Origin: an uncultured Bacteroidales bacterium | GTDB taxonomy: Bacteria > Bacteroidota > Bacteroidia > Bacteroidales > UBA7960 | Length of the DNA stretch: 64,000 nt | Assembly: GCA_964453995.1 (NCBI GenBank) | Contig: CAYVQC010000009.1 | Span: forward strand, 16,408-80,407 | Direction of reading: 5' to 3' | Shown: piece by piece, positions 1 to 64,000 of the stretch | Numbering within the stretch: the stretch's first letter is position 1 | How the letters are laid out: every line of letters begins with the position of its first letter | Position numbers and translations under genes: made by a program | The notes under the pieces: model-generated | Told to the model about the DNA's origin: nothing | Database searches by the model: none | The model's input: the letters and a program-made list of their open reading frames with translations, nothing else

Positions 1-1995
1 CAATCGCCGCCTTTCCATGAAATAAAGCATGAACATTATCTGCCGGCTTTCACGGAGGCCATTGATTGGGCCAAAAAGGAAATTGAGACCATTGCCAACC
101 AACCGGAAGAACCCACTTTTGAAAATACCATCGAAGCCCTCTCCTATGCAGGAGAGCGTCTGGATCGTATAAGTGGTATCTTTTTTAACCTCACCTACGC
201 CGAAACCGACGATCAGTTACAGCAGATCGCCCGTGAGGTTTCGCCAATGATTACGGATCATAGCAATGATATCCTTTTTAATGGTAAATTATTTGACCGT
301 ATAAAAAAGGTTTATGCCCAACGCGATCAACTGGATCTTACTCCAGAGCAACGTATGCTGCTGGAAAAGACCTATAAATCATTTTCGCGCAACGGCGCCA
401 ATCTTTCTGATGCTGATAAAGAGAAAATCCGTGCTATCAGCCGTGAGCTATCAGAATTGTCGCTTCGTTTCAATGATAACGTGCTGGCCGAAACCAACGG
501 ATGGTTCCTGCACATTACTGATGAAAAAGATCTCGCAGGATTGCCCCAAAGTTTTATTGAAACGGCCGAGCAAGCTGCAAAGGCTAAAGACCTGCAGGGA
601 TGGGTAGTTACCCTTCATGCTCCTGGTTACGTGCCTTTTATGAGGTATGCCGACAACCGCCAGCTGCGCGAAAAAGTGTATATGGCTTATGCTGTAAGAG
701 GATACCAGCAAAATGAGTATAACAATACAGAAATACTTACCCGTATTGCCAACCTAAGGCTCGAAAAAGCAAAATTACTGGGTTATCCTTCCCACGCCGA
801 CTTTGTCTTGGAAGAAACTATGGCCCGCAGTGCTGCCAGTGTAAATGCTTTCCTGGATCAACTCTCCGGTGCCGCTCTGCCCAAAGCAAAGATAGAGGTG
901 AAAGAAGTACAGGATTTTGCTGCAACATTAGGTTTCAACCAACCCCTGATGCCATGGGACTGGAGCTATTATGCCGAAAAACTGCGCAAGGAAAAGTATG
1001 ATTTTGATGAAGAATTGACCCGGCCTTATTTCCAGCTGGAGAAAGTTACCGAAGGCATATTCGGGCTTACCAGTAAATTATGGGGTTTAACCTATAAGCA
1101 GAATAATGAGATCCCGGTTTACCACAAGGATGTTACTGTATATGAAGTATACGATAAGGATGGCAAGTTCTTATCCCTTTTATACCTTGACTTCTTCCCT
1201 CGCGAAAGCAAAAGTGGTGGTGCCTGGATGACCAGTTTCCGCGAACAGTATCGTAAAAATGGAGAAGACGTAAGACCGCAGGTATCCCTGGTATGTAATT
1301 TTTCAAAGCCCACCGAAGCACGACCCTCATTGCTTACTTTCAACGAATTCAGCACCTTCTTGCATGAATTTGGCCATGCCTTGCACGGAATGCTTTCCAA
1401 TGTTACCTATTCCGATCTTTCAGGAACCAGCGTGTATCGCGATTTTGTTGAGCTCCCATCACAAATACTTGAAAATTGGGCCATTGAAAAAGATTTCCTG
1501 GATATGTTTGCAAGACATTATCAAACAGGCGAACCCATGCCCACCGAAATGATAGAAAAGATCATTGAGGTAAAGAACTTCCAGGCTGGTTACAGCACCG
1601 TTAGGCAATTGAGCTTTGGGCTCAATGATATGGCATGGCATAGCATTACAGAGCCTGTTACCACGGATGCAGAATCATTTGAGCGGAATGCCATGAAACC
1701 GGTAGCCCTCTTTGATTGGATCGATGGTACTATGATGAGCACAGCTTTTACCCACATCTTTTCCGGTGGCTATTCCGCAGGATACTATGGCTACAAATGG
1801 GCAGAGGTTCTTGATGCCGATGCCTACCAGGCTTTTCGTGAAAATGGAATTTTTGATGAAAAAACAGCTTTGTCATTCCGCGAAAATATTCTTGCCAAAG
1901 GTGGTAGCGAGCATCCCATGGATATCTATGTAAGATTCCGTGGCAAAGAACCTTCCATTGATGCTCTCCTGGAAAGAAGTGGCCTGAAAAACTGA
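1..1995 (+). CDS. dcp: M3-family peptidyl-dipeptidase (Dcp-like), 5' end truncated by the window edge
   Basis: Frame 1 is open from nt 1 with no stop before the tracked ATG at 247. It carries the HEFGH zinc motif (FLHEFGHALHG) and M3 oligopeptidase-like sequence throughout. A strong terminator follows. Confidence 0.85.
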   Translation, partial: QSPPFHEIKHEHYLPAFTEAIDWAKKEIETIANQPEEPTFENTIEALSYAGERLDRISGIFFNLTYAETDDQLQQIAREVSPMITDHSNDILFNGKLFDRIKKVYAQRDQLDLTPEQRMLLEKTYKSFSRNGANLSDADKEKIRAISRELSELSLRFNDNVLAETNGWFLHITDEKDLAGLPQSFIETAEQAAKAKDLQGWVVTLHAPGYVPFMRYADNRQLREKVYMAYAVRGYQQNEYNNTEILTRIANLRLEKAKLLGYPSHADFVLEETMARSAASVNAFLDQLSGAALPKAKIEVKEVQDFAATLGFNQPLMPWDWSYYAEKLRKEKYDFDEELTRPYFQLEKVTEGIFGLTSKLWGLTYKQNNEIPVYHKDVTVYEVYDKDGKFLSLLYLDFFPRESKSGGAWMTSFREQYRKNGEDVRPQVSLVCNFSKPTEARPSLLTFNEFSTFLHEFGHALHGMLSNVTYSDLSGTSVYRDFVELPSQILENWAIEKDFLDMFARHYQTGEPMPTEMIEKIIEVKNFQAGYSTVRQLSFGLNDMAWHSITEPVTTDAESFERNAMKPVALFDWIDGTMMSTAFTHIFSGGYSAGYYGYKWAEVLDADAYQAFRENGIFDEKTALSFRENILAKGGSEHPMDIYVRFRGKEPSIDALLERSGLKN

Positions 1996-2036
1996 TTTCT
2001 GACACAGAATAATTCTTCACAAAATACAAAATGAAA

Positions 2037-2062
2037 ACCGGGACTTGCTCCCGGTTTTTTTT
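2037..2062 (+). terminator. Rho-independent terminator after dcp
   Basis: Perfect 7-bp stem ACCGGGA/TCCCGGT with a 5-nt loop (cttgc), followed by a run of 8 T. Confidence 0.8.
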
Positions 2063-2112
2063 ATCACTCCCAATCGCTTCGTTCAACGCTGCTTTACAAA
2101 AATTAAAACCGC

Positions 2113-2120
2113 TAAATTTG
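2113..2120 (+). promoter_or_regulatory. Candidate Bacteroidota -7 box (TAAATTTG) upstream of the carboxylase/mevalonate cluster
   Basis: Matches TAnnTTTG and lies 105 nt upstream of the ATG at 2226. I found no clean TTTG -33 element at the expected spacing. Confidence 0.3.
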
Positions 2121-2225
2121 CAATACCTGCCCTCCCTCTTGTTTAAAAGATAATCCAAAGCATAAACAAAACTGTTTAGGTTCTGTTAAAACAACTAAAC
2201 ATATCAAAATTTTAACATTCTATTT

Positions 2226-3824
2226 ATGCCTGATACAACACAAGAGTCCTTTGAGCGGGAAAAAACCCAGGGGGATCAGTCGTTTGAGAAAATCCTTGCA
2301 GACTTTTACGACAAATACCGCAGGGTACTATCGGGAGGGTCAGAAAAGGCATTAGCCCTTCACCGTAGTCGGGGCAAACTCACTGCCCGCGAGAGAATTG
2401 AAACCCTTCTCGATCCGGATTCTCCGTTTCTTGAGCTATCTGCTCTTGCCGCCAATGGGCAATACGAGGACCAGTTTCCTGCTGCAGGCATTGTTACCGG
2501 TGTCGGCAAAGTTCACAACCAATTTGTGGTTGTTGTTGCCAATGATGCTACGGTAAAAGGCGGTACCTACATCAGGGAAACCATACGCAAACATATAAGG
2601 GCACAGGAGGTTTCCATCGACAACCATCTCCCTGCCATTTATCTGGTGGACAGTGGGGGGATTTTTCTTCCGGAGCAGGCAAATGTTTTTCCCGATAAAG
2701 AAGATTTTGGACGGATTTTCAGTAACCAGGCACGTATGTCGGCCATGGGTATACCCCAGGTAGCAGTGGTTATGGGTTCCTGTACTGCCGGCGGAGCTTA
2801 TATTCCAGCCATGTGCGATGAAAGTATCATTGTGAAAAACCAGGGTACCATCTTTATTGGTGGTCCCCCCCTGGTTAAAGCGGCTACCGGCGAGGAGGTT
2901 ACCGACGAAGAGCTGGGAGGAGGAAATGTTCATGCCAAAATATCAGGAGTAGTAGATCACCTGGCTGAAGATGATGTTCATGCCCTGACGATTTGCAGGA
3001 AAATTGTTTCGGGATTTCCATCACCCCAAAAACAAACGGTAAATCGTGTAACACCCCAGCAACCTCACCTCCCACAGGAGGGCCTGCGTAAACTCGCCCT
3101 TGCCGATTCTTCAAGGCATATTGATCACGCCAGGGTAATTGAACATATAGCAGATATGGGGGAATTCCAGCCTTTTAAGGCTGAGTATGCCAAAACGATC
3201 ATCACCGGCTTTGCCCGTATCAATGGTTACCAGGTGGGAATCCTCGCCAACAATGGCGTTGTTTTTGGCGAAACCGCCCGTAAGGCAGCTCATTTTGTGC
3301 AGATCTGCAATTTCAGAAAAATCCCCATGATTTTCCTGCAAAACATTACTGGCTTCATTGTGGGTAAAAAATATGAACATGATGGTATTGCCCGCGATGG
3401 TGCCAAATGGATACACGCCGTGGCCACCAGCACAGTTCCCATCATCAGCATTATTACCGGGGGGTCTTATGGGGCAGGAAATTACGCTATGGCAGGCAGG
3501 GCTTTTGATCCACGGTTTTTGTTCATGTGGCCCAATGCACGTATTGGGGTTATGGGCGGAGACCAGGCTGCCAGGGTACTTACCCAACTTAAAAAAGCGA
3601 AAGGGAAGAATGGCGCTGAGCTCCTGGCAAAGTCTGAAGAAGACCTTTTCAGAGAGATTAAAGCAAGGTACGATCATGAAAGTTCTGCTCTTTACTCCAC
3701 CAGCCGAATATGGGATGATGGCATTATCGATCCTGCCAATACCCGCAAAGTTATTTCTCTGGCACTGGAGATCACAGCCAACAGGCAATGGCCTGAGTTT
3801 AAACCCGGTATTTACCGGATGTAA
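2226..3824 (+). CDS. Acyl-CoA carboxylase carboxyltransferase (beta) subunit, methylcrotonyl-CoA carboxylase type
   Basis: 532 aa. The N-terminal region ALALHRSRGKLTARERI and the two crotonase-fold carboxyltransferase halves resemble MCCase/geranyl-CoA carboxylase beta subunits. It is adjacent to the matching alpha subunit, a hydratase and an ACAD. Confidence 0.8.
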   Translation: MPDTTQESFEREKTQGDQSFEKILADFYDKYRRVLSGGSEKALALHRSRGKLTARERIETLLDPDSPFLELSALAANGQYEDQFPAAGIVTGVGKVHNQFVVVVANDATVKGGTYIRETIRKHIRAQEVSIDNHLPAIYLVDSGGIFLPEQANVFPDKEDFGRIFSNQARMSAMGIPQVAVVMGSCTAGGAYIPAMCDESIIVKNQGTIFIGGPPLVKAATGEEVTDEELGGGNVHAKISGVVDHLAEDDVHALTICRKIVSGFPSPQKQTVNRVTPQQPHLPQEGLRKLALADSSRHIDHARVIEHIADMGEFQPFKAEYAKTIITGFARINGYQVGILANNGVVFGETARKAAHFVQICNFRKIPMIFLQNITGFIVGKKYEHDGIARDGAKWIHAVATSTVPIISIITGGSYGAGNYAMAGRAFDPRFLFMWPNARIGVMGGDQAARVLTQLKKAKGKNGAELLAKSEEDLFREIKARYDHESSALYSTSRIWDDGIIDPANTRKVISLALEITANRQWPEFKPGIYRM

Positions 3825-3870
3825 TGGAATGGTATGCTGCCTGGTTGCATAATTTAAAAAGCACAGTATT

Positions 3871-4653
3871 ATGAACCGATACAAAAACATACAGGTTGAG
3901 CTGGAAGAGAATGTTTTTACACTTACCCTCAACAGGCCCCAAAAGAGAAACGCAATCGATGAGGCCACCATGGACGAATTGCTGGATGCCCTGAAAGCAT
4001 TTGGCATCAGGAAGGATATATCGCTTGCTGTTCTCAGGGGGGCCGGCACCGATTTTTGTGCAGGAGCTGATCTGGATTGGATGCGGTCAACCCAGGGAAT
4101 GACTATAGAACAACTGGCCAGCCAGAATATGAAACTCCAGAAGGTATTTAACCTTTGGTTTGATTTGCCGGCCTTTACCATTGCTGTAATCCAGGGAAAT
4201 ATTGTGGGAGGAGGGCTTGGCCTGGTGGCCTCTTCCGATCTTGTTGTTGCTCAACCTGGTAGTATGTTCAGGTTCTCTGAAGTTACACTGGGCTTGATGC
4301 CGGCCACCATTGCCCCCTTTGTATTGCAAAGAACACAAAGCCGCTTCATTCGCAATGCCATGCTCACGGCACTTCCCTTCGCTGCCGATGAGGCCCTGCA
4401 ACATGGGCTTATTGATATTGTTGCCGACAAAACTCTTGAAAAGGATGTGCTGGAGCGATACACAAAAGCGCTGAACAAAACAGCCAGAGAGGCTGTTTCA
4501 AAAACCAAAAAACTTTCCAATGACCTGATTTTTAATCGGATCAAAGAACCAATGGATGAGTATACTGCAAATCTGCTGGCCGAGGTACGAAAATCGGAAG
4601 GGGCAGAAAAACGTATTGCAGCATTTTTTAAATCATTAGAAAAGAAAGCATGA
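3871..4653 (+). CDS. Enoyl-CoA hydratase/isomerase family protein (methylglutaconyl-CoA hydratase candidate)
   Basis: 260 aa crotonase fold (NRPQKRNAID, GAGTDFCAGADL). It lies between the carboxylase beta and alpha subunits, and its stop overlaps the next start (ATGA). Confidence 0.75.
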   Translation: MNRYKNIQVELEENVFTLTLNRPQKRNAIDEATMDELLDALKAFGIRKDISLAVLRGAGTDFCAGADLDWMRSTQGMTIEQLASQNMKLQKVFNLWFDLPAFTIAVIQGNIVGGGLGLVASSDLVVAQPGSMFRFSEVTLGLMPATIAPFVLQRTQSRFIRNAMLTALPFAADEALQHGLIDIVADKTLEKDVLERYTKALNKTAREAVSKTKKLSNDLIFNRIKEPMDEYTANLLAEVRKSEGAEKRIAAFFKSLEKKA

Positions 4654-6593
4654 GGATTAAAAAAGTACTTATAGCCAATCGGGGAGAAATAGCACTGAGA
4701 ATAATGCGCTCCCTGAAAAGGATGGAGATTCGGAGCATTGCCCTTTTTACTGATATTGAAAGGGACGATCTTCATGTAAAATCAGCAGATGAGTCTTGGT
4801 CATTGGGCAATGGCAACCTCACTGAAACCTGGTTGAATATCCCCCTCATTCTCAGTATTGCCAAAGAAAGCGGAGCAGATGCCATCCATCCGGGCTATGG
4901 GTTTCTGTCAGAAAATGCCGCTTTTGCCAGGGCATGTGAGCAAGAGGGAATCATCTTTATCGGACCACGCAGCGATGTAATAGAAAAGATGGGCAGTAAG
5001 ATTCTGTCTTCTGCCATCGCCAGGCAGGCCGGTATCCCTCTACTGCCACGTCTGGAAGGTGAGCCCGCTTTATTGATCGAAAAAGCGCATCAACTGGGAT
5101 TTCCTCTCCTGGTAAAAGCCGCTGCAGGTGGTGGTGGCAAAGGAATGGTGCGCATCGACAGCCAGGGGATGCTTGAGCAGGGCGTGTTTGCCGCTTCCGA
5201 ACAGGCACTGCGTTATTTTGCCAATGAAAAAGTCTACCTTGAAAAATACGTGCAACATCCCAGGCATATTGAAGTGCAGATCCTGGCCGACAATCATGGC
5301 AATGTGGTTCATCTGCTGGAAAGAGAATGTACCCTGCAAAGGAACCACCAGAAAGTGGTAGAAGAAGCTCCTTCTGTTTCGCTTAACCCCCAAAACCGGA
5401 CCGCTTTGCATGATGCCGCAGTTAAGCTTGCTAAAACTGTCGGGTATACCAATGCCGGTACAGTAGAGTTTATCCTTGATGAGGACGGCAAATTCTATTT
5501 TCTCGAAATGAACACCCGTATTCAGGTCGAGCACCCCGTTACCGAGGCCATTACCGGCGTTGATATTGTAGAAGAACAGCTACACATAGCCATGAATAAG
5601 AAACTGTCTGTAAGGCAGGAAGATGTGAAAGCCCATGGCCATGCCATTGAAGTGAGGCTGTATGCCGAAGACCCCCTTCACAATTTCAGGCCCTCAGCAG
5701 GTACTGTAAAGAAGTTTATATTACCGACCTCCAAAGACTTACGTGTTGACAGTTCTATTGCCTCATCGGGAAAAGTTAATTCAAACTTTGATGCCATGAT
5801 CGCCAAGATCGTTGTATCATCCACCTCCCGGGATGAAGCAATCATGTCGATGCAGAAAGTTCTCGATAATACCCTTGTGCATGGAATAAAAACCAACCTG
5901 GCACTTTTGGCAGGGATTGTAAAAGCAGAGATTTACAAAAACAATACAATCAGTACCCATAGTATAGCTGACAACCTTTCCCGTTGGGCTACCCCGGAAA
6001 GTACCTTCGAAGATATGATCCTGGCAGCAGGATTATTTCTGTGGCTGGAACGCTACAGTTCCGGCCAGGGCAACAATGCATGGCGTATGGCCAATATAGA
6101 AAAGTTGCTGGTAAATCAGAATGAAATATCTGTGTTTCATTTTCCCCTGGGAGATCATGGCGTGCATTTACGTAAAGGTGATCAATCGTGGGATTTTTCC
6201 AGGATATCTGTAGACGAACATAAAATATCGTTTCTTTGCAACAAAAAGGCTTTTTCTTTTGTTTTCAGTTATTCAGAACGAAATTCAATGTTTCTGGTCA
6301 ACGGAGTTCATTACCAGGTTGTACTTCCCCAAGCAGTGGTAACACGAAGGCTTTCCACCGGTACCAATGGCAACAAACTGCCCGATCTTAAAGCGACACT
6401 TTTTGGCAGGGTTTTACGCGTAAATGTTGCCGCAAAACAGAAGGTAAAATCCGGCGATCCTTTATTGGTTGTAGAATCCATGAAAATGGAAAATACTATC
6501 CTTGCCCCTGAAGATAATGTAGTTTCATCCATCAATGTAAAGGTTGGTGACCAGGTAAGCGATGGACAGGTATTGATAAGTTTTGAAGATTAA
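4650..6593 (+). CDS. Acyl-CoA carboxylase alpha subunit (biotin carboxylase fused to a C-terminal biotinyl domain)
   Basis: 647 aa. It has an ATP-grasp biotin carboxylase N-terminus (KVLIANRGEIALRI, GGGGKGM, EMNTRIQVEHPVTE) and a C-terminal biotin attachment motif VESMKMEN. Confidence 0.85.
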   Translation: MRIKKVLIANRGEIALRIMRSLKRMEIRSIALFTDIERDDLHVKSADESWSLGNGNLTETWLNIPLILSIAKESGADAIHPGYGFLSENAAFARACEQEGIIFIGPRSDVIEKMGSKILSSAIARQAGIPLLPRLEGEPALLIEKAHQLGFPLLVKAAAGGGGKGMVRIDSQGMLEQGVFAASEQALRYFANEKVYLEKYVQHPRHIEVQILADNHGNVVHLLERECTLQRNHQKVVEEAPSVSLNPQNRTALHDAAVKLAKTVGYTNAGTVEFILDEDGKFYFLEMNTRIQVEHPVTEAITGVDIVEEQLHIAMNKKLSVRQEDVKAHGHAIEVRLYAEDPLHNFRPSAGTVKKFILPTSKDLRVDSSIASSGKVNSNFDAMIAKIVVSSTSRDEAIMSMQKVLDNTLVHGIKTNLALLAGIVKAEIYKNNTISTHSIADNLSRWATPESTFEDMILAAGLFLWLERYSSGQGNNAWRMANIEKLLVNQNEISVFHFPLGDHGVHLRKGDQSWDFSRISVDEHKISFLCNKKAFSFVFSYSERNSMFLVNGVHYQVVLPQAVVTRRLSTGTNGNKLPDLKATLFGRVLRVNVAAKQKVKSGDPLLVVESMKMENTILAPEDNVVSSINVKVGDQVSDGQVLISFED

Positions 6594-6625
6594 GATATAA
6601 CAATAGTTTCAATTAAAAGCAAAGT

Positions 6626-7777
6626 ATGAATCAAAGTCCCTATTTCTCACAATTGCATGAGGAATTCCGTTTAAAAGTCAGGCACTTCGCAGAAGAACGT
6701 GTTCGTCCGGTAGCAGCAGAACTCGATCAAAAGGAAGAGTTTTCAGTGGAGCTAACCCAAGCTATGGGGCAACTTGGCCTTTTTGGGGTTAATGTTCCTG
6801 TAGAATATGGTGGTCATGGAAAAGATTACAGATCGCTGGTGCTTGCAGTGGAAGAGATTGCACGGGTAGATGGCAGCCAGGCTGCTACACTGGCAGCTCA
6901 TAATTCGCTCGGCATAGGGCCAATTTATATGTTTGGTACTGAGGAGCAGAAAAAAAGGCTAATCCCCCGACTCACTTCAGGCAAACATACCTGGGCATTT
7001 GCGCTTACAGAACCTAATGCGGGTAGCGATGCTATGGGTACCGAAACCCGTGCAAAGCAGGTTGACGGGCAGTGGGTAATCAACGGGCAGAAAATTTTTA
7101 TTTCCAATGCTGCATCACCTATGTCATTGGGGGCTACAATACAGGCCATTACAGGAGAAGAAGATGGTAAGAAAAAACTTTCCACCATACTGGTTGAAAG
7201 CAATACAGAGGGTTATCACCGCGAGCGCATCACCAATAAAATGATGTGGCGATCGGCTGATACAGGCAAACTCAGGTTCGACAATGTGCGTGTACCCGCC
7301 GATAATCTGCTTGGGGAATTGGGCAAAGGCGGAAGGCAAATGCTTGAAACGCTTGACAGCGGGCGGCTTACCATTGGGGCCATGGGATTGGGCCTTGCCC
7401 GTGGAGCTTTTGAGATGGCACAGAAATATGCCAATGAAAGAAAACAGTTTGGAAAACCCATTAAGCATTTTCAGGCTGTGGCCTTTAAACTTGCCGATAT
7501 GGCACTGAAAATAGAACTTGCCGCCAATACCTTGTACAATGCAGTTTGGCGCAAAGACAATGGATTGCCCTTTGGTAAAGAGGCTGCCATGGCGAAACTT
7601 TACACCTCTGAAATTGCCCGCGAGGTAGCTGATGAAGCCGTACAGATTCATGGCGCCTATGGCCTGGTAAGGGATTATGATATAGAAAGATTCTATCGCG
7701 ACCAACGTATCCTGCAAATAGGAGAAGGAACCAGCGAAATTTTAAGGCTCGTAATTTCAAGACACATCGATAGCTGA
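6626..7777 (+). CDS. Acyl-CoA dehydrogenase (short/branched-chain type; isovaleryl-CoA dehydrogenase candidate by context only)
   Basis: 383 aa ACAD family (TEPNAGSD, C-terminal IGEGTSEILRLVISR). The substrate is inferred from neighbouring genes. See the finding on its hybrid active-site motif. Confidence 0.8.
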   Translation: MNQSPYFSQLHEEFRLKVRHFAEERVRPVAAELDQKEEFSVELTQAMGQLGLFGVNVPVEYGGHGKDYRSLVLAVEEIARVDGSQAATLAAHNSLGIGPIYMFGTEEQKKRLIPRLTSGKHTWAFALTEPNAGSDAMGTETRAKQVDGQWVINGQKIFISNAASPMSLGATIQAITGEEDGKKKLSTILVESNTEGYHRERITNKMMWRSADTGKLRFDNVRVPADNLLGELGKGGRQMLETLDSGRLTIGAMGLGLARGAFEMAQKYANERKQFGKPIKHFQAVAFKLADMALKIELAANTLYNAVWRKDNGLPFGKEAAMAKLYTSEIAREVADEAVQIHGAYGLVRDYDIERFYRDQRILQIGEGTSEILRLVISRHIDS

Positions 7778-7790
7778 AACACTAACCATT

Positions 7791-8798
7791 ATGGAAGATC
7801 GCAAAAAAGACCACATCAATCTTGCGCTAACCAACCGTACAGGTACTGTTGAGAAGGATTACCGGTTTGTATATGAACCACTTCTTTCGGGTCATACCAC
7901 TCCTGAGATTTCCAGAGTAAAGCTGGCAAACAAATTTATGAAAGTTCCCATCTGGATTTCCAGTATGACCGGTGGGGCAGGAATAGCAAGGCATATCAAT
8001 ACCAACCTGGCCATGGCTGCCAATGAATTTGGCCTTGGCATGGGATTGGGCTCATGCCGTATATTGCTTGACTCGGAAAAACACCTGCCTGACTTCGACA
8101 TGCGTTCGGTTATTGGTGATGAGCAACCCTTTTGGGCCAACCTGGGGATTGCCCAACTGGAGCAAATGGTAGAAAAAGGAAACCTCAACGAGGTTACTGA
8201 TATGATCAATCTTTTACGTTGCGACGGTTTGATTATCCATGTAAATCCCCTCCAGGAATGGTTTCAACCCGAAGGCGACAGGCTCAGGCATCTTCCTCTT
8301 GAAATCATAAAGGAAGTAGTTAGCTTTCTTGATTTTCCTGTTATTGTCAAAGAAGTAGGGCAGGGCATGGGGCGTGAAAGCCTTAAAGCCATGATGGAGC
8401 TCCCCCTGGCAGCAATTGAATTCGCTGCTTTCGGGGGTACCAATTTTGCCAGGGTGGAAATGATGCGAAGACCCACAATAGAGCACGAGCTTTTCGAGCC
8501 TTTGGTATTTGTTGGGCAAACTGCAGAAGATATGCTCATAGATGTTAAGCAATTGCTCGCAGATGGAGTGAATAACCAGGCTCAACTGTTAATCATCAGT
8601 GGCGGTATAAGAAATTACCTCGATGGCTATTATTTTATCAAATCCAGCCCCTTGCCTGCTGTCTACGGTATGGCATCAGGCTTTTTAAAACATGCCAGGG
8701 ATGATTATTCATCGTTGAGAAGCTGGGCTAAATCGCACATTGACGGGTTGCTTATGGCACATGCTTTCCTGAGGCTCAACAACACAAATCAAGGCTGA
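7791..8798 (+). CDS. fni: Type 2 isopentenyl-diphosphate delta-isomerase (FMN-dependent IDI-2)
   Basis: 335 aa. It starts MEDRKKDHINL, and has the SSMTGG motif, a VKEVGQG TIM-barrel core and SGGIRN. It sits in a mevalonate pathway context. Confidence 0.8.
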   Translation: MEDRKKDHINLALTNRTGTVEKDYRFVYEPLLSGHTTPEISRVKLANKFMKVPIWISSMTGGAGIARHINTNLAMAANEFGLGMGLGSCRILLDSEKHLPDFDMRSVIGDEQPFWANLGIAQLEQMVEKGNLNEVTDMINLLRCDGLIIHVNPLQEWFQPEGDRLRHLPLEIIKEVVSFLDFPVIVKEVGQGMGRESLKAMMELPLAAIEFAAFGGTNFARVEMMRRPTIEHELFEPLVFVGQTAEDMLIDVKQLLADGVNNQAQLLIISGGIRNYLDGYYFIKSSPLPAVYGMASGFLKHARDDYSSLRSWAKSHIDGLLMAHAFLRLNNTNQG

Positions 8799-8884
8799 CC
8801 GTTCCAAGCCAACCGCGATATCACTTTTTGTGAATTGTATTCTTGAAAGACCAACCCGATCTTAACCCTCATTAGATTGTAACT

Positions 8885-10183
8885 ATGCAAAATCAACCAC
8901 CTGTAAAAGGATTCTCGAAACTAAGCCGTGATGAAAAAATCCATTGGCTCTCCGCAAGTTTGCAAGATGATCAGGTGGCTGTGTTTTTGCAACAATTCCG
9001 CCTTAAAGATGAAAATCTTCAGGGAAAATTCGAAAGCTTTTCTGAAAATACACTCACCAATTATCATCTTCCCTGGGGCATGGTTCCCAATGTAATGGTG
9101 GATGATGTTCTGTATCATGTTCCTGTAGTTATTGAAGAAAGTTCGGTGGTGGCCGCTGCATCTAAAGCTGCTTCCTTCTGGTCGAAGCTTGGTGGTTTCA
9201 AAACGGCTTTGGTGTCGGCCATAAAGAAGGGGCAGTTGCATTTTCTCTATCGGGGAAATGCCCAGAAACTATATGCCCGGTGGGATGATGTTTCGGCAGA
9301 CCTGAAGACTTCCGTAAACCACCTTACCCAAAATATGGAGGCGCGGGGTGGTGGTATCCTTTCCCTGAAACTTAAACAGGTAAGCGGATTGGCCGATTAT
9401 TATTTCCAGATAGATATGGAAGCTGATACCGGCGACAGTATGGGTGCCAATTTTATCAATTCTGTATTGGAGGAGATGGGGCGGGTTCTGCCTTCCTTGA
9501 TCACGAAGCATGTGGATGAGGGCGAAACAGATATTATTATGGCTATCCTGTCCAATCACACTCCGGGTAGCCTGGTACGAATTTCTGCACAGGCTGCTGT
9601 TGACCAGTTGAAATGGAGCAAAGAAATGCCCCCCGAAAAGTTTGCTTCGCGTATGCAATGGGCAGCCGATATTGCCTGGTTTGACCCATCAAGGGCAGTA
9701 ACCCATAACAAGGGAATCTACAATGGTGTGGATGCAGTAGTATTGGCAACCGGCAATGATTTTCGTGCTGTAGAAGCCGCAGGACATGCCCATGCAACCC
9801 GGGATGGGCAATACCGGTCGCTGAGCCGGATAACACTTAGCCAGAATGTATTTAATATTGAACTGGAAATACCACTCGCCCTGGGAACAGTTGGTGGGCT
9901 TACAAAGCTCCATCCGCTGGCGGCCAAAACTCTTGAGATACTTGGCAACCCTAATGCAAAAACACTTATGTCAATTGCTGCTGCTGTAGGACTGGCCAAT
10001 AATTTCGCAGCAATGGCCTCCCTGGTAACTACAGGAATTCAAAAAGGGCACATGAAGATGCATTTGCAGAACATATTACATTCACTTAATGTTGATCCCA
10101 GGCTGCATCAAAAGGCAGAACAGCACTTCCGGGATAAAACTGTGAGTGTAGCCGCAGTTAGAGAGTTTTTTAAGAAAACCTAA
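8885..10183 (+). CDS. mvaA: Hydroxymethylglutaryl-CoA reductase, class II
   Basis: 432 aa with the class II HMGR motifs EESSVVAAASK, DSMGANFIN, ALGTVGG and QKGHMKMH. Confidence 0.85.
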   Translation: MQNQPPVKGFSKLSRDEKIHWLSASLQDDQVAVFLQQFRLKDENLQGKFESFSENTLTNYHLPWGMVPNVMVDDVLYHVPVVIEESSVVAAASKAASFWSKLGGFKTALVSAIKKGQLHFLYRGNAQKLYARWDDVSADLKTSVNHLTQNMEARGGGILSLKLKQVSGLADYYFQIDMEADTGDSMGANFINSVLEEMGRVLPSLITKHVDEGETDIIMAILSNHTPGSLVRISAQAAVDQLKWSKEMPPEKFASRMQWAADIAWFDPSRAVTHNKGIYNGVDAVVLATGNDFRAVEAAGHAHATRDGQYRSLSRITLSQNVFNIELEIPLALGTVGGLTKLHPLAAKTLEILGNPNAKTLMSIAAAVGLANNFAAMASLVTTGIQKGHMKMHLQNILHSLNVDPRLHQKAEQHFRDKTVSVAAVREFFKKT

Positions 10184-10196
10184 TCAGCAAACCCCA

Positions 10197-11111
10197 ATGG
10201 ATCGTTTTTTTTCTTTTGCCAAGATACTTTTAATGGGTGAATATGCAGTATTGCACGGCGCTGATGCACTATGCCTGCCTTTGAAAACCGGGCAACAGCT
10301 ATTTGTTGAAAATGCAGATGACGGTGCAATACGGTGGGAATGGACTTACGGAAAAGAAAGTATTACATCTGTTGTGCTTGACAGGAAGTCTCTCGAGGTT
10401 CTTGATAGCACGCATGGCAGCGCAGACTGGCCCGTAGCACTGATCAAGCAGATCCGGCTTCAAAATCCTTCCTTTCTGAAAGATAAAGGCAGAAGCCTGC
10501 AGTTTGTGAATTATTTTCCCCCCAGCTGGGGTCTTGGAAGCAGTTCTGCCACAATCTCCTCATTGTGCAGAATGGCGGGAGTAAATCCATTTACTGTTAA
10601 TAAGGAGCTCACCGGTGGTTCCGGGGCCGATATTGCCTGCACTACGGCCAAAGACTGGTTTTTGTATCGCAATATTCTTCCACGGCCGGCTACCTGGCAG
10701 TTGCCCATGGGGTATACTTTCCCTGACCATACGTATTTTGTGTATTCAGGTAAAAAGCAACCCACCAGGGATCATCTGGAAACAATTGGTCAAAACCAGC
10801 CAAAGCACTATGTTTCCTGGATGGAAGCCAACAAATACGTTTATAAGTTTATTGCCTGCGACACCATTCCAGAGATGATGAAGGTAGTGCACGACCATGA
10901 ACTGCTCATCCAGGATGGAATTGGGGTCACGGCCATTGGTACGCAATTTCCTGATTTCCCCGGCAAGGTAAAATCGTTGGGTGCCTGGGGAGGAGACTTT
11001 TTTATGGCAATAACCCAGCAGAGCAAAGATTTTGTATTCGAATATTTCAACTCCAAGGGGTTTGCACAGGTTTTCCCGTGGGATCAGTTTGTTACATCAC
11101 CTTCGTTCTGA
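10197..11111 (+). CDS. Divergent GHMP-family kinase (phosphomevalonate kinase or mevalonate kinase candidate)
   Basis: 304 aa. It has GHMP motif I KILLMGEYAVLHG and motif II PPSWGLGSSSA, but a degenerate motif III (GAWGGDFF). It lies between HMGR and MVD. Confidence 0.6.
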   Translation: MDRFFSFAKILLMGEYAVLHGADALCLPLKTGQQLFVENADDGAIRWEWTYGKESITSVVLDRKSLEVLDSTHGSADWPVALIKQIRLQNPSFLKDKGRSLQFVNYFPPSWGLGSSSATISSLCRMAGVNPFTVNKELTGGSGADIACTTAKDWFLYRNILPRPATWQLPMGYTFPDHTYFVYSGKKQPTRDHLETIGQNQPKHYVSWMEANKYVYKFIACDTIPEMMKVVHDHELLIQDGIGVTAIGTQFPDFPGKVKSLGAWGGDFFMAITQQSKDFVFEYFNSKGFAQVFPWDQFVTSPSF

Positions 11112-11157
11112 GCAAAAAAAAATCATTATGGTAGCCCACTAAATAAAAATTATTTTA

Positions 11158-12201
11158 ATGAGTGCAAAAGGAAAGATCAGTTACAGCAGTCCTTCAAATA
11201 TTGCTATCATCAAATACTGGGGAAAGCAACCCGGGAATCAGATTCCGATGAATCCCTCTGTTAGCATGACTTTGGATAAATGCAGAAGTTTTACTACCAT
11301 TGAATATGAGGTAAAAGAATTGTGCGAGCCTTCGCTGGAAGTTTATTTCGCGGGAAGCAGGGCAACGGATATTGAAGCAAAATTGCAGAAATGGTTTGAC
11401 AAGATCGCCGGTATTTTTCCCTGGCTCTCTTGTGCAAGGTTGCGTATTGAAACCAGGAATAATTTTCCACACTCTGCCGGCATTGCCTCTTCTGCCAGCG
11501 GAATGAGTGCACTGGCCATGTGCCTGTCGGGGATAGATGAGCACATTGGGCATGAGGGAAAACATACCAAGGAATTTCACAGCAATATTGCAAGGCTGGG
11601 TTCGGGGAGTGCCTCCCGTTCTGTTACCGGGCCGTGGGTATTATGGGGAGAGTCAAAATTTTTTCCTGGTTCAGCCAATGATCATGTAATAAACATACCC
11701 GATATTCATGCCGACTTCGTATATTTGCATGATACTATTATTGTGGTAGATAAGCAACCCAAAAGCATCAGCAGCCGCCAGGGACATTCCCTTATGGATG
11801 CACATCCATACCGCAGCGGACGCATCAAACAGACAGAAGACAATCTTTCGCGGTTGACACAGGCATTAAAAACAGGAGACTGGAATACTTTTTCCCTGAT
11901 CACAGAAAATGAAGCTCTCAGCCTTCACGCACTAATGCTGGCTTCTGAAGGAGGTATGATGCTTTGGAGAGGTGATACCATTGAGTGGATGCATTTCCTG
12001 AGGCAGCAGAGGCAAAAGACGGGTATCCCGCTTACTTTTACCCTCGACGCCGGAGCCAATATCCACCTGCTGTATCCTCCCTGGGTTCACAAAGAAATAG
12101 TTCAAATTCTGGCAGCTGCACCCGTAGGATCCATTGAGTTTATTCATGATCATACCGGCACAGGTCCTGAAAAGTTGAATGATGATTATGAGCAAAATTG
12201 A
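11158..12201 (+). CDS. mvaD: Diphosphomevalonate decarboxylase
   Basis: 347 aa with the hallmarks SPSNIAIIKYWGK and SAGIASSASG, plus DAGANIHLL near the C-terminus. Confidence 0.85.
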   Translation: MSAKGKISYSSPSNIAIIKYWGKQPGNQIPMNPSVSMTLDKCRSFTTIEYEVKELCEPSLEVYFAGSRATDIEAKLQKWFDKIAGIFPWLSCARLRIETRNNFPHSAGIASSASGMSALAMCLSGIDEHIGHEGKHTKEFHSNIARLGSGSASRSVTGPWVLWGESKFFPGSANDHVINIPDIHADFVYLHDTIIVVDKQPKSISSRQGHSLMDAHPYRSGRIKQTEDNLSRLTQALKTGDWNTFSLITENEALSLHALMLASEGGMMLWRGDTIEWMHFLRQQRQKTGIPLTFTLDAGANIHLLYPPWVHKEIVQILAAAPVGSIEFIHDHTGTGPEKLNDDYEQN

Positions 12202-13135
12202 AAAAACACAGTTCCCGGCCAAAATACTTCTTTTCGGAGAATATGGGATCATTCTGGGTGGGTTGGCCCTTACCATTCCATTGAAAAAATTTTCGGGCCG
12301 ACTTCAGTTTCCTCCCAAGGGTAGTTCACTTCCCCCTTCTGCTGCAGAAAGCAACCAGGTGATGACCGATTACCTGGCATGGCTCTACAAACCAGAGATA
12401 AGAGATAGGCTTCGTATTCCTTTGGATATGTTACAAATGAGCAGAGACCTGGCAAAAGGGCTGTTTTTCAACAGCAATATTCCCCAGGGATATGGAGCCG
12501 GAAGCAGCGGTGCTTTAGTGGCAGCTTTGTTTATGAAGTATTCAGGATTATCCATCCGGCGTTCGTCAAAACCTGAACCCGCTTTTGTTGATACCCTCAT
12601 GAAGCAGTTCTCCCTGATGGAATCATGGTTTCATGGAAACTCATCCGGCCTGGATCCTCTGGGCAGCCTGTTGGCCAGGCCCCTGTTGTCTGATTCACAA
12701 AAGAATCTCTCTTTTCCCGATCATCCTGTTATTCATCCCTCTTTCGAGGTTACTTTTTTCATTGTGGATACAGGTATCAGGCGCAATACAAGGCCCCTGG
12801 TTGACTGGTTTGGCCAACAGGTAAAAGAAGGTAATCTTAACGCAGAACTTATGATGGCCCTGAGCAACCAGGTTGTTGAAGCTATCACCAACAGGAATCA
12901 TATGTTTTTTGACCATTTTCTGGCGCAGCTTTCCCTGTTTCAGCTTGAAAATATGAAACCCATGGTGCCTGACCCATTGAGGGATATCTGGATGAAAGGG
13001 GTCGAAACGGGCGAGTGGACCCTCAAGCTTTGCGGTGCCGGTGGTGGTGGCTATATGCTGGGTTTTACACGTAATTATACAGAAACAAAAATAGCCTTCC
13101 GAAAAGCAGGCTTTAAGACTTTCCTTCCATCATAA
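12179..13135 (+). CDS. GHMP-family kinase (mevalonate kinase candidate)
   Basis: 318 aa with KILLFGEYGIILG, PQGYGAGSSGALVAAL and LCGAGGGGYMLGF. The start is ambiguous (ATG at 12179, 12182 or 12188), and all options overlap the MVD stop. Confidence 0.7.
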   Translation: MMIMSKIEKTQFPAKILLFGEYGIILGGLALTIPLKKFSGRLQFPPKGSSLPPSAAESNQVMTDYLAWLYKPEIRDRLRIPLDMLQMSRDLAKGLFFNSNIPQGYGAGSSGALVAALFMKYSGLSIRRSSKPEPAFVDTLMKQFSLMESWFHGNSSGLDPLGSLLARPLLSDSQKNLSFPDHPVIHPSFEVTFFIVDTGIRRNTRPLVDWFGQQVKEGNLNAELMMALSNQVVEAITNRNHMFFDHFLAQLSLFQLENMKPMVPDPLRDIWMKGVETGEWTLKLCGAGGGGYMLGFTRNYTETKIAFRKAGFKTFLPS

Positions 13136-13391
13136 TCCCCACGGGCCCGGTTTTTTGCTCTTTTGAGTGGTCTTCCGTCTTGACCTGATCCTGCAATACC
13201 TCTCTTTTTTTGCCCCGGAGCAATAATCAAATCACCTGCAGAGCAATTATTTCCATCAAAACATTTATCTTAAACAAAATAATTGCTAAATTCATAGTCA
13301 TTATTTCCATTCTCGGCGCAAGGACATTTTTTCCTTCACTGCGGGAAAGGGGAAAAAACCAAAACCATTCGTAAAATAAATCCATGCAACG

Positions 13392-14630
13392 ATGAAAGAG
13401 TTCCTAGAAAATGATGAATTTCAGAAACTATTGCAAGCAGCAGATGCTATTGCCGCCAGTAAAAAAAAGTTTTCTGATATTGAAGATGCCAGGGGCAATC
13501 AATATGTAGACCTGGTACAGGAAGGGGGAGGAGTACTGGGTATCGCCCTTGTGGGTTACACCGCTATCCTGGAGCGTGCGGGAATAAGGTTTTTCAGTCT
13601 TGCCGGTACTTCGGCAGGAGCCATCAATACAATGATGATAGCCGCTCTGGGTCCCATAGAACAACCCAAATCAGAAAAGATTCTTGATATTCTTAGCAGA
13701 AAGAACCTCTTTGACCTTGTAGATGGCAATTATCCTGTGCGAAAATTAGTACGTAAAAGTATTAAGGAAGAGGGAGGAATTGGATGGCTCATTCTTCTCA
13801 ACATCAGAAGGCTATACCGCGCTCTCACCCAAAAACTGGGGCTGAATCCCGGAACCGATTTTGAAAAATGGATTACTTCAGAATTAAGGAAAGAGGGTAT
13901 CAAAACCATGCGTGATGTAAACAGCCTTCGGCAAAAGCTGCCAGAAGGGCTGAGACATACCGGGGGTGGGAGTGTAGATGACCTGAAGCCTCAGTTGGCT
14001 ATCATTGCTGCCGATATAACAACCCACAGTAAGATTGAGTTTCCCCGAATGTCTGAATTGTTTTATGCTGAGCCCGATTCTGTGCCCCCGGCCGCATTGG
14101 TAAGAACATCAATGTCTATCCCTGTCTTTTTCGAACCCGTTACCATAAATAATATTCCCAATGCCGGAGTTTCAAATGATAAGAAGTGGGAAGAACACTG
14201 TAAATACTATGGTCCGGTGCCACCCTCGGTAAGATTTGTTGATGGAGGATTATTGTCAAACTTTCCCATAAATGTATTTCACCGAAGGGATGGTGGCGTG
14301 CCCCGGAAGCCAACCTTTGGAGTGAGGCTTAGTACTTACCGCGAAACCTACTCCGATGTAAAAGGGCTGAAAGTGATGCTGGGAGCTATGATCAGTTCCA
14401 TGAGGCAGATTTACGATTATGATTTCCTGAAGAGGAATCCTGATTTTTCTCAACTCATCTGCCATGTAAATGCTGATAAGGATTTCAATTGGCTGGATTT
14501 TGAGATCGGTAAGGCGGAGCAGGTAAAAATGTTTGTGCATGGAGCCCGCGAAGCGGTAAAGTTCCTTGAAGCTTTCGATTGGGATAAATACAAAGAAACC
14601 CGCAAGTCACTGGCGGATGTAGTTAAATAA
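13392..14630 (+). CDS. Patatin-like phospholipase family protein
   Basis: 412 aa with an oxyanion GGGVLG, the nucleophile elbow GTSAG and the catalytic Asp motif VDGGLLSNFP. Confidence 0.8.
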   Translation: MKEFLENDEFQKLLQAADAIAASKKKFSDIEDARGNQYVDLVQEGGGVLGIALVGYTAILERAGIRFFSLAGTSAGAINTMMIAALGPIEQPKSEKILDILSRKNLFDLVDGNYPVRKLVRKSIKEEGGIGWLILLNIRRLYRALTQKLGLNPGTDFEKWITSELRKEGIKTMRDVNSLRQKLPEGLRHTGGGSVDDLKPQLAIIAADITTHSKIEFPRMSELFYAEPDSVPPAALVRTSMSIPVFFEPVTINNIPNAGVSNDKKWEEHCKYYGPVPPSVRFVDGGLLSNFPINVFHRRDGGVPRKPTFGVRLSTYRETYSDVKGLKVMLGAMISSMRQIYDYDFLKRNPDFSQLICHVNADKDFNWLDFEIGKAEQVKMFVHGAREAVKFLEAFDWDKYKETRKSLADVVK

Positions 14631-14673
14631 CTCCTGCTTTCCTGGCCCGGAAGTAGTTTCTGCCACAATCTGC

Positions 14674-15036
14674 TTATTGCTCTTCCTGGTATTGGATCAA
14701 AACATCCAGGCCAACATATTCGAGCGTTTTCTCATGAGTGGCTTCCAGCTTTAGCCTGGGGGCCACTCCTGCTTTCAGGGCTTCAACCCACCTGCTGGCA
14801 CACAGGCACCAATAGTCTCCCGGCTTGAGCCCGGGAAAGTTATAGGCCGGCATAGGAGTGATCAAATCGTTGCCCATAGCGCGGGAAAAATCAAGAAACT
14901 CTTTCGTTACCCTGGCACACACAGTATGCGTACCATGGTCTGAAGGACCTGTCTGACAATCGCCCTTGCGGTAATACCCTGTCAGCGGTTGAAGACTGCA
15001 GGTTTGCAAAGGGCCACCTAAAACATTTTTTGCCAT
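14674..15036 (-). CDS. DUF2237 family protein
   Basis: 120 aa. MAKNVLGGPLQTCS...GTHTVCARVT...PGDYWCLCASRW matches my recollection of the conserved DUF2237 pattern. Confidence 0.7.
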   Translation of the reverse strand: MAKNVLGGPLQTCSLQPLTGYYRKGDCQTGPSDHGTHTVCARVTKEFLDFSRAMGNDLITPMPAYNFPGLKPGDYWCLCASRWVEALKAGVAPRLKLEATHEKTLEYVGLDVLIQYQEEQ

Positions 15037-15116
15037 AACTTTGAATTTGTATTGAAGGGGTTTTAAACATGTAATTCTTTAATCGGAAGAGGCATTCCCG
15101 GCAACCTCAAAGCATG

Positions 15117-15485
15117 TCAGTTTTTACGAAAATACCATCCAAGCCATATCAGAAGAGGTTGCACCAAAACAAGCCTTACCCATCCTAAAACAGGTGAAAC
15201 ACATAAACTGTTTTCAATGCAGGAGCCCTGTGCAACAAAATATACATGTGCAGGAATAAAAAAGACCATTAACCCTGCAATACCAATACCGGCAAAAAAC
15301 CGGGTGGCCGGAATCAGCAATGCCACACCAAGAAGAATTTCAGCTGCCCCGGTAAGGAAGTTAACCAAACCAGGAAAAGGGATGTAATCGGGGATCAGGG
15401 GATAGTAAAAAGAGGGTGAAAGGAAATGATTGATCCCTGCGACAATGAAAAATAATGCAAATACAATACGGCAGGCTTTCTTCAT
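15117..15485 (-). CDS. Small DoxX-like integral membrane protein
   Basis: 122 aa with four predicted hydrophobic helices and a DoxX-like size and pattern. The family call is tentative. Confidence 0.5.
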   Translation of the reverse strand: MKKACRIVFALFFIVAGINHFLSPSFYYPLIPDYIPFPGLVNFLTGAAEILLGVALLIPATRFFAGIGIAGLMVFFIPAHVYFVAQGSCIENSLCVSPVLGWVRLVLVQPLLIWLGWYFRKN

Positions 15486-15840
15486 ATTTTCAGCATGCTT
15501 CAGTTTCTGGAATCAGTGTTTTTTCGGTTGCGGTGCAAATCCTGATTTCGCTAATCAGGGGTTAGTGGAAATGGCCTGCTGCAGTAAAAACGGTACAGCA
15601 TCCAAACCACCCAAAGTCGGTCAGGCAAAGCTTGATTTTTGCCTGTTGTAAAGGAAAATTCCGGGTCATTGATGATCCGTAAACACACTTTGTTTAATAA
15701 GTAATGGGGCGATTTGTTTATGCTTTCACCGAGTTTATGATTGTTTATGATCGCACAGCTGCAGAAGCATAAGGCTGGTTCCTGCATTGATGCAAGGTAA
15801 AAATTAGTAATTTCGTAGCCTGAATCGTAACAGGAATCCA

Positions 15841-16536
15841 ATGGAAAAGAAAAGAATAGTAGTGCTCACCGGAGCAGGTGTAAGTGCAGAAAGTGGTATA
15901 AGCACTTTTCGGGATAGTGGGGGCTTGTGGGAGAAATATGATATCAGCGAAGTAGCTACTCCCGAAGCCTGGGCCCGCAACCAGGACCTGGTAATGGAGT
16001 TTTACAATCAGCGCAGAAAGCAGCTTTTTGAGGTGGAACCTAATGCTGCACATTATGCGTTGGTAAAGCTGGAAGAAAAATACGATGTACAAATCATCAC
16101 CCAGAACGTTGATGATCTTCATGAGCGGGCCGGTTCAAAGAATGTGATGCATCTGCATGGTGAACTGAAAAAAGTTCGTTCATCGGTGGATGAAAACCTT
16201 GTGTATGAGCTGGAAGGCTGGGAACTAAAGAAAGGAGATACCTGCGAAAAAGGCTCACAGCTCAGGCCTCACATTGTATGGTTTGGCGAGCCGGTACCGA
16301 TGATACCGCATGCTGCAGAGTTATGCTCCACCGCAGATATCCTTATTATTATAGGAACCTCGCTCAATGTATACCCTGCTGCCGGCCTGGTAAATTATAC
16401 CCAACCCGGGTGCCCTGTTTATCTTATTGATCCTGCCGATGTAAGCGTATCGCACATTCCCGGGGTAAAAGTGATCCGTGAAAAGGCAGGTACCGGGACC
16501 GTACAACTGGTTAATGAACTTACAGAGCGGTCCTGA
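15841..16536 (+). CDS. cobB: NAD-dependent protein deacylase (Sir2/CobB family)
   Basis: 231 aa with GAGVSAESGISTFR, QNVDDLHERAG and an IIIGTSLNVYPA Rossmann end. The size is that of a housekeeping sirtuin. Confidence 0.85.
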   Translation: MEKKRIVVLTGAGVSAESGISTFRDSGGLWEKYDISEVATPEAWARNQDLVMEFYNQRRKQLFEVEPNAAHYALVKLEEKYDVQIITQNVDDLHERAGSKNVMHLHGELKKVRSSVDENLVYELEGWELKKGDTCEKGSQLRPHIVWFGEPVPMIPHAAELCSTADILIIIGTSLNVYPAAGLVNYTQPGCPVYLIDPADVSVSHIPGVKVIREKAGTGTVQLVNELTERS

Positions 16537-17081
16537 TGATGCAGAAACTTACCATGGACGAGCTGGGAAGGATCAGCCCGGATGAATATAAGAAGCAAAA
16601 AAAATTTCCTGTTGTAATCGTACTTGATAACATCAGGAGTATGATGAATGTGGGCTCCGTATTTCGTACAGCAGATGCTTTCCGGATTGAAAAGATAATG
16701 TTGTGTGGCATTACAGCATGCCCCCCCAACAAAGAAATTCACAAAACCGCCCTGGGAGCTACAGAATCTGTTGACTGGGAATACTTTGAAAATACGGCTT
16801 TGGCACTGCAGAAACTGAGAGCAGCAAAATATCACATCCTGGCTTTGGAACAAACCACTACCAGTCAGCCGTTGCATTTGTTTCAGCCTGATGCTGCTTC
16901 CCGTTACGCACTGGTTTTTGGCAACGAAGTAAAAGGTGTACATGAAAGTGCCCTTGAGCTTTGCCATAAAACCCTGGAAATACCGCAGTTTGGCACAAAA
17001 CACTCTTTCAATATCTCTGTTACGGCTGGAATTGTATTGTGGGACTTTTTTACCAAAACCCAACAGTTTAAAAAACTCTGA
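16536..17081 (+). CDS. SpoU/TrmH-family RNA 2'-O-methyltransferase
   Basis: 181 aa SPOUT fold (NVGSVFRTADAF, LVFGNEVKGV, SFNISVTAGIVLW). Its start overlaps the cobB stop by 1 nt (TGATG). Confidence 0.75.
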   Translation: MMQKLTMDELGRISPDEYKKQKKFPVVIVLDNIRSMMNVGSVFRTADAFRIEKIMLCGITACPPNKEIHKTALGATESVDWEYFENTALALQKLRAAKYHILALEQTTTSQPLHLFQPDAASRYALVFGNEVKGVHESALELCHKTLEIPQFGTKHSFNISVTAGIVLWDFFTKTQQFKKL

Positions 17082-17108
17082 CCCGGTTATAGCGTAAAAC
17101 TTTTGCAA

Positions 17109-17807
17109 ATGCGTATTGATATTTTAACCATCTTTCCCGAAATGTTTCAAGGCCCCTTTGATCATTCTATCATGAAAAGGGCAAAGGAAAAGAGACGTGT
17201 GGAAATTCATCTTCATAACATCCGCGACCATAGTACCGATAAACACCGGCGTGTTGATGATTACCCTTTTGGCGGGGGTGCCGGGATGGTAATGATGATT
17301 GAACCTGTTCTGAACTGTATTACCATGCTTAAAAACCAAAGGGAATATGATGAAGTTATATTTTTAACCCCCGATGGGGAATTGTTTCAGCAACCCATGG
17401 CCAATAAGCTTTCAACCATGAAAAACCTGATTCTTTTGTGCGGCCACTACAAGGGTATTGATGAACGGTTGCGCGAGCATGTAATTACCCGTGAAATCAG
17501 CATTGGTGATTATGTTCTGTCAGGGGGTGAACTGGCGGCCGCTGTGCTTACTGATAGCATTGTAAGGCTCTTGCCGGGAGTACTGGGCGATGAAACATCA
17601 GCCCTGTCCGATTCTTTTCAGGATGGATTGCTTTCCCCGCCGGTTTATACCCGTCCGGCCGACTACAAAGGATGGAAAGTGCCTGATATATTACTATCAG
17701 GGCACGACCGCAAGATTGCCGAGTGGCGCCATGAGCAGGCACTGGAGCGTACTGCAAGAAGAAGACCCGGCCTGCTGGGAATATCATCGGACGGGTCATC
17801 AGATTAA
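17109..17807 (+). CDS. trmD: tRNA (guanine37-N1)-methyltransferase
   Basis: [13 protein letters not shown]..., GGGAGMVM and [15 protein letters not shown] are typical of TrmD. I prefer the ATG at 17109 over the tracked TTG at 17103. Confidence 0.9.
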
Positions 17808-17839
17808 AACAAATTGTACGTGAGGGGGAATAAATGTAT

Positions 17840-18418
17840 TTACATTTTAAACCCTATGCTGAGCTTGATTACCCTGTTGTGAATCTCTTTCTCGTCCACA
17901 TTGATGGGTGTTAAACCATAATCATAACCCACACTGATTCTCAGTCCTCCGGGAATATTCATTCCCGCTCCCACAACCACTGCCATGTCGGGCCTGGTGT
18001 AGTTTTCCTTGTTAAAATCATTGTCTGTGTCTTTGATGTTTCCATCGAGAAAGTAGGAGAGCTGGGGTCCTGCAAACAGGTGTATAAGAGGCAATGGGCT
18101 AAACTTTGCAACCAGGGGAACATCTATATAATTAAAAACAAAATCCCTTGGTGTATCGCCTGCTAAATTGGTATACCCCTTCTGAGAATAGTATACCCCA
18201 CCTTCTACGGCAACAATTCCCAAAACAGATAACCCCAGAAATCCACCAACGTGAAATCCGGTTCGCGCCTCACTTTCAGGAGCATCTGCGCCCCCAATAT
18301 TGGCCAGATTTAATCCGCCTTTTACCCCATAGCTTAAAAACTGAGCATGTGCAGGCTGGAAAATTGCAACGATTAGAATAAGGGCAGCAATGGCTGTGAA
18401 TCGAAATAATGCCTTCAT
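17840..18418 (-). CDS. Outer-membrane beta-barrel (porin-family/OmpW-like) protein
   Basis: The signal peptide is MKALFRFTAIAALILIVAIFQPAHAQ. It has alternating beta-strand patterns and a C-terminal aromatic residue near its end (..SIGFKM). The start was moved to the internal ATG that begins the signal peptide. Confidence 0.7.
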   Translation of the reverse strand: MKALFRFTAIAALILIVAIFQPAHAQFLSYGVKGGLNLANIGGADAPESEARTGFHVGGFLGLSVLGIVAVEGGVYYSQKGYTNLAGDTPRDFVFNYIDVPLVAKFSPLPLIHLFAGPQLSYFLDGNIKDTDNDFNKENYTRPDMAVVVGAGMNIPGGLRISVGYDYGLTPINVDEKEIHNRVIKLSIGFKM

Positions 18419-18665
18419 AGTTTGTGGATTTTTAGTGCATAAGAAAATGAAACTCAAAGCTACCCAAAATATTAAATTTGACAAAATACAGACCCTGTTC
18501 TAAATACACTTGTTAATAAAAAACAGCACATCAATCCCGTTGATTGCAACTTTATTACATCCCCTTTTTAACTTACATTTGCAGGCTGATTATAAGATGC
18601 TGCAAAGTGCATCTTTGAGCAGGAAATAAAATTCAATGAATCTTTTTTTATTTGAATTAATTCCC

Positions 18666-18673
18666 TAACTTTG
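18666..18673 (+). promoter_or_regulatory. Candidate -7 box (TAACTTTG) upstream of rplS
   Basis: Matches TAnnTTTG about 92 nt upstream of the rplS ATG. A second match, TACATTTG, lies at 18574-18581. Neither has a well-spaced -33 element. Confidence 0.3.
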
Positions 18674-18764
18674 CACTCCCTTTTTCGCAAGAAAATATCA
18701 TAATCTATTCATATTGAAAGTCTCCGGTACGGGGCAATGCCATAAACGAATAAAATACTGTGTT

Positions 18765-19121
18765 ATGAACAAGATGGAAATAATGAATTTTGTGCAGGAT
18801 GTATTGACTGAAAAAAAAGAAGCACCTGCATTCAAAGCCGGCGATACCATTACTGTACATTATAAGATCAGAGAAGGTAACAAGGAGCGTATCCAGCCCT
18901 TCCAGGGAGTGGTAATTCAGAGAAGGGGCACTGGTGCCACCGAAACTTTTACTGTAAGAAAAATTTCCGGTAATATTGGGGTAGAAAGGATTTTCCCCAT
19001 TCAGTCCCCCTTTATCGAGAAAATAGAACTTAACCGCCGCGGTGCTGTGCGCAGAGCCAGAATTTTCTACCTGAGAGCACTCCGTGGTAAAAAAGCCAGG
19101 ATCAAAGAAAAGAGAATGTAA
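18765..19121 (+). CDS. rplS: 50S ribosomal protein L19
   Basis: Contains [33 protein letters not shown]...RRARIFYLR. The start is placed at MNKMEIM (118 aa), because the tracked ORF has an implausible N-terminal extension. Confidence 0.9.
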
Positions 19122-19148
19122 GCCTTGCCTGCTGTTCAAAAAAACAAA

Positions 19149-19180
19149 AAGCCGTTGGATTTGCCAGTGGCTTTTTTTTT
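19149..19180 (+). terminator. Rho-independent terminator after rplS
   Basis: 10-bp stem AAGCCGTTGG/CCAGTGGCTT with two G-U pairs and a 5-nt loop, followed by a run of 9 T. Confidence 0.75.
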
Positions 19181-19298
19181 AATAATTTCGTATGTATTGG
19201 CAAAATAAAAAGGGCTGATATCTTTTTTTGCAAATCCCCGATGAAAAGAGTGAGAGCAAAAGAACACCGAAAAATAACCCTTAAATCGAAACCTAGCT

Positions 19299-20984
19299 AT
19301 GAAGAAGTTAATTGAATGTGTACCCAATTTCAGCGAAGGCAATGATATGAACATAATCCGCCAGATTACCGGCGAGATTGAAGCAGTAGATGGCGTGAAA
19401 TTGTTGGATGTAGATCCCGGAAAAGCCACCAACCGTACTGTAGTGACAATGGTGGGTACTCCGGACGAAGTCATTGAAGCGGCCTTTCGCGCTGTAAAAA
19501 AGGCATCGCAGCTTATAGATATGAGCAAGCACAAGGGAGAACATCCGCGCATGGGTGCTACCGATGTATGTCCGCTGGTACCTGTTGCCGATATATCTAT
19601 GGAAGAAACGGTAGAATATGCCCGGAAACTGGCAGAACGCATTGGTAAGGAACTTGAAATACCTGTGTACTGCTACGAAAATGCTGCCTTTGAAGAAAAG
19701 AGACGCAATCTTGCCAACTGCCGAAGCGGAGAATATGAGGGATTGCCCGATAAACTGCAGAAAGAAGAATGGAAGCCCGATTTTGGTCCCGCAAAATTCA
19801 ATCCCCGCAGTGGGGCCACTGCCGTTGGAGCCCGTGATTTTCTTGTAGCATACAATATTAACCTCAATACCACCTCTACCCGCCGTGCCAATGCCATTGC
19901 TTTTGATGTGCGCGAAAAAGGCAGGGTGAAAAGAGAAGGCAATCCCATTACCGGCAAAGTTGTAACCAATGAAAAAGGAGATAAGGTATGGATTCCCGGA
20001 ACCCTTAAAGCCGTAAAAGCTATCGGTTGGTTTATTGAAGAGTATGGCATTGCCCAAATCTCCATGAACCTTACCAATATTTCTGTTACCCCGGTTCATG
20101 TTGCCTTCGATGAGGTAATGACAAAAGCCGCCGAGCGCGGGATACGGGTTACCGGTTCGGAACTCGTGGGCCTGGTGCCCTTAAAGGCCATGTTGGATGC
20201 CGGAAAATACTTCCTGCGCAAACAACAGCGCAGCGTTGGGGTTTCTGAAGCTGAACTTATCAAAATAGCCGTTAAATCATTGGGTCTCGACGACCTTAAA
20301 CCCTTCAACCCCAAGGAAAAGATCATTGAGTATATGATTGCAGAGGAAGAAGGCAAAAAGCTGGTGGATTTTAATTTACAGGAATTTGCCGATGAAACCG
20401 CCAGTGAGTCACCCGCTCCCGGTGGAGGATCGATTTCCGCCTATGTGGGATCCCTGGGCATCTCCCTGGCCACCATGGTGGCCAATCTGTCATCGCACAA
20501 AAGAGGTTGGGATGACCAGTGGGAATTCTTTGGCAATTGGGCAGAAAAAGGACAGGCCATCAAGGATGAACTTCTTTGGCTGGTTGATGAGGATACCCGC
20601 TCTTTCAATCGTATTATGGATGCATTTGGTATGTCGAAATCCAACGAACAGGAAAAGAAAGCCCGACACAAAGCCATACAGGATGCTACCCGCTATGCTA
20701 TTGAGGTGCCATTCAGAGTAATGAAGAAGGCTTATGAAAGCATGGATATCATCAAAGAAATGGTGGAGCGAGGCAATCCTAATTCGGTTACCGATGCGGG
20801 AGTAGGCGCCCTGTGTGCCCGCACTGCAGTTATGGGAGCTTATATGAACGTAAAGATCAATACTGCCGATTTGGAAGACAAAGCATTTGTAGAGGACATC
20901 CTTAAGCAGGGCAGGGAAATTCAGGAAGCCGCCATAGCTAAAGAAAAAGAGATCCTTAAACTGGTAGAAGAAAAGATTGGATAA
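19299..20984 (+). CDS. Bifunctional glutamate formimidoyltransferase / formimidoyl-THF cyclodeaminase (fused FTCD)
   Basis: 561 aa. The N-terminus ECVPNFSEGN matches the formiminotransferase family. The C-terminal third, with SPAPGGGSISAY, matches the cyclodeaminase domain. Confidence 0.8.
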   Translation: MKKLIECVPNFSEGNDMNIIRQITGEIEAVDGVKLLDVDPGKATNRTVVTMVGTPDEVIEAAFRAVKKASQLIDMSKHKGEHPRMGATDVCPLVPVADISMEETVEYARKLAERIGKELEIPVYCYENAAFEEKRRNLANCRSGEYEGLPDKLQKEEWKPDFGPAKFNPRSGATAVGARDFLVAYNINLNTTSTRRANAIAFDVREKGRVKREGNPITGKVVTNEKGDKVWIPGTLKAVKAIGWFIEEYGIAQISMNLTNISVTPVHVAFDEVMTKAAERGIRVTGSELVGLVPLKAMLDAGKYFLRKQQRSVGVSEAELIKIAVKSLGLDDLKPFNPKEKIIEYMIAEEEGKKLVDFNLQEFADETASESPAPGGGSISAYVGSLGISLATMVANLSSHKRGWDDQWEFFGNWAEKGQAIKDELLWLVDEDTRSFNRIMDAFGMSKSNEQEKKARHKAIQDATRYAIEVPFRVMKKAYESMDIIKEMVERGNPNSVTDAGVGALCARTAVMGAYMNVKINTADLEDKAFVEDILKQGREIQEAAIAKEKEILKLVEEKIG

Positions 20985-21066
20985 TGCATAATTGATAGCT
21001 CCCCCGGTTGATGAGGGTCGTCATACGCAATGATGAATGGCCTGCAATTGAGCGGGGGAAAGCAAA

Positions 21067-22191
21067 TTGAATCATAAAATTTCCGGAAAAATGTTAGATG
21101 ATATTGTGTCGCCGGCTTTACTGGTAGATGAAGATAAATGCCGCCGTAACATACGCAACATGGCGTCAAAGGCTGATTCCCCTGCAGTAAATTTCAGGCC
21201 CCATTTTAAAACCCACCAATCCCTTACAATAGGTCGATGGTTCCGGGAAGCCGGAGTCAGCAGCATTGCAGTCTCTTCATTTTCCATGGCCGAATATTTT
21301 GCCCGCGATCATTGGCAGGATATCATGGTAGCATTCCCGGTAAATATCCGCGAGGTAGAATCTATGAACCGGCTTTCTGCGCAATGTAATCTTTCTGTCT
21401 TGATCGCCGATAATGATACCGTTGAACCTCTTGGAGAAAAGGTGCTCCACGATACCGGCTTCTATATTAAGATTGATGTGGGAAATCATCGCAGTGGCTT
21501 TTTACCGGAGCAGACTGACGCAATTGAATTCTTGCTTAAAGCTGCTGAAAGATTTCCACGGCTGAAGTTCCGTGGGTTTGTTGCCCATGCAGGGCAAACC
21601 TACCACACCGAATCGCTCAATGAAGTCCAGAAGGTTTACTCCAAAGGCTGCAGACAACTTTCAGGCCTTACCCGGCATTTTCGCGATTTTTATCCGGGCA
21701 TAATTTCCTCCTGGGGCGATACACCTTCCTGCAGCCTGATAAATGATTTTGAAGGAATTGATGAGATCAGGCCTGGTAATTTTGTGTTTTATGACTTAAT
21801 GCAATTTCACCTGGCCTCCTGCGACTGGGAAGACATAGCCCTTGCGGTGGCCGCACCTGTTGTGGCCCGCCGCAGCGATCGTAAAGAGGTAATCCTTTAT
21901 GCAGGGGCCGTGCATTTGTCTAAAGACACTCTTTTAATCCCGGATGTAGGACATGTGTACGGTGAGGTAGTAAAACTAACTGCCAGGGGATGGGAAAGAT
22001 TTCCCCAGCCTGTTTATATAAACCGGCTGTCGCAGGAGCATGGCATTTTTTATTGCCCCGACGAGCATATTGACGAATTTGCTCCTGGATCATTGGCCGG
22101 AATTATTCCCGTCCATTCCTGCCTTACCGCAGATTTGCTAAAAGACAAATACTACAACCTGAAAACCCATCGTTTTTTTGAGCAGGAATGA
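21067..22191 (+). CDS. PLP-dependent D-threonine aldolase / D-serine dehydratase-like (alanine racemase N-domain) enzyme
   Basis: 374 aa with the PLP-lysine motif FRPHFKTHQS and an alanine-racemase-type barrel. The tracked start is TTG at 21067, and ATG at 21091 is an alternative. Confidence 0.65.
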   Translation: MNHKISGKMLDDIVSPALLVDEDKCRRNIRNMASKADSPAVNFRPHFKTHQSLTIGRWFREAGVSSIAVSSFSMAEYFARDHWQDIMVAFPVNIREVESMNRLSAQCNLSVLIADNDTVEPLGEKVLHDTGFYIKIDVGNHRSGFLPEQTDAIEFLLKAAERFPRLKFRGFVAHAGQTYHTESLNEVQKVYSKGCRQLSGLTRHFRDFYPGIISSWGDTPSCSLINDFEGIDEIRPGNFVFYDLMQFHLASCDWEDIALAVAAPVVARRSDRKEVILYAGAVHLSKDTLLIPDVGHVYGEVVKLTARGWERFPQPVYINRLSQEHGIFYCPDEHIDEFAPGSLAGIIPVHSCLTADLLKDKYYNLKTHRFFEQE

Positions 22192-22275
22192 CCCGGGTGT
22201 TTCCAGCGTGAAGCGCCTCGCAATGCATATTCCCCTGAAGTCATTCTGAAATTTGCAAAAAAACAACGGAAAGAC

Positions 22276-22306
22276 TTTTGGGAATCCAAAACTATTTTCT
22301 ATCTTT
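22276..22306 (+). promoter_or_regulatory. Bacteroidota-type promoter upstream of rpmH
   Basis: TTTG (22276-22279), a 19-nt spacer, then TATCTTTG (22299-22306). This matches the TTTG/TAnnTTTG consensus exactly. The rpmH ATG lies 120 nt downstream. Confidence 0.5.
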
Positions 22307-22426
22307 GCAATCCCAAAATCCGGGCTGCCAGGGCAGATAAGTTTATCAAAGAAAATCAGGCTGTTAAATTCATTTTGCAGCAAAGGCTATAACGCTGAAA
22401 GTACTCACAGCAAAATATATTAAGCA

Positions 22427-22582
22427 ATGAAAAGGACATTTCAACCATCGAGAAGACGCAGAAAAAACAAGCATGGTTTCAGAAAAAGAATGGAATCTGC
22501 CAACGGACGCAAAGTTTTGGCAGCCAGGAGAGCAAAAGGCAGAAAGAAACTTACTGTGTCTGACGAAAAGACTCATAAGTAA
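22427..22582 (+). CDS. rpmH: 50S ribosomal protein L34
   Basis: My own translation gives [51 protein letters not shown] (51 aa), the classic L34 sequence. It is absent from the ORF track because it is under 60 aa. Confidence 0.9.
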
Positions 22583-22612
22583 AGATTTGGTTAATCATTA
22601 ATTTTGGTTATT

Positions 22613-22647
22613 AGGTTGTGTCAGTAAAAATTGATGCAACCTTTTTG
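22613..22647 (+). terminator. Probable rho-independent terminator after rpmH
   Basis: AGGTTG...CAACCT stem, extended by TCA/TGA across a 2x2 internal loop, followed by TTTTT. Confidence 0.5.
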
Positions 22648-22756
22648 GTTTATACCTGCCTGTGATTTATGCCTACATCGTTCTCCAGTATTTTATACCC
22701 GCGAATTTTAAGCAGGATTAACGATAAGACCAACTCCCGGGGCCCCATGCAGGTGA

Positions 22757-22786
22757 TTTGATAGTGAATGATTTTTCTTACTTTTG
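22757..22786 (+). promoter_or_regulatory. Bacteroidota-type promoter with a long leader upstream of the DUF4834-like/YfhO-like/GT4 genes
   Basis: TTTG (22757-22760), an 18-nt spacer, then TACTTTTG (22779-22786). The next annotated ATG is about 180 nt downstream at 22971. Confidence 0.45.
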
Positions 22787-22970
22787 CCTAGTATTATGCA
22801 ACCAATGTAATTTCGGTAGTTTTACGATCAGTTCACGGGAAATATAAAGTGAAATGAAAGAAACCGAAAACGTAACAAAAATTTTAAAACCACTAACAGC
22901 CCTGATAGTAAAAACCATGCACAACCTCACCGGTTTCTTTTAAAGTATCATCTGTTAAATTTCTTTCCTT

Positions 22971-23267
22971 ATGACTCTTATAAAAATCATAGCTATATTT
23001 GTTCTGGCTTACCTGATATTCCGGTTTGTCACACTGTACATTCTTCCATGGGCTCTTCGCTGGTTCATCAACAAACAAAAGGAAAAGTTCTACCAGCAAA
23101 ACCCTCATTTCAGAAAGGATAAAGAGCCGTCAGCAAAAAAGGGTGACATCAGATTCAGTGGCAAGGTGCATGGTACTAATGGTAAGTCTTCAGGACAAAT
23201 CGGTGAATATGTGGATTATGAAGAGATCAAAGAGGACAAAAAGAAAGACAGGGAGAAAGAATCCTGA
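22971..23267 (+). CDS. Small single-pass membrane protein, DUF4834-like
   Basis: 98 aa with an N-terminal TM helix (IIAIFVLAYLIFRFVTLYILPW), a basic/acidic low-complexity tail and a GEYVDYEEI motif that I associate with DUF4834. Confidence 0.55.
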   Translation: MTLIKIIAIFVLAYLIFRFVTLYILPWALRWFINKQKEKFYQQNPHFRKDKEPSAKKGDIRFSGKVHGTNGKSSGQIGEYVDYEEIKEDKKKDREKES

Positions 23268-23326
23268 TCCCTGCAAACAACAGGAGCGTACTTGAAAAAT
23301 CTAACCAGTTAAAATAAATAGGAAAA

Positions 23327-25789
23327 ATGCAAAAATCTGATTGGAACAAAGTTTTGCCCTATGTGGGTGCCATTGTTATTTTTTTGATTTTAAGCCTTGG
23401 CTATGTTTATCCTGTTTTGCAGGGAAAAAGATTATTGCAATCAGACATTGTTAAGTTTGAAGGAATGGCCCGGGAGATCAAGGAATACAGAGAAGAAACC
23501 GGTAAAGAAGCCCTGTGGACCAATTCTATGTTTGGAGGCATGCCGGCTTTTCAGATCTCTGTAAAATACAGCAACAACATTTCCAACTTTTTCCATAAAG
23601 TTTTTTCCCTTGGGTTGCCTCGTCCTGCAGATATGATTTTCCTTTATTTCGCAGGATTTTTTGTTTTTCTGCTGGTAATGAAGGTCAATGTATGGATAGC
23701 ATTCCTTGGGGCGTTGGCTTTTGCTTTCTCCTCCTATCATTTCATCATCATTGAAGCCGGACATAATTCCAAGGCTCTTGCCATTGCCTATATGGCACCT
23801 GTGCTGGCCTCTATTGTGCATACCTTCAGAGGACATTACTATTCCGGTGCCATATTATTTGCCCTCTTTCTTGCTTTGCAATTGTTTTCCAACCACCTCC
23901 AGATTACTTACTATCTTTTGATAATCGTTATCTTTTACGGCATAGCAAAATTTATACACCTGCTGGCGGAACGCAAACATTTGGTTTTTCTTAAGGCCAC
24001 CGGAGTACTGGTGGTGGCAGCCATCATTGCTGTGGGTGTTAATATAGGCAACTTCTGGAGTACCTATGTGTATACTTCTGAAACTATGCGTGGTGGTACC
24101 GAGCTTACCACAGGCGAGGAGGCCAATACTTCAGGATTAAGTACTGAATATATCACCAACTGGAGTTACGGAATTTCAGAAACCTTTTCTTTGCTGATCC
24201 CCAATGTAAAGGGAGGCGCAACGGGTATGCTCAGCGAAAATGACCGTGCCATGGGGGCTGTTGAACCTGCCGTTCGCAGAAATATTGGGCAGGCCAATCA
24301 ATACTGGGGAAACCAACCTTTTACCTCCGGGCCGGTATATGTGGGAGCCGGAATATTGTTCCTTTTCATTTTATCCCTCTTTTTTGTGAAAGGACCATTG
24401 AAGTGGGGCTTACTGATTGCTGCAATTCTTGCTGTTTTATTGTCGTGGGGAAAGAATTTCATGCCCCTTACCGAGTACTTCATCAATCATGTGCCAGGAT
24501 ATAATAAATTCAGGGCTGTTTCAATGACCCTGGTAATTGCAGAAATGGTGATTCCTGCCATTGCTTTTATCGGATTACATAAGCTCTTTACAGGAAAGGT
24601 AAAAATCACTTATCCTGCCTTTTTTACGGCACTGGGGCTCACAGCCGGCCTTGCCTTGTTGTTTTACCTGGCTCCCAGGACATTCTTCTCCTTCTTCAGC
24701 GATGAGGAAAGAGCGATGTTTACCGATTGGATGGCCCAGGAGCAGCAACAACAGGCTTTCATCTTCCAGATCCGTGAAAATCTTGAAAATGCCAGGGTAG
24801 CCATTTTCAGGGCCGATGCTCTTCGCAGTGTATTTTTTGCCATGGCCACCGCTGCAGCAGTGCTGCTTATGGCCCTGGGAAAGATTAAAAAACCATTGTT
24901 TGTAGTTGTTTTGGCCTTGTTGATTGTATTGGATATGTGGACAGTAAACCGTCGCTATTTCGATGATACCAACTTTGTTCCCCGGCGCCAGGTAGAGAAT
25001 CCTTACCAACCAACACAGGCAAACCAGCAAATCCTCAGAGATACTGATCCGCATTTCAGGGTATATAATGTTACGGTAAACAGCTTCAATGATGCCTCTA
25101 CAAGTTGGTTTCACAAATCAATAGGAGGTTATCATGGCGCCAAACTGCAACGCTACCAGGAGCTTATTGATAATCATATTACCCAGGGCAATATGGAAGT
25201 ACTCAATATGCTCAATACAAAATACCTCATCGCACCCGGGCCCGATCGACAACCAGAAGCAAGTTTGAATGAAGATGCACTGGGCAATGCCTGGTTTGCT
25301 CACGAGCTGCAATGGGTCGATAATGCTGATGAAGAGTTGAACGAACTCAATAATATTGACCCTGAGATTACCGCCCTTATTGACACAAGATTTGCCGAAG
25401 AGGTTAACACCACCATTTTACCTCCCGAAGAGCAAGATCAAATAGAACTGGTACATTATGAACCCAATGTTCTAAAATATACCGCACAAACTTCCGGGCC
25501 AAGACTGGCTATTTTTTCCGAAGTTTATTATCCCCATGGCTGGAAGGTCTATCTGAACGGTGAGGAAACCTCTCATTTCCGGGCAAATTATATCCTCAGG
25601 GCTATGGTGTTGCCAGCGGGAAATCATGATATAGAGTTTCGTTTTGAGCCCAGGTCATTCTATACCGGGGAAACAATTGCCCTCATTTTCAGTGTTATCC
25701 TCGTTCTGGCAATGGTTGGTTACGCCATTCTGCAATGGCGGAAAACGAATTCGAAAGGTGCTTCTTCAGATACCACCGACACATTCTGA
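23327..25789 (+). CDS. Large polytopic membrane protein, YfhO-like (putative glycosyl-transfer / envelope glycosylation membrane protein)
   Basis: 820 aa. It has about 12 or more hydrophobic segments in the N-terminal 550 aa, a soluble C-terminal domain and a final TM helix. The architecture and N-terminus resemble Bacteroidota YfhO-family proteins. Confidence 0.5.
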   Translation: MQKSDWNKVLPYVGAIVIFLILSLGYVYPVLQGKRLLQSDIVKFEGMAREIKEYREETGKEALWTNSMFGGMPAFQISVKYSNNISNFFHKVFSLGLPRPADMIFLYFAGFFVFLLVMKVNVWIAFLGALAFAFSSYHFIIIEAGHNSKALAIAYMAPVLASIVHTFRGHYYSGAILFALFLALQLFSNHLQITYYLLIIVIFYGIAKFIHLLAERKHLVFLKATGVLVVAAIIAVGVNIGNFWSTYVYTSETMRGGTELTTGEEANTSGLSTEYITNWSYGISETFSLLIPNVKGGATGMLSENDRAMGAVEPAVRRNIGQANQYWGNQPFTSGPVYVGAGILFLFILSLFFVKGPLKWGLLIAAILAVLLSWGKNFMPLTEYFINHVPGYNKFRAVSMTLVIAEMVIPAIAFIGLHKLFTGKVKITYPAFFTALGLTAGLALLFYLAPRTFFSFFSDEERAMFTDWMAQEQQQQAFIFQIRENLENARVAIFRADALRSVFFAMATAAAVLLMALGKIKKPLFVVVLALLIVLDMWTVNRRYFDDTNFVPRRQVENPYQPTQANQQILRDTDPHFRVYNVTVNSFNDASTSWFHKSIGGYHGAKLQRYQELIDNHITQGNMEVLNMLNTKYLIAPGPDRQPEASLNEDALGNAWFAHELQWVDNADEELNELNNIDPEITALIDTRFAEEVNTTILPPEEQDQIELVHYEPNVLKYTAQTSGPRLAIFSEVYYPHGWKVYLNGEETSHFRANYILRAMVLPAGNHDIEFRFEPRSFYTGETIALIFSVILVLAMVGYAILQWRKTNSKGASSDTTDTF

Positions 25790-25886
25790 TCGGGATACCA
25801 TTGTCCAATACCTTTAATGCATTTTGAAGGAGAGGAGTTTTTTTATGGACAAGCAACGTAAGATCTGTATCGTATAAACCAGGGGT

Positions 25887-27194
25887 ATGCCGAACAAGGA
25901 AAAAGTACTCATTATCAGTTATTACTGGCCCCCCAGTGGGGGGCCGGGAGTACAGCGCTGGATGAAATTTGTGAAGTATATGCCCCTGTTTGGACTGCAG
26001 CCTGTGGTTGTGACTGTTGACCCGTACCAGGCAACCTATCCTGTTACCGATCCGGGGTTGGCACAAGAAGTGGATCCCAGCGTGCAGGTTTACAAAACCC
26101 CTACCCGGGAGCCTTATGCCCTGTACAAAAAAATCTTCCGCAAAAAACAAGTTCCTTATTCGGGGTTTACCAATGAAGGCAACGAAGGGATCTCTTCTGC
26201 CCTATCAAGATTTATCAGGGGCAATCTCTTTATTCCCGATGCACGAAAAGGGTGGAACCCCTATGCAGTAAGAAAAGCTGCTCAACTTATTGAGCAATGT
26301 AATATCAAATTGCTCATTACTACAAGTCCGCCCCATTCTACGCAACTGGCAGGGCTAAAACTAAAATCATTGTTTCCCCACCTTAAGTGGATTGCCGATT
26401 TGCGTGATCCCTGGACCGACATCTTTTATTACCAGAAGATGCACCATCTGCCCTTTGCCCGAAAACTTGACCTTGCCCTGGAAAAAAGTGTGCTGAACAA
26501 AGCCGATGTGGTAGTTACCGTAAGCGATCATTTGAAATCAATCTTTGAGAAAAAGCAGAATGAGGGCCATCCCAGCCCACTGGTGGTCATTCCCAACGGG
26601 TTTGACCCGGATGATTTCCAGGGTTTTAATGTTGAGCCGGAGAAAGGAATTTTTACCATCGGTTATACTGGCACATTATCAGACAGCTACAATCTATCTG
26701 CCTTCATAAAGGCTCTTGAAAGATTACTATCAAAGGGGAATTATAATTTGCGTATGAATGTTGCCGGACATATAAGCTCCCAGTGGTCGGATAAGCTCAG
26801 CGATGTACTTGTGGGCAGACTGGTAAACCAGGGGCATGTAAATCACAGGCAGGCCATCGGTACCATGCTGCAATCCGACCTGTTGCTGCTGGTCATTCCG
26901 CAGATGCAGCAAAATGAGGGGATCATTACGGGGAAGATCTTCGAATACCTGGCCGCCAGGCGACCGGTTTTGGGCATTGGCCCCTTGAAGGGCGATGCAG
27001 CAAGTGTTCTCGGCCAAACCAAAAGTGGCCGCATGTTCGACTTTGATGATCACGAGGGGATAGAAAATTTCCTGCTAGATTTTATGGAAGGAAAAAGCCG
27101 TTTTGAACCCGATTTCAATATGGTAAATTCTTACTCGAGAAAAGCACTTACTTCAAAGCTTGCTTCCATTGCCTCCGATTTACTTCAGGAATGA
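25887..27194 (+). CDS. Glycosyltransferase family 4 (GT-B, group 1) protein
   Basis: 435 aa. It has the N-terminus VLIISYYWPPSGGPGVQRW and a C-terminal GT1-type E-x7-E-like region (GKIFEYLAARRPVLG). Confidence 0.7.
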   Translation: MPNKEKVLIISYYWPPSGGPGVQRWMKFVKYMPLFGLQPVVVTVDPYQATYPVTDPGLAQEVDPSVQVYKTPTREPYALYKKIFRKKQVPYSGFTNEGNEGISSALSRFIRGNLFIPDARKGWNPYAVRKAAQLIEQCNIKLLITTSPPHSTQLAGLKLKSLFPHLKWIADLRDPWTDIFYYQKMHHLPFARKLDLALEKSVLNKADVVVTVSDHLKSIFEKKQNEGHPSPLVVIPNGFDPDDFQGFNVEPEKGIFTIGYTGTLSDSYNLSAFIKALERLLSKGNYNLRMNVAGHISSQWSDKLSDVLVGRLVNQGHVNHRQAIGTMLQSDLLLLVIPQMQQNEGIITGKIFEYLAARRPVLGIGPLKGDAASVLGQTKSGRMFDFDDHEGIENFLLDFMEGKSRFEPDFNMVNSYSRKALTSKLASIASDLLQE

Positions 27195-27223
27195 TGTGGC
27201 AGGAGCAGCATTAAGACCCACCG

Positions 27224-28153
27224 TTAATACCATGCCGGGTTAATGAGCCCCTTTCCTCTTACAATGCTATAGCCTGACAAGGCAAGATAGGAAACGACGA
27301 AATTTAATCCTGATACGATGGAGGCAAAAACAAATAATGCCCCGAAAGTCCCCACCCATCTGTTGATGCCGGAAGAATAGCTTTCAATTTTTATATAGTT
27401 CCACCAGTGGCCAAAATGACTGCTGATGCCAGTTGCTTCCAGACCCAAAACCACCACGTTAAACAACAGAAAGAATATAATCAGGGAGATCAGCCCCCCG
27501 GTAGCGCCCTTTATATCAGGAGGACTGAGTTCCATATGCGATGAAATACAAATGGCCAGGTACAAAAATATCCAGAATCTGTAATCACTGAAATTGGATG
27601 TATCGAAAAGACTGGTAAGAGTGGTTTGCGAGGTGATCCAGATAGAGCGCAAAGCAGCAGTATATTCTCCCTGTACTCCCGCCACCAGCGTTTGCCCTTG
27701 CTGCTCCATACCCGAAAGGATGGGTTCCCTGTTGGGGACTAAAAAATACAAGGCACCATAAAGTACCATTGCCCCAAAGATAATAGGTCCCATTCCAATA
27801 AAAAAGTTTCCGATGCGCTGATAGGTGCTGCCGGGGTTATAGGAATGATTGACATATCCCAAGGTGCCATCTGTTGAATTGGGAGTGTATAGCTTAATTT
27901 CGTTGATACGGTGGCGAAAAACAATGCAAAAGAGTGCATGACCAAGTTCATGTACCGGAGTGCCTATCCAACCCGTAACAAAAACATCCATTTTATGCCC
28001 TACCGTTTTTACATAGGTAAGCCTGGTGAAGCGGGCAAACAAATAAAGAATCAGCCCGAAAACAAAGAGCAGGCCCAATAGCCAGATCAATTGACTGAAA
28101 GTGGTTGCCACCACCAGCCTGAAAAATTCAAGAATACTGTTCAATTCCCCCAT
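27224..28153 (-). CDS. Polytopic membrane protein with an HExxH motif (putative membrane zinc metalloprotease, DUF3267-like)
   Basis: 309 aa with about 7 hydrophobic segments. The motif TPVHELGHALF follows the first TM helix. The family call is tentative. Confidence 0.45.
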   Translation of the reverse strand: MGELNSILEFFRLVVATTFSQLIWLLGLLFVFGLILYLFARFTRLTYVKTVGHKMDVFVTGWIGTPVHELGHALFCIVFRHRINEIKLYTPNSTDGTLGYVNHSYNPGSTYQRIGNFFIGMGPIIFGAMVLYGALYFLVPNREPILSGMEQQGQTLVAGVQGEYTAALRSIWITSQTTLTSLFDTSNFSDYRFWIFLYLAICISSHMELSPPDIKGATGGLISLIIFFLLFNVVVLGLEATGISSHFGHWWNYIKIESYSSGINRWVGTFGALFVFASIVSGLNFVVSYLALSGYSIVRGKGLINPAWY

Positions 28154-28254
28154 TATGATTCTGGTTAGTGTTTTCGGGCACTAAAATAACTGATTTCGGG
28201 TAACAAAGCCAATGAGGTAACAAATAAAATTGTGAGAATCAGGGATGGTAGAAA

Positions 28255-28293
28255 CGAAAAAAGGATTACAACCCTAAGTTGCAATCCTTTTTT
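28255..28293 (-). terminator. Bidirectional-looking terminator hairpin downstream of tRNA-Val
   Basis: 10-bp stem GGATTACAAC/GTTGCAATCC with one A-C mismatch on the plus strand, which becomes a G-U pair on the minus strand. It has a 5-nt loop and is flanked by A6 and T6, so the minus-strand RNA ends in a U run. Confidence 0.7.
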
Positions 28294-28298
28294 CAACG

Positions 28299-28373
28299 TG
28301 GGACGTACAAGATTCGAACCTGTGACCTCATGCCTGTCAAGCATGCGCTCTAAACCTACTGAGCTAACGTCCC
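28299..28373 (-). tRNA. tRNA-Val (anticodon GAC)
   Basis: The reverse complement GGGACGTTAGCTCAGTAGG...GGTTCGAATCTTGTACGTCCCA folds as a cloverleaf. The anticodon stem is CATGC/GCATG with loop TTGACAG. The T-loop is GGTTCGAAT. Length is 75 nt. Confidence 0.9.
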
Positions 28374-28491
28374 GGTTAAATAGTTTTCAATACCCATCGA
28401 ATTCTTCAGGCGGGCTATTGCGCTTTGGAGCTTGCTTTACCTGAAACGGGAATACAAAAGTATGAAAAAATGTATTTCCGAAAGCCAAACT

Positions 28492-30021
28492 CTACAAAGG
28501 AATATTTCCGTGTTTTTTGGCAGGAACTGTTTCCCGCTTATTCTCGGTCATTTCCAGTGCCTGGATAAGTTTCAGGCGTGTCTGACGGGGATAGATAATC
28601 TCATCGATATGCCCCGACTCTGCAGCTTTGTAGGGTGAGCAAAACTTGTCGCGGTATTCCTCGGTAGCTTTAACCTTTTCTTCATCGTTGAGTTTGTTGC
28701 GGTAAATAATATTTACAGCACCATCGGGGCCCATTACAGCAATTTCGGCTGTAGGATACGCGTAATTCACATCGGCTCCCAGGTGCTTGCTGGCCATCAC
28801 TACATATGCTCCTCCGTATGATTTGCGAGTGATAACGGTAATTTTGGGCACAGTGGCTTCGGCGTATGCATATAAAAGTTTTGCCCCATGCTTTATGATA
28901 CCGCCCAGTTCCTGGTCTACCCCCGGCAAAAAGCCAGGCACATCGCAGAAGGTGATGATGGGGATGTTAAAGGCATCGCAGAATCTAACGAACCGGGCCC
29001 CCTTAAGTGATGCGGCAATATCCAGAACACCGGCCAGCATTGCTGGTTGGTTGGCTACAATGCCTACGGGCTTGCCATTGAGACGGGCAAAACCCGTGAT
29101 AATGTTTTGGGCATAGTGCGGCTGTACCTCGAAAAAGTTGTAATCGTCAGCCACGGCGGTGATGATCTCCATCATGTCATAAGGCTTGTTGGGATCAGAG
29201 GGTACAAGCTCGCGCAGTTTCATCTCTTCGCGATGGGGAGAATCAGTGCAGGGTTTTACCGGGGGATCTTCCATGTTATTGGAAGGCAAATAGCTTATCA
29301 GCTCACGGATCATCATCATGGCCTGTTCATCATCATCGGCAGTGAAATGTGCCACACCACTTTTTGAGTTGTGGGTCATGGCTCCGCCGAGCTCTTCTTT
29401 GGTAACATCTTCGTGGGTAACAGTTTTGATCACATCAGGCCCGGTAACAAACATATAACTGGTTTTGCGTGTCATGAAGATGAAATCGGTAATGGCAGGA
29501 GAATATACTGCACCGCCGGCACAAGGGCCCAGGATGGCACTGATCTGGGGTACAACACCACTGGCGCGTACATTACGGATGAAGATGTCGCCATACCCGG
29601 CAAGACTTTCCACCCCTTCCTGTATGCGGGCACCCCCACTGTCGTTAAGACCGATGATGGGGGCTCCCATCTTAACAGCAAGGTCCATAATCTTGGTAAC
29701 TTTGTTGGCATTGGCACGGCTGAGGGAGCCGCCAAAGACAGTAAAATCCTGGGCAAATACATAGACCAACCTGCCGTCGATCTTGCCGTAACCTGTCACT
29801 ATTCCGTCACCGGGAATGGGCTCGGTATTAAAATCAGGATTTTTACTGGTGACAAACTTATCGATCTCAACAAAAGTATCAGGATCCAGCAGGTCCCTGA
29901 TACGCTCGCGGGCAATTTTTCGCCCCGATGCATGGATCTTGTCTATCTTTTCCTGTCCGCCGCCCATTTCGGCAGATTTGTGCATTTGGGTTAGCTTGTC
30001 GATTTTTTGTTTTGTATCCAT
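28492..30021 (-). CDS. Acyl-CoA carboxylase carboxyltransferase subunit (propionyl-CoA carboxylase beta / methylmalonyl-CoA decarboxylase alpha type)
   Basis: 509 aa. The N-terminus [27 protein letters not shown] and paired carboxyltransferase halves are typical of the PccB/MmdA family. Confidence 0.85.
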
Positions 30022-30176
30022 TTTTCAAGTTTTTACTCCGAAGACAAAGAGACGCAGTGTTTATTTAAAGTTACCCTGGTTTCCTGTCTTTGATTAAAAG
30101 TTGTTCACAAATCTTTTGAATCCATCTTTTAAAGTGGCGTATTGAGATAATCTGATTTCTCCCTCTCAGCGGTTAC

Positions 30177-30686
30177 CTACTCAATCACCACCATTACTTT
30201 TTTGGCTTCCACGGTATCGCCCTCTTTTACCCTGATGTCTTTCACCACGCCCTCTTTTTTAGCTTTAAATTCGCTTTCCATTTTCATGGCCGAAAAAATT
30301 ACCAGTGTTTGTCCGGCCTCGATAGTATCTCCTATGTTTACGGGGATCTTCACTACTTTGCCCGGGATGGGTGCCACAACAGTATTTTCTGCATCATCAT
30401 CACCGCCTTTCATTCGAGCGGCCTGGTATTTGGATTCAGCATCAATAATCTCAGCCTCATATGACTTGTTGTAGGTGTTGATGGTGTATTTCTTTACATT
30501 TTCACCGGGGATCAATTCGATGTTATAAGAATTATGATCGTGGATCATAGAAAAAATGCCTGGGTTTACTTTTTCAAAGTCAAGGTTGTATTCTTTTTCA
30601 TCTACCCTGATCCTTACATGCGAGCCATCCCACTGGAGCAATTGTACTTTTGCGGTTCGGCCATTTACTTTCACTTCGTACGACAT
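30177..30686 (-). CDS. Biotin carboxyl carrier (biotin/lipoyl attachment domain) protein
   Basis: 169 aa with a C-terminal biotinylation motif SAMKMESE. It lies between the carboxyltransferase and biotin carboxylase genes. Confidence 0.8.
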   Translation of the reverse strand: MSYEVKVNGRTAKVQLLQWDGSHVRIRVDEKEYNLDFEKVNPGIFSMIHDHNSYNIELIPGENVKKYTINTYNKSYEAEIIDAESKYQAARMKGGDDDAENTVVAPIPGKVVKIPVNIGDTIEAGQTLVIFSAMKMESEFKAKKEGVVKDIRVKEGDTVEAKKVMVVIE

Positions 30687-30698
30687 AGTTTTTTCCTT

Positions 30699-32207
30699 TT
30701 AGAGTTTCAACACACTTCTGATTCTGCTATAGTCTTTCCAGTTGTTCTTCAGTGCGGTCATTTCTTTGGGTGAAGCTTTGCGAATGCGGTAATGGTATTC
30801 CAGGAATGCTGCAATAATCACCATATCTTCGCAGCCATCGTCGCAGGGCTGATGGTTCTTCATCAGGTGCTTCATATTTTCATCGATGAAATGGGTAGTG
30901 TAGTTTCCCTTGACAAAATCGGGTGCAGTCATTATGTTTTCAAGAAAAACCAGTGAATTTTTCACCCCTGCAATTTTAAACTCCTGCAGTGCTCTGATGG
31001 TACGTTCAATGGCATCGGCACGATCGCGACCCCATACGATGAGTTTGGCAATAAGCGGGTCGTAATAGATAGGAATTTCAAAACCTTCATAAATATATCC
31101 ATCCACTCTAACCCCTACGCCATAGGGAATGGTAATGTGAGTAACCTTTCCCGGGGCAGGCATAAAATTATTGGAAGCATCCTCAGCATATACCCGGCAT
31201 TCTATGGCATGTCCGTTTTGTTTGAGTTCTTCCTGTTTCAGGGTAAGTTGCTTGCCTGAAGCAATATTGATCTGTTCCTTTACCAGATCGACGCCTACCA
31301 CCCTTTCGGTAATGGGGTGTTCTACCTGCAGGCGGGTGTTCATTTCCAGGAAATAGTAATTGAGGCTGTTGTCAACGATAAACTCTATTGTGCCGGCCCC
31401 TTCGTAGTTTACGGCTTTTGCAGCTGCCACCGCGGCCTGGCCCATTTTTTCCCTTATTTCAGGAGTGAGGATGGGAGAGGGGGTTTCCTCGATAATCTTT
31501 TGATGGCGTCGTTGTACTGAGCATTCGCGTTCAAAAAGATGGATTACATTGCCATGCTGATCTGCCAGGATTTGAAACTCAATGTGATGAGGCGACTCAA
31601 TATATTTTTCAATATATACGGCATCATCGCCAAAGGCAGATTTGGCCTCAGAGCGCGCCGCCCTGACAGAGCTTTTGATATCTGCCTCTTTTTTTACTAG
31701 CCTCATGCCCTTGCCTCCACCCCCGGCCGATGCTTTCACCATTACTGGCAGGCCAACCTTCCTGACCGTCGCGATGGCTTCTGCTTCAGAAGAAATGGCG
31801 GATTCTGTTCCGGGAACTACCGGCACTCCTGCTGCGATCATGGTTTTTCGGGCAGTAATCTTGTCTCCCATTTGTGAAATGGCGTAGGGTTTAGGACCTA
31901 TGAATATAATTCCTGCGTCCTGGCATTTTTGCGAAAAGGTTGCATTCTCCGATAAAAACCCGTAACCCGGATGGATAGCATCAGCCTTGCTGGCTTTTGC
32001 AACCTCCAGGATTTTTTCCATGTGGAGATATGATTCTGCTGAGGGGGAGGGGCCTATGTGGTAGGCTTCGTCGGCATAGAGTACATGCATTGCTTTACGG
32101 TCGGCATCTGAATACACGGCAACCGTAATGATGCCCATCTCGCGGCACGATCGCATAATCCTTACTGCTATCTCGCCGCGGTTGGCAACCAAAACTTTTT
32201 TTATCAT
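30699..32207 (-). CDS. accC: Biotin carboxylase subunit (AccC-like)
   Basis: Contains MIKKVLVANRGEIAVRIMR, GGGGKGMR and EMNTRLQVEHPITE. The start was moved to the MIKK ATG at 32207, because the 45 upstream codons in the tracked ORF look like non-coding read-through. Confidence 0.85.
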   Translation of the reverse strand: MIKKVLVANRGEIAVRIMRSCREMGIITVAVYSDADRKAMHVLYADEAYHIGPSPSAESYLHMEKILEVAKASKADAIHPGYGFLSENATFSQKCQDAGIIFIGPKPYAISQMGDKITARKTMIAAGVPVVPGTESAISSEAEAIATVRKVGLPVMVKASAGGGGKGMRLVKKEADIKSSVRAARSEAKSAFGDDAVYIEKYIESPHHIEFQILADQHGNVIHLFERECSVQRRHQKIIEETPSPILTPEIREKMGQAAVAAAKAVNYEGAGTIEFIVDNSLNYYFLEMNTRLQVEHPITERVVGVDLVKEQINIASGKQLTLKQEELKQNGHAIECRVYAEDASNNFMPAPGKVTHITIPYGVGVRVDGYIYEGFEIPIYYDPLIAKLIVWGRDRADAIERTIRALQEFKIAGVKNSLVFLENIMTAPDFVKGNYTTHFIDENMKHLMKNHQPCDDGCEDMVIIAAFLEYHYRIRKASPKEMTALKNNWKDYSRIRSVLKL

Positions 32208-32457
32208 AGCCTGATTTTTTGGTTTTTTTCTTGAACCTTCCTGTAAATATAAAAAACATCGTCCAGAAAAAAGAGAAAAAAATGGGACTGGTTGATGTTT
32301 ATGTGTGTTTGGTATTGAATTTATAACTTCTTTAAATGACAAGTTCCGGTGTTTTGTTCGATTTCAGCATGACATTTTTTATGACATTTTGTCGCAAAAA
32401 GACTTTGGCAACTTCTTTGATATTAGCACGCATCTAAATAAATAGATATAACTTAGA

Positions 32458-32488
32458 TTGTAATCAACCCGGCTTTGTTTTAACTTTG
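32458..32488 (+). promoter_or_regulatory. Candidate Bacteroidota promoter upstream of the Trx-TrxR fusion gene
   Basis: TTG (32458-32460), a 20-nt spacer, then TAACTTTG (32481-32488). The ATG lies 33 nt downstream of the -7 box. Confidence 0.45.
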
Positions 32489-32520
32489 TAAAAAAAGCCT
32501 TATCGTAAAAAAGCACAGAT

Positions 32521-33798
32521 ATGTTAACAGAGATCAAACAACAAGATTTTGAAAAAGAATTGCAAGCACATGAAAACCTGGTGCTGGATTTTTATTCTAC
32601 CGAATGCCCCCCATGTGAAGCTTTGGCGCCCAAATTTGAGAGCCTTGCCAGCCATTATGGCGATGATATTCATTTCGCAAAGATGTTTCGCCAGGGCAAC
32701 CGCGAGCTGGCCGAAAAATTAGGTGTTAAATCCTCGCCTACTCTTATTTTTTTCAAAAACGGACAAGAAACCGGTGAGCGACTGATTGGAGGAATAAAGA
32801 AATCGGATATCGTAAAAAATCTTGATGCCCTGCTTCCTGAAGCAAGAGTAGCAGAAATAAAAAAGAATATAAAACCGGTAGTAACAAATACCGATGTAAT
32901 TGTGCTGGGGGCAGGTCCAGGGGGAATGGCCGCAGGAATTTACCTGGCGCAGGCAAAAATTGACACCATTCTGATAGACCAGGCACTACCCGGCGGACAG
33001 GTAACTACTACCCACCAGGTATCAAATTATCCAGGCTTTATTGAACCCCAAAAAGGATTTATGCTCTCTCACTATATGTCAGAACAGGCCAAGGCAGCCG
33101 GTGTTCAGTTCAAGGTGGCGGTAGATGTAAACAAGGTAGATCTTACCAAAAAGGAAGTAGTTATTGATGGGTATGAAACCATCAAAGCCAAAAAGATTAT
33201 TATTTCTACCGGTGCCTCACCCCGTTATCTGCACATTGACGGAGAAAAAGAATATTATGGAAAGGGAATATCCTACTGTGCCACCTGCGATGCCAAATAC
33301 TACCACGATAAAGAAGTAGTCATCATCGGAGGGGGGAATACAGCCGTGGAAGAATCGGAGTTTATTTCCAAATTTGCTTCAAAGATCACTATGGTTCAGC
33401 AATTGCCTCAACTTACGGCCAACAAGGCTGCCCAGGAACGGTGCTACGCTGATCCTAAAATTGATGTTTTGCTGGAGCATGAGCCCCGGGGATTTTATAA
33501 AAACGGCTCTGATAAGATGCTGGTAAAGATAGAGGATCTGAAAACCGGACAAGTTAAAGACCTTGAGACCGATGGTGTATTTGTTTTTGTGGGAATGAAG
33601 CCCAATACTGATTTTGTGAATGAAACCATTGAAACAGATGCCTGGGGCTACCTTAAGGTGGATGATGAAATGCGCACCAGTATTCCCGGTGTATATGCCG
33701 TTGGAGATGTTATCAGCAAAAAATACCGCCAGATTACCACGGCTGTTGGCGACGGTACCATAGCATCTATTGCCTGTGCCAAAGAGATCGATAACTAA
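32521..33798 (+). CDS. Thioredoxin-domain / thioredoxin-disulfide reductase fusion protein
   Basis: 425 aa. The N-terminal ~105 aa form a thioredoxin fold with a CPPC motif (nt 32605-32616). The remainder is a low-Mr TrxR with GAGPGGMAAG (FAD), the CATCD redox centre and GGGNTAVEE (NAD(P)H). Confidence 0.8.
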   Translation: MLTEIKQQDFEKELQAHENLVLDFYSTECPPCEALAPKFESLASHYGDDIHFAKMFRQGNRELAEKLGVKSSPTLIFFKNGQETGERLIGGIKKSDIVKNLDALLPEARVAEIKKNIKPVVTNTDVIVLGAGPGGMAAGIYLAQAKIDTILIDQALPGGQVTTTHQVSNYPGFIEPQKGFMLSHYMSEQAKAAGVQFKVAVDVNKVDLTKKEVVIDGYETIKAKKIIISTGASPRYLHIDGEKEYYGKGISYCATCDAKYYHDKEVVIIGGGNTAVEESEFISKFASKITMVQQLPQLTANKAAQERCYADPKIDVLLEHEPRGFYKNGSDKMLVKIEDLKTGQVKDLETDGVFVFVGMKPNTDFVNETIETDAWGYLKVDDEMRTSIPGVYAVGDVISKKYRQITTAVGDGTIASIACAKEIDN

Positions 33799-33815
33799 AC
33801 TGCGCTCTAAACAGC

Positions 33816-34289
33816 TTATTCGTTGTGGTAATTTTCGCCCCGCAGAATGGTAAAAGCCCGGTAAAGTTGTTCTGTAAAAAACAGCCGCACCATTTGGTGA
33901 GAAAAGGTCATTCGTGAAAGGGATATGGTGAAATTGGCTTTTTGCCTGAGTTCATTGCCAAACCCCCATGCCCCGCCTACCACAAAAGCCATTTCACGGG
34001 TACCGGCATTCATACGCTTTTGAAGGAATTCAGCAAACTCAACCGAGCTGAATTCCTTTCCTTTTTCATCCAGCAATACAATGCAGTCAGTCTTTTCTAG
34101 TTGCTTAAGCAGGATTTCACCTTCTTTTTGTTTTACCAGTTCAGGAGGCATTCCCGCAGTTTTTTTTATAGCCGGTAATTCTTTCACTTCAAAGGAAGTA
34201 TAATGGCGAAGTCGCTTCAGGTAAAGTTCGGTGCCCTGGCGCAGGTAGGCTTCTTCTGTTTTTCCTATGGTTAGCAGATTGATCTTCAT
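33816..34289 (-). CDS. rlmH: 23S rRNA (pseudouridine1915-N3)-methyltransferase
   Basis: 157 aa SPOUT protein with MKINLLTIGKT...LDEKGKEFSS...FVVGGAWGF...SLSRMTFSHQM, the typical RlmH length and motifs. Confidence 0.85.
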   Translation of the reverse strand: MKINLLTIGKTEEAYLRQGTELYLKRLRHYTSFEVKELPAIKKTAGMPPELVKQKEGEILLKQLEKTDCIVLLDEKGKEFSSVEFAEFLQKRMNAGTREMAFVVGGAWGFGNELRQKANFTISLSRMTFSHQMVRLFFTEQLYRAFTILRGENYHNE

Positions 34290-34466
34290 GAGCCGAAAAT
34301 AACGGTTTTATCGGTAAGTTAACGCAAAAAAAATGTACCTTTATCCCTCTCTACACCCAATCACAGAAAATATTTACAGGGAAGCGAAAAAATAACTACG
34401 ATTGGTTTGGTTTTTGAAAGAAAGGAATGATTTTGTTATGCAGTTGACAAAAAATTGATTTTCACC

Positions 34467-34883
34467 ATGAATAAAAAAATTTTCAGGATATTCACAGTCC
34501 TTTTGTTTCTTGGTTTTACTACACTGCTCATTGGCGCACCTGGACAAAATGGGGATGCAGCAAGGCAGGTAACAGAAGCACTGAACAAAGGCAATGCCCG
34601 CGATGTGGCACAACATTTCGGTTCCACGGTCGATTTGAAGCTTCCCGGTAACGAGGGAACCTACAGCCGAAACCAGGCTGAACTGATACTGAGGAATTTT
34701 TTCTCTGCGAATAGCGCAGGTTCTTTCTCGCTGCAGCACCAAGGGAAGCCATCTCGTGACGGGTCCGTTTATGTGATCGGAACCTACATAGCAAAAAATG
34801 GCACCTCTTTCCGTACCTATTTTCTTCTTAAAAAGATTTCAGATAAAATGGTGCTTCATTTGCTGCAAATGGAAGAGCAGTAA
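34467..34883 (+). CDS. Secreted hypothetical protein (possibly DUF4783)
   Basis: The signal peptide is MNKKIFRIFTVLLFLGFTTLLIGAPGQ. I prefer the ATG at 34467 over the tracked TTG at 34455. The family call rests on a vague recollection of an rlmH-adjacent DUF4783 in Bacteroidota. Confidence 0.5.
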   Translation: MNKKIFRIFTVLLFLGFTTLLIGAPGQNGDAARQVTEALNKGNARDVAQHFGSTVDLKLPGNEGTYSRNQAELILRNFFSANSAGSFSLQHQGKPSRDGSVYVIGTYIAKNGTSFRTYFLLKKISDKMVLHLLQMEEQ

Positions 34884-34920
34884 ATTTCTTCTCCCATCTT
34901 TAAAAGCTTTAAAAGAAAAA

Positions 34921-34957
34921 GGCTGATTTCTTGCGCAAAAGGAAGTCAGCCTTTTTT
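34921..34957 (+). terminator. Rho-independent terminator after the secreted hypothetical gene
   Basis: 10-bp stem GGCTGATTTC/GAAGTCAGCC with one G-U pair and an 11-nt loop, followed by T6. It is preceded by A5. Confidence 0.75.
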
Positions 34958-35263
34958 GCGAAAACGCATTTGCGGAAGGCAGAATGGGGTTTCTGGTAGT
35001 GCACGGGTTTTAATAATCGTCAGGTACAGCCCGTACCGATGCTCTTTTTCTCTCTGGTCAAATCCCAGGCGGCGTTTTATTTGGATATGCCCCAAAGATT
35101 GCCCTTTAAAGGAATACACAAAATAATTCGATGCATTGCAGAGGAAAGCTGGGGGCTTTTCATATTTAATGTGGATTGGAAATTTTGATTTTCTTTCTGT
35201 GTTTCGCAATAAACCGTATTTTTGACCTGCAAGAAAAACAAGGTTTAAACTTTCGGAGAAGCT

Positions 35264-37060
35264 ATGTTTACCTTAGAAATCATCATCGTACTGGTTGTGC
35301 TGGTGTTGGCATTAATCATGTTTGCCAGTGAAAAATTTTCTGTTGATGTAGTTGCCTTGCTCATCATGGCTATCCTCATCGTAACGGGTATTGTAAGCCC
35401 ACAGGAGGGGGTTGCGGGGTTTAGCAATTCGGCAACGGTTACGGTTGCAGCCATGTTTATTCTCAGCGCAGCATTGTTTAAATCGGGAGCTGTACTTGGG
35501 CTGGGGAATAAACTGGCAAGTCTTTTTCAGAAAAATTTCTGGTTGGCCATAATCGCCACTATGATGGCAGTGGGATTGGTGTCGGCCTTTATCAATAATA
35601 CACCGGTAGTGGCCATCTTCATTCCTATCATGGCAGGGGCCGCGGCTAAGTCAGGGCACAGCCTTGGCAAAATGCTCATGCCATTATCTTTTGCCTCTAT
35701 GTTTGGCGGACTGTGTACCCTTATCGGAACATCAACCAATATTCTCGTTAGTGGTATAGCGTCTGAGCATGATCTTGAGCCTTTTGCCATGTTTGAAATG
35801 ACAAAAATGGGACTTATTTTTTTTGGAGCGGGTCTTATTTATATGGTGGTTATTGGTATCAGACTTATACCCAAAAGGGGCAATGGGGAGGGTCTTGTGC
35901 AAAAGTTTGGTATGGGCGAATATCTTACCGAGATCGTATTAGGCGAAAATGCCGGGTCTGTAGGATTGAAAATAAAAGACAGTCCGCTTACCAAAAAACT
36001 TGATATCGATATCCTGGAAATAAACCGCAAAGGGCAGCGTTTTTTTATGCCGGGTGCACAGATGGTACTGGAAAAGGGGGATATCCTGAAAGTGCGATGC
36101 GACCTTGAAAAGATAAAAACACTGATGGAAAGAGAAGGGGTTCAGCTCAAAACCAGAGAAAAGTTTGCCGACCAGGATCTTGAAGATGATAATGTTGTTT
36201 TGGTGGAGGCCATTATTGCTCCCAACAGTGAGTTTGAAGGCAAAACGGTAAAGCAGATATCTTTCCGCCAGAAATACGGAGCTACGGTGCTTGCCATAAG
36301 ACACCGGGGAGAAATTATGCGCGATAAAGTTGCAACCACTGTACTCCGTTCCGGCGATACATTGCTTATTGAAGCTGAGCGGTCCAAGCTGGATATGCTT
36401 CGCGAATTGGAATTACACGGGCGAAATACGTTTTTGATTGTGAATGAGGTTGGTTTTGAAAAATTTAAAACCAACAAAATAATCTATGTGGTTGGCACTA
36501 TACTGGGTATTGTTGCCCTGGCAGCTTTCAATGTTATGCCCATCATGGTGGCAGCTCTCCTGGGTTGTTTGTTTCTTATCCTCACCAATTCTATTACCAT
36601 GGAAGAGGCATACCGTGCTATCGACTGGAAGGTGATCTTCCTGCTGGCAGGCGCCATGAGCCTGGGTATTGCCATGGACAATAGCGGTGCGGCCGTGTTA
36701 CTTTCAGGATTGCTCATTGAAGGTGCCGGTACCCTGGGACCCACTGCCGTTATTTCAATCCTTTACCTGATAACAGTAATCCTGACAAGTGTAATGAGCA
36801 ACAATGCCAGCGCTGTGCTTTTGGCACCCATTGCTATTGCCGGGGCCAATTCCATTGAGGTTGACCCCCGGCCATTCCTGATGGCCATTACCTTTGCTGC
36901 TTCTTCAAGCTTTATGACCCCCATTGGCTATCAGACCAATACAATGATTTATGGACCGGGAAGATACAAGTTTGCTGACTTTGTTAAAGTTGGTGCGCCG
37001 CTCAATCTTATTTTCTGGATTATTGCTACTTTTTTGATCCCGGTATTTTTTCCATTTTAA
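35264..37060 (+). CDS. SLC13/DASS-family anion permease with two central TrkA-C (RCK_C) domains
   Basis: 598 aa. Hydrophobic N- and C-terminal halves flank a soluble ~180-aa insert with two repeats (..GKTVKQISFRQKYGATVLAIRHRGE..). The C-terminal motif SNNASAVLLAPI is typical of DASS transporters. Confidence 0.7.
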   Translation: MFTLEIIIVLVVLVLALIMFASEKFSVDVVALLIMAILIVTGIVSPQEGVAGFSNSATVTVAAMFILSAALFKSGAVLGLGNKLASLFQKNFWLAIIATMMAVGLVSAFINNTPVVAIFIPIMAGAAAKSGHSLGKMLMPLSFASMFGGLCTLIGTSTNILVSGIASEHDLEPFAMFEMTKMGLIFFGAGLIYMVVIGIRLIPKRGNGEGLVQKFGMGEYLTEIVLGENAGSVGLKIKDSPLTKKLDIDILEINRKGQRFFMPGAQMVLEKGDILKVRCDLEKIKTLMEREGVQLKTREKFADQDLEDDNVVLVEAIIAPNSEFEGKTVKQISFRQKYGATVLAIRHRGEIMRDKVATTVLRSGDTLLIEAERSKLDMLRELELHGRNTFLIVNEVGFEKFKTNKIIYVVGTILGIVALAAFNVMPIMVAALLGCLFLILTNSITMEEAYRAIDWKVIFLLAGAMSLGIAMDNSGAAVLLSGLLIEGAGTLGPTAVISILYLITVILTSVMSNNASAVLLAPIAIAGANSIEVDPRPFLMAITFAASSSFMTPIGYQTNTMIYGPGRYKFADFVKVGAPLNLIFWIIATFLIPVFFPF

Positions 37061-37071
37061 TACTATTTGTT

Positions 37072-37977
37072 ATGATGGACTACCTGAAAAACATTTATGA
37101 ATCAATTAGGGGGCTCTTGAGATATCCTTTATTTCCCCTTGGCGAAACCGACGTCACCTTTTCTATTATTCTTTACCTGGTGTTTACCATTGGCCTGTTA
37201 TTTTTCCTCTCTGCCAAATTCAAAAACCTGTTGCAAAACAAAATCCTTCTTCGCTATAGCGTAGAACTTGGGGTAAGGCAGGCCATCAGCGCCATTGTCA
37301 GATATGTAATTCTCATCATAGGATTGATTGTGATCATCCAAACAGCCGGAATTGATCTTAGCTTCTTAACCGTTTTGGCAGGGGCCCTCGGGGTGGGTAT
37401 CGGCTTTGGCTTGCAAAGCGTTACCAATAATTTTGTGAGCGGGATTGTAATCCTGTTTGAGCGACCCATAAAGGTGGGCGACCGCATTGAACTTACCAAC
37501 CAGGCCGGAAAAACCATCAATGGTGATGTGGTGAGCATCTCCGGCAGAGCCACCACGGTGATTACCAACGACAATATTGCCATCATTGTACCAAATTCCA
37601 ACCTGGTTACCTCGGAGGTGATCAACTGGAGTTATAACGACCGCAGGGTGAGGTTTAATTTTTCTGTGGGGGTTCATTATAAGGAGGATCCGTTGTTCGT
37701 GAAGAAATTATTGCTCGAGGTGGCCGAAGAAAATGATGGTGTGCTCATCAATCCGGCACCCGACGTGCTCTTTGATGAGTTTGCCGACAGCTCACTTATT
37801 TTTATCCTGCGCATATGGACCTCAAAATACATCCAGAAGCCGGGCGTGCTAAAAAGCCAGCTTTTCTTTAGCATCCACCAGAAGTTTAAAGAAAACAACA
37901 TCGAGATACCCTATCCTCAAAGAGACCTGCATTTCAGGAGCGATTTCAGGGAGCAACAGCAAGGCAAAAACAGCTAG
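37072..37977 (+). CDS. Mechanosensitive ion channel (MscS family)
   Basis: 301 aa with three TM helices followed by GFGLQSVTNNFVSGIVILFERPIKVGDRIE, the MscS pore-helix/beta-domain signature. Confidence 0.8.
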   Translation: MMDYLKNIYESIRGLLRYPLFPLGETDVTFSIILYLVFTIGLLFFLSAKFKNLLQNKILLRYSVELGVRQAISAIVRYVILIIGLIVIIQTAGIDLSFLTVLAGALGVGIGFGLQSVTNNFVSGIVILFERPIKVGDRIELTNQAGKTINGDVVSISGRATTVITNDNIAIIVPNSNLVTSEVINWSYNDRRVRFNFSVGVHYKEDPLFVKKLLLEVAEENDGVLINPAPDVLFDEFADSSLIFILRIWTSKYIQKPGVLKSQLFFSIHQKFKENNIEIPYPQRDLHFRSDFREQQQGKNS

Positions 37978-38083
37978 ATTTATAACGCATAGATGCATTT
38001 TCGTGGGTTAATATTTTCATGCCGGCACTTCGCAATTTTTCGTAATTTGGCCGAATTTTAAAAGAAGTATAAAAACAGATAAC

Positions 38084-40048
38084 ATGGATGTGAACAGTTT
38101 GCCCGCTTTGTTTGATAAAAGTGTTGAAAGGTTTGAAGACAATACTTTCCTGTGGGAGAAAAAAGACAATCACTACCGGGGCTTTACCTATCTGCAAACC
38201 CATGAGCGGGTGCAGTGTTACGCTGCCGGGTTGCTGCAAATGGGATTTACCAAAGGCGAAAGGATTGCCCTGATCTCTGAAGGACGCAACGACTGGGTTA
38301 CCAGCGAGCTGGCCCTGCTCTATTGTGGGGGAGTCAGTGTGCCTCTTTCGGTTAAAATTGAAGAAGATCTTGATCTGAGATTCCGGTTACAACATTCAGG
38401 ATGCAAGGGAATCATCATTTCGGGAAACCATCAGCACAAAGCCTTGCGGTTGGCCGATCAGCTGCCCGATCTACAGTTTATCATCCTCCTGGATGGAATG
38501 CCCCGGGAAGGTGACGATCAATACCCCCTTTTAGAGAAAATCGCCTTTCCCCGCAACAGGATTTTTGCCCTTAGCGAAGTGCTCGCCAATGGGGCGGCAT
38601 ATCTGAAAGAAAACCCTGATTGCGTATCTGCCATAAGCCGGCAACTGCAACCTGACGATGCAGCCAACATTTGCTACACTTCCGGCACCACCGCCGACCC
38701 CAAAGGGATTATCCTTACCCATCGCAACTATCTGTGCAACACCGACCAGGCATCGGCAATCTTCGAAGTACCTGAATATTATACTTCCCTTCATATTCTG
38801 CCCTGGGATCATTCTTTTGCCCATACGGTAGGGATCTATGTACTCATGCGCAATGGCGCCAGCCTGGCCTCGTTGAAAGTAGGAAAAACCCTCAATGAAA
38901 CATTACGGAATATCCCCATTTGCATCAGGGAGGTTCGACCCTATTTCATGCTCAGTGTGCCCGCCCTGGCCAAGAATTTCAGGAATAATATTGAAAAAGC
39001 TATTTCCGATAAGGGCAAAGTTACCCGGTCGTTGTTCAACTTTGCCATGAAAGTGGGCATGGCCTACAACCTGGAAGGCCATAACCGCGGTAAGGGATTG
39101 CGCATATTGCTAAAGCCGCTATATGGCTTGTTTGATAAAATACTGTTTTCAAAGATCCGGCAGAATTTTGGTGGAAGACTGAAGTTTTTTGTGGGCGGCG
39201 GTGCTCTGCTCGACATTGAATTGCAAAGGTTCTTCTATGCCATTGGTATTCCCATGTACCAGGGTTACGGGCTTACAGAAGCAGCTCCCATTATTTCTTC
39301 CAATACACCTGATTTTCATAAATTGGGTTCATCGGGCAAGGTAGTCCCATTCCTGGAGTTGAGAATATGTGATGATGAAGGAAATGAGCTGCCCGTAGGG
39401 CAAAAGGGTGAAATCGTAGTAAAAGGCGATAATGTAATGGCAGGTTACTGGAATAACGAAACCGCTACTGCCGACACCATTCGCAATGGATGGCTTTACA
39501 CGGGCGACCTGGGTTATCTGGATAATGACGGTTATTTGTATGTGTTGGGCCGCAGCAAGAGTCTGCTCATTTCTGGCGATGGCGAGAAATACAGCCCGGA
39601 AGGAATTGAAGAAGCATTGGTGGAGAAATCTGAGTTCATTGACCAGGTAATGCTTTACAACAATCAGAACACCTACACCACAGCATTGCTTTATCCCAAC
39701 AAGGGGAAACTGCGCGCCTGGGCCGAAAAGAATAACTTTGATGTAACCAATGAAGACGGGCAAAGGGCCATGTTGCTGAAATTGCAATCGGAGATAGATC
39801 GATTCATGCCCGGCGGCGAACATGATAAAATGTTTCCTTCCAGGTGGCTGCCCTCTGCAGTATGGGTGCTCAAGGAGAATTTTACCGAAAAGAATAAAAT
39901 GATCAACAGTACAATGAAAATGGTGCGCCCGGTCATTATCAGTAATTATAAAGAAGCCATCAAGTGGCTCTATACCCCGGATTCCAGGGATATCTGCAAC
40001 CCGAAAAATCTGGCCAACATTGAGGCTATTTATTCAGAAAAGCAATAG
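38084..40048 (+). CDS. Long-chain-fatty-acid--CoA ligase (AMP-dependent synthetase)
   Basis: 654 aa with the AMP-binding motifs YTSGTTADPKG, QGYGLTE and GWLYTGDLG. Confidence 0.8.
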   Translation: MDVNSLPALFDKSVERFEDNTFLWEKKDNHYRGFTYLQTHERVQCYAAGLLQMGFTKGERIALISEGRNDWVTSELALLYCGGVSVPLSVKIEEDLDLRFRLQHSGCKGIIISGNHQHKALRLADQLPDLQFIILLDGMPREGDDQYPLLEKIAFPRNRIFALSEVLANGAAYLKENPDCVSAISRQLQPDDAANICYTSGTTADPKGIILTHRNYLCNTDQASAIFEVPEYYTSLHILPWDHSFAHTVGIYVLMRNGASLASLKVGKTLNETLRNIPICIREVRPYFMLSVPALAKNFRNNIEKAISDKGKVTRSLFNFAMKVGMAYNLEGHNRGKGLRILLKPLYGLFDKILFSKIRQNFGGRLKFFVGGGALLDIELQRFFYAIGIPMYQGYGLTEAAPIISSNTPDFHKLGSSGKVVPFLELRICDDEGNELPVGQKGEIVVKGDNVMAGYWNNETATADTIRNGWLYTGDLGYLDNDGYLYVLGRSKSLLISGDGEKYSPEGIEEALVEKSEFIDQVMLYNNQNTYTTALLYPNKGKLRAWAEKNNFDVTNEDGQRAMLLKLQSEIDRFMPGGEHDKMFPSRWLPSAVWVLKENFTEKNKMINSTMKMVRPVIISNYKEAIKWLYTPDSRDICNPKNLANIEAIYSEKQ

Positions 40049-40071
40049 AGCCTCTATTCTGTAATTCAACT

Positions 40072-41319
40072 ATGGAAGAACAATTCCGGAATATTTCCAT
40101 CGCGGAGTATACCTATGAACTGCCCCCCGAACGTATCGCTATGCATCCTTTGCAACAGCGCGATCTGTCCAACCTGCTGGTATACCGCCACGGGCAGATT
40201 GAAAAAGGTATTTTCCGCCACATCGACCAGTATTTACCCGCCTCATCGCTTATGGTTTTTAATAACACCCGGGTGGTGCAGGCCCGGTTGCTTTTTCAGA
40301 AAGAGAGCGGCGCAACCATCGAAATATTTTGTCTCGAACCCGCAGGCGCTGTAAAAGATGTACAGCTTGCTTTTGCCGAAAAAGGCCAAAGCACGTGGTT
40401 TTGCATGGTAGGCAATGCGAAAAAGTGGAAGCAGGGTTCCCTCACGGCAAAAGTGGGAGAACAGGGAATCCTCAGGGCGCATAAACTGGAAAAGAGCAAG
40501 GATGGCTATACAATACTGTTTGAATGGGAAGGGGATATGTCGTTTGCAGAGATTCTTGATGTTGCGGGGAAAACACCCCTGCCACCATATATTGGCCGTA
40601 AAGCTGAAGAAGAGGACAAGACCCGTTATCAAACCATTTATGCCCGCCATTCGGGTTCTGTAGCAGCCCCAACAGCCGGCCTGCACTTTACCGACCGGGT
40701 AATGCAACAGTTGGCTCTCAGGAATATCAAAACTACTCAACTTACCCTTCATGTGGGGGCAGGAACATTTAAGCCTGTGTCCTCTTCTACCATTGGTGAT
40801 CATCATATGCACCAGGAGCAGATCATTGTAAGCAGGCAAACCATTGAATCATTGCTTGCGCATGCCGATGGCAATATTGTGAGTGTAGGCACCACCTCGT
40901 TGCGCACCCTGGAGAGTTTATACTGGCTTGGCGCAAAGATCATTAAAGGGTATGCTATTCCTGAAGATGGCTTTCATATACAACAATGGGAGCCATACAG
41001 GTATTCGGTCTTGTTGCCTGCGGTAGAACAATCAATGGCTGCCATTGTAAACTATATGAAGGAAAAGGACATTGAAACACTCCATGGTGAAACATCACTC
41101 ATCATTGTACCTGGTTACAGGGTAAGGATGGCCCGTATGCTGGTTACCAACTTTCATCAGCCGGGCAGCACGTTGTTATTGCTCGTGGCAGCGTTTTGCG
41201 GCAACGATTGGCAGAAGATTTATCAGTTTGCCCTTGATAATGATTTCCGGTTTCTTAGTTATGGCGATAGTTGTTTGATGTTTAGGAATGACGCCCAGGA
41301 GTATCAGAATGAAATATGA
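40072..41319 (+). CDS. queA: S-adenosylmethionine:tRNA ribosyltransferase-isomerase
   Basis: 415 aa with YELPPERIAMHP, YQTIYA..GSVAAPTAGLHFT and VGTTSLRTLES. Confidence 0.85.
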   Translation: MEEQFRNISIAEYTYELPPERIAMHPLQQRDLSNLLVYRHGQIEKGIFRHIDQYLPASSLMVFNNTRVVQARLLFQKESGATIEIFCLEPAGAVKDVQLAFAEKGQSTWFCMVGNAKKWKQGSLTAKVGEQGILRAHKLEKSKDGYTILFEWEGDMSFAEILDVAGKTPLPPYIGRKAEEEDKTRYQTIYARHSGSVAAPTAGLHFTDRVMQQLALRNIKTTQLTLHVGAGTFKPVSSSTIGDHHMHQEQIIVSRQTIESLLAHADGNIVSVGTTSLRTLESLYWLGAKIIKGYAIPEDGFHIQQWEPYRYSVLLPAVEQSMAAIVNYMKEKDIETLHGETSLIIVPGYRVRMARMLVTNFHQPGSTLLLLVAAFCGNDWQKIYQFALDNDFRFLSYGDSCLMFRNDAQEYQNEI

Positions 41320-42035
41320 AAAACGAACCAGATATTTTCGGACTTGCCTTTGCAGATTTTCTGAAAGGCCATACCAGGGAAGTTATTCTTGTGGATACTG
41401 ATATTTCAGAACGCGAAGAACTCCCTGTATCTTATTTCTTCAGGTATTTTGACCAGATGCCCCCATGGGAGCAGAAAGTTCTGAATGCCTGCCGCGGCAA
41501 GGTTCTGGATGTGGGAGCCGGAGCCGGCAGCCATGCTTTGTATTTGCAGAAAAGAGGACTTGAAGTTACAGCTGTGGATATAAGCCCTGGTGCAGTAGAT
41601 TGCATGCAGAAAAGAGGAGTGAAGAATGCTGTGGCAGCAGATTTCTTTTCTTTACCCGAAGAAGAAAAAATGGATACGATCCTTTTTTTAATGAATGGTG
41701 CCGGATTGGCGCAAAAACTGGAGAACCTGCCCAACATGCTTGCCAAGGCAAGTCGCTTGCTTGATTCACGGGGGAGTATTTACCTTGAATCTACCGATCT
41801 TATTTATATGTTTCGCGAAGAAGACGGATCGGTTATGATCGACCTGGCAGGCAATTATTACGGAGAAATTACCTATCACCTGCACTACAAGGAGTTTAGT
41901 GGTAAACCTTTCCCATGGCTCTTTGTTGATTTTGAAAACCTTTGCGACAAAGCTGCAGAGGTTGGTCTTGAGTGTGAACTTTTCTTCCAGGATCAAACCG
42001 ACAACTATGTGGCCAGGCTTTTTAAGACCGGCTGA
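41316..42035 (+). CDS. Class I SAM-dependent methyltransferase, substrate unknown
   Basis: 239 aa with SAM motif I VLDVGAGAGSHALYL. Its start overlaps the queA stop (ATGA). Confidence 0.7.
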   Translation: MKNEPDIFGLAFADFLKGHTREVILVDTDISEREELPVSYFFRYFDQMPPWEQKVLNACRGKVLDVGAGAGSHALYLQKRGLEVTAVDISPGAVDCMQKRGVKNAVAADFFSLPEEEKMDTILFLMNGAGLAQKLENLPNMLAKASRLLDSRGSIYLESTDLIYMFREEDGSVMIDLAGNYYGEITYHLHYKEFSGKPFPWLFVDFENLCDKAAEVGLECELFFQDQTDNYVARLFKTG

Positions 42036-42059
42036 TGGAAAGGCAAAATCCCAGTTTTT

Positions 42060-42755
42060 ATGAAACACAATCCCTTTCTTTCTGAATTGATACAAACTGC
42101 CGATGGGTCTCATACGCTGAAGCTCCTGGATTTTGATGAGCAATATCATTCGGTCAACGGCGCTTTGCAGGAATCTAAGCATGTCTTTCTTAGTAGTGGT
42201 TTACACGCCTTTGATAAAATCCCGGATCCTCTTTTTGTGCTTGAAGTGGGATTAGGCACAGGGTTGAATGCTTTGCTTACCGCTCGCGATGCTTTAATGA
42301 AACAAACACGTATTCTTTACGAGGCCATTGAACCCTTTCCATTGAGAAATGAAATTATTGAAAAGCTCAATTACCCTTCCATATTTACTGAACCCTGGAT
42401 TGGGGAGTTGTTTGGAAGAATCCACAGCGCAGGATCAGAAAATTACGAAAATTTCCTTGATTGGTTTTTCTTCCGGTGTCATTGTATGCCCATTCAGGAA
42501 AAGATACTGGACGATAAGAAGTATCACCTGGTTTACTTCGATGCATTCGGACCTGACACCCAACCTGAGATGTGGACTTATGAGATATTCCTGAAGATAT
42601 TTGCAGCAATGAAACCCGGAGGCATACTGGTTACATACTGTGCAAAAGGGGCGGTTCGCAGGGCCATGCAGGAAGCCGGTTTCAAGGTGGAAAAACTTCC
42701 CGGTCCCGCGGGGAAAAGGGAAATAACACGGGCCAGAAAGCCGCAAGACAATTAG
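42060..42755 (+). CDS. tRNA (mnm5s2U34)-methyltransferase, MnmD/MnmC-methyltransferase-domain type
   Basis: 231 aa with VLEVGLGTGLN, YFDAFGPDTQPEMW and a standalone MnmC C-terminal-like methyltransferase pattern. Confidence 0.7.
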   Translation: MKHNPFLSELIQTADGSHTLKLLDFDEQYHSVNGALQESKHVFLSSGLHAFDKIPDPLFVLEVGLGTGLNALLTARDALMKQTRILYEAIEPFPLRNEIIEKLNYPSIFTEPWIGELFGRIHSAGSENYENFLDWFFFRCHCMPIQEKILDDKKYHLVYFDAFGPDTQPEMWTYEIFLKIFAAMKPGGILVTYCAKGAVRRAMQEAGFKVEKLPGPAGKREITRARKPQDN

Positions 42756-42780
42756 TATGAATTCATGAATTGTTTCCAAC

Positions 42781-43233
42781 ATGAAGATAACTACATTTAA
42801 TATTCGCGTTTATGGCATTGTATTGTTCAAAGCAAATATTTTGCTTACGGATGAATTCAGGTTGGGGATGCGGATGACAAAATTTCCCGGTGGGGGGCTT
42901 GAACTGGGGGAAGGTACTGCTGATTGCCTTAAGAGAGAATTTAAGGAGGAGATGGGACAGGAAATCGAGGTAAGGGAGCACATTTATACTACTGATTACT
43001 TTCAGCCTACACAGCTTTTGCCCGAAACGCAACAACTCATCAGCATTTATTACCGCGTTGAGCTGCGGGAGTACAACGCCCTGAAAGCCTCTGAAAAGGC
43101 TTTTGACTTTCGTGAAACCATAGAGGGTGCCCAGTCCTTCAGATGGGTGCCGTTGAAAAAACTACAACCCGATTTACTTACATTTCCCATTGACAGAAAA
43201 GTAGTTCCTCTGCTCAGGAATATGTACCTGTAA
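42781..43233 (+). CDS. NUDIX hydrolase
   Basis: 150 aa with the Nudix box GGGLELGEGTADCLKREFKEEMG. Confidence 0.8.
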   Translation: MKITTFNIRVYGIVLFKANILLTDEFRLGMRMTKFPGGGLELGEGTADCLKREFKEEMGQEIEVREHIYTTDYFQPTQLLPETQQLISIYYRVELREYNALKASEKAFDFRETIEGAQSFRWVPLKKLQPDLLTFPIDRKVVPLLRNMYL

Positions 43234-43388
43234 GCTTACCGTATTTCTGATTGTGCTCATAATACCCTAAAGAAAAATTCCCGATCCAGTCGCTTCAATT
43301 GAGTGCTCAGGCCATGCTCTGGCAATGGGGCGTTGTAAAAAAAGAGAAAATATTTGGGGGAAAGCAGGCCTGAAGCAAAAAAAGGAAA

Positions 43389-43461
43389 GAGCGGAAGACG
43401 GGACTCGAACCCGCCACCTACAGCTTGGAAGGCTGTCGCTCTACCGGATGAGCTACTTCCG
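43389..43461 (-). tRNA. tRNA-Gly (anticodon TCC)
   Basis: The reverse complement is GCGGAAGTAGCTCATCCGGTAGAGCGACAGCCTTCCAAGCTGTAGGTGGCGGGTTCGAGTCCCGTCTTCCGCT. The anticodon stem is ACAGC/GCTGT with loop CTTCCAA. Length is 73 nt. Confidence 0.9.
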
Positions 43462-43471
43462 CGAAAAAAAT

Positions 43472-43555
43472 GTGGGGGGGGAAGGATTCGAACCTCCGAA
43501 GGCGAAAGCCAACAGATTTACAGTCTGCCCCATTTGACCGCTCTGGAACCCCCCC
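43472..43555 (-). tRNA. tRNA-Tyr (anticodon GTA), long variable arm
   Basis: The reverse complement is GGGGGGGTTCCAGAGCGGTCAAATGG...CAGACTGTAAATCTG...GGTTCGAATCCTTCCCCCCCCA. It has a 7-bp G/C acceptor stem, anticodon loop CTGTAAA and a class II variable arm. Length is 84 nt. Confidence 0.9.
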
Positions 43556-43864
43556 TATGCCAATGAACAATTATTTCTTGCATGTTTGCTATGAATACTT
43601 TCCTGGAGCAACTTCCCGGAAGCTGTATTGCCAGCGCGAGGGCAAAAGTAGGAAAAAAAACCATGAAAAAAAGTGGTTTTACGCACTTTTTCATATTTAT
43701 TTTTTGGCAACAATTAGAGGCGAAAAAGAAACAGTCAACGGGCTGTTTACCTTATGATTGGGACTAAGAGAATTGCCCGGGATTTAATTCCCGTGAAAGC
43801 TACGAAGCGTATTATGCAGTGTATTGGGGTAGTAAAATTCAGAAAATGCCGTAATGACCACTGT

Positions 43865-45835
43865 TTACTCTGTTGGATTCAGCAAGGGAAGATTAAAGGA
43901 AAACCGGGTACCTGCCCCTTTTTCGCTTTCCACCTTCAACTCTTCATTATGCCTGTTTATAAAATCCCTGCAAAGCGACAAACCGATACCTGAACCTGTT
44001 TCATTTCCGGTTCCCTTTTGCTGTTTTATTTTTTCATTTTCTGCCATTCTTTTCAACTCGTCGGGTTCCAGGCCTACTCCTTTATCGGTAATAGTGAACC
44101 GGCAACTGTTATTGTGGCGGTCGAGCGCAATATCAATACTACTATCACGAAAGGAATACTTAATTGCATTGGAGAGCAGATTTCGGATTACCGTCTGGAT
44201 CATGTTGGCATCTGCATGAACCATGAGTTCTCCGTTATTTTGCTGGTAATTGATGGTTATGTTTTTTACCTCTGCCCAGGGTTTGTAAGGTAGGATACTT
44301 TTTGATACCAACTGGTTCATATCGGTAGGAGCAGGGTTGAATAACATCTTTCCATCCTGTGATTTGGCCCAATAGAGGAGGTTTTCAAGTAAATCGCTTA
44401 CTGACTGCACCGCCCTGGATAATGCATAGAAGTTTTCATTCATGGCGGCAGTGTCGTTACTGTCAATATCTTCCCTGATGAGTTCTATGAGGGCGCGCAG
44501 ATTCCACACCGGACCGCGCAAGTCATGGCCAATGACCAAAAACATCCGGTCTTTGGCGGTATTGATCTGTTTGAGTTCTTCCTTTTGCATGGAAAGCTGC
44601 CTGTTCTTATTTTTGAGCTTTCTGAGCAACACCAGCAATATTGATCCGGTAATAACAAGCAAAAGGGCAAATACGATTAACCCGGTATTTAAAAAACGCT
44701 GCCGGCTGAGTTTAAGAGCTTGTATTTCGTTATCTCGGTTGATAATATCAATTTGCGCCTGTTGTTTCTGCCGTTCGAGTTCAAACTCCATGCTGAGCAC
44801 TTTCTCTGACAATTGCTGATTGAAGAGTGTATCGGCATAAAGGATCATCTCGTTGAGCTTTTGAGCTGCATCGCGGTAGTTTCCAAAGTTCAGATCAACT
44901 TTAGAAAGAACCTTCAGAGCATCATGAATGAGCAGTCTTGAGTTTACTTCGCGACCAGTTTTCAGCGCCAATAAAGCCAGGGGAGCTGCATTTACATGAT
45001 CTTTTTTATTGCAGAATATGCGGGCTTTCTGCAACATTATATTACCGTAAAGATGCTTGTCCTCGTCCTCATTAAAGCTTGTCAGGGCAAGATCATAGTT
45101 TTGCCTGGCCAAATCGTAATCAGCCTTATTGTAATAAATGTCGGCAAGGTATTTATAGCTAACCGCCTGCCCTGGTAAATTGCCGGTTTTCTTGCGCAAT
45201 TGCAGTGAGTTGTTTATATTTTCAATGGCATCATCAAGGGCGTTTATACTCATCAATACTCTTCCTTTGTAAAGAAATATGTATGCGAGCATATCATCAT
45301 TTCCGATTTCCTTTGAAATCTCCTGTGCCAGGTTCAGGTTGTCCAGGGCCTGGGTAAAGTATTCAAGGTAGATGTAAAGGTTTGCAATATTGATGTGGGC
45401 GTACCCTTCCTGTTCCGGTATGGCGTTGTCTTTAGCAATGGCTAAGCCTCTGAAAAAGTAGTCAATGGCTTTATTGTAATCTCCCAGCAGCCGGTAAGCA
45501 ACTCCTGTAAAACTATGGGCTTTGGCAAGGTTAAACGCATCCTGCAGGCTGTCGGCAAGTTCAATAGCTTCATGTCCTAGCAGAAGAGAGTGATCGGGTT
45601 GAGAGTTGCGCATTCTCCAGGCCTTTTCAAGAAGATACTCAAGGCGCTGTGCAGGGTCTTTTAAACTGATAGCATCATCCGGCGAAGTTATCTGGTTTTC
45701 ATTGTCTGGGGTAAAATTACCCTGGAAAAATTCCTCCGAAATAAAAAATACTACCGAACCTGTTCCTTTTGTGGTTTTGGTGTTAAAGGCCAAGGAGATT
45801 AGCAGCAGGAAAATATAAATTAAAAAGGGTCTCAC
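43865..45835 (-). CDS. TPR-repeat sensor histidine kinase (orphan)
   Basis: 656 aa. It has a signal/TM segment, about 6 TPR-like repeats, a coiled coil and a TM helix (TGLIVFALLLVITGSILLVLL). The kinase motifs are the H-box VIGHDLRGP, N-box LLSNAIKYS and G-box GSGIGLSLC. It has a GTG start and no response regulator nearby. Confidence 0.8.
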   Translation of the reverse strand: MRPFLIYIFLLLISLAFNTKTTKGTGSVVFFISEEFFQGNFTPDNENQITSPDDAISLKDPAQRLEYLLEKAWRMRNSQPDHSLLLGHEAIELADSLQDAFNLAKAHSFTGVAYRLLGDYNKAIDYFFRGLAIAKDNAIPEQEGYAHINIANLYIYLEYFTQALDNLNLAQEISKEIGNDDMLAYIFLYKGRVLMSINALDDAIENINNSLQLRKKTGNLPGQAVSYKYLADIYYNKADYDLARQNYDLALTSFNEDEDKHLYGNIMLQKARIFCNKKDHVNAAPLALLALKTGREVNSRLLIHDALKVLSKVDLNFGNYRDAAQKLNEMILYADTLFNQQLSEKVLSMEFELERQKQQAQIDIINRDNEIQALKLSRQRFLNTGLIVFALLLVITGSILLVLLRKLKNKNRQLSMQKEELKQINTAKDRMFLVIGHDLRGPVWNLRALIELIREDIDSNDTAAMNENFYALSRAVQSVSDLLENLLYWAKSQDGKMLFNPAPTDMNQLVSKSILPYKPWAEVKNITINYQQNNGELMVHADANMIQTVIRNLLSNAIKYSFRDSSIDIALDRHNNSCRFTITDKGVGLEPDELKRMAENEKIKQQKGTGNETGSGIGLSLCRDFINRHNEELKVESEKGAGTRFSFNLPLLNPTE

Positions 45836-45977
45836 GTGGGTTTTTGTTTTCAGCCGTAAAGCTACAAAGTTTTTTGGCTTTGAAGCAAGCTTGATGCAAC
45901 TTTAAGGTTGAAGGAAGAGGAAAGTGCTCCTGGTGAGGGTTTTACAGTGCCGGTTGATAAGAAAAACAGACAATAAA

Positions 45978-46047
45978 GCGCCTGTAATGTTGCTGATCCG
46001 TTTGGTTGTTAAGCAAAGAATCATTTTGTACGCAACATTACAGGCGC
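45978..46047 (-). terminator. Long perfect inverted repeat downstream of pepD (probable terminator, possible operator)
   Basis: GCGCCTGTAATGTTGC (45978-45993) and GCAACATTACAGGCGC (46032-46047) form a perfect 16-bp stem with a 38-nt loop. On the minus strand it is followed by TTTATTGTCTGTTTTTC. Confidence 0.5.
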
Positions 46048-46064
46048 AGTGTAATCATTTGCTT

Positions 46065-47525
46065 TTATTTTTCAGGTACATTGGCAAGGGTTTCAATAAG
46101 GTAATCCCAGAATAAGCCCACGCTTGGTATGTTTACTTTTTCATCGGGAGAGTGTGGGTTGCGAATGGTGGGTCCAAATGAGATCATATCCAGATCAGGA
46201 TATACCCCTCCGATAATACCGCATTCCAATCCGGCATGTATAACTTTTACCTCGGGAGTTTTTCCAAACTTTTTCTCATAAACACGCTTCATGGTTTTAA
46301 GGATCGGAGAGTTTACGTTGGGCTTCCAGCCTGGGTAAGAACCGCTGTGGGTCACCTCTGCCTGTGCCATTTCAAAAACGCTCCGTATCATGTTGCAAAG
46401 ATCTTCTTTGGCAGTATCTACTGCGCTTCTTTGCAATGTAGCGATTTGGATTTTCTCACCATCTGATTTTACAATGGCAAGATTGGTACTGGTTTCTACA
46501 ACTCCGGGCATGTCATCGGCCATGCGGATTACTCCATTGGGGCATCCATACAGGCTGTTTAGTAATCTTTTTGTTATTCCGTTTTCAATGACAATTTCCG
46601 GGGTTTCAGTTTCGCTCAGGTGCAGTGCAAGATCAGGTTCTGTATTTTTCAGTTCATTTTTAATTTTTGAAGACAGCTCATGGAACAGTTTTTCAAATTT
46701 TGCTGCGAATTCATCAGGTATAACAACAATGGCTGAGGCCTCCCGTGGGATGGCATTTCTGAGACTTCCTCCATCAATAGAGTGGAGCAAAAGGTTGCAT
46801 TCGCGCTGTGCCTGCCAAAGGATACGTGTTATGATCTTATTGGCGTTGCCACGGCCCAGGTGTATGTCAAGACCAGAATGGCCTCCCTTAAGACCTTTTA
46901 TGTCTATCTGCCATGCCTTGGCAGGTTCTGTGATTCCGGTAGTTTTATAATGAAAAACTGCTGTGGTATCAATACCCCCTGCACAACCGATATAAAGTTC
47001 TCCTTCATCTTCTGAATCCAGGTTCAGTAGTATATCGCCCTTGAGAAAATCATCTTTAAGAGCAAATGCTCCTGTCATTCCCGTTTCTTCATCAACAGTA
47101 AATAAGGCTTCAATGGGTCCGTGTTCAATATCTTTTGCTGCCAGCACAGCCATTGCCGAAGCAGCACCAATGCCGTTGTCCGCGCCAAGTGTAGTGCCTT
47201 TTGCCTTCACCCAGTCTCCATCTATAAATACCTGGATAGGATCAGTTTCAAAATTGTGCTTTGTGTCATTGTTTTTTTGGGGAACCATGTCGAGGTGGCT
47301 TTGCAAAATGATGGTATTGCGGTTCTCGTAGCCTGGTGTGGCAGGTTTGCGAATCACAATATTACCAACTTCATCGGTGTGAGTTTCCAGTCCCAGTGAT
47401 AATCCGAATGCTTTCACATATTCAATAATCTTCTCCTCCTTTTTGGAAGGATGGGGGATATTGCAAATCTCCTCAAAATAGTTCCACAAGGGTTGAGGGG
47501 TGAGGTTTGATAGTTTTTTTTCCAT
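46065..47525 (-). CDS. pepD: Aminoacyl-histidine (Xaa-His) dipeptidase, M20 family
   Basis: 486 aa with LWNYFEEICNIPHPSKKE, QSHLDMV and TTLGADNGIG, the typical PepD pattern. Confidence 0.85.
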   Translation of the reverse strand: MEKKLSNLTPQPLWNYFEEICNIPHPSKKEEKIIEYVKAFGLSLGLETHTDEVGNIVIRKPATPGYENRNTIILQSHLDMVPQKNNDTKHNFETDPIQVFIDGDWVKAKGTTLGADNGIGAASAMAVLAAKDIEHGPIEALFTVDEETGMTGAFALKDDFLKGDILLNLDSEDEGELYIGCAGGIDTTAVFHYKTTGITEPAKAWQIDIKGLKGGHSGLDIHLGRGNANKIITRILWQAQRECNLLLHSIDGGSLRNAIPREASAIVVIPDEFAAKFEKLFHELSSKIKNELKNTEPDLALHLSETETPEIVIENGITKRLLNSLYGCPNGVIRMADDMPGVVETSTNLAIVKSDGEKIQIATLQRSAVDTAKEDLCNMIRSVFEMAQAEVTHSGSYPGWKPNVNSPILKTMKRVYEKKFGKTPEVKVIHAGLECGIIGGVYPDLDMISFGPTIRNPHSPDEKVNIPSVGLFWDYLIETLANVPEK

Positions 47526-47530
47526 GATGC

Positions 47531-47920
47531 TTATGATTTAATGATTTCTTTAAAGGTGATGATTTTGCGCATGTAAAGATGGGAGAAAAAAGTAGTAACC
47601 CTATCTGCGGCGGGTTGAATCTTTTCTCCCAGTTTTTCTTCGGCAATCCTGCAGATGTCGCGCACTGTGTTTTGCCCGTCTGCCAGCAACCAGGTAGTGC
47701 TGCCCTGCTCATCGAGGCTGAGTTTCATATAGGGATGTTTTAGGCGTGGTTGCAGCCATCGTTTTCCAATGAAATCCGTAAACCGTGGAATGAGAATAAC
47801 CACATTACCCTGATCATCTGTTTCATGCCCATGTTTTCTAACAGGAGTAAGGTCTAGGAAATTGGCCTCTTTTAATATCTTTTTCTTTTCAAAAATCCCC
47901 TTCTCTCTGTAGTTTACCAT
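47531..47920 (-). CDS. PqqD-like (RiPP-recognition-element-like) small protein
   Basis: 129 aa. The C-terminal half, LDEQGSTTWLLADGQNTVRDICRIAEEKLGEKI...RVTTFFSHLYMRKII, resembles the PqqD winged-helix pattern. It lies 5 nt upstream of pepD. Confidence 0.5.
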   Translation of the reverse strand: MVNYREKGIFEKKKILKEANFLDLTPVRKHGHETDDQGNVVILIPRFTDFIGKRWLQPRLKHPYMKLSLDEQGSTTWLLADGQNTVRDICRIAEEKLGEKIQPAADRVTTFFSHLYMRKIITFKEIIKS

Positions 47921-48073
47921 GGTTTTTCTATTGATGCAGTTTTATTTAAGGAATGCAAACCTAACCAATTTTACAAATTAAGACAAGCTTTATCCGTTGT
48001 TCTTCTCTCAAAAATAACAAATGCACTGCTTCAGAAGGTACAGGCACCAGATAGGAACATTGCCGGCAACTAC

Positions 48074-48694
48074 CTACCTATAGAGATGTACTACCATCTT
48101 GGTTTCAAAAAAGGGCTCCCGGAAGAAAAGCTCAATAGGATAGGTCTTGAATTTGTAGCCGGTTTGCTGCAGTTCTTCTAAAAAGTCACCGCCCTTTAGG
48201 TAAAGAATCCCGTTGGGTAATTCATTTTGCTGATGCGAAGAGATATTGTTTTTTACCCATCTAACAAAAGCAGGCAACGCTGTTACGGCCCGGCTTACAA
48301 CGAAGTCAAATTTTTCATCAATATTTTCTGCCCTATCCCTGATGGATGTTACATTTGTAAGGCCTGCAGCTTTTGTGATTTCACGCACTACTTTTATTTT
48401 TTTTTCAATGGAATCAACCAGGTAAAAGGTACATTGAGGAAACAGAATTGCAAGGGGAATACCCGGAAATCCGCCCCCAGTGCCCACATCCATGATCCTA
48501 CTACCGGGTGCAAAGGAAATAACCTTAGAAATTGCAAGGGAATGCAATACATGGTTGGTATAGAAATTTTCCATGTCTTTGCGAGAGATCACATTGATCT
48601 TATTGTTCCATTCCTGATAAAGAGGATATAATTTCTCAAACAGGGCCAGCTTTTCGCTTTCCAGATGGGGAAAATACTTTTTGATTAATTCCAT
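48074..48694 (-). CDS. rsmG: 16S rRNA (guanine527-N7)-methyltransferase
   Basis: Contains WNNKINVISRKD, DVGTGGGFPGIPLAI and VVSRAV. The start is placed at MELIKKYF (ATG at 48694). Confidence 0.85.
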   Translation of the reverse strand: MELIKKYFPHLESEKLALFEKLYPLYQEWNNKINVISRKDMENFYTNHVLHSLAISKVISFAPGSRIMDVGTGGGFPGIPLAILFPQCTFYLVDSIEKKIKVVREITKAAGLTNVTSIRDRAENIDEKFDFVVSRAVTALPAFVRWVKNNISSHQQNELPNGILYLKGGDFLEELQQTGYKFKTYPIELFFREPFFETKMVVHLYR

Positions 48695-48889
48695 CGTTAA
48701 AGGGTCATGTATGTAATATGTCACCCAAAGTACTCAGCACGTTAGTACAGGCACTCAATAATGTTTTTACATTACAAAAATAGACAAAGTAAAGAGGTTG
48801 ATGTTGAATTTGGAAAAAATATGTAGGTTTGCCGGTGCAATGCAGCAAAAGTAAAAGCAAATAATGCGGTACTCAAAAAAGTTGGTCTG

Positions 48890-49906
48890 ATGGATAAAAA
48901 AGGATTTACAATGTTAAACACTCGTTTTTTATTTGTTGTAAAAAGTTTGTCTGTCTGGGCATTCTTGATTGTGCAATCATCCTTAGATCATGCATCTGCT
49001 CAGCAGGGGATGACACTCTCTGAATACATCGAAGCCTATAAAGAAATTGCCATGGAAGAAATGGTTACACATGGCATACCTGCCAGTATTAAGTTGGGGC
49101 AGGGAATTCTTGAATCGGGATTTGGCAACAGCGATCTTGCCGTAATTGCCAACAATCATTTTGGTATAAAATGTCATGGCTGGCAGGGTCGTACCTTTTA
49201 TAAGGATGATGACAAAGTAGATGAGTGCTTTCGGGCCTATGATGATCCCCGCCAGTCGTTTCGCGACCATTCTGAGTTTCTTACCGGACGGCCCAGGTAT
49301 GCTGCTTTGTTTGCACTTGAGATCACAGATTACCGTGGTTGGGCCCATGGATTGAGAAAGGCCGGCTATGCCACAAATCCCCGGTATGCCAAATTACTCA
49401 TTGGGGTAATTGAGCGGCACAAACTTTATGAGTTTGATAAATTGGTAATCGCCTCTGCAGAAATAAACCCCGACACCCCCCAGCTCCAGGGCAAAAGCCA
49501 CAAGGAAATTGTATCTTCCCAACCAACAGGAAATGAAGATTTTCCCACGGTGGGCGTTGGTCGTGACATACTGGAAAACAATCGCATCCGCTATGTGTAT
49601 GCCCGTCAGGGTGATACACCGGAATCATTGGCCCGTGAGCTTGGCTTGTGGGCCTGGGAGATTTACAGGTATAATGAAATGGGCCGCAGTGATCAGCTGG
49701 CCATAGGAGATATTGTATATTTACAGCCTAAAAGAAGAAATGCCAGGCAAAGCTGGCATGTGGTGCAAGAGGGTGAAACCATGTATGATATTTCGCAAAA
49801 ATATGGAGTGAAGTTAAAATTACTATACCGGCGCAATAAAATGGAGCCCGGTACCGAACCTGACCCTGGGCGGAAAATTCAACTCAGGGCATGGCCCTCA
49901 AGGTGA
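48890..49906 (+). CDS. Peptidoglycan hydrolase: GH73 N-acetylglucosaminidase domain plus two LysM domains
   Basis: It has a signal peptide and a glucosaminidase core (GIPASIKLGQGILESGFGNSDLA..NNHFGIK). The two LysM repeats are YVYARQGDTPESLAREL and HVVQEGETMYDISQKYG. Confidence 0.8.
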   Translation: MDKKGFTMLNTRFLFVVKSLSVWAFLIVQSSLDHASAQQGMTLSEYIEAYKEIAMEEMVTHGIPASIKLGQGILESGFGNSDLAVIANNHFGIKCHGWQGRTFYKDDDKVDECFRAYDDPRQSFRDHSEFLTGRPRYAALFALEITDYRGWAHGLRKAGYATNPRYAKLLIGVIERHKLYEFDKLVIASAEINPDTPQLQGKSHKEIVSSQPTGNEDFPTVGVGRDILENNRIRYVYARQGDTPESLARELGLWAWEIYRYNEMGRSDQLAIGDIVYLQPKRRNARQSWHVVQEGETMYDISQKYGVKLKLLYRRNKMEPGTEPDPGRKIQLRAWPSR

Positions 49907-49915
49907 ATTATTGCA

Positions 49916-50440
49916 TCAGGGTTCACCACAGTGTATCCTGACGTGATCTTCAGCTTCTGCATAACCCAACTCCAGTGCTTTTCTCAAATCCCTGCAACCC
50001 GATCTTTCCTGCCTGTTCTTTATTTTTGCCTGCCCCCGGTTGAAATAAGCCTCGGCATAATCGGGCTTTAACAGAATGGCCCTGTTGTAATCAGCAATCT
50101 CACTACTGGCACGGTAGCGGAGTTTATACTTGGTATAGGCACGCCAGAAAAAAACTTCTGCATCATTGGGATAGATCTTAATTGCACGGTCAAAATCAGT
50201 TTTGGCATCCTTGTAATCGCCCGACTGAAATTTGGCATACCCCCGGCCAAAGTACGCCTGGTACAGCATCTCATAGTCAGGTTGAAGACGAATAATACTG
50301 GAAAAATCTTCAATGGCGCCTTTGTAATCTCCCAATTCCATTTTTGCCCTGGCCATCCGGGCAAAATCTTTCACCGTTTGCCCGCAGACATCCTGAAAGG
50401 TTATTGCCGCAAAAAGCATGGTAAAAATAAGGTACTTCAT
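49916..50440 (-). CDS. Secreted TPR-repeat protein
   Basis: 174 aa with a signal peptide (MKYLIFTMLFAAITFQDVCGQ) and 3-4 TPR units (..AYFGRGYAKFQSGDYKDAKTDFDRAIKIYPN..). Confidence 0.7.
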   Translation of the reverse strand: MKYLIFTMLFAAITFQDVCGQTVKDFARMARAKMELGDYKGAIEDFSSIIRLQPDYEMLYQAYFGRGYAKFQSGDYKDAKTDFDRAIKIYPNDAEVFFWRAYTKYKLRYRASSEIADYNRAILLKPDYAEAYFNRGQAKIKNRQERSGCRDLRKALELGYAEAEDHVRIHCGEP

Positions 50441-50871
50441 AGTCTTAGGTTTTTATGTGTTAGCGTATCTTGTATACGAAAAATCGTGCCCTTGTAACAC
50501 AAATGTAAATCATTTTACCCAAAGCACTGGAACAAGGGATTCAGAACCAAGTAAAAACAGGTGAAAAACAGGTATAATTACCCATCGTTTACAGTAGAAA
50601 ACTGCGGGTGAAATTAGTTGATCACATCGGCCTGTGCGAATACTTGTGGGTTTGATCTTATTTGCTGCTATGTTGATGATATTTTAATTGTTTCCGGATA
50701 TGCTTGTTAAAGTCTGTATTTTCTTTTAAAAGATGTGAAAGATATAAAGTAAATCAGGTCAGCTTCTTATGTCTGATCCCCCAATAAATTGTTAACTTTT
50801 TTTTAATAATTTTTTTGAGACCATAATGTTTTTTATATCTTTATCACGGGAATTAATGTAATTGTAGCTTT

Positions 50872-52674
50872 ATGAAGAAAATATTACTATTAATAACACT
50901 TTGTGTTTCGACAAATAACTTGCTATTATGCCAAACAGCCGACCATATCAGGGCAAATCCTCATATTTATCTTTGGGGGGAATCAACCGGAACAACTTTC
51001 CAGCGGGCCGATCAACAGGCACTTGCATATCTGATCAACCAGATATCTGTTTCTGTAGAAAGTAACTTTACACTTTTACAGCAAGAGTTTATAGATAATG
51101 ATGGTAACCGGTATGAAGAAACCTACGAAGGAGTGATCAGCACTTATTCCTCTGCCGCATTGCATAATACGATGCGTATTGTTATATCTAATGAGCCCGA
51201 AGCGCATGTAATGCGATATATCAGGAGAGATGAATTGTCCAAAATATTTGAGCAAAGAGAGCGTAAAATACTCGATTTTGTTAGTCAGGGAGATCTGAAC
51301 TGCAAGCGTTATAGAGCTGCAGATGCCCTTCGTTATTATTACTGGGCTCTGATATTGCTCAAGAGTCATCCCAGGTCAGGTGAAATAACTTACCCTGATC
51401 ATGAAGGTGTTGATCGGTTATTATCGACTATGTTGCACCAAAAAATCAATGAAGTTTTCGACAATCTCATGGTCAGTGTTTCCGATATACGTCAGTCAGA
51501 CAACATGATGCTATATATTCTTGAAATTAAATATAAGAACCAGCTTGCTCAAAGCTTTGATTATACCTATTGGACAGGTCGGGACTGGACCAATATTCAT
51601 AGTGCACGCGATGGATTGGGCGTAGTGGAGTTTCCACAGGAAACAGAACTTAAAGAGATTCAATTGAGGGTAGAATACCAGTTTGTAAATGAAACGGCCA
51701 TTGATAATGAACTTCGTGATGTAATAAGTCAACTGGAGGAAGTACCATTTAAAAACGCCAGTTTTATCGTTCCGGTAGACTATATTATTGCAACAGATGA
51801 AGAAGAGGAGGTGCCTGAAGAATCTTTACCGCAACAGGGCAATATTGAAAGCATCACTGATGCTGAATTGTGGAATGAAAGGATGCAGATACTGATTCAG
51901 GCACTTACTTCGCAAAACCATCAGAAAGCCCGGGAGCTTTTTACCGAAGAAGGCTACGAAATGTATAAGCAGTTACTGGACTATGGGCGTGTCAGAATCC
52001 TTCAGGAGCCGGAGTTTACCTTTTACAGATTCGATGATATGGTAATATGTCGTGCTTTGCCTCTTAGCTTTCATTTTCAGAACAATAACCGCAGCTTTGT
52101 AGAAGATATTGTTTTCAGGTTCAATGAAGATATGAAAATCTCTTCTCTTGCATTTGGATTAGGAGCAAAAGCGGTGGAAGATATCTGGGCAAATAATGCA
52201 TGGAATGAATACGCCCGAATGGTGTTGGTGAACTTTCTTGAGAACTATAAGACTGCCTATGCCTTGAAACGCATTGACTATATTGAAAGTATTTTTCATG
52301 ACGATGCTTTGATTATTACCGGTACTGTATTGGAGAGTGGCGGCTTACCTGATGTTCGGTATACAAGCAATGACCTGGTGCGATATAACCGGTTTAAAAA
52401 AGCCGACTTTATTAGGCATCTTAAACACTCCTTTGCCAGTAATGAATTCATAAATATAAGATTTGAAGACAACTATGTGAGAAAAGCCGGCTGGGGTAAA
52501 GAAGTTTACGGAATCAATATCAAGCAGGATTACTTTTCATCCAACTACGGAGATACAGGATATCTGTTTTTAATTGTAGATGTTGATGATCCGGATCGAC
52601 CAATGATCCAGGTCCGAACCTGGCAGCCCGGCCTGGTAGATATTGAAGAAATGATAGATCTGTCCAATTTTTAG
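50872..52674 (+). CDS. Secreted protein of unknown function (N-terminal region loosely LPP20-lipoprotein-like)
   Basis: 600 aa with the signal peptide MKKILLLITLCVSTNNLLLCQ and a central acidic linker (ATDEEEEVPEES). I recognise no catalytic motif. It is AT-richer than its neighbours and separated from the next gene by 36 nt (18 nt using the tracked start at 52693). Confidence 0.6.
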   Translation: MKKILLLITLCVSTNNLLLCQTADHIRANPHIYLWGESTGTTFQRADQQALAYLINQISVSVESNFTLLQQEFIDNDGNRYEETYEGVISTYSSAALHNTMRIVISNEPEAHVMRYIRRDELSKIFEQRERKILDFVSQGDLNCKRYRAADALRYYYWALILLKSHPRSGEITYPDHEGVDRLLSTMLHQKINEVFDNLMVSVSDIRQSDNMMLYILEIKYKNQLAQSFDYTYWTGRDWTNIHSARDGLGVVEFPQETELKEIQLRVEYQFVNETAIDNELRDVISQLEEVPFKNASFIVPVDYIIATDEEEEVPEESLPQQGNIESITDAELWNERMQILIQALTSQNHQKARELFTEEGYEMYKQLLDYGRVRILQEPEFTFYRFDDMVICRALPLSFHFQNNNRSFVEDIVFRFNEDMKISSLAFGLGAKAVEDIWANNAWNEYARMVLVNFLENYKTAYALKRIDYIESIFHDDALIITGTVLESGGLPDVRYTSNDLVRYNRFKKADFIRHLKHSFASNEFINIRFEDNYVRKAGWGKEVYGINIKQDYFSSNYGDTGYLFLIVDVDDPDRPMIQVRTWQPGLVDIEEMIDLSNF

Positions 52675-52710
52675 TTTTTACCATAAACCTTCATGATTAA
52701 ATGTTTAAAG

Positions 52711-54834
52711 ATGAAGAAACTGTTTTTTGTACTCATATTAATCTTATCCTGCTTTGCGGCATCAGGACAAAACAATATATCAGTTCTTTCCTTCCAGCCC
52801 CTTCCAAATGATCTCGACGCAAGGTTACATCACCCCAGAAGAGATCAGAACGGCGAATTAAGTGCAATTATTAAGGTGGTTACTACACAAACCGGGTTTG
52901 AATGGGAGCCTGATGGCCTTGGTATCGTAGCTTCAGTACCAAAAACCGGAGAAATCTGGCTTTATGTGCCCCGCGGGGCAAGAAGAATCACCATAAAACA
53001 TCCTCATCTTGGTATTTTAAGAAACTATTATTACGATCATCCTATTGAGGCTGGTTCGGTTTATGAAATGGTACTTTCTACAGCTGAAGTTGAATTGGTT
53101 GTTAAAGAAAGCGAGGTTGTTCTCCAGTGGTTTAGCATCCTTTCAGAGCCCGAAGGAGCAAATGTTTATATTGATGATAAGTTTGAGGGACTTACACCAT
53201 TTTATCGTCGCTTGCCCGAAGGGACGTACAATTATATAGTAGAAATGCCAAGATATTATACACAAGCCGGACAAGTTGAGATAAGGGGTGATAAAAGCGA
53301 CCTTGATATAAAACTCCTTCCTGCTTTTGGAAAGATGCAGATTGCTTCTGTTCCCGAAAACGGAATGCTGATTTATCTTAACGGAAATAATACCGGTCTT
53401 ACTACACCTGATACTCTTATCCTTGATAGTAACAAAGAGCACCAGGTAAAACTTATGAGCCAATGGTTTGAACCCCAGGAGAAAACTGTAACAGTTGGCG
53501 ATGGTGAGAAAAGTTTTGAGCTGTTCGAAATGGTGCCTACAGAATTTGGTCATTTAACAGTTACCACTGAACCAGAGGCTGATGTCTATATTAATAATCA
53601 TTTGGTGGGTACGGGAAAAACCACCACGCGTCTCAATCCAGGTTATTATGAAGTAGCCGCCCGGTTGGACAAGTACTATACCGCCCTAAAAGATATCTTG
53701 ATCAACCCAACAGAAGACCAGGAAATAAAGTTAGATCTAAAACCACGAACAGGTTCTCTGGAGGTAATTTCCAATCCTTTTAATGCCCGGGTCTTGATAG
53801 ATGGCAAGTATGTAACAAACACTCCCGCCACAATTGAAGATCTTTTAATTGGAGAATACAAGGTCTTGTTGAGGTTGGATGGTTTTGCCGACATTACCAA
53901 TACAGTAACAATCAATGAGAATGCTACAACACGAATTAATGAGCGGCTTCCTGCAGGAATGCGCTTCAGTGTTTATTCTGATCCTCCGGGGGCAGATCTT
54001 TACCTGAATGATGAACATCAAGGTCAAACACCGGTGCATATCAATATTCTTTACGGGGATTATAAACTGAGACTTGAACTTGGTGACCGGGATATTCAGC
54101 AGAATATAACCCTTGACAAACGAAGTAAGAACGATTGGAACTTTGAGTTTAAAGATTTTCAGGAACCCGAAATGATCATCGTTCAGGGAGGATCTTTTGT
54201 GATGGGGTGTACACGCGAACACCGAAAAATTTGCTTGAATGATGAGAAACCTACCCAGCAGGTTTTACTGAATAACTTCTTTATCAGCAAATATCCGGTC
54301 ACCCAAGATCTATGGCAATCGGTAATGGGAGAGGATTCTCACCTGGTTAACAATTGTCCCGATTGTCCGGTTACCCAGGTAAGCTGGTACGACACCCAGG
54401 AGTTTATCAAAAGAATCAATCAGATCACCAAAAAGAACTACAGGCTTCCCACAGAAGCCGAATGGGAGTATGCTGCGCGGGGTGGGTTAATGGGAAACTC
54501 AACACTTTATGCCGGTTCTGATAATCTTACTTATGTAGGATGGTTTCTGGAAAACAGTGACGGGATTATTCATCAGGTTGGCGAAAAAAGACCCAATGAA
54601 CTTGATATTTACGATATGAGTGGGAATGCATGGGAGTGGTGCAATGATTGGTATGGCCCTTATACTCCGGAGGGAAAGCAGAATCCAACAGGCCCTTCCA
54701 CCGGTACGATGAAGGTAGCACGTGGTGGTGCTTTTGCCAGCGACAGCCAGAGTTGCCGCACAACATCACGCAATCGGTCAAACCCAGATTCCAGATCAAC
54801 CCTGTTGGGATTCAGACTCGTACTGGATATCTAA
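52711..54834 (+). CDS. Signal peptide + conserved N-domain + about 5 PEGA-like repeats + C-terminal FGE-sulfatase (SUMF1/EgtB/PvdO-type) domain protein
   Basis: The start is placed at MKKLFFVLILILSCFAASGQ. PEGA-like repeats include PEGANVYIDDKFEGLTP, EADVYINNHLVGTG, PFNARVLIDGKYVTNTP and PPGADLYLNDEHQGQTP. The C-terminal domain carries YPVTQDLW, LPTEAEWEYAARGG, GNAWEWCNDWY and GFRLV. Confidence 0.75.
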   Translation: MKKLFFVLILILSCFAASGQNNISVLSFQPLPNDLDARLHHPRRDQNGELSAIIKVVTTQTGFEWEPDGLGIVASVPKTGEIWLYVPRGARRITIKHPHLGILRNYYYDHPIEAGSVYEMVLSTAEVELVVKESEVVLQWFSILSEPEGANVYIDDKFEGLTPFYRRLPEGTYNYIVEMPRYYTQAGQVEIRGDKSDLDIKLLPAFGKMQIASVPENGMLIYLNGNNTGLTTPDTLILDSNKEHQVKLMSQWFEPQEKTVTVGDGEKSFELFEMVPTEFGHLTVTTEPEADVYINNHLVGTGKTTTRLNPGYYEVAARLDKYYTALKDILINPTEDQEIKLDLKPRTGSLEVISNPFNARVLIDGKYVTNTPATIEDLLIGEYKVLLRLDGFADITNTVTINENATTRINERLPAGMRFSVYSDPPGADLYLNDEHQGQTPVHINILYGDYKLRLELGDRDIQQNITLDKRSKNDWNFEFKDFQEPEMIIVQGGSFVMGCTREHRKICLNDEKPTQQVLLNNFFISKYPVTQDLWQSVMGEDSHLVNNCPDCPVTQVSWYDTQEFIKRINQITKKNYRLPTEAEWEYAARGGLMGNSTLYAGSDNLTYVGWFLENSDGIIHQVGEKRPNELDIYDMSGNAWEWCNDWYGPYTPEGKQNPTGPSTGTMKVARGGAFASDSQSCRTTSRNRSNPDSRSTLLGFRLVLDI

Positions 54835-54869
54835 GAGTATATTGTTATTAACAATACCGGGTACTTCTT

Positions 54870-57008
54870 TTAGGGAAAGACCGTGGGATAGGGTTTGTTT
54901 TTCAGATCTGCAACATAAGCCCCCTGCATGGCCACACTCCAGCAGTTTAGCCCCAGGCTATCACATTCTTCCATCCATTTTTTCTGTCGCCACATGCTGT
55001 TGGAGTTGTCAAATATAATGGTATGCGACAGGTAGGATGCAGAGAGTTGCCCGATGCTCCAACGCGGATTTCCTCTTATTATAATATGGTGCAGGGTATC
55101 AGGGTAAATACGATTTGAGGGCATGGGGGTTTCCGGGCCGGCAATCAGCACTTCATTGCCCGAAACATTGAGGAAATTACTATGGAAAACCAAGGTCTGC
55201 CCGATCACCGTGTCAGCATGAAGCAGTACTGGTTCACGGTTTTTTATGCCTGATTGTAAACGGTTTGCCCTAATGTGAAATGCCATTGCAGAGGGGTTTT
55301 CGCGCACACGCTCACAGCTGTAAAAATAGCAGTTGCGTCCTTTTATGATATCTATGGCGGTACCGTTGGGCACATGATACACCACAAGTTGTTGTTTTTC
55401 GCGGCTAGATATTTCCCTCCATGAAAATGAGGCCACCAACAACAAAACAACAAGCAGTGAAGGAAAGATCAGTGCTTTTTGTTTCTTCATCCAAAGCCAT
55501 CCCAAAAGAGATATCAGTAGAATGATGAATAACTTATCATGAAACCCAATTACCAGGTTGTTGGCTGTAGAACCCGGTAATCCCTCTATAATCCTTACCG
55601 CAGTATGCAACAACAAAACTACCCATGACAACAACAGACCTACCCATTGGGAGATAATTGCAACAGGGGCCATAACAAAGAGCAGAATACCGCCTTTGAT
55701 GATAAGACCGGTTAAAGGGATCACTACAAGGTTGGTAAGTAAAAAGTAATTGGGAAACTGGTTGAAATAATACAGCGCAAGAGGACCGGTACCCAATTGC
55801 GCAGCCAATGATACTGTAATAATACCCCAGGCATGATCCAGTATTTTGTTTTTAAAGTAAAGTTGTTTATAAAACAAGGGCTGAAGGCTTACTATACTGA
55901 TCACTGCAATGTAGGAAAGCTGGAATCCGATCCTGGTGATGATAAATGGATCCAGGATCGCCAGCAAAAGGGCTGACGCGGCGAGAGTGTTGTATATATT
56001 GGTGCTGCGGCTGAATGATTGCCCGATAGCTACAAAGCTGAACATGGTTGAAGCTCTCAGAACCGATGGTGAGAACCCGGTTATGGCTGCATAAAACCAG
56101 ATGAGAATGATAATAACCCCGGTTTTTATAAATACACCTGCAGGCAGTCTTTTTAAGAAACCAAAAATAATATTCAGAGCCAGAAAAATAATTCCCACAT
56201 GGAGTCCGGAAACACAGAGAATATGCATGGCACCTGCGCCGGTAAATTCACGTTGCAGATCTTCATCGAGATATTCCCGGTAGCCCAGCAGCAAAGCTGA
56301 GGCTACCGCAAAATCTCGCCCTTTCAGGTTGTTGGATTCCAGTGTTTCAAGAGCCTTCTGGCGCATCTTGTGCGAGCCGGCAATGATTGGGTTACCTTCA
56401 TTTGCCCCGGTGGCGTGCCATTCATTGCTGCGGCGATAGGTTTGATGATAAATATTCTTTCGCGATAGAAACCTGCGGTAATCGAAAGCATGAGGATTCT
56501 GAGGTTCTTTTACCTCTTGATAATAATTCTCAATAAGGATGATGTCGCCATATTTTAATCGGTGTGCCAGGGAGTCCTTTTCGAGCCATACAATAATCCG
56601 TCCCTTTGTTTTTACTACCGAATCGTAGTTTAGCACATGAGTTCCCCTGCCCACTATCTGCCATGAATTGGTTTTCTCAGCAACCGGTTCAGTGAGCCTG
56701 ATCCGCAGCATTGCATCCGTTTTGTTGAACTTGCTGAAATGAGCGGGGTTGGTGAGCTCATAGTGGTTTTGTGCGAGAATATATCCTAAAAAACCAAGCA
56801 ATAGCATTACAAATAATCCTGATAAAAGACTGTAATGATAATGTTGAGAAAAGAGTTTTCTTAAGAATAAAGCCCCTGTAAGGAAAATTCCCAAAACAAT
56901 TGCAGCAGTAAAAAGAGATATGCTACTCTCAGCATAAGTAAAAACAATAACCCCTGCTAAAAAAGGAAGCAAAATTCTCACCATGGGTATATGAGAGAAA
57001 TGGGTCAT
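54870..57008 (-). CDS. comEC: ComEC/Rec2-family DNA internalisation-related membrane protein
   Basis: 712 aa with an N-terminal DUF4131-like region and a polytopic competence domain (GAGAMHILCVSGLHVG...). The C-terminal domain lacks an obvious HxHxDH motif. Confidence 0.75.
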   Translation of the reverse strand: MTHFSHIPMVRILLPFLAGVIVFTYAESSISLFTAAIVLGIFLTGALFLRKLFSQHYHYSLLSGLFVMLLLGFLGYILAQNHYELTNPAHFSKFNKTDAMLRIRLTEPVAEKTNSWQIVGRGTHVLNYDSVVKTKGRIIVWLEKDSLAHRLKYGDIILIENYYQEVKEPQNPHAFDYRRFLSRKNIYHQTYRRSNEWHATGANEGNPIIAGSHKMRQKALETLESNNLKGRDFAVASALLLGYREYLDEDLQREFTGAGAMHILCVSGLHVGIIFLALNIIFGFLKRLPAGVFIKTGVIIILIWFYAAITGFSPSVLRASTMFSFVAIGQSFSRSTNIYNTLAASALLLAILDPFIITRIGFQLSYIAVISIVSLQPLFYKQLYFKNKILDHAWGIITVSLAAQLGTGPLALYYFNQFPNYFLLTNLVVIPLTGLIIKGGILLFVMAPVAIISQWVGLLLSWVVLLLHTAVRIIEGLPGSTANNLVIGFHDKLFIILLISLLGWLWMKKQKALIFPSLLVVLLLVASFSWREISSREKQQLVVYHVPNGTAIDIIKGRNCYFYSCERVRENPSAMAFHIRANRLQSGIKNREPVLLHADTVIGQTLVFHSNFLNVSGNEVLIAGPETPMPSNRIYPDTLHHIIIRGNPRWSIGQLSASYLSHTIIFDNSNSMWRQKKWMEECDSLGLNCWSVAMQGAYVADLKNKPYPTVFP

Positions 57009-57163
57009 AAAGACGCTGGGTTATATCTTCAATACTGATCTGGATTGGCGATTGAAGTTATGAAAAATAACGATAAAAACAAAGCCTTGAATCCAAAAAA
57101 TATTACATTTAACGACAACCCTTATGTGTTGTCATATTGACCCGTACATCATTGAAAGAGCTT

Positions 57164-57712
57164 TTATTTGTACCTGTTTCTGCACCACATTGCTTCCGGT
57201 GATTTGCGAATCTTTTTGCGGTTATTTTCTTTGGCAGGGTATCCAAGAGTGATCAGGAGTAGGACTCTTTTTTTGGGGGGCACATGCAGTATTTCTTTTA
57301 CCCTGGCTTCATCAAACCATCCTATCATACAGGTTCCCAAACCCAGGTCTGCAGCCTGCAGACAAAAGTGCTCCGCAACAATACCAATATCCATCAGATA
57401 AAAGTCCTTGTCTTTTACATTGCCACCCACCTTTGAAAGCCAGTTGGGTTTTTCTGCAACAATGGCAGCAACCACGGGGGCCTGCGAAGCAAACCTGTTA
57501 AATCTGAGCAGAGGACCGTAGGTTGCACTGGCCAAGGCTTCGCTGGTAGCTTTATCGTCAGCAACAATAATTTTCCACGGTTGTGAATTGCATGCTGAAG
57601 GCGCCATGCGGCATGCTTCCATAATCTGTTCAATTTTTTCCGGTTCAACCGGTTTTTCTGCATTGTACTTACGGGTACTCTCGCGATGCAATACCAGGTC
57701 TTTAAAGTCCAT
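57164..57712 (-). CDS. Nitroreductase family protein
   Basis: 182 aa with RESTRKY, APSACNSQPW and the typical NADH/FMN nitroreductase fold pattern. Confidence 0.75.
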   Translation of the reverse strand: MDFKDLVLHRESTRKYNAEKPVEPEKIEQIMEACRMAPSACNSQPWKIIVADDKATSEALASATYGPLLRFNRFASQAPVVAAIVAEKPNWLSKVGGNVKDKDFYLMDIGIVAEHFCLQAADLGLGTCMIGWFDEARVKEILHVPPKKRVLLLITLGYPAKENNRKKIRKSPEAMWCRNRYK

Positions 57713-57915
57713 GATGTTTTGGTTTATATTTCTACTGTTTTTGCAAAGATAGATGAAAGTATAAGGATGGAGGGATGTAGTTGGTTTTCCTGTTGGGTAA
57801 CAGGTTCAAAAAATAATATCTTAGCAGCCTGCTGCCTGGGCATTTGCCCTTTAGCTAACCTGCAGTATTCTGGCAGCAGCCGGAAACAAAATTTTTTTCC
57901 CTCTTTGCCAATCAC

Positions 57916-57923
57916 TATCTTTG
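57916..57923 (+). promoter_or_regulatory. Candidate -7 box (TATCTTTG) upstream of polA
   Basis: Matches TAnnTTTG 26 nt upstream of the polA ATG. I found no well-spaced -33 TTTG. Confidence 0.3.
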
Positions 57924-57948
57924 ATCAGGATTTTAACAATATAAAAAC

Positions 57949-60753
57949 ATGCCCGAAAAAAAGAAACTTTTTCTGCTGGATGCCATGGCCCTTATTTACC
58001 GGGCCTATTTTGCTCTTAACCGCAACCCCAGAATCAACTCCAAAGGAATGAATACATCAGCCGTGTTGGGATTTGCCAATTCACTGCTGGAAGTTTTAAA
58101 GAAAGAGAACCCCACACACATAGCAGTTGCTTTTGATGCGTTTGCCCCAACCCAGCGGCAAACCGATTTTACAGCTTATAAAGCAAACCGCGAAGATACC
58201 CCCGAGGACATTGTCAGTTCCATTCCTTACATCAAACGGCTGATCGAAGGCTTTAATATACCGGTGCTTGAGGTGCCTGGTTATGAGGCAGACGATATTA
58301 TTGGCACCTTGGCCAAAAGAGCAGAAAAGGATGGATTTACAGTTTTCATGATGACTCCTGACAAGGATTTTGGTCAGCTCGTTTCGGAGAATATCTTTAT
58401 GTATAAACCCGCACGTATGGGCAACGATGTTGAAATACTGGGCGTTAAAGAGGTATGTGAAAAGTTTGGCGTGAAACGACCCGAACAGGTCATTGATATA
58501 TTGGGATTGTGGGGAGATACCTCCGACAATATCCCTGGTGTGCCGGGTATAGGAGAAAAAAAAGCAAAAAAGCTCATTTCTGATTTTGATTCCATTGAAA
58601 ATCTGCTTAAACACGTAGATGATGTACCAGAGAAAAGAAGCAGGGAATCTCTTAAAGAATATGCCCAACAGGCTCTTATGTCTAAAAGTCTGGCTACCAT
58701 TATTCTCACTGTGCCTATGGAATGGGATGCTGCCCTTTTTGAGCACAAAGCTCCCGATCCTGAAATATTGTTGCCCCTGTTTGAAGAACTTGAATTCCGC
58801 ACTTTTGGCAAAAGGGTTTTTGAACATATCAAAGAAGAGGCTCCGCACGTTGTGCCTGCTGCAAAACAAATACAAGGACAAATGGACCTGTTTTCGGGAA
58901 CTGACGCCTTTGAAGATCCGGCCGAATATGCCAGTAAAAGAGTTAAAGAACTCTTGGATGAGTACGATTTTCAGGCTGTTGCGGATAAAGAAGATATCAG
59001 CAGGCTCATAAGGGAACTGGCTTCTGAGGGTTCTTTTTGCTTTGACACCGAAACAACTTCCCTTGATATTCGCCAGGCACAGCTTGCCGGGATTGCTTTT
59101 TGCACAAAACCCGGCAAAGCATGGTATGTTCCTTTCCCTGCAGATCAACAAAAAGCCCTGGATCAGGCCGAAATGTTCAAAGAGATCTTTGAAAACCCAA
59201 TGGTGGAAAAAACTGGTCAAAACCTCAAATTCGATATCGGGGTTTTGAAAAACTATAATATACGGGTTGCAGGAAAGCTGTTTGACACGATGCTGGCTCA
59301 TTACCTGCTGCAACCCGATATGAGGCATAACATGGATGTTTTGTCAGAAACCTATCTTTCCTACAAACCCCTGAGCATAGAAGCACTCATAGGGAAAAAA
59401 GGCAAAGGGCAGAAAAGCATGCGCGATGTTCCCCCGGATATCATTACTGCTTATGCCTGTGAAGATGCCAGTGTAACCCTAAGATTGCGCCATGTTTTTG
59501 AGCCAGAACTAAAAAAACATGGTCTTACCCACCTGTTTGAAGAGCTCGAAACACCCCTGATTTATGTTCTTTCTGATATGGAATATCAGGGTGTGAGACT
59601 CGACACCAGGGCCCTGGAAGAGTATTCGCTGAAGCTGCAGGATGAAATAGAGAAAATTGAGGCACAGATATACGAACTTGCCGGGGTAAGATTCAACATT
59701 GGTTCACCCAAGCAACTTGGCGAAATATTGTTTGACAAGCTGAGAATCGTAGAAAAAGCAAAAAAAACCAAGACCAAACAATACAGCACCAGCGAAGATG
59801 TCCTTTCCAAGTTGGTTTTGAAGCATGCTATAGTACAAAAGATCCTTGACTATCGCTCACTCACCAAGCTTAAGTCAACCTATGTGGATGCATTTCCAAA
59901 GCTGATCAATGAAAAAACCGGGCGGCTCCATGCCAGCTTCAATCAGGCCGTAGCAGCCACAGGCAGGTTGTCGTCCAACAATCCCAATCTGCAAAACATT
60001 CCCATTCGCACTGAGCAGGGGCGTGAGATTCGGAAGGCCTTTGTTCCCGGGAGTGAAGAACATGTTTTGCTTGCGGCCGACTACTCACAGATCGAATTGC
60101 GGATCATTGCTTCCCTGAGTAAGGATCCTGCCATGATTGAGGCGTTCAACCAGGGGCTTGATATACACGCAGCAACAGCAGCAAAAGTATTCGGAATCAG
60201 CATAGACCAGGTGGACCGTGATATGCGCCGAAAAGCAAAAACCGTAAACTTTGGTATTGTCTACGGAATCTCTGCTTTCGGGCTTTCCGAAAGGCTCAAT
60301 ATTCCGAGAGACGAAGCTGCAACGATCATCAATAATTACTTCAGTCAATATCCGGGCATAAAGAAGTATATGGATGAAACCATTGAATTTGCAAGAAAAA
60401 ATGGCTATGTAGAAACCATTATGAAGCGCAGGCGCTACATAAACGACATCAACAGCTCCAACGGGGCAGTGAGAGGTTATGCCGAACGCAACGCCATCAA
60501 CTCTCCCATTCAGGGCTCTGCTGCCGACATGATCAAAAATGCCATGATAGCCATTTACCTTGAAATGAAATCCCGGGGGTTAAAATCGGAACTGATCCTG
60601 CAGGTGCATGACGAACTTGTATTCGATGCACGGAAAGATGAGCTTGACACCCTGAAAAAAATTGTGGAACATCACATGAAAAACGCAATGAAACTGGAGG
60701 TAGAACTCGAAATTGATATGAACACCGGGTCCAATTGGCTGGAAGCCCATTAA
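57949..60753 (+). CDS. polA: DNA polymerase I
   Basis: 934 aa with a 5'-3' exonuclease N-terminus (LFLLDAMALIYRAYFA), a 3'-5' exonuclease region (FCFDTETTSLD) and polymerase motifs (ADYSQIELRI, RRKAKTVNFGIVYG, QVHDELVF). Confidence 0.95.
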   Translation: MPEKKKLFLLDAMALIYRAYFALNRNPRINSKGMNTSAVLGFANSLLEVLKKENPTHIAVAFDAFAPTQRQTDFTAYKANREDTPEDIVSSIPYIKRLIEGFNIPVLEVPGYEADDIIGTLAKRAEKDGFTVFMMTPDKDFGQLVSENIFMYKPARMGNDVEILGVKEVCEKFGVKRPEQVIDILGLWGDTSDNIPGVPGIGEKKAKKLISDFDSIENLLKHVDDVPEKRSRESLKEYAQQALMSKSLATIILTVPMEWDAALFEHKAPDPEILLPLFEELEFRTFGKRVFEHIKEEAPHVVPAAKQIQGQMDLFSGTDAFEDPAEYASKRVKELLDEYDFQAVADKEDISRLIRELASEGSFCFDTETTSLDIRQAQLAGIAFCTKPGKAWYVPFPADQQKALDQAEMFKEIFENPMVEKTGQNLKFDIGVLKNYNIRVAGKLFDTMLAHYLLQPDMRHNMDVLSETYLSYKPLSIEALIGKKGKGQKSMRDVPPDIITAYACEDASVTLRLRHVFEPELKKHGLTHLFEELETPLIYVLSDMEYQGVRLDTRALEEYSLKLQDEIEKIEAQIYELAGVRFNIGSPKQLGEILFDKLRIVEKAKKTKTKQYSTSEDVLSKLVLKHAIVQKILDYRSLTKLKSTYVDAFPKLINEKTGRLHASFNQAVAATGRLSSNNPNLQNIPIRTEQGREIRKAFVPGSEEHVLLAADYSQIELRIIASLSKDPAMIEAFNQGLDIHAATAAKVFGISIDQVDRDMRRKAKTVNFGIVYGISAFGLSERLNIPRDEAATIINNYFSQYPGIKKYMDETIEFARKNGYVETIMKRRRYINDINSSNGAVRGYAERNAINSPIQGSAADMIKNAMIAIYLEMKSRGLKSELILQVHDELVFDARKDELDTLKKIVEHHMKNAMKLEVELEIDMNTGSNWLEAH

Positions 60754-60775
60754 AGAAAGAAAACTCATGCAAAGT

Positions 60776-60801
60776 AAAAAAGCCCCGACCGGGGCTTTTT
60801 T
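60776..60801. terminator. Bidirectional rho-independent terminator between convergent polA and mltF-like genes
   Basis: AAAAA-AGCCCC-gacc-GGGGCT-TTTTTT. It is a perfect 6-bp GC stem with a 4-nt loop, an A-run upstream and a T-run downstream. Confidence 0.8.
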
Positions 60802-60832
60802 ATGAATTCATCGTTGGGCAAAACAGATTGTT

Positions 60833-62284
60833 TTATCCTTCCACGGCATTGAGATAATGTTCGTACCTTTCGAGTATCTCGGTAACGTAGTGGAAAGGCT
60901 CTGCTCCTCTGGCATAACCGTGTCTTACAACCGGATCAAGGTAGTATTTGGGCTTTGACTTGTTCAGGATAAAGTAATCCACATTGTCTTTCCAGATATT
61001 GGGATCTTTGCCGTACTTTTCTGCAAGTCTGCGGGCATCCATAACGTGTCCCAGGCCTACATTGTAAGAAGCCAATACAAACTTAACCCGTTCCTGTTCG
61101 TCAGTAATCACATCTTTTAACCGGCCATTGATCCAGTCCAGGTATTTGATACCTGCCATTATGTTTTCTACCGGCGCCGATGTTTGGCTTACATTGTACA
61201 TAGCAGCAGTATTGGGCATGAGCTGCATAATGCCAAAGGCCCCGGCCCAGGATACAGCCTCATGATTGAAACGAGATTCCTGGAATGCCATTGAGGCGAT
61301 CAGGCGCCAGTCCCAGCCCACAATTTCAGCAAAACGCTTAAAATAGTCATCATAAACGGAAATACGACCACCGCCAAGAGAATGATACGGGCTGCGGGCC
61401 ATCAGAGAACTTCTTGGGTTTTGGAAATACCTGGCGTAGAGGTTTGCATACTGGCGCGATTTCCTGAAATCCTCCATCCATTCGTCAATGGCAGCTTTAA
61501 GCAGAGGAGTGTCATGACGCACTGCCCACGAAAGGTTTTGCGGAAAACTCAAGGGTGTCTGTACGTCAATGTTGGCGTAGTAGGTTTGATTTACCTGGGC
61601 TACATGCTCATCACTCACCGTGTAATCAATTTCACCATTGGCAACCTTTTCAATAAGAGTTTCCGGTTCATGGTCTGTTTCGATAATGTAAATGGTATCA
61701 CCGATCTCTTCCATAAGGTTTGCCAGGCGCACCAGATGGGATGAATTGCGGTGTACATGAATGGTTTTGCCGGCAAGGTCGAGCTGACTTCTTACCAGGT
61801 AGTCCTCAATTTCTGAGGAACGCATGTGATACCAGTTTTCTGGCCTGCGTTGGATCAGTACTTGTCGGGTTTGGCTGTGGGGTTCGGTAAAGGCCAGTCT
61901 TTCGCGTCTGCTTCGTGTAACAGTAAGATCCATAGCTATTATGTTACACTCTCCTTCGGTGAGCAGACAGGAGAAATTTTCACTCAGATCATTGGTAACA
62001 AAAATCTCCAGTTCTACTCCAATGTGTTGGGAAAACAACCTGAGCAGTTCAAGATGAAAACCCATGGGTTGACCACGATATACAAAATAATTGGTAGAAT
62101 TGTAATCTGTGGTAGCCTTTAACACACCCCTCTCCAGAATTGCCGGTAAGTCATTTTTGTTGACGGTTTCCTCAACAACAACTTCCTCCACAGAATCTGA
62201 CCTGTTAGATAAAATCAAGCCGAAAAAAATCAAAAGAGGAATACCAACAACCAGGAGAAGTTTAACAATTTGTTGTTGTTTCAT
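60833..62284 (-). CDS. mltF: Membrane-bound lytic murein transglycosylase F-like (periplasmic solute-binding domain + SLT domain)
   Basis: 483 aa with a signal anchor, an SBP_bac_3-like N-terminal half and an SLT catalytic region ASMAFQESRFNHEAVSWAGAFGIMQLMP. Confidence 0.8.
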   Translation of the reverse strand: MKQQQIVKLLLVVGIPLLIFFGLILSNRSDSVEEVVVEETVNKNDLPAILERGVLKATTDYNSTNYFVYRGQPMGFHLELLRLFSQHIGVELEIFVTNDLSENFSCLLTEGECNIIAMDLTVTRSRRERLAFTEPHSQTRQVLIQRRPENWYHMRSSEIEDYLVRSQLDLAGKTIHVHRNSSHLVRLANLMEEIGDTIYIIETDHEPETLIEKVANGEIDYTVSDEHVAQVNQTYYANIDVQTPLSFPQNLSWAVRHDTPLLKAAIDEWMEDFRKSRQYANLYARYFQNPRSSLMARSPYHSLGGGRISVYDDYFKRFAEIVGWDWRLIASMAFQESRFNHEAVSWAGAFGIMQLMPNTAAMYNVSQTSAPVENIMAGIKYLDWINGRLKDVITDEQERVKFVLASYNVGLGHVMDARRLAEKYGKDPNIWKDNVDYFILNKSKPKYYLDPVVRHGYARGAEPFHYVTEILERYEHYLNAVEG

Positions 62285-62756
62285 AATTTCAAAATTTTGC
62301 TAACGCAAATCAGCCTGCAAAAGTACAAAAAAACACAACTTGATAATCTTGCTGATTTTTGTTATCATTTGAAATGCAAATATACGGATAAAAACGCAAA
62401 AAAGTCATACAAACACTGTTAAATACGAACATAAATTCTGTTGAGCTTCCGCAGCACCTTACAACAAAGGGGTTCTGGAAAGGCCAAATTGTTAATAACT
62501 TTTCCGGTTTTTCGTTTGCAAACGATTGTTTTCCCCCAAAAAAGCAACCGTAGCTACACTGAAAATGAATATTTGTGAAAAATTAACGTCGGATATTTGC
62601 TTAACATGCAGATAATCAGGGGTAAACTGCATAGATATCCCCTTTTTGAACTCGTTGTCGGTTAATCCGCAGGCGGGGTATTTGTATGGGTTGCTACCCG
62701 TAAAAAATAGATAAGCTTTCAGGGTTTTTCGCCGCACAGGTAAGGGAAATTCTTGG

Positions 62757-62764
62757 TACTTTTG
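62757..62764 (+). promoter_or_regulatory. Candidate -7 box (TACTTTTG) upstream of holB
   Basis: Matches TAnnTTTG 25 nt upstream of the ATG at 62789. It lies inside the tracked TTG-initiated extension, which argues for 62789 as the real start. Confidence 0.35.
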
Positions 62765-62788
62765 GGTTCTTTATCAAAAAGCCCAAAA

Positions 62789-63925
62789 ATGTATTTTAAG
62801 GATATTGCCGGACATGCCACAATAAAGGAAAAGCTTATTCATAATGCCCGCACCGGGCGCATCAGTCATACCCAGCTATTTCTCGGACCTGAGGGGAACG
62901 GAAAACTTGCCATGGCCATTGCTTTTGCAAGGTTTCTTTCCTGCCAGCAACCCGGCCCTGATGATGCCTGCGGTAAGTGCAGCTCCTGCTTGAAATACAA
63001 TAAACTTGCTCATCCCGACCTCAATTTCTTTTTCCCCATTGCTTCAAAAAAGCAAGGTGAGAAAACATACAGCAGCAAAGATTATATTACCGATTGGAGA
63101 GAATACCTGGAATCATCAAAGTATGTAAGCCTAAATTCCTGGTATGAGTTTCTGGGTATGGAAAATAAGCAGGGAATCATTAATGCTGAAGATTGCAATG
63201 ACGTGATCAGGGTACTGAGTTACAAATCCTACGAAAGCCCTTTCAAGATAGTAATTATGTGGATGATTGAAAGATTGTATCATGCAGCGGCTCCCAAATT
63301 GCTTAAGATTTTGGAAGAACCCCCGGAAGGGACATTGTTTATCCTGATTTCAGAAAACCAGGAGCTGGTATTGAATACTATCCTTTCCCGTTCGCAGATC
63401 GTTAAAATTCCATCACTTACAGACCAGGAAATAGAAAATGGCCTTGTTGATCTTTACCAATATCCGCGTGATGTTGCCAAAAATATTGCCTTTATAGCCG
63501 ATGGGAATTTTCATAAAGCCCTGGCAATGGCACGCAACGAAGATTCCCGTGAGGTACATACGCGGTTTTTAAGAGAATGGCTGCGCCATTGTTATTCCTA
63601 CAAACCAGATGAGATACTGAAGTGTGTTGAAGAAATTGCAAAGAGGGGAAGGGAAGGGCAGAAAACATTGCTGGGATTTGGGTTGGAAATTTTCAGACAA
63701 TGTACACTGGTTAACTTTGATGCAGGCCTGCTGGTAAAGACCAATGCTGAAACGCACGATTTTGTTGTAAAGTTTTCAAAGGTTCTTAAGCCTGATTTTG
63801 CCCTGCAATTAACCGAAGAATTCTCTAAGGCTATTTATCATGTAGAAAGAAACGCCAACCCCAAAATTCTCTTTACAGATCTCTCATTGACACTGAGCCG
63901 CATTTTTATGAATGCAAAAAAGTGA
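62789..63925 (+). CDS. holB: DNA polymerase III subunit delta'
   Basis: Contains MYFKDIAGHATIKEKL..ISHTQLFLGPEGNGKLAMAIAFA, a CGKCSSC zinc module and KILEEPPEGTLFILIS..ILSRSQ (the AAA+ clamp-loader pattern). Confidence 0.8.
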   Translation: MYFKDIAGHATIKEKLIHNARTGRISHTQLFLGPEGNGKLAMAIAFARFLSCQQPGPDDACGKCSSCLKYNKLAHPDLNFFFPIASKKQGEKTYSSKDYITDWREYLESSKYVSLNSWYEFLGMENKQGIINAEDCNDVIRVLSYKSYESPFKIVIMWMIERLYHAAAPKLLKILEEPPEGTLFILISENQELVLNTILSRSQIVKIPSLTDQEIENGLVDLYQYPRDVAKNIAFIADGNFHKALAMARNEDSREVHTRFLREWLRHCYSYKPDEILKCVEEIAKRGREGQKTLLGFGLEIFRQCTLVNFDAGLLVKTNAETHDFVVKFSKVLKPDFALQLTEEFSKAIYHVERNANPKILFTDLSLTLSRIFMNAKK

Positions 63926-64000
63926 TTATTTTGCTATTTTTGCAGGTGATGCTACTGAATTCTAATCCATTCCGGCAAAACAGAGCAAGAATGAAATCAG

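Follow-up and report, generated by a model that had tools for sequence, protein, structure and literature searches.

A block of nine genes in the window (the whole 64-kb stretch of DNA that was analyzed) places a leucine/isovalerate carboxylation module directly before the genes of the lower mevalonate (MVA) pathway. This raises the question of whether the two halves are neighbors with separate functions or parts of one route. Gene content and gene neighborhoods make it probable that the nine genes form one operon, with a single regulated promoter 5′ of MCCB, and together specify every step from isovaleryl-CoA to IPP/DMAPP. Leucine or isovalerate carbon, a fuel in related lineages, would most likely be routed to isoprenoid building blocks in these Bacteroidales.

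Gene identities and proposed route

The block consists of nine intact plus-strand ORFs (2226–13135), listed in their order in Table 1, with gaps of 46, −4, 32, 13, 86, 13, 46, and −23 nt. The genes, gene order, and gap sizes of the original prediction match the ORF coordinates and family searches exactly. The predicted upstream terminator is also borne out, with the hairpin at 2034–2058 instead of 2037–2062. It terminates the preceding M3 peptidase gene, whose last position is 1995, and forms the 5′ boundary of the unit. The ORF coordinates likewise confirm a 256-nt gap 3′ of the ninth gene, where no convincing terminator was found (fold z-score 0.14).

Table 1. Features of the nine-gene locus (positions in the window)
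Feature	Position	Strand	Basis or remark
Hairpin terminator, bidirectional	2034..2058	.	10-bp stem (5 GC pairs), then a plus-strand T-run
Bacteroidetes-type −7 promoter box TAAATTTG	2113..2120	+	105 nt 5′ of the MCCB start codon
Inverted repeat TTGTTTA-N17-TAAACAA, candidate operator	2139..2169	.	Both arms invariant in alignment A5
MCCB, 3-methylcrotonyl-CoA carboxylase beta (carboxyltransferase)	2226..3824	+	PF01039
Crotonase, LiuC/AtuE (alkyl)glutaconyl-CoA hydratase subfamily	3871..4653	+	PF00378; 4-nt stop/start overlap with MCCA
MCCA, 3-methylcrotonyl-CoA carboxylase alpha (biotin carboxylase + BCCP)	4650..6593	+	Pfam domains and biotinylation motif
Acyl-CoA dehydrogenase (ACAD)	6626..7777	+	All four ACAD Pfam domains
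IDI-2, type 2 isopentenyl-diphosphate isomerase	7791..8798	+	TIGR02151, E 2.4e-60, near full length
Class II HMG-CoA reductase (HMGR)	8885..10183	+	PF00368, 263 bits; TIGR00532, 244 bits
GYDIA-family GHMP kinase	10197..11111	+	NF040656, 210 bits
Diphosphomevalonate decarboxylase (MVD)	11158..12201	+	MVD-like_N and MDD_C domains
Mevalonate kinase (MVK)-like GHMP kinase	12179..13135	+	TIGR00549, 66.6 bits, under cutoff; 23-nt overlap with MVD

Carboxylase: MCCB scores 600 bits against Pseudomonas aeruginosa methylcrotonyl-CoA carboxylase (MCC) beta (3u9r) and 591 bits against human MCC beta, compared with 411 bits against geranyl-CoA carboxylase beta (5ikl). In the ‘HFGRxF’ stretch typical of MCC, for which the rule is published (PMC4673880), it retains the two conserved Phe residues and shows no gap relative to MCC structures. 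The geranyl-CoA carboxylase identity, which the original prediction had named as a finding that would speak against it, is rejected on these scores, residues, and the lack of a gap. MCCA has the Pfam domains Biotin_carb_N, CPSase_L_D2, Biotin_carb_C, and Biotin_lipoyl, and a VESMKMEN biotinylation motif. Its ATP-grasp domain and biotinylation site fit the carboxylating direction. In one related locus, L086, a beta-carbonic anhydrase gene adjoins the module, which fits the use of bicarbonate.

Crotonase: A profile built from 10 orthologues scores 269 bits against 3i47, 265 against 4kpk, 194 against AtuE (4zu2), and 192 against 4k3w, and at most 170 bits against the other listed crotonases. The enzyme is predicted to be a 3-methylglutaconyl-CoA hydratase. 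The AtuE match, and 139 bits (well under the cutoff) for the NCBIfam gamma-carboxygeranoyl-CoA hydratase model, would fit an Atu-type geranyl-CoA carboxylase system that breaks down acyclic terpenes beside isoprenoid genes for recycling. That explanation is highly improbable and largely refuted by the MCC-type carboxylase described above, and sister modules end in HMG-CoA lyase, a leucine-pathway enzyme.

Acyl-CoA dehydrogenase: The best PDB matches of ACAD are SCAD/Bcd-like (347 bits), against 223–237 bits for isovaleryl-CoA dehydrogenase (IVD). Human IVD E254 aligns to ACAD G246, A375 to E367, and G374 to G366, and all three ACAD residues are invariant among 92 orthologues. In this alignment the catalytic Glu occupies the MCAD/SCAD position, without the IVD-type arrangement. 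A canonical IVD is rejected on this position and on the SCAD/Bcd-like matches. ACAD is the most conserved protein of the nine-gene block and is preceded by MCC genes in 44 of 52 evaluable loci. This context suggests a non-canonical isovaleryl-CoA dehydrogenase, so that the predicted action on isovaleryl-CoA keeps the support of the adjoining MCC genes but loses the canonical identity. Some SCAD/Bcd-type enzymes act reductively in anaerobes, which counts against an oxidative reading of ACAD.

Lower mevalonate genes: IDI-2 starts 13 nt past the ACAD stop and scores 204 bits against TIGR02151, under the curated cutoff of 281. It is missing at the equivalent position in some fused loci, e.g., L028, L039, and L084. 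In alignment A1, the HMGR motifs EESSVVAAA, NKG, ND, and GH show no variation; they are taken to hold the catalytic Glu, Lys, Asp, and His of class II enzymes. For the GYDIA kinase, a single-sequence PDB search found no relative, and the family profile is nearest to the mevalonate kinases 1kkh/1vis (E 6e-12) and not to classical phosphomevalonate kinase (PMK). The gene follows HMGR in most Bacteroidota loci, and by elimination its product is the putative PMK. MVD scores 167.6 bits against TIGR01240 (cutoff 171.35) and 90 bits against the phosphomevalonate decarboxylase model. The MVK-like kinase has weak PDB matches to the mevalonate kinases 2x7i and 2oi2.

Proposed route: ACAD would convert isovaleryl-CoA, from leucine or external isovalerate, to 3-methylcrotonyl-CoA, from which MCC alpha/beta would form 3-methylglutaconyl-CoA with ATP and bicarbonate. 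The LiuC-type crotonase would then yield HMG-CoA. Class II HMGR would convert HMG-CoA to mevalonate, whereas HMG-CoA lyase would cleave it in sister lineages. The two GHMP kinases and MVD would take mevalonate to IPP, and IDI-2 would equilibrate IPP and DMAPP. In textbook terms, C1 of mevalonate is the carboxyl group that MCC introduces, and MVD removes it again. All five carbons of isovaleryl-CoA would thus stay together as one intact isoprene unit.

Fused loci, sister loci, and the upstream region

The MCC-ACAD and MVA genes are fused in 31 loci, which are not phylogenetically independent and include the cultured Thermophagus xiamenensis and Salinivirga cyanobacteriivorans. The flanking genes differ in every lineage. 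The gap from ACAD to IDI-2/HMGR is 5–41 nt in nine loci measured from ORF coordinates, with HMGR identity down to ~50%, and is 16 nt in two complete genomes. The neighborhood survey proposed with the original prediction thus finds the adjacency conserved, and conservation in 31 loci with differing flanks places it far beyond chance.

Sister lineages have an orthologous MCCB-crotonase-MCCA-ACAD module. It is followed by an HMGL-like lyase, by CoA-transferase A/B, or by an acetoacetyl-CoA-synthetase-like gene, which marks HMG-CoA as the product of the module and fixes its direction. HMG-CoA lyase is present in none of the 31 fused loci and in 19 of 41 unfused loci (Fisher p = 4e-6, overstated because the loci are related). 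The fused loci form one clade on a neighbor-joining tree of ACAD, where one state change is enough and the fusion has a single apparent origin. Its retention through deep divergence, with junctions of at most 41 nt in the measured loci, implies selection for co-expression. The channeling of leucine or isovalerate carbon into isoprenoids by a single unit, as first proposed, is supported by the junctions, the monophyly, the exclusion of the lyase, and the single leader. The operon would represent a hard-wired leucine-to-isoprenoid link in bacteria, for which the sister state, coupled to the lyase, offers a natural control.

The leader comprises the −7 box and the inverted repeat. The −7 box is the sole plus-strand intergenic TAnnTTTG match in 1996–13391 and is invariant in A5, an alignment of four related upstream regions. 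TAnnTTTG is not enriched across the window, so the evidence for the box is its conservation and position. The inverted repeat has one match in 64 kb, against 0.02 expected, and a degenerate second copy lies at 2172–2202. Related loci totaling 2.49 Mb contain 11 exact copies, against 0.9 expected, and every copy precedes an MCC, MVA, or fused operon. A relaxed form occurs at 20 of 144 target operon heads and at 9 of 637 control gene heads (p = 1e-9), although these counts come from loci that lack phylogenetic independence, and the p-value makes the difference look more significant than it is. The repeat also heads stand-alone mevalonate operons. While the leader is conserved, the internal IDI2-HMGR spacer has no conserved element.

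Source and fate of HMG-CoA

Among the main ORFs of 150 aa or more in the 64 kb, Pfam scans detected no HMG-CoA synthase (HMGS), thiolase, or lyase. A validated Staphylococcus aureus MvaS bait, an unvalidated Escherichia coli AtoB bait sequence, and a Bacteroidota HMG-CoA lyase from a related locus gave no tblastn match in the window. The predicted absence of all three enzymes from the 64 kb therefore holds. In none of 80 HMGR-anchored Bacteroidota-type loci, nor in the other loci examined, does HMGS occur less than 10 kb from HMGR. Since the two genes are unlinked in all Bacteroidota loci covered, the absence of HMGS from the cluster stands as an observation but carries little weight as evidence.

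Fused genomes may thus still make most of their HMG-CoA from acetyl-CoA. The MCC/ACAD genes would then serve mainly as a leucine-catabolic or salvage unit that happens to be driven by the same promoter as the MVA genes, and leucine would contribute only a minor share of the carbon. This explanation is unlikely, but it has some points in its favor. The absence of HMGS from the operon says nothing about genome content, and the synthase is likewise missing from the 10 kb around HMGR in MVA-only lineages, which presumably need another source of HMG-CoA. The MVA gene order of the fused clade is that of other Bacteroidota MVA operons, which presumably work with HMGS. In contrast, lyase and ketone-body genes, common in the sister clade, occur in none of the 31 fused loci, which leaves HMGR as the only evident fate of the product of the module. 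The persistence of the fusion and its short junctions also argue against a merely shared promoter. Salinivirga, which carries the fused operon, also encodes the MEP-pathway enzyme IspG (PMC8896826). The leucine-to-isoprenoid route may therefore be auxiliary, minor, or conditional. A further point against the route is that the operon contains no gene for ETF, for branched-chain keto-acid dehydrogenase, or for the activation of isovalerate.

The original prediction also considered a reverse module, similar to the myxobacterial alternative pathway. Dehydration, decarboxylation, and reduction of HMG-CoA would yield isovaleryl-CoA as a primer for iso-branched fatty acids, and the two branches would be co-located because both use HMG-CoA. 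Biotin carboxylases can catalyze their reactions in either direction in vitro, and ACAD is nearest to Bcd-type enzymes, which are enoyl-CoA reductases in anaerobes. Iso-C15:0 is a major fatty acid of the related Carboxylicivirga (Marinilabiliales) (PMC12325347). This direction is nevertheless very unlikely, because the orthologous sister-clade module is coupled to a catabolic HMG-CoA lyase and acetoacetate-activating genes, and because MCC is ATP-dependent. The carbonic anhydrase beside the module in L086 points the same way. The reverse direction also requires HMGS, found in none of the loci examined. The myxobacterial route relies on AibA/B and AibC in place of MCC and an ACAD, and no CoA-transferase-type gene was found in the window or in any fused locus.

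Comparison with known systems

Leucine/isovalerate clusters: These include liuRABCDE of Pseudomonas and yngJIHGFE of Bacillus subtilis. Like the fused operon, they contain ACAD, MCC alpha and beta, and a LiuC-type hydratase for the conversion of isovaleryl-CoA to HMG-CoA. The unfused sister loci, with their HMGL-like lyase and CoA-transferase, are ordinary members of this group. In the fused operon, the lyase is replaced by HMGR and the lower MVA pathway, and ACAD departs from the IVD E254 arrangement. No LiuR- or LiuQ-type regulator gene adjoins the operon in the window.

Mevalonate operons: Gram-positive cocci have mvaK1-mvaD-mvaK2 with mvaS/mvaA, and Streptomyces has MVA clusters. As in the fused operon, class II HMGR, two GHMP kinases, MVD, and IDI-2 are encoded in one direction. 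Many other Bacteroidota loci have the same order, HMGR-GYDIA-MVD-MVK, and the inverted-repeat element heads some of these operons. The entry differs, with HMGS in the Gram-positive and Streptomyces clusters and a predicted four-gene route from isovaleryl-CoA to HMG-CoA here. The putative PMK also differs, since it is a GYDIA-family, MVK-like kinase and not a classical PMK.

Myxococcus xanthus: The alternative isovaleryl-CoA pathway uses the aib operon, LiuC, and MvaS, with AibA/B as decarboxylase and AibC as reductase. It likewise ties the chemistry of HMG-CoA, 3-methylglutaconyl-CoA, and isovaleryl-CoA to isoprenoid precursors through a crotonase-type hydratase/dehydratase. However, its direction is the reverse, and it needs AibA/B, AibC, and MvaS, whereas the fused operon has an ATP-dependent MCC and ACAD. 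No AibA/B-, AibC-, or MvaS-type genes were found at the fused locus.

Leucine-to-mevalonate routes: As the original prediction supposed, no description of the fused operon was found in open-access papers; the route itself is known elsewhere. Leucine-to-mevalonate routing occurs in halophilic archaea and myxobacteria. It has also been proposed for Calditenuis archaea from metabolic reconstruction and metaproteomics (PMC12979851), and in Trypanosoma brucei leucine is reported to feed only sterols (PMC5993337). Trypanosomatids, Calditenuis, halophilic archaea, and myxobacteria follow the same logic, in which leucine-derived HMG-CoA enters mevalonate without cleavage. Their genes are dispersed and the route was deduced from labeling or metabolic reconstruction, whereas here it would be encoded by one operon.

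Layout and recurrence of the nine-gene block

The block at window positions 2226-13135 comprises nine intact plus-strand ORFs: MCC beta (MCCB), a crotonase (ECH), MCC alpha (MCCA), an acyl-CoA dehydrogenase (ACAD), the isomerase IDI2, HMG-CoA reductase (HMGR), a GYDIA-family kinase, the decarboxylase MVD, and an MVK-like kinase. The spacings are 46, -4, 32, 13, 86, 13, 46, and -23 nt, and on re-reading of the ORFs the gene order and gaps are identical to those of the original prediction. The family of every gene is backed by NCBIfam and Pfam, GC content is uniform between the block and its surroundings, and the closest relatives of the window HMGR are Bacteroidales MAGs at ~70% identity. The borders are also as first described, with a terminator hairpin upstream and a 256-nt gap 3' of gene 9, the MVK-like kinase gene; no terminator was detected in this gap. 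A sigma-70 promoter and terminator scan of the window returned a number of sites no higher than in shuffled sequence, and it is relied on for the upstream hairpin only. Apart from three tRNAs, Rfam finds nothing in the window, neither a riboswitch nor a leader.

An HMGR-anchored survey of species-representative genomes yields 80 loci, nearly all from Bacteroidota, with a few from Bacteriovoracaceae and one from Chlorobiota. Most have the gene order (IDI2)-HMGR-GYDIA-(MVD-MVK), and in five of the 80, including the cultured Thermophagus xiamenensis DSM 19012, MCC/ACAD genes lie directly 5' of the mevalonate (MVA) genes. The identical nine genes are found in three nearer relatives (contigs of ~200-530 kb), and an ACAD search adds two complete genomes with the fused operon. 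All nine genes are present in the complete 4.47-Mb genome ERZ25039590 contig_31468, and the operon of Salinivirga cyanobacteriivorans lacks IDI2, which leaves eight genes, with 16 nt between ACAD and HMGR. In nine loci from genomes diverged to ~50% HMGR identity, the ACAD-to-IDI2/HMGR gaps by ORF coordinates are 13, 23, 30, 18, 33, 41, 5, 6, and 23 nt. The adjacency, for which a neighbourhood survey had been proposed, recurs, and fused loci number 31 overall. The genes flanking the block are different in every lineage, so that the block alone is conserved.

Two other matches near HMGR are incidental: an MCCB-like match in locus L071 has an HtrA protease between the genes, and the ACAD-like match in L061 is grouped with Paa genes. 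L061, a Sphingobacteriaceae MVA operon, has a UbiA-family prenyltransferase gene directly 3' of MVK on the same strand (14281-15174). Two lineages have a lipoyl synthase gene (LIAS_N and Radical_SAM) just 3' of the fused operon (L028 14410-15270 and L039 8980-9834). Isovaleryl-CoA is formed from leucine by branched-chain keto-acid dehydrogenase, whose cofactor is lipoate; the neighbourhood may be a coincidence. In Thermophagus xiamenensis, a TetR-family regulator gene (L023 915-1547, minus strand) is found ~1.5 kb ahead of the fused operon and on the opposite strand to it, separated from it by an amidase gene. In some proteobacteria, liu genes are under the control of TetR-type LiuQ regulators.

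Leader and inverted repeat

The repeat TTGTTTA-N17-TAAACAA in the leader is the single match in the 64 kb, with 0.02 expected. In 2.49 Mb of loci, 11 exact copies are observed and 0.9 expected. Seven lie 5' of MCCB in fused operons, one lies 5' of an unfused ECH-MCCA-ACAD set, and the remaining three precede HMGR in stand-alone MVA operons, in one case by ~600 nt. Exact copies occur at 10 of 144 target operon heads and at none of 637 control operon-first genes drawn from the same loci. With up to one mismatch per arm, the counts are 20/144 and 9/637 (p = 1e-9). The exact repeat is not found in the Thermophagus locus L023.

The repeat is enriched ahead of Bacteroidota operons of the MCC, MVA, and fused kinds and is a candidate operator. 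A cis-element common to the heads of fused and MVA-only operons fits one regulated transcription unit. Reading the repeat as an RNA hairpin is less likely: the arms are A/U-rich, and the mismatches in the relaxed copies are not compensatory, which favours a DNA operator. Within the block, the IDI2-HMGR spacer is the largest gap and has 45% column identity among close relatives; a conserved internal promoter in it was rejected for want of a shared motif.

Features of the fused operon and of related leaders
Feature	Position	Detail	Context
Terminator hairpin	window 2034-2058	10-bp stem, flanking A and T runs	closes upstream M3-peptidase gene
Bacteroidetes -7 box TAnnTTTG	window 2113-2120	upstream of MCCB	invariant among relatives
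Inverted repeat TTGTTTA-N17-TAAACAA	window 2139-2169	downstream of -7 box	conserved leader 2113-2202
GYDIA-family GHMP kinase	window 10197-11111	orthologue alignment A3	3' of HMGR in most Bacteroidota MVA operons
Repeat, spacer N17-19	L081 3033-3064		conserved leader
Repeat, spacer N17-19	L082 3211-3242		conserved leader
Repeat, spacer N17-19	L083 2779-2810		conserved leader
Repeat, spacer N17-19	L084 (Salinivirga, CP013118.1) 5580-5611		conserved leader
Repeat, spacer N17-19	L034 9854-9886		conserved leader
Repeat, spacer N17-19	L068 6558-6590		conserved leader

Enzymes of the predicted route

The best-supported reading is a single operon that leads from isovaleryl-CoA to IPP/DMAPP via HMG-CoA. 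ACAD would oxidise isovaleryl-CoA to 3-methylcrotonyl-CoA, MCC would carboxylate this to 3-methylglutaconyl-CoA in an ATP- and bicarbonate-dependent step, and the hydratase would give HMG-CoA. HMGR would then form mevalonate, the two kinases and MVD would convert it into IPP, and IDI-2 would supply DMAPP. By textbook chemistry, the carboxyl group that MCC attaches ends up as C1 of mevalonate and leaves at the MVD step. Isovaleryl-CoA would therefore pass on its five carbons as one intact isoprene unit, and M+5 isoprene units are predicted from U-13C-leucine.

The MCC beta subunit reaches 600 bits with P. aeruginosa MCC beta and 591 bits with human MCC beta; the scores drop to 411 bits for geranyl-CoA carboxylase (GCC) beta and to 271 bits or less for PCC/12S. 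It carries the N-terminal helix region that is absent from PCC beta, and the alignment starts at query residues 21-33. A published rule separates MCC from GCC by an active-site Phe after a 3-residue insertion in MCC, which is Gly in GCC (PMC4673880). The window motif EDFGRIF aligns without a gap to HFGR(I/T)F of the MCC structures, with both conserved Phe residues present, and the Phe of the rule is either of these two candidates. By its scores the carboxyltransferase is of the MCC type and not of the GCC type, and the geranyl-CoA carboxylase identity that had been raised against the route is disfavoured by the 600 versus 411 bits. The alpha subunit has the Pfam domains Biotin_carb_N, CPSase_L_D2, Biotin_carb_C, and Biotin_lipoyl, with the biotinylation motif MKM in the BCCP portion. 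A crotonase profile of ten orthologues scores 269 bits against 3i47, 265 against 4kpk, 194 against AtuE (4zu2), and 192 against 4k3w, with the other listed crotonases at 170 bits or less. This places the crotonase in the LiuC/AtuE (alkyl)glutaconyl-CoA hydratase subfamily, from which its substrate range is predicted.

A second biotin-dependent carboxylase is encoded at window 28492-32342 on the minus strand (carboxyltransferase 509 aa, BCCP 169 aa, and biotin carboxylase 547 aa) and is presumably a housekeeping acetyl- or propionyl-CoA carboxylase. Window 32521-33798 is a single ORF with an N-terminal thioredoxin domain and a thioredoxin-reductase-like pyridine nucleotide-disulphide oxidoreductase. 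In locus L086, an unfused ECH-MCCA-ACAD module has a divergent beta-carbonic anhydrase gene (5773-6585) as its neighbour, in keeping with a bicarbonate supply to the carboxylase.

ACAD is the most conserved protein of the block. Among structures, it scores 347 bits against SCAD/Bcd-like enzymes versus 223-237 bits against isovaleryl-CoA dehydrogenase (IVD). It was aligned to human IVD residues 204-394, using an IVD fragment that is an exact match to 1IVH. The canonical human IVD/LiuA type has the base E254 and a Gly-Ala pair at 374-375. In ACAD, E254 is replaced by G246 and A375 by E367, and only G374 is kept (G366), with no variation at these sites across 92 orthologues. The catalytic Glu thus lies at the MCAD/SCAD position. 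Tiffany et al. are said to have reported in 1997 that other ACADs have Tyr in place of this Gly, which in IVD leaves space for the C3 branch. By these residues, ACAD is not a canonical enzyme of the human IVD/LiuA type. Where the upstream sequence is long enough to judge (52 loci), MCC genes precede the module ACAD in 44, which points to a family that is a dedicated partner of MCC. This context, together with the lyase downstream in the sister clade, suggests that ACAD acts on isovaleryl-CoA.

HMGR belongs to class II (PF00368, 263 bits; TIGR00532, 244 bits against a cutoff of 260). Its motifs EESSVVAAA, NKG, ND, and GH, which would contain the class II catalytic residues, are invariant in the orthologue alignment A1. 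MVD has PF22700 and PF18376 and reaches 167.6 bits with TIGR01240, just below the cutoff of 171.35; it is predicted to be the classical diphosphomevalonate type and not a phosphomevalonate decarboxylase. IDI-2 is a family-level match to TIGR02151 (E 2e-60, under the curated cutoff), and gene 9 is weakly MVK-like by NCBIfam and PDB. A single-sequence search of PDB finds no relative of the GYDIA kinase, and its single-sequence AlphaFold model (pLDDT 35) was discarded as unusable. The family profile is nearest to mevalonate kinases (E 6e-12), and the match to classical phosphomevalonate kinase is not significant (E 0.3). By elimination between the two kinases, the GYDIA protein is probably the phosphomevalonate kinase.

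Fate and source of HMG-CoA

An ACAD-anchored metagenome scan provides 80 further loci. The downstream region was judged in 64 loci, taken from these 80 and from three found by ACAD homology search; ACAD runs into IDI2/HMGR in 23, and 41 are unfused. Genes that recur beside the module in the unfused loci encode an HMGL-like HMG-CoA lyase, both subunits of a CoA-transferase, and an acetoacetyl-CoA-synthetase-like ligase. They form the textbook end of the catabolic pathway and identify HMG-CoA as the product of the module. The lyase occurs in none of the 31 fused loci versus 19 of 41 unfused ones (Fisher p = 4e-6), or 14 of 41 if only lyases inside or abutting the module are counted (p = 1.5e-4), and both p values overstate the significance, as the loci are not phylogenetically independent. 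The alternation of lyase and fusion is clear as a qualitative pattern. Liu-type leucine clusters end in HMG-CoA lyase (LiuE/HmgL), whereas the window and the 31 fused loci have no HMGL-like gene. In a neighbour-joining ACAD tree, every fused locus falls into the same clade and one change of state suffices, so that the fusion arose once and was then retained.

The same evidence bears on the direction of the module, which had also been proposed to run in reverse, towards isovaleryl-CoA. Three points disfavour this reading: the sister clade couples the orthologous module to a lyase, the MCC reaction depends on ATP, and the enzymes of the reverse route known from myxobacteria are all absent. In contrast to the myxobacterial Aib pathway (AibA/B decarboxylase, AibC, and MvaS), the window contains no CoA_trans-family gene and no HMG-CoA synthase (HMGS), and CoA-transferase and HMGS queries against the fused loci give no match.

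HMG-CoA is the fork between catabolism, through the lyase, and isoprenoid synthesis, through the reductase. Operon architecture would decide this fork, as the same four-gene module stands with the lyase in one lineage and with HMGR and the MVA genes in its sister, a natural example of pathway rewiring by module swap. Bacterial MVA operons and Liu-type clusters are both familiar on their own, and leucine-derived HMG-CoA is known or proposed to enter the MVA pathway in halophilic archaea and myxobacteria. A similar flow is proposed for Calditenuis archaea on the strength of metabolic reconstruction combined with metaproteomics (PMC12979851), and in T. brucei leucine is reported to feed only sterols (PMC5993337). 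Searches of the open-access literature found no description of a Liu-MVA fusion in a conserved bacterial operon, nor of its alternation with a lyase-coupled state. This agrees with the original view that the architecture is apparently undescribed, and an earlier description elsewhere is possible. The biochemistry is familiar; the architecture, the module swap, the non-canonical ACAD, the shared candidate operator, and two cultured hosts make the system well defined and open to testing.

Forward operation of the operon predicts that some sediment and hot-spring Bacteroidales draw on the carbon of leucine or isovalerate for isoprenoids such as menaquinone and undecaprenol. If true, isotope-labelling and lipid-biomarker readings from these habitats would be affected. 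The operon would also be a compact, ready design for isoprenoid precursors from branched-chain feedstocks. The two cultured carriers, Thermophagus xiamenensis DSM 19012 and Salinivirga cyanobacteriivorans, make the predictions directly testable.

The reported absence of HMGS, thiolase, and lyase from the 64-kb window holds both in Pfam scans of its remaining main ORFs (150 aa or longer) and in tblastn with three baits. The S. aureus MvaS bait was validated at 870 bits against 1xpk, the E. coli AtoB bait was approximate, and the Bacteroidota lyase bait came from a related locus. The classical upper MVA pathway consists of acetoacetyl-CoA thiolase and HMGS, and both are missing from the window and from all fused loci. 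Not one of the 80 HMGR-anchored loci, and no other locus examined, has HMGS within 10 kb of HMGR, and the MvaS bait finds no Bacteroidota HMGS in a plasmid collection. As HMGS is unlinked even in MVA-only lineages, which presumably need another source of HMG-CoA, its absence from the operon is uninformative.

Approximate E. coli Dxr, IspF, IspG, and IspH baits give no MEP match in 1.5 Mb of loci. Flavobacterium psychrophilum is presumably an MVA-only organism. One published genome set includes F. psychrophilum, with no IspG entry, and lists the IspG orthologue ALO15331.1 for the Salinivirga assembly bearing the fused operon; Chitinophaga caeni has an IspG entry too (PMC8896826). MVA operons occur in MAGs labelled Chitinophaga (L042 and L057). 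The N-terminal Salinivirga IspG fragment (133 residues) has 37% identity to an approximate E. coli IspG sequence, and PF04551 is present in its database relatives. A homology search with this fragment returns short fragments only, with no link to fused-operon contigs. At least one fused-operon genome thus keeps a MEP enzyme, and MEP and MVA enzymes may coexist in Salinivirga. The fused operon may serve for salvage or as an auxiliary pathway and not be the sole isoprenoid source, which would make the absence of HMGS more plausible without proving it.

A bolder reading, conceivable but on balance somewhat improbable, is that fused-operon bacteria have no HMGS altogether and feed the MVA pathway from isovaleryl-CoA only, in at least some members beside the MEP pathway, with an operator-binding regulator of the whole unit. 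An abundant fermentation product or amino-acid skeleton would then be turned into intact C5 isoprene units by a dedicated route, and a regulator at TTGTTTA-N17-18-TAAACAA, shared with other Bacteroidota MVA operons, may control the whole unit. If HMGS is truly absent, genome-based calls of an incomplete MVA pathway in these organisms are wrong. The AtoB bait finds two thiolase matches only in the 1.5 Mb, both in Saprospiraceae loci in which the MCC module is absent (L029 13658-14824, minus strand, and L038 5-739). These genes lie ~7-9 kb from IDI2-HMGR and are the sole upper-pathway-type genes near any MVA operon.

Follow-up and report, generated by a model that had tools for sequence, protein, structure and literature searches.

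Here, we describe a conserved, uncharacterised gene pair of Bacteroidia, gene 1 and gene 2, as found in a 64-kb stretch of DNA that was analysed as a whole (the window). Our favoured reading, to which we give about an even chance, is that the pair serves to recognise a ligand outside the cytoplasm, as a module of the cell envelope of Bacteroidia in which gene 1 partners or scaffolds a stalked lectin. Gene 2 would be exported via signal peptidase I and would be that lectin: a conserved domain for docking at the N-terminus, then five PEGA repeats that form a rigid stalk, and at the C-terminus a C-type-lectin head of FGE fold, which would serve ligand binding and not formylglycine formation. Gene 1 would act as a non-lipidated LPP20-like/NTF2-like partner that receives the N-domain of one or several stalked lectins and thereby anchors or organises them in the envelope. 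The head would be the exchangeable, fast-evolving part of the family (FGE, Fib_succ_major or Lcl_C), subject to DGR hypermutation in some relatives. We infer that the N-domain docks physically on gene 1, that gene 1 may oligomerise and that gene 2 would meet its ligand in the periplasm or at the cell surface.

The locus and the linkage of its genes

The pair and its upstream region are arranged as follows:

50441-50871, no strand: spacer of 431 bp that separates gene 1 from a divergent TPR gene and presumably holds the promoter of the pair
50872-52674, plus strand: gene 1, ORF of 600 aa, predicted exported protein of a Pfam-less Bacteroidota family
52693-54834, plus strand: gene 2, ORF of 713 aa, with N-domain, five PEGA repeats and a predicted non-catalytic FGE/C-lectin head

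A preliminary description of this DNA had reported a 431-bp non-coding stretch after the divergent TPR gene (49916-50440), and the spacer indeed holds no ORF of at least 80 aa and gave no match in Rfam. A Bacteroidetes-type TAnnTTTG motif was found in it on the minus strand only, at 50507, which is 67 nt before the start of the TPR gene; a search of the spacer for such a motif serving gene 1 found none. The ORF positions confirm two same-strand genes with a gap of 18 nt, or of 36 nt when the second ATG (52711) is taken as start of gene 2. The NCBI-annotated protein P0125, near-identical to gene 2, begins at this second ATG (MKKLFF), and 52711 is likely the true start. No terminator-like site was found between the two genes.

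The pair is conserved as a unit: of 72 informative genome loci with a gene-1 homologue, 58 have a gene with the N-domain of gene 2 no more than 10 kb away, and in 36 this gene comes next downstream in the same orientation. Among the 41 N-domain-centred metagenome loci with at least 2 kb of upstream sequence, gene 1 directly precedes the first N-domain gene in 20, and up to five N-domain paralogues can follow one gene 1 (e.g. in L151). The partnership is not obligate in cis, since 14 of the 72 gene-1 loci have no nearby N-domain gene and about half of the N-domain genes (likewise three of four separately examined N-domain loci) have no gene 1 within 10 kb, an observation that counts against joint ligand recognition.

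Gene 2 and its exchangeable head

The segments of gene 2 are:

52771-53085, plus strand: N-domain (residues 27-131, about 105 aa), beta-sandwich in the model, pLDDT about 88-92
53122-54120, plus strand: PEGA stalk (residues 144-476), five repeats, from PF08308 and the strand pattern of the model
54163-54822, plus strand: FGE-sulfatase-fold head of the C-type-lectin subclass (residues 491-710), Pfam 165 bits
54709-54819, plus strand: equivalent of a DGR variable region (VR; residues 673-709, MKVARGGAFASDSQSCRTTSRNRSNPDSRSTLLGFRL), from a gapless alignment to the template-repeat peptide of locus L017

Gene 2 carries a signal peptide of the non-lipoprotein type, and its model has a mean pLDDT of 88.1. 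The possible 'ILSC' lipobox proposed earlier is unsupported, a lipobox-like motif being present in only 2 of 41 gene-2 orthologues. The remaining architecture had been recognised correctly: the conserved N-domain, then put at about 120 aa, is real, and the roughly five PEGA repeats and the C-terminal FGE domain are recovered by Pfam (five PEGA stretches, 184 bits; FGE-sulfatase, 165 bits). Since Pfam matched nothing else apart from two PEGA-overlapping beta-sandwich families, gene 2 appears to have no DinB-type domain. The N-domain sequence matched neither Pfam nor PDB. It occurs in 1,538 representative clusters, nearly always right behind the signal peptide, and is accompanied by PEGA in 65 of 70 members. 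We interpret it as an undescribed beta-sandwich domain, the defining and best-conserved module of the family. As a divergent PEGA it was rejected, with an hhalign probability of at most 1.2% versus 97.4% for the PEGA1-versus-PEGA4 control. Along gene 2, conservation is highest in the N-domain and the FGE core and lower in the PEGA stalk and the VR-equivalent segment.

For the head, Foldseek returned TvpA (2y3c) first, followed by FGE structures, with PorK structures also matched, and phmmer likewise gave TvpA as best match (E = 4e-29) and PorK as a weaker one (E about 5e-11). The first copper-binding Cys of FGE, one of its two catalytic cysteines, aligns to a Ser in gene 2, as it does in TvpA. 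Because of this substitution and the best match, we predict a non-catalytic, binding-type module, as the preliminary description had suspected. The heads of 70 N-domain proteins comprise FGE (7), Fib_succ_major (3), Lcl_C (2), Sel1 (2) and WD40 (1); with only 7 of 70 members carrying it, the FGE domain cannot be upheld as the defining feature of the family. Heads are swapped between the C-lectin-type families FGE, Fib_succ_major and Lcl_C. TvpA-type FGE domains, DUF1566 and Fib_succ_major have been described as C-lectin-type carriers of DGR variable regions with a binding function (PMC5758913).

Gene-2 orthologues are sometimes DGR-hypermutated. At L017, an intact DGR has its variable repeat inside the gene-2 orthologue, with 19 of 22 mismatches being A on the template side; it also has an RVT_1 RT and, as accessory gene, one for HRDC, and its cassette is placed between the gene-2 and gene-1 orthologues; at L012, a decayed DGR adjoins the gene-2 orthologue. 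When 37 gene-2 orthologues were aligned to the L017 template repeat, positions with A at template codon position 1 or 2 had a mean entropy of 2.99 bits, compared to 0.80 for the rest (p = 3.8e-7); family-wide hypervariable positions thus coincide with the adenine codons of this template. Within the 64 kb of the window, no RT, cognate template repeat or accessory gene was found, and the VR-equivalent segment has no excess divergence from an 88%-identical relative. The window gene 2 is a fixed copy with no sign of ongoing diversification, which counts against the recognition reading.

Neither a lipid anchor nor a membrane helix was found in the pair, and neither an outer-membrane barrel nor a T9SS C-terminal domain was among the families matched (Pfam, NCBIfam), which leaves anchoring and surface exposure of a recognition module unaccounted for. 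The periplasm is the default location because lipobox and T9SS domain are both missing from what was matched, and the TonB_C fusions of some relatives hint at the same compartment, where recognition of an external ligand fits poorly. The pair might be a housekeeping periplasmic complex of envelope architecture without variable ligand recognition, with gene 1 under the outer membrane and the PEGA stalk and head on peptidoglycan or another invariant polymer, so that both together brace or space the envelope. Peptidoglycan association is attributed to PEGA (PMC7159879), the pair has a conserved syntenic position beside a peptidoglycan glucosaminidase-LysM gene, the cell-wall enzyme Bd1075 contains an NTF2-like domain, and the fixed state of the window copy would suit such a role. 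We nevertheless hold it to be rather unlikely, since head swapping, paralogue arrays of up to five, DGR targeting and hypervariable binding-surface positions would be unexpected for a receptor of an invariant polymer. Moreover, the pair has diverged faster than the genes that flank it (53-59% versus 63-78% amino-acid identity between the window and locus L001), and the glucosaminidase neighbour is common to these two loci only.

Domains and possible roles of gene 1

The segments of gene 1 are:

50872-50931, plus strand: signal peptide (residues 1-20), Lys-rich n-region followed by a hydrophobic h-region, not of lipoprotein type
50932-51225, plus strand: LPP20-like domain (residues 21-118) with a low-confidence insert at 63-99, from Pfam and profile matches
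51226-51777, plus strand: long helices (residues 119-165) and beta-sandwich (166-302), from the secondary structure of the model
51778-51855, plus strand: acidic linker (residues 303-328) including DEEEEVPEES, disordered in the model
51856-52671, plus strand: tandem NTF2-like domains (residues 329-430 and 431-600), from Foldseek

Gene 1 belongs to a Bacteroidota family of 2,377 homologous protein clusters, and no family of Pfam, NCBIfam or PADLOC was matched; its AlphaFold model has a mean pLDDT of 76.8. The signal peptide and the acidic linker between two halves, both pointed out earlier, are confirmed. In the orthologues the signal peptides finish in ...AQ, and just one of the 47 has a lipobox-like motif. 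As both families have signal peptides, both proteins are predicted to be exported, which supports the cell-surface or periplasmic module that had been suggested. Of all segments, the linker is conserved least (entropy 3.2 bits), and its residues 305-323 have a pLDDT below 50.

The LPP20-like domain is the best-conserved segment of the N-terminal part; in the window copy it reaches 14.6 bits, under the Pfam cut-off of 25.9, a shortfall that counts against the recognition reading, while the orthologues P0079 (38.1 bits) and P0060 (28.7 bits) exceed the cut-off at the same position and the family profile matches PDB 4kzs, 'LPP20 lipofamily protein' (E = 5.5e-4). The helices and beta-sandwich of residues 119-302 received no family assignment. 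For the C-terminal half, Foldseek against PDB returned NTF2, ring-hydroxylating dioxygenase beta subunits, the C-terminal domain of orange carotenoid protein and Bd1075, with probability 1.0 and target-normalised TM-scores up to 0.79 at 8-15% identity, hence at fold level only; a Pfam match to the NTF2-like Cds6_C was sub-threshold. Gene 1 is thus modelled as a multidomain exported protein with an LPP20-like and two NTF2-like domains.

Conservation is high in the second NTF2-like domain, where many polar residues are invariant (among them E457, R467, K510, S523, E525, N528, Q552, Y554, S556, Y559, D561 and R582), a pattern that might make gene 1 an enzyme or small-molecule binder and not a scaffold. 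Many NTF2-fold proteins are one or the other, and one gene 1 serves several N-domain paralogues. On this reading, gene 1 would be an enzyme, or a dedicated chaperone or export factor, for the processing, folding or delivery of N-domain proteins or of a small molecule used by them, and would act through the conserved pocket of its second NTF2-like domain. We regard such a role as quite unlikely: neither a sequence family nor a catalytic motif is recognised, in line with the preliminary description, the resemblance to NTF2 does not go beyond the fold, and nothing points to a substrate.

Composition of the locus and comparison with known systems

The preliminary description had suggested a compositionally distinct insert and a system of the accessory kind. 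GC is somewhat low, with gene 1 (0.398, z = -2.7) lowest among the 44 long ORFs of the window and the two genes sharing its two lowest GC3 values (z about -2), but neither gene departs from the typical preference among synonymous codons (z = 0.1 and -0.6) and the spacer GC of 0.32 is inside the 0.31-0.41 range of the window's other long spacers. Recent insertion does not stand. L001 has the same flanking genes, the gene-1 family in other genomes is not AT-richer than its neighbours (mean GC difference -0.001, n = 64), PADLOC gave no match for the pair, and 2.9 million viral contigs gave none for gene 1 and one for the N-domain; the pair is therefore an old resident of its locus. A horizontally acquired accessory, defence or conflict island, in which an AT-rich two-gene cassette was recently inserted and acts against phages or other bacteria, could draw on the low GC, on the faster divergence from L001, on Fic, ParE and AAA_14/DUF4143 genes and DGRs near the module in some loci, and on the use of FGE-type domains as binding effectors in conflict systems (PMC7159879). 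Given the same L001 flanks and near-empty searches, we judge it highly improbable; further, neither an integrase or tRNA nor a repeat boundary turned up in the examined flanks, and recurrent neighbours include neither an NTPase or nuclease effector nor the caspase, CsgG or LpoB partners suggested earlier.

That gene 2 is a true FGE/EgtB/PvdO-family enzyme, or a ring lipoprotein like PorK/GldK in a machine for secretion or gliding, is hardly credible despite the strong Pfam FGE-sulfatase match, partial NCBIfam matches to EgtB, PvdO and GldK, and PorK structures among the Foldseek matches, since the NCBIfam scores are far under cut-off (EgtB 87.6 versus 360; GldK 76.2 versus 350), the first catalytic Cys is a Ser, a conserved lipobox is missing, the flanks have no sulfatase or porL/M/N genes, and most family members have other domains in place of the FGE head.

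Interpreted as a stalked lectin with its partner, the pair resembles several known systems in part. With PorK/GldK of the type IX secretion ring, gene 2 shares the character of a Bacteroidota envelope protein with an FGE fold put to non-enzymatic use, as well as fold matches and a partial TIGR03525 match; it differs in score (76 bits against 350), in lipobox and neighbours, in the dispensability of the head (FGE in 7/70) and in the closer similarity of this head to TvpA or FGE than to PorK.

With the LPP20 family (PF02169; 4kzs), the gene-1 family shares its N-terminal approximately 100 residues (28.7-38.1 bits in orthologues), and some database entries call orthologues 'LPP20 family lipoprotein'. 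In contrast, the window gene 1 does not reach the cut-off, a lipobox is missing from the family, and the 600-aa protein extends beyond the 97 positions of the LPP20 profile with a beta-sandwich and two NTF2-like domains. To our knowledge, these additions are not known from characterised LPP20 proteins.

In a metagenome survey (Roux et al., bioRxiv 10.1101/2020.04.01.020958), PEGA (PF08308) is one of the new domains that more than five predicted DGR targets carried, and the L017 gene-2 orthologue is such a protein; in the portion of that study considered here, PEGA is mentioned as a listed domain only, and the N-domain, the PEGA-stalk architecture and the conserved LPP20/NTF2 partner are not described.

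A further likeness is to TvpA of Treponema denticola and other FGE-type DGR variable proteins. TvpA is the best sequence and structural match of the gene 2 head, the first catalytic Cys is lost in both, the C-terminal ...RGG...C R...R...P...GFRL scaffold, likewise shared, places variable positions between fixed residues, and the L017 orthologue is a bona fide DGR target. The window copy differs from such proteins by its missing DGR components and by the absence of excess variation. TvpA itself is described as a surface lipoprotein without a PEGA stalk, whereas in gene 2 the signal peptide is not of lipoprotein type, the N-domain and five PEGA repeats are present, and the gene is paired with an LPP20/NTF2 protein.

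Architecture of the two exported proteins

The pair is best explained as an extracytoplasmic ligand-recognition module, in which gene 2 would act as a stalked, non-catalytic C-lectin-type binder and gene 1 as its conserved LPP20/NTF2 partner. In the ORF list, two genes follow the TPR gene behind a 431-bp spacer, exactly as the preliminary description had it:

48890-49906, forward strand: glucosaminidase-LysM gene (flank)
49916-50440: divergent TPR gene, followed by the 431-bp ORF-free spacer and gene 1
50872-52674, forward strand: gene 1 (600 aa)
52693-54834, forward strand: gene 2 (713 aa)
54870-57008, reverse strand: convergent ComEC gene (flank)
57949-60753: long ORF near the pair, by reading alone presumably DNA polymerase I

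A 182-aa ORF also flanks the pair. The start site of gene 2 is ambiguous (52672-52711), with ATG codons at 52693 and 52711. The 36-nt gap reported earlier is obtained with the second methionine (MKKLFF, 52711), which is used by the near-identical, NCBI-annotated protein P0125, and the longer N-terminus is retained in the 88%-identical relative P0126. We found no RNA element in the spacer and no terminator-like site between the two genes or at their ends. Sigma-70-type promoter-like sites showed no excess over shuffled sequence (11, shuffle mean 12.5) with a tool whose coverage does not extend to Bacteroidetes promoters, and terminator-like sites (7) lay about two standard deviations above the shuffle mean of 3.1 (sd 1.8). 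The longest ORF-free stretches of the window are found elsewhere, at 22192-22970 (779 bp, GC 0.38) and 62285-62788 (504 bp, GC 0.37).

The architecture of PEGA repeats and an FGE domain ascribed to gene 2 was confirmed by Pfam (184 and 165 bits), and its structural model (mean pLDDT 88.1) resolves into three parts:

Residues 29-130: N-domain, a beta-sandwich followed by a disordered linker
Residues 144-476: five PEGA sandwiches (PF08308, 184.1 bits in five stretches)
Residues 491-710: FGE-sulfatase fold (PF03781, 164.6 bits, cut-off 23.3), the C-terminal head

The N-domain matched neither Pfam nor PDB sequences, and the idea that it is a divergent PEGA repeat was ruled out (hhalign probability at most 1.2%, control 97.4%). 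A word-index search with the N-domain alone returned just seven short proteins, and we used an exhaustive search instead to survey architectures. The 1,538 representative clusters that it yielded make up a family in which the N-domain almost always stands right after the signal peptide; conserved N-domain residues of gene 2 include D40, R44, D51, N53, K61, E87, W89, H103 and R110. PEGA repeats were present in 65 of 70 scanned members, an FGE-sulfatase head in only 7; the other C-terminal heads were Fib_succ_major (three), Lcl_C (two), Sel1 (two) and WD40 (one), and fusions to TonB_C occur among gene-2 relatives. A search of BFVD gave only unspecific matches, to proteins with beta-sandwich repeats in series. 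Signal peptides of the gene-2 family end in ...A|Q, which agrees with the ‘Q-rule’ for signal-peptidase-I substrates of Bacteroidetes. The possible lipobox ‘ILSC’ suggested earlier did not hold up, as its cysteine is not conserved among orthologues, and the lipoprotein reading was dropped. According to Kaur et al. (PMC7159879), PEGA is peptidoglycan-associating while FGE-type domains serve as binding effectors. The first of these properties would suit a rival explanation in which the pair forms an envelope brace, the second another in which it is an acquired conflict island.

The family of gene 1 is large: 2,377 clusters were scored, and essentially all of them come from Bacteroidota. At least 557 species-representative genomes contain a homologue, and the matches listed include Odoribacter laneus (locus L022), Bacteroides salyersiae, B. 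cellulosilyticus (locus L061 of strain DSM 14838) and Prevotella MAGs. Searches of gene 1 against Pfam, NCBIfam and PADLOC matched nothing. Its AlphaFold model (47 sequences, mean pLDDT 76.8) shows the following order of elements:

Residues 33-118: alpha/beta N-terminal domain
Residues 119-165: long helices
Residues 166-302: beta-sandwich
Residues 305-323: acidic, disordered linker
Residues 332-428 and 432-590: two helix-plus-curved-sheet modules

The N-terminal domain is predicted to be LPP20-like. Although gene 1 of the window itself scores 14.6 bits against LPP20 (PF02169; cut-off 25.9), its orthologues P0079 (38.1 bits) and P0060 (28.7 bits) exceed the Pfam threshold at the equivalent position, and the family profile matches PDB entry 4kzs (‘LPP20 lipofamily protein’, E = 5.5e-4). 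From its signal peptides, the family is predicted not to be lipidated: of 47 members, one has a lipobox-like motif, and the consensus signal peptide ends in ...AQ. In the model, both C-terminal modules adopt an NTF2-like fold (Foldseek probability 1.0, target-normalised TM-score 0.6-0.79), and Pfam Cds6_C gave a sub-threshold match to this half. Conservation peaks at the LPP20-like segments and at the second NTF2-like domain, which contains many invariant polar residues. A further rival explanation regards gene 1 as an enzyme or a chaperone. The structural matches of its C-terminal half comprise NTF2 itself as well as dioxygenase beta subunits and SnoaL-like proteins.

Linkage and age of the pair

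The pair proved to be conserved as a unit, a point on which the preliminary description had made its proposal depend. We examined the surroundings of gene-1 homologues in 80 loci. In 36, the next gene downstream is an N-domain gene of the same orientation, and another 22 have one elsewhere within 10 kb; in 14 it is absent although 3 kb or more of sequence is available downstream, and 8 loci were uninformative. By a rough estimate, random placement of a few N-domain genes in a genome of several Mb would bring one within 10 kb of gene 1 in only a few percent of cases. Viewed from the other side, upstream sequence of 2 kb or more is available for 41 of 79 metagenome loci centred on the N-domain, and in 20 of these gene 1 stands directly before the N-domain gene or the first of several; further look-ups found gene 1 adjacent in one of four loci. 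Up to five N-domain paralogues can stand in an array behind one gene 1. The two genes are thus strongly associated, though not symmetrically, and the association is not obligate in cis. Tandem arrays of five paralogues, several with FGE heads, were seen in the loci L133, L143, L146 and L151, the last directly behind a single gene-1 homologue.

Recurrent neighbours of gene-1 homologues occur in some lineages and none of them in the window. They are all exported or Pfam-less, lack NTPase and nuclease domains, and comprise the families fam 2 (~890 aa), fam 3 (~194 aa), fam 7 (~329 aa) and fam 6 (CarboxypepD_reg-like) besides proteins with Fib_succ_major heads. In Paludibacter-like genomes, four exported proteins (fam 2, fam 3, fam 7 and a fam 6 protein of ~257 aa) precede gene 1 as a conserved run, for instance at L020:4645-9946 and likewise in L013, L015, L016, L021, L024, L049 and L052. 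None of the four families has a Pfam assignment above threshold, and the run may represent a larger version of the system that is absent from the window. Two candidate relationships were not upheld: the proposal that the small neighbouring proteins fam 3 and fam 5 are LPP20 proteins paralogous to the N-terminus of gene 1 found no support (hhalign at most 6%, Pfam E = 0.23), and fam 13, found upstream of gene 1 in Bacteroides, is DusB and was excluded as a component. In several unrelated loci, genes adjoining the module also include Fic/DOC (fam 28; L038, L059, L078), AAA_14/DUF4143 ATPases (L045, L055, L059, L082) and a ParE toxin (L083:7484-7789), a recurrence which hints at variable stretches of the genome as frequent neighbours of the module. 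In L082 (8000-10000), about 2 kb of tandem repeats, with the translation ...VSFTLGVTPSPNQLVTPRVEYNPYRVSFFIRTFFTIPYALRAKY..., lie directly upstream of a solitary N-domain-PEGA-Fib_succ_major gene.

The AT-rich composition that had suggested a distinct insert is real for the pair, yet codon preference is typical for both genes. Gene 1 has the lowest GC content among the 44 long ORFs of the window (0.398, z = -2.7), gene 2 is less deviant (0.426, z = -1.3), and GC3 is low in both (z = -2.0 and -1.9); synonymous-codon log-likelihoods under the rest of the window are ordinary (z = 0.1 and -0.6), as is the spacer, whose GC content of 32% falls inside the range of the window's other long spacers. In 64 other loci, the gene-1 family shows no AT excess over the genes around it (mean difference -0.001). 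Furthermore, locus L001 of a Bacteroidales MAG contains the flanking genes in identical order, namely the peptidase, a 206-aa methyltransferase-like gene, which we take by reading alone to be rsmG, the glucosaminidase-LysM gene and the TPR gene. Identity between the window and L001 amounts to 63-78% for the flanks, 53% for gene 1 and 59% for gene 2. Thus, the pair is an old resident of its position that evolves faster than its neighbours, and not a recent insertion. This largely contradicts the rival explanation of an acquired conflict island, for which the low GC content would speak. PADLOC-DB gave no family for either protein (E up to 0.01), and among 2.9 million viral contigs gene 1 is absent and the N-domain occurs once.

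The gene-2 head and diversity-generating retroelements

The head of gene 2 matches human and bacterial FGE with a Foldseek probability of 1.0. In the alignment, GGSYLCHDSYC of the S. coelicolor FGE pairs with GGAFASDSQSC of gene 2; therefore, the first copper-binding cysteine is replaced by serine and the second retained, and the single cysteine is likewise kept in gene-2 orthologues. In human FGE, the catalytic cysteine pair (...C-x4-C...) is C336 and C341. No sulfatase gene was found among the flanking genes matched or the recurrent neighbours. Scores for related enzyme families remain far below their NCBIfam cut-offs (EgtB, of the EgtB/OvoA sulfoxide synthases, 87.6 against 360; PvdO 76.7 against 500), with the match confined to the C-terminal FGE part, and an EgtB-type N-terminal DinB domain is missing from gene 2, whose N-terminal part consists of the N-domain and PEGA repeats. 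The same applies to TIGR03525 (GldK; 76.2 bits, cut-off 350): gene 2 has no conserved lipobox, and porL, porM and porN are absent from the flanks and from the recurrent neighbours. A true FGE or a PorK protein, to which the shared fold might point, is largely contradicted by these traits. Instead, the best match of the head in both sequence (4e-29) and fold is TvpA of Treponema denticola, a target of a diversity-generating retroelement (DGR). According to a survey of DGRs (PMC5758913), TvpA does not generate formylglycine and presumably serves in ligand binding, and the C-lectin domains that carry DGR variable regions are of the FGE-type, DUF1566 and Fib_succ_major kinds. On sequence and fold, the gene-2 head is predicted to be a binding domain and no enzyme.

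Using a self-similarity scan for adenine-biased repeat pairs, we found DGRs next to relatives of the pair. In locus L017 (2131-8071), an intact DGR is located between the gene-2 and gene-1 orthologues:

2131-4251: gene-2 orthologue (N-domain-PEGA-FGE)
4117-4248: variable repeat, at the 3' end of its FGE domain
4361-4849: accessory gene, HRDC-type and not Avd-type
4806-5825: reverse transcriptase (RVT_1)
5810-5941: template repeat, with A on the template side in 19 of 22 mismatches
6281-8071: gene-1 orthologue, behind the DGR cassette

In locus L078 (1-2777), a second DGR has the canonical parts. Its target is a Fib_succ_major protein just upstream of a gene-1/N-domain pair, with an ORF cut off by the start of the contig; behind the DGR come a Fic gene and then the pair:

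575-767: variable repeat
826-1170: bAvd
1306-1498: template repeat, with A in 24 of 24 mismatches
1545-2777: reverse transcriptase

In locus L012 (14315-16576), reverse transcriptase fragments and a 47-nt remnant of the repeat pair lie downstream of an N-domain-PEGA-FGE orthologue, and this DGR looks decayed. A partial reverse transcriptase was also noted at the edge of locus L052 (2-412), about 9.6 kb upstream of gene 1. Reverse transcriptases are missing from all 79 metagenome loci, so the association is rare. Roux et al. (bioRxiv 10.1101/2020.04.01.020958) name PEGA as one of the domains newly recognised on DGR targets.

Residues 673-709 of gene 2 give a gapless alignment with the translated L017 template repeat. 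In a set of 37 FGE-type orthologues, mean entropy is 2.99 bits at positions where the template codon has A at position 1 or 2, compared to 0.80 bits at all others (Mann-Whitney p = 3.8e-7). The 64-kb window contains no template repeat with adenine-specific mismatches, though one may lie elsewhere in the genome, and tblastn with the L017 and L078 proteins gave only chance matches for reverse transcriptase, Avd and HRDC (E ≥ 0.49). Compared to one diverged relative, P0126 (88% identical), this segment shows no excess change (5 of 34 positions differ, against about 12% overall). With neither DGR parts nor excess change, the window copy appears to be fixed, within a family that has a diversification hotspot in its binding surface.

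A proposed recognition module and its relation to known systems

How would the two proteins work together? We infer that the N-domain docks on gene 1, since it is invariant across different heads, occupies the mature N-terminus, and many N-domain genes can accompany one gene 1. The TonB_C fusions speak for a location in the periplasm, and so does the lack of both a lipid anchor and a T9SS signal, while the role of such proteins as DGR targets speaks for contact with ligands that change. At its widest, and in our judgement improbably, the module could be an unrecognised envelope apparatus of Bacteroidia, in which an LPP20/NTF2 base docks changeable PEGA-stalked lectins via the N-domain. The heads of such a receptor array would be renewed as paralogues are swapped and, in some lineages, through hypermutation by a DGR; glycans of phage, competitors or the host could be its ligands, at the surface or even in the periplasm.

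The docking of the N-domain on gene 1 defines a testable model and, if true, would explain how a gut-dominating phylum anchors these variable binding proteins in its envelope; carriers of gene-1 homologues include the cultured human-gut genera Bacteroides, Odoribacter and Prevotella. Many proteins annotated as ‘PEGA domain’ or ‘SUMF1/EgtB/PvdO family’ are now tied to a predicted non-enzymatic, lectin-type function, and chromosomal DGR targets of Bacteroidota gain a conserved partner gene. The literature searched gave no description of gene 1, the N-domain or their pairing, and none combining LPP20, NTF2 and PEGA.

With FGE (SUMF1), gene 2 shares the fold, whereas the first of the two copper-binding catalytic cysteines is replaced. 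From PorK/GldK of the T9SS it is set apart by its low score, the lack of a conserved lipobox and its neighbourhood without porL/M/N. Of the LPP20 lipoproteins, the gene-1 family may have the N-terminal domain, which passes the Pfam threshold in two orthologues but not in the window, and it lacks a conserved lipoprotein signal. TvpA-type DGR targets have the C-lectin/FGE scaffold in common with gene 2, but in the window it stands without template repeat, reverse transcriptase and accessory gene. C-lectin-type variable binding proteins are already known; what is new is the putative anchoring domain and the conserved partner.
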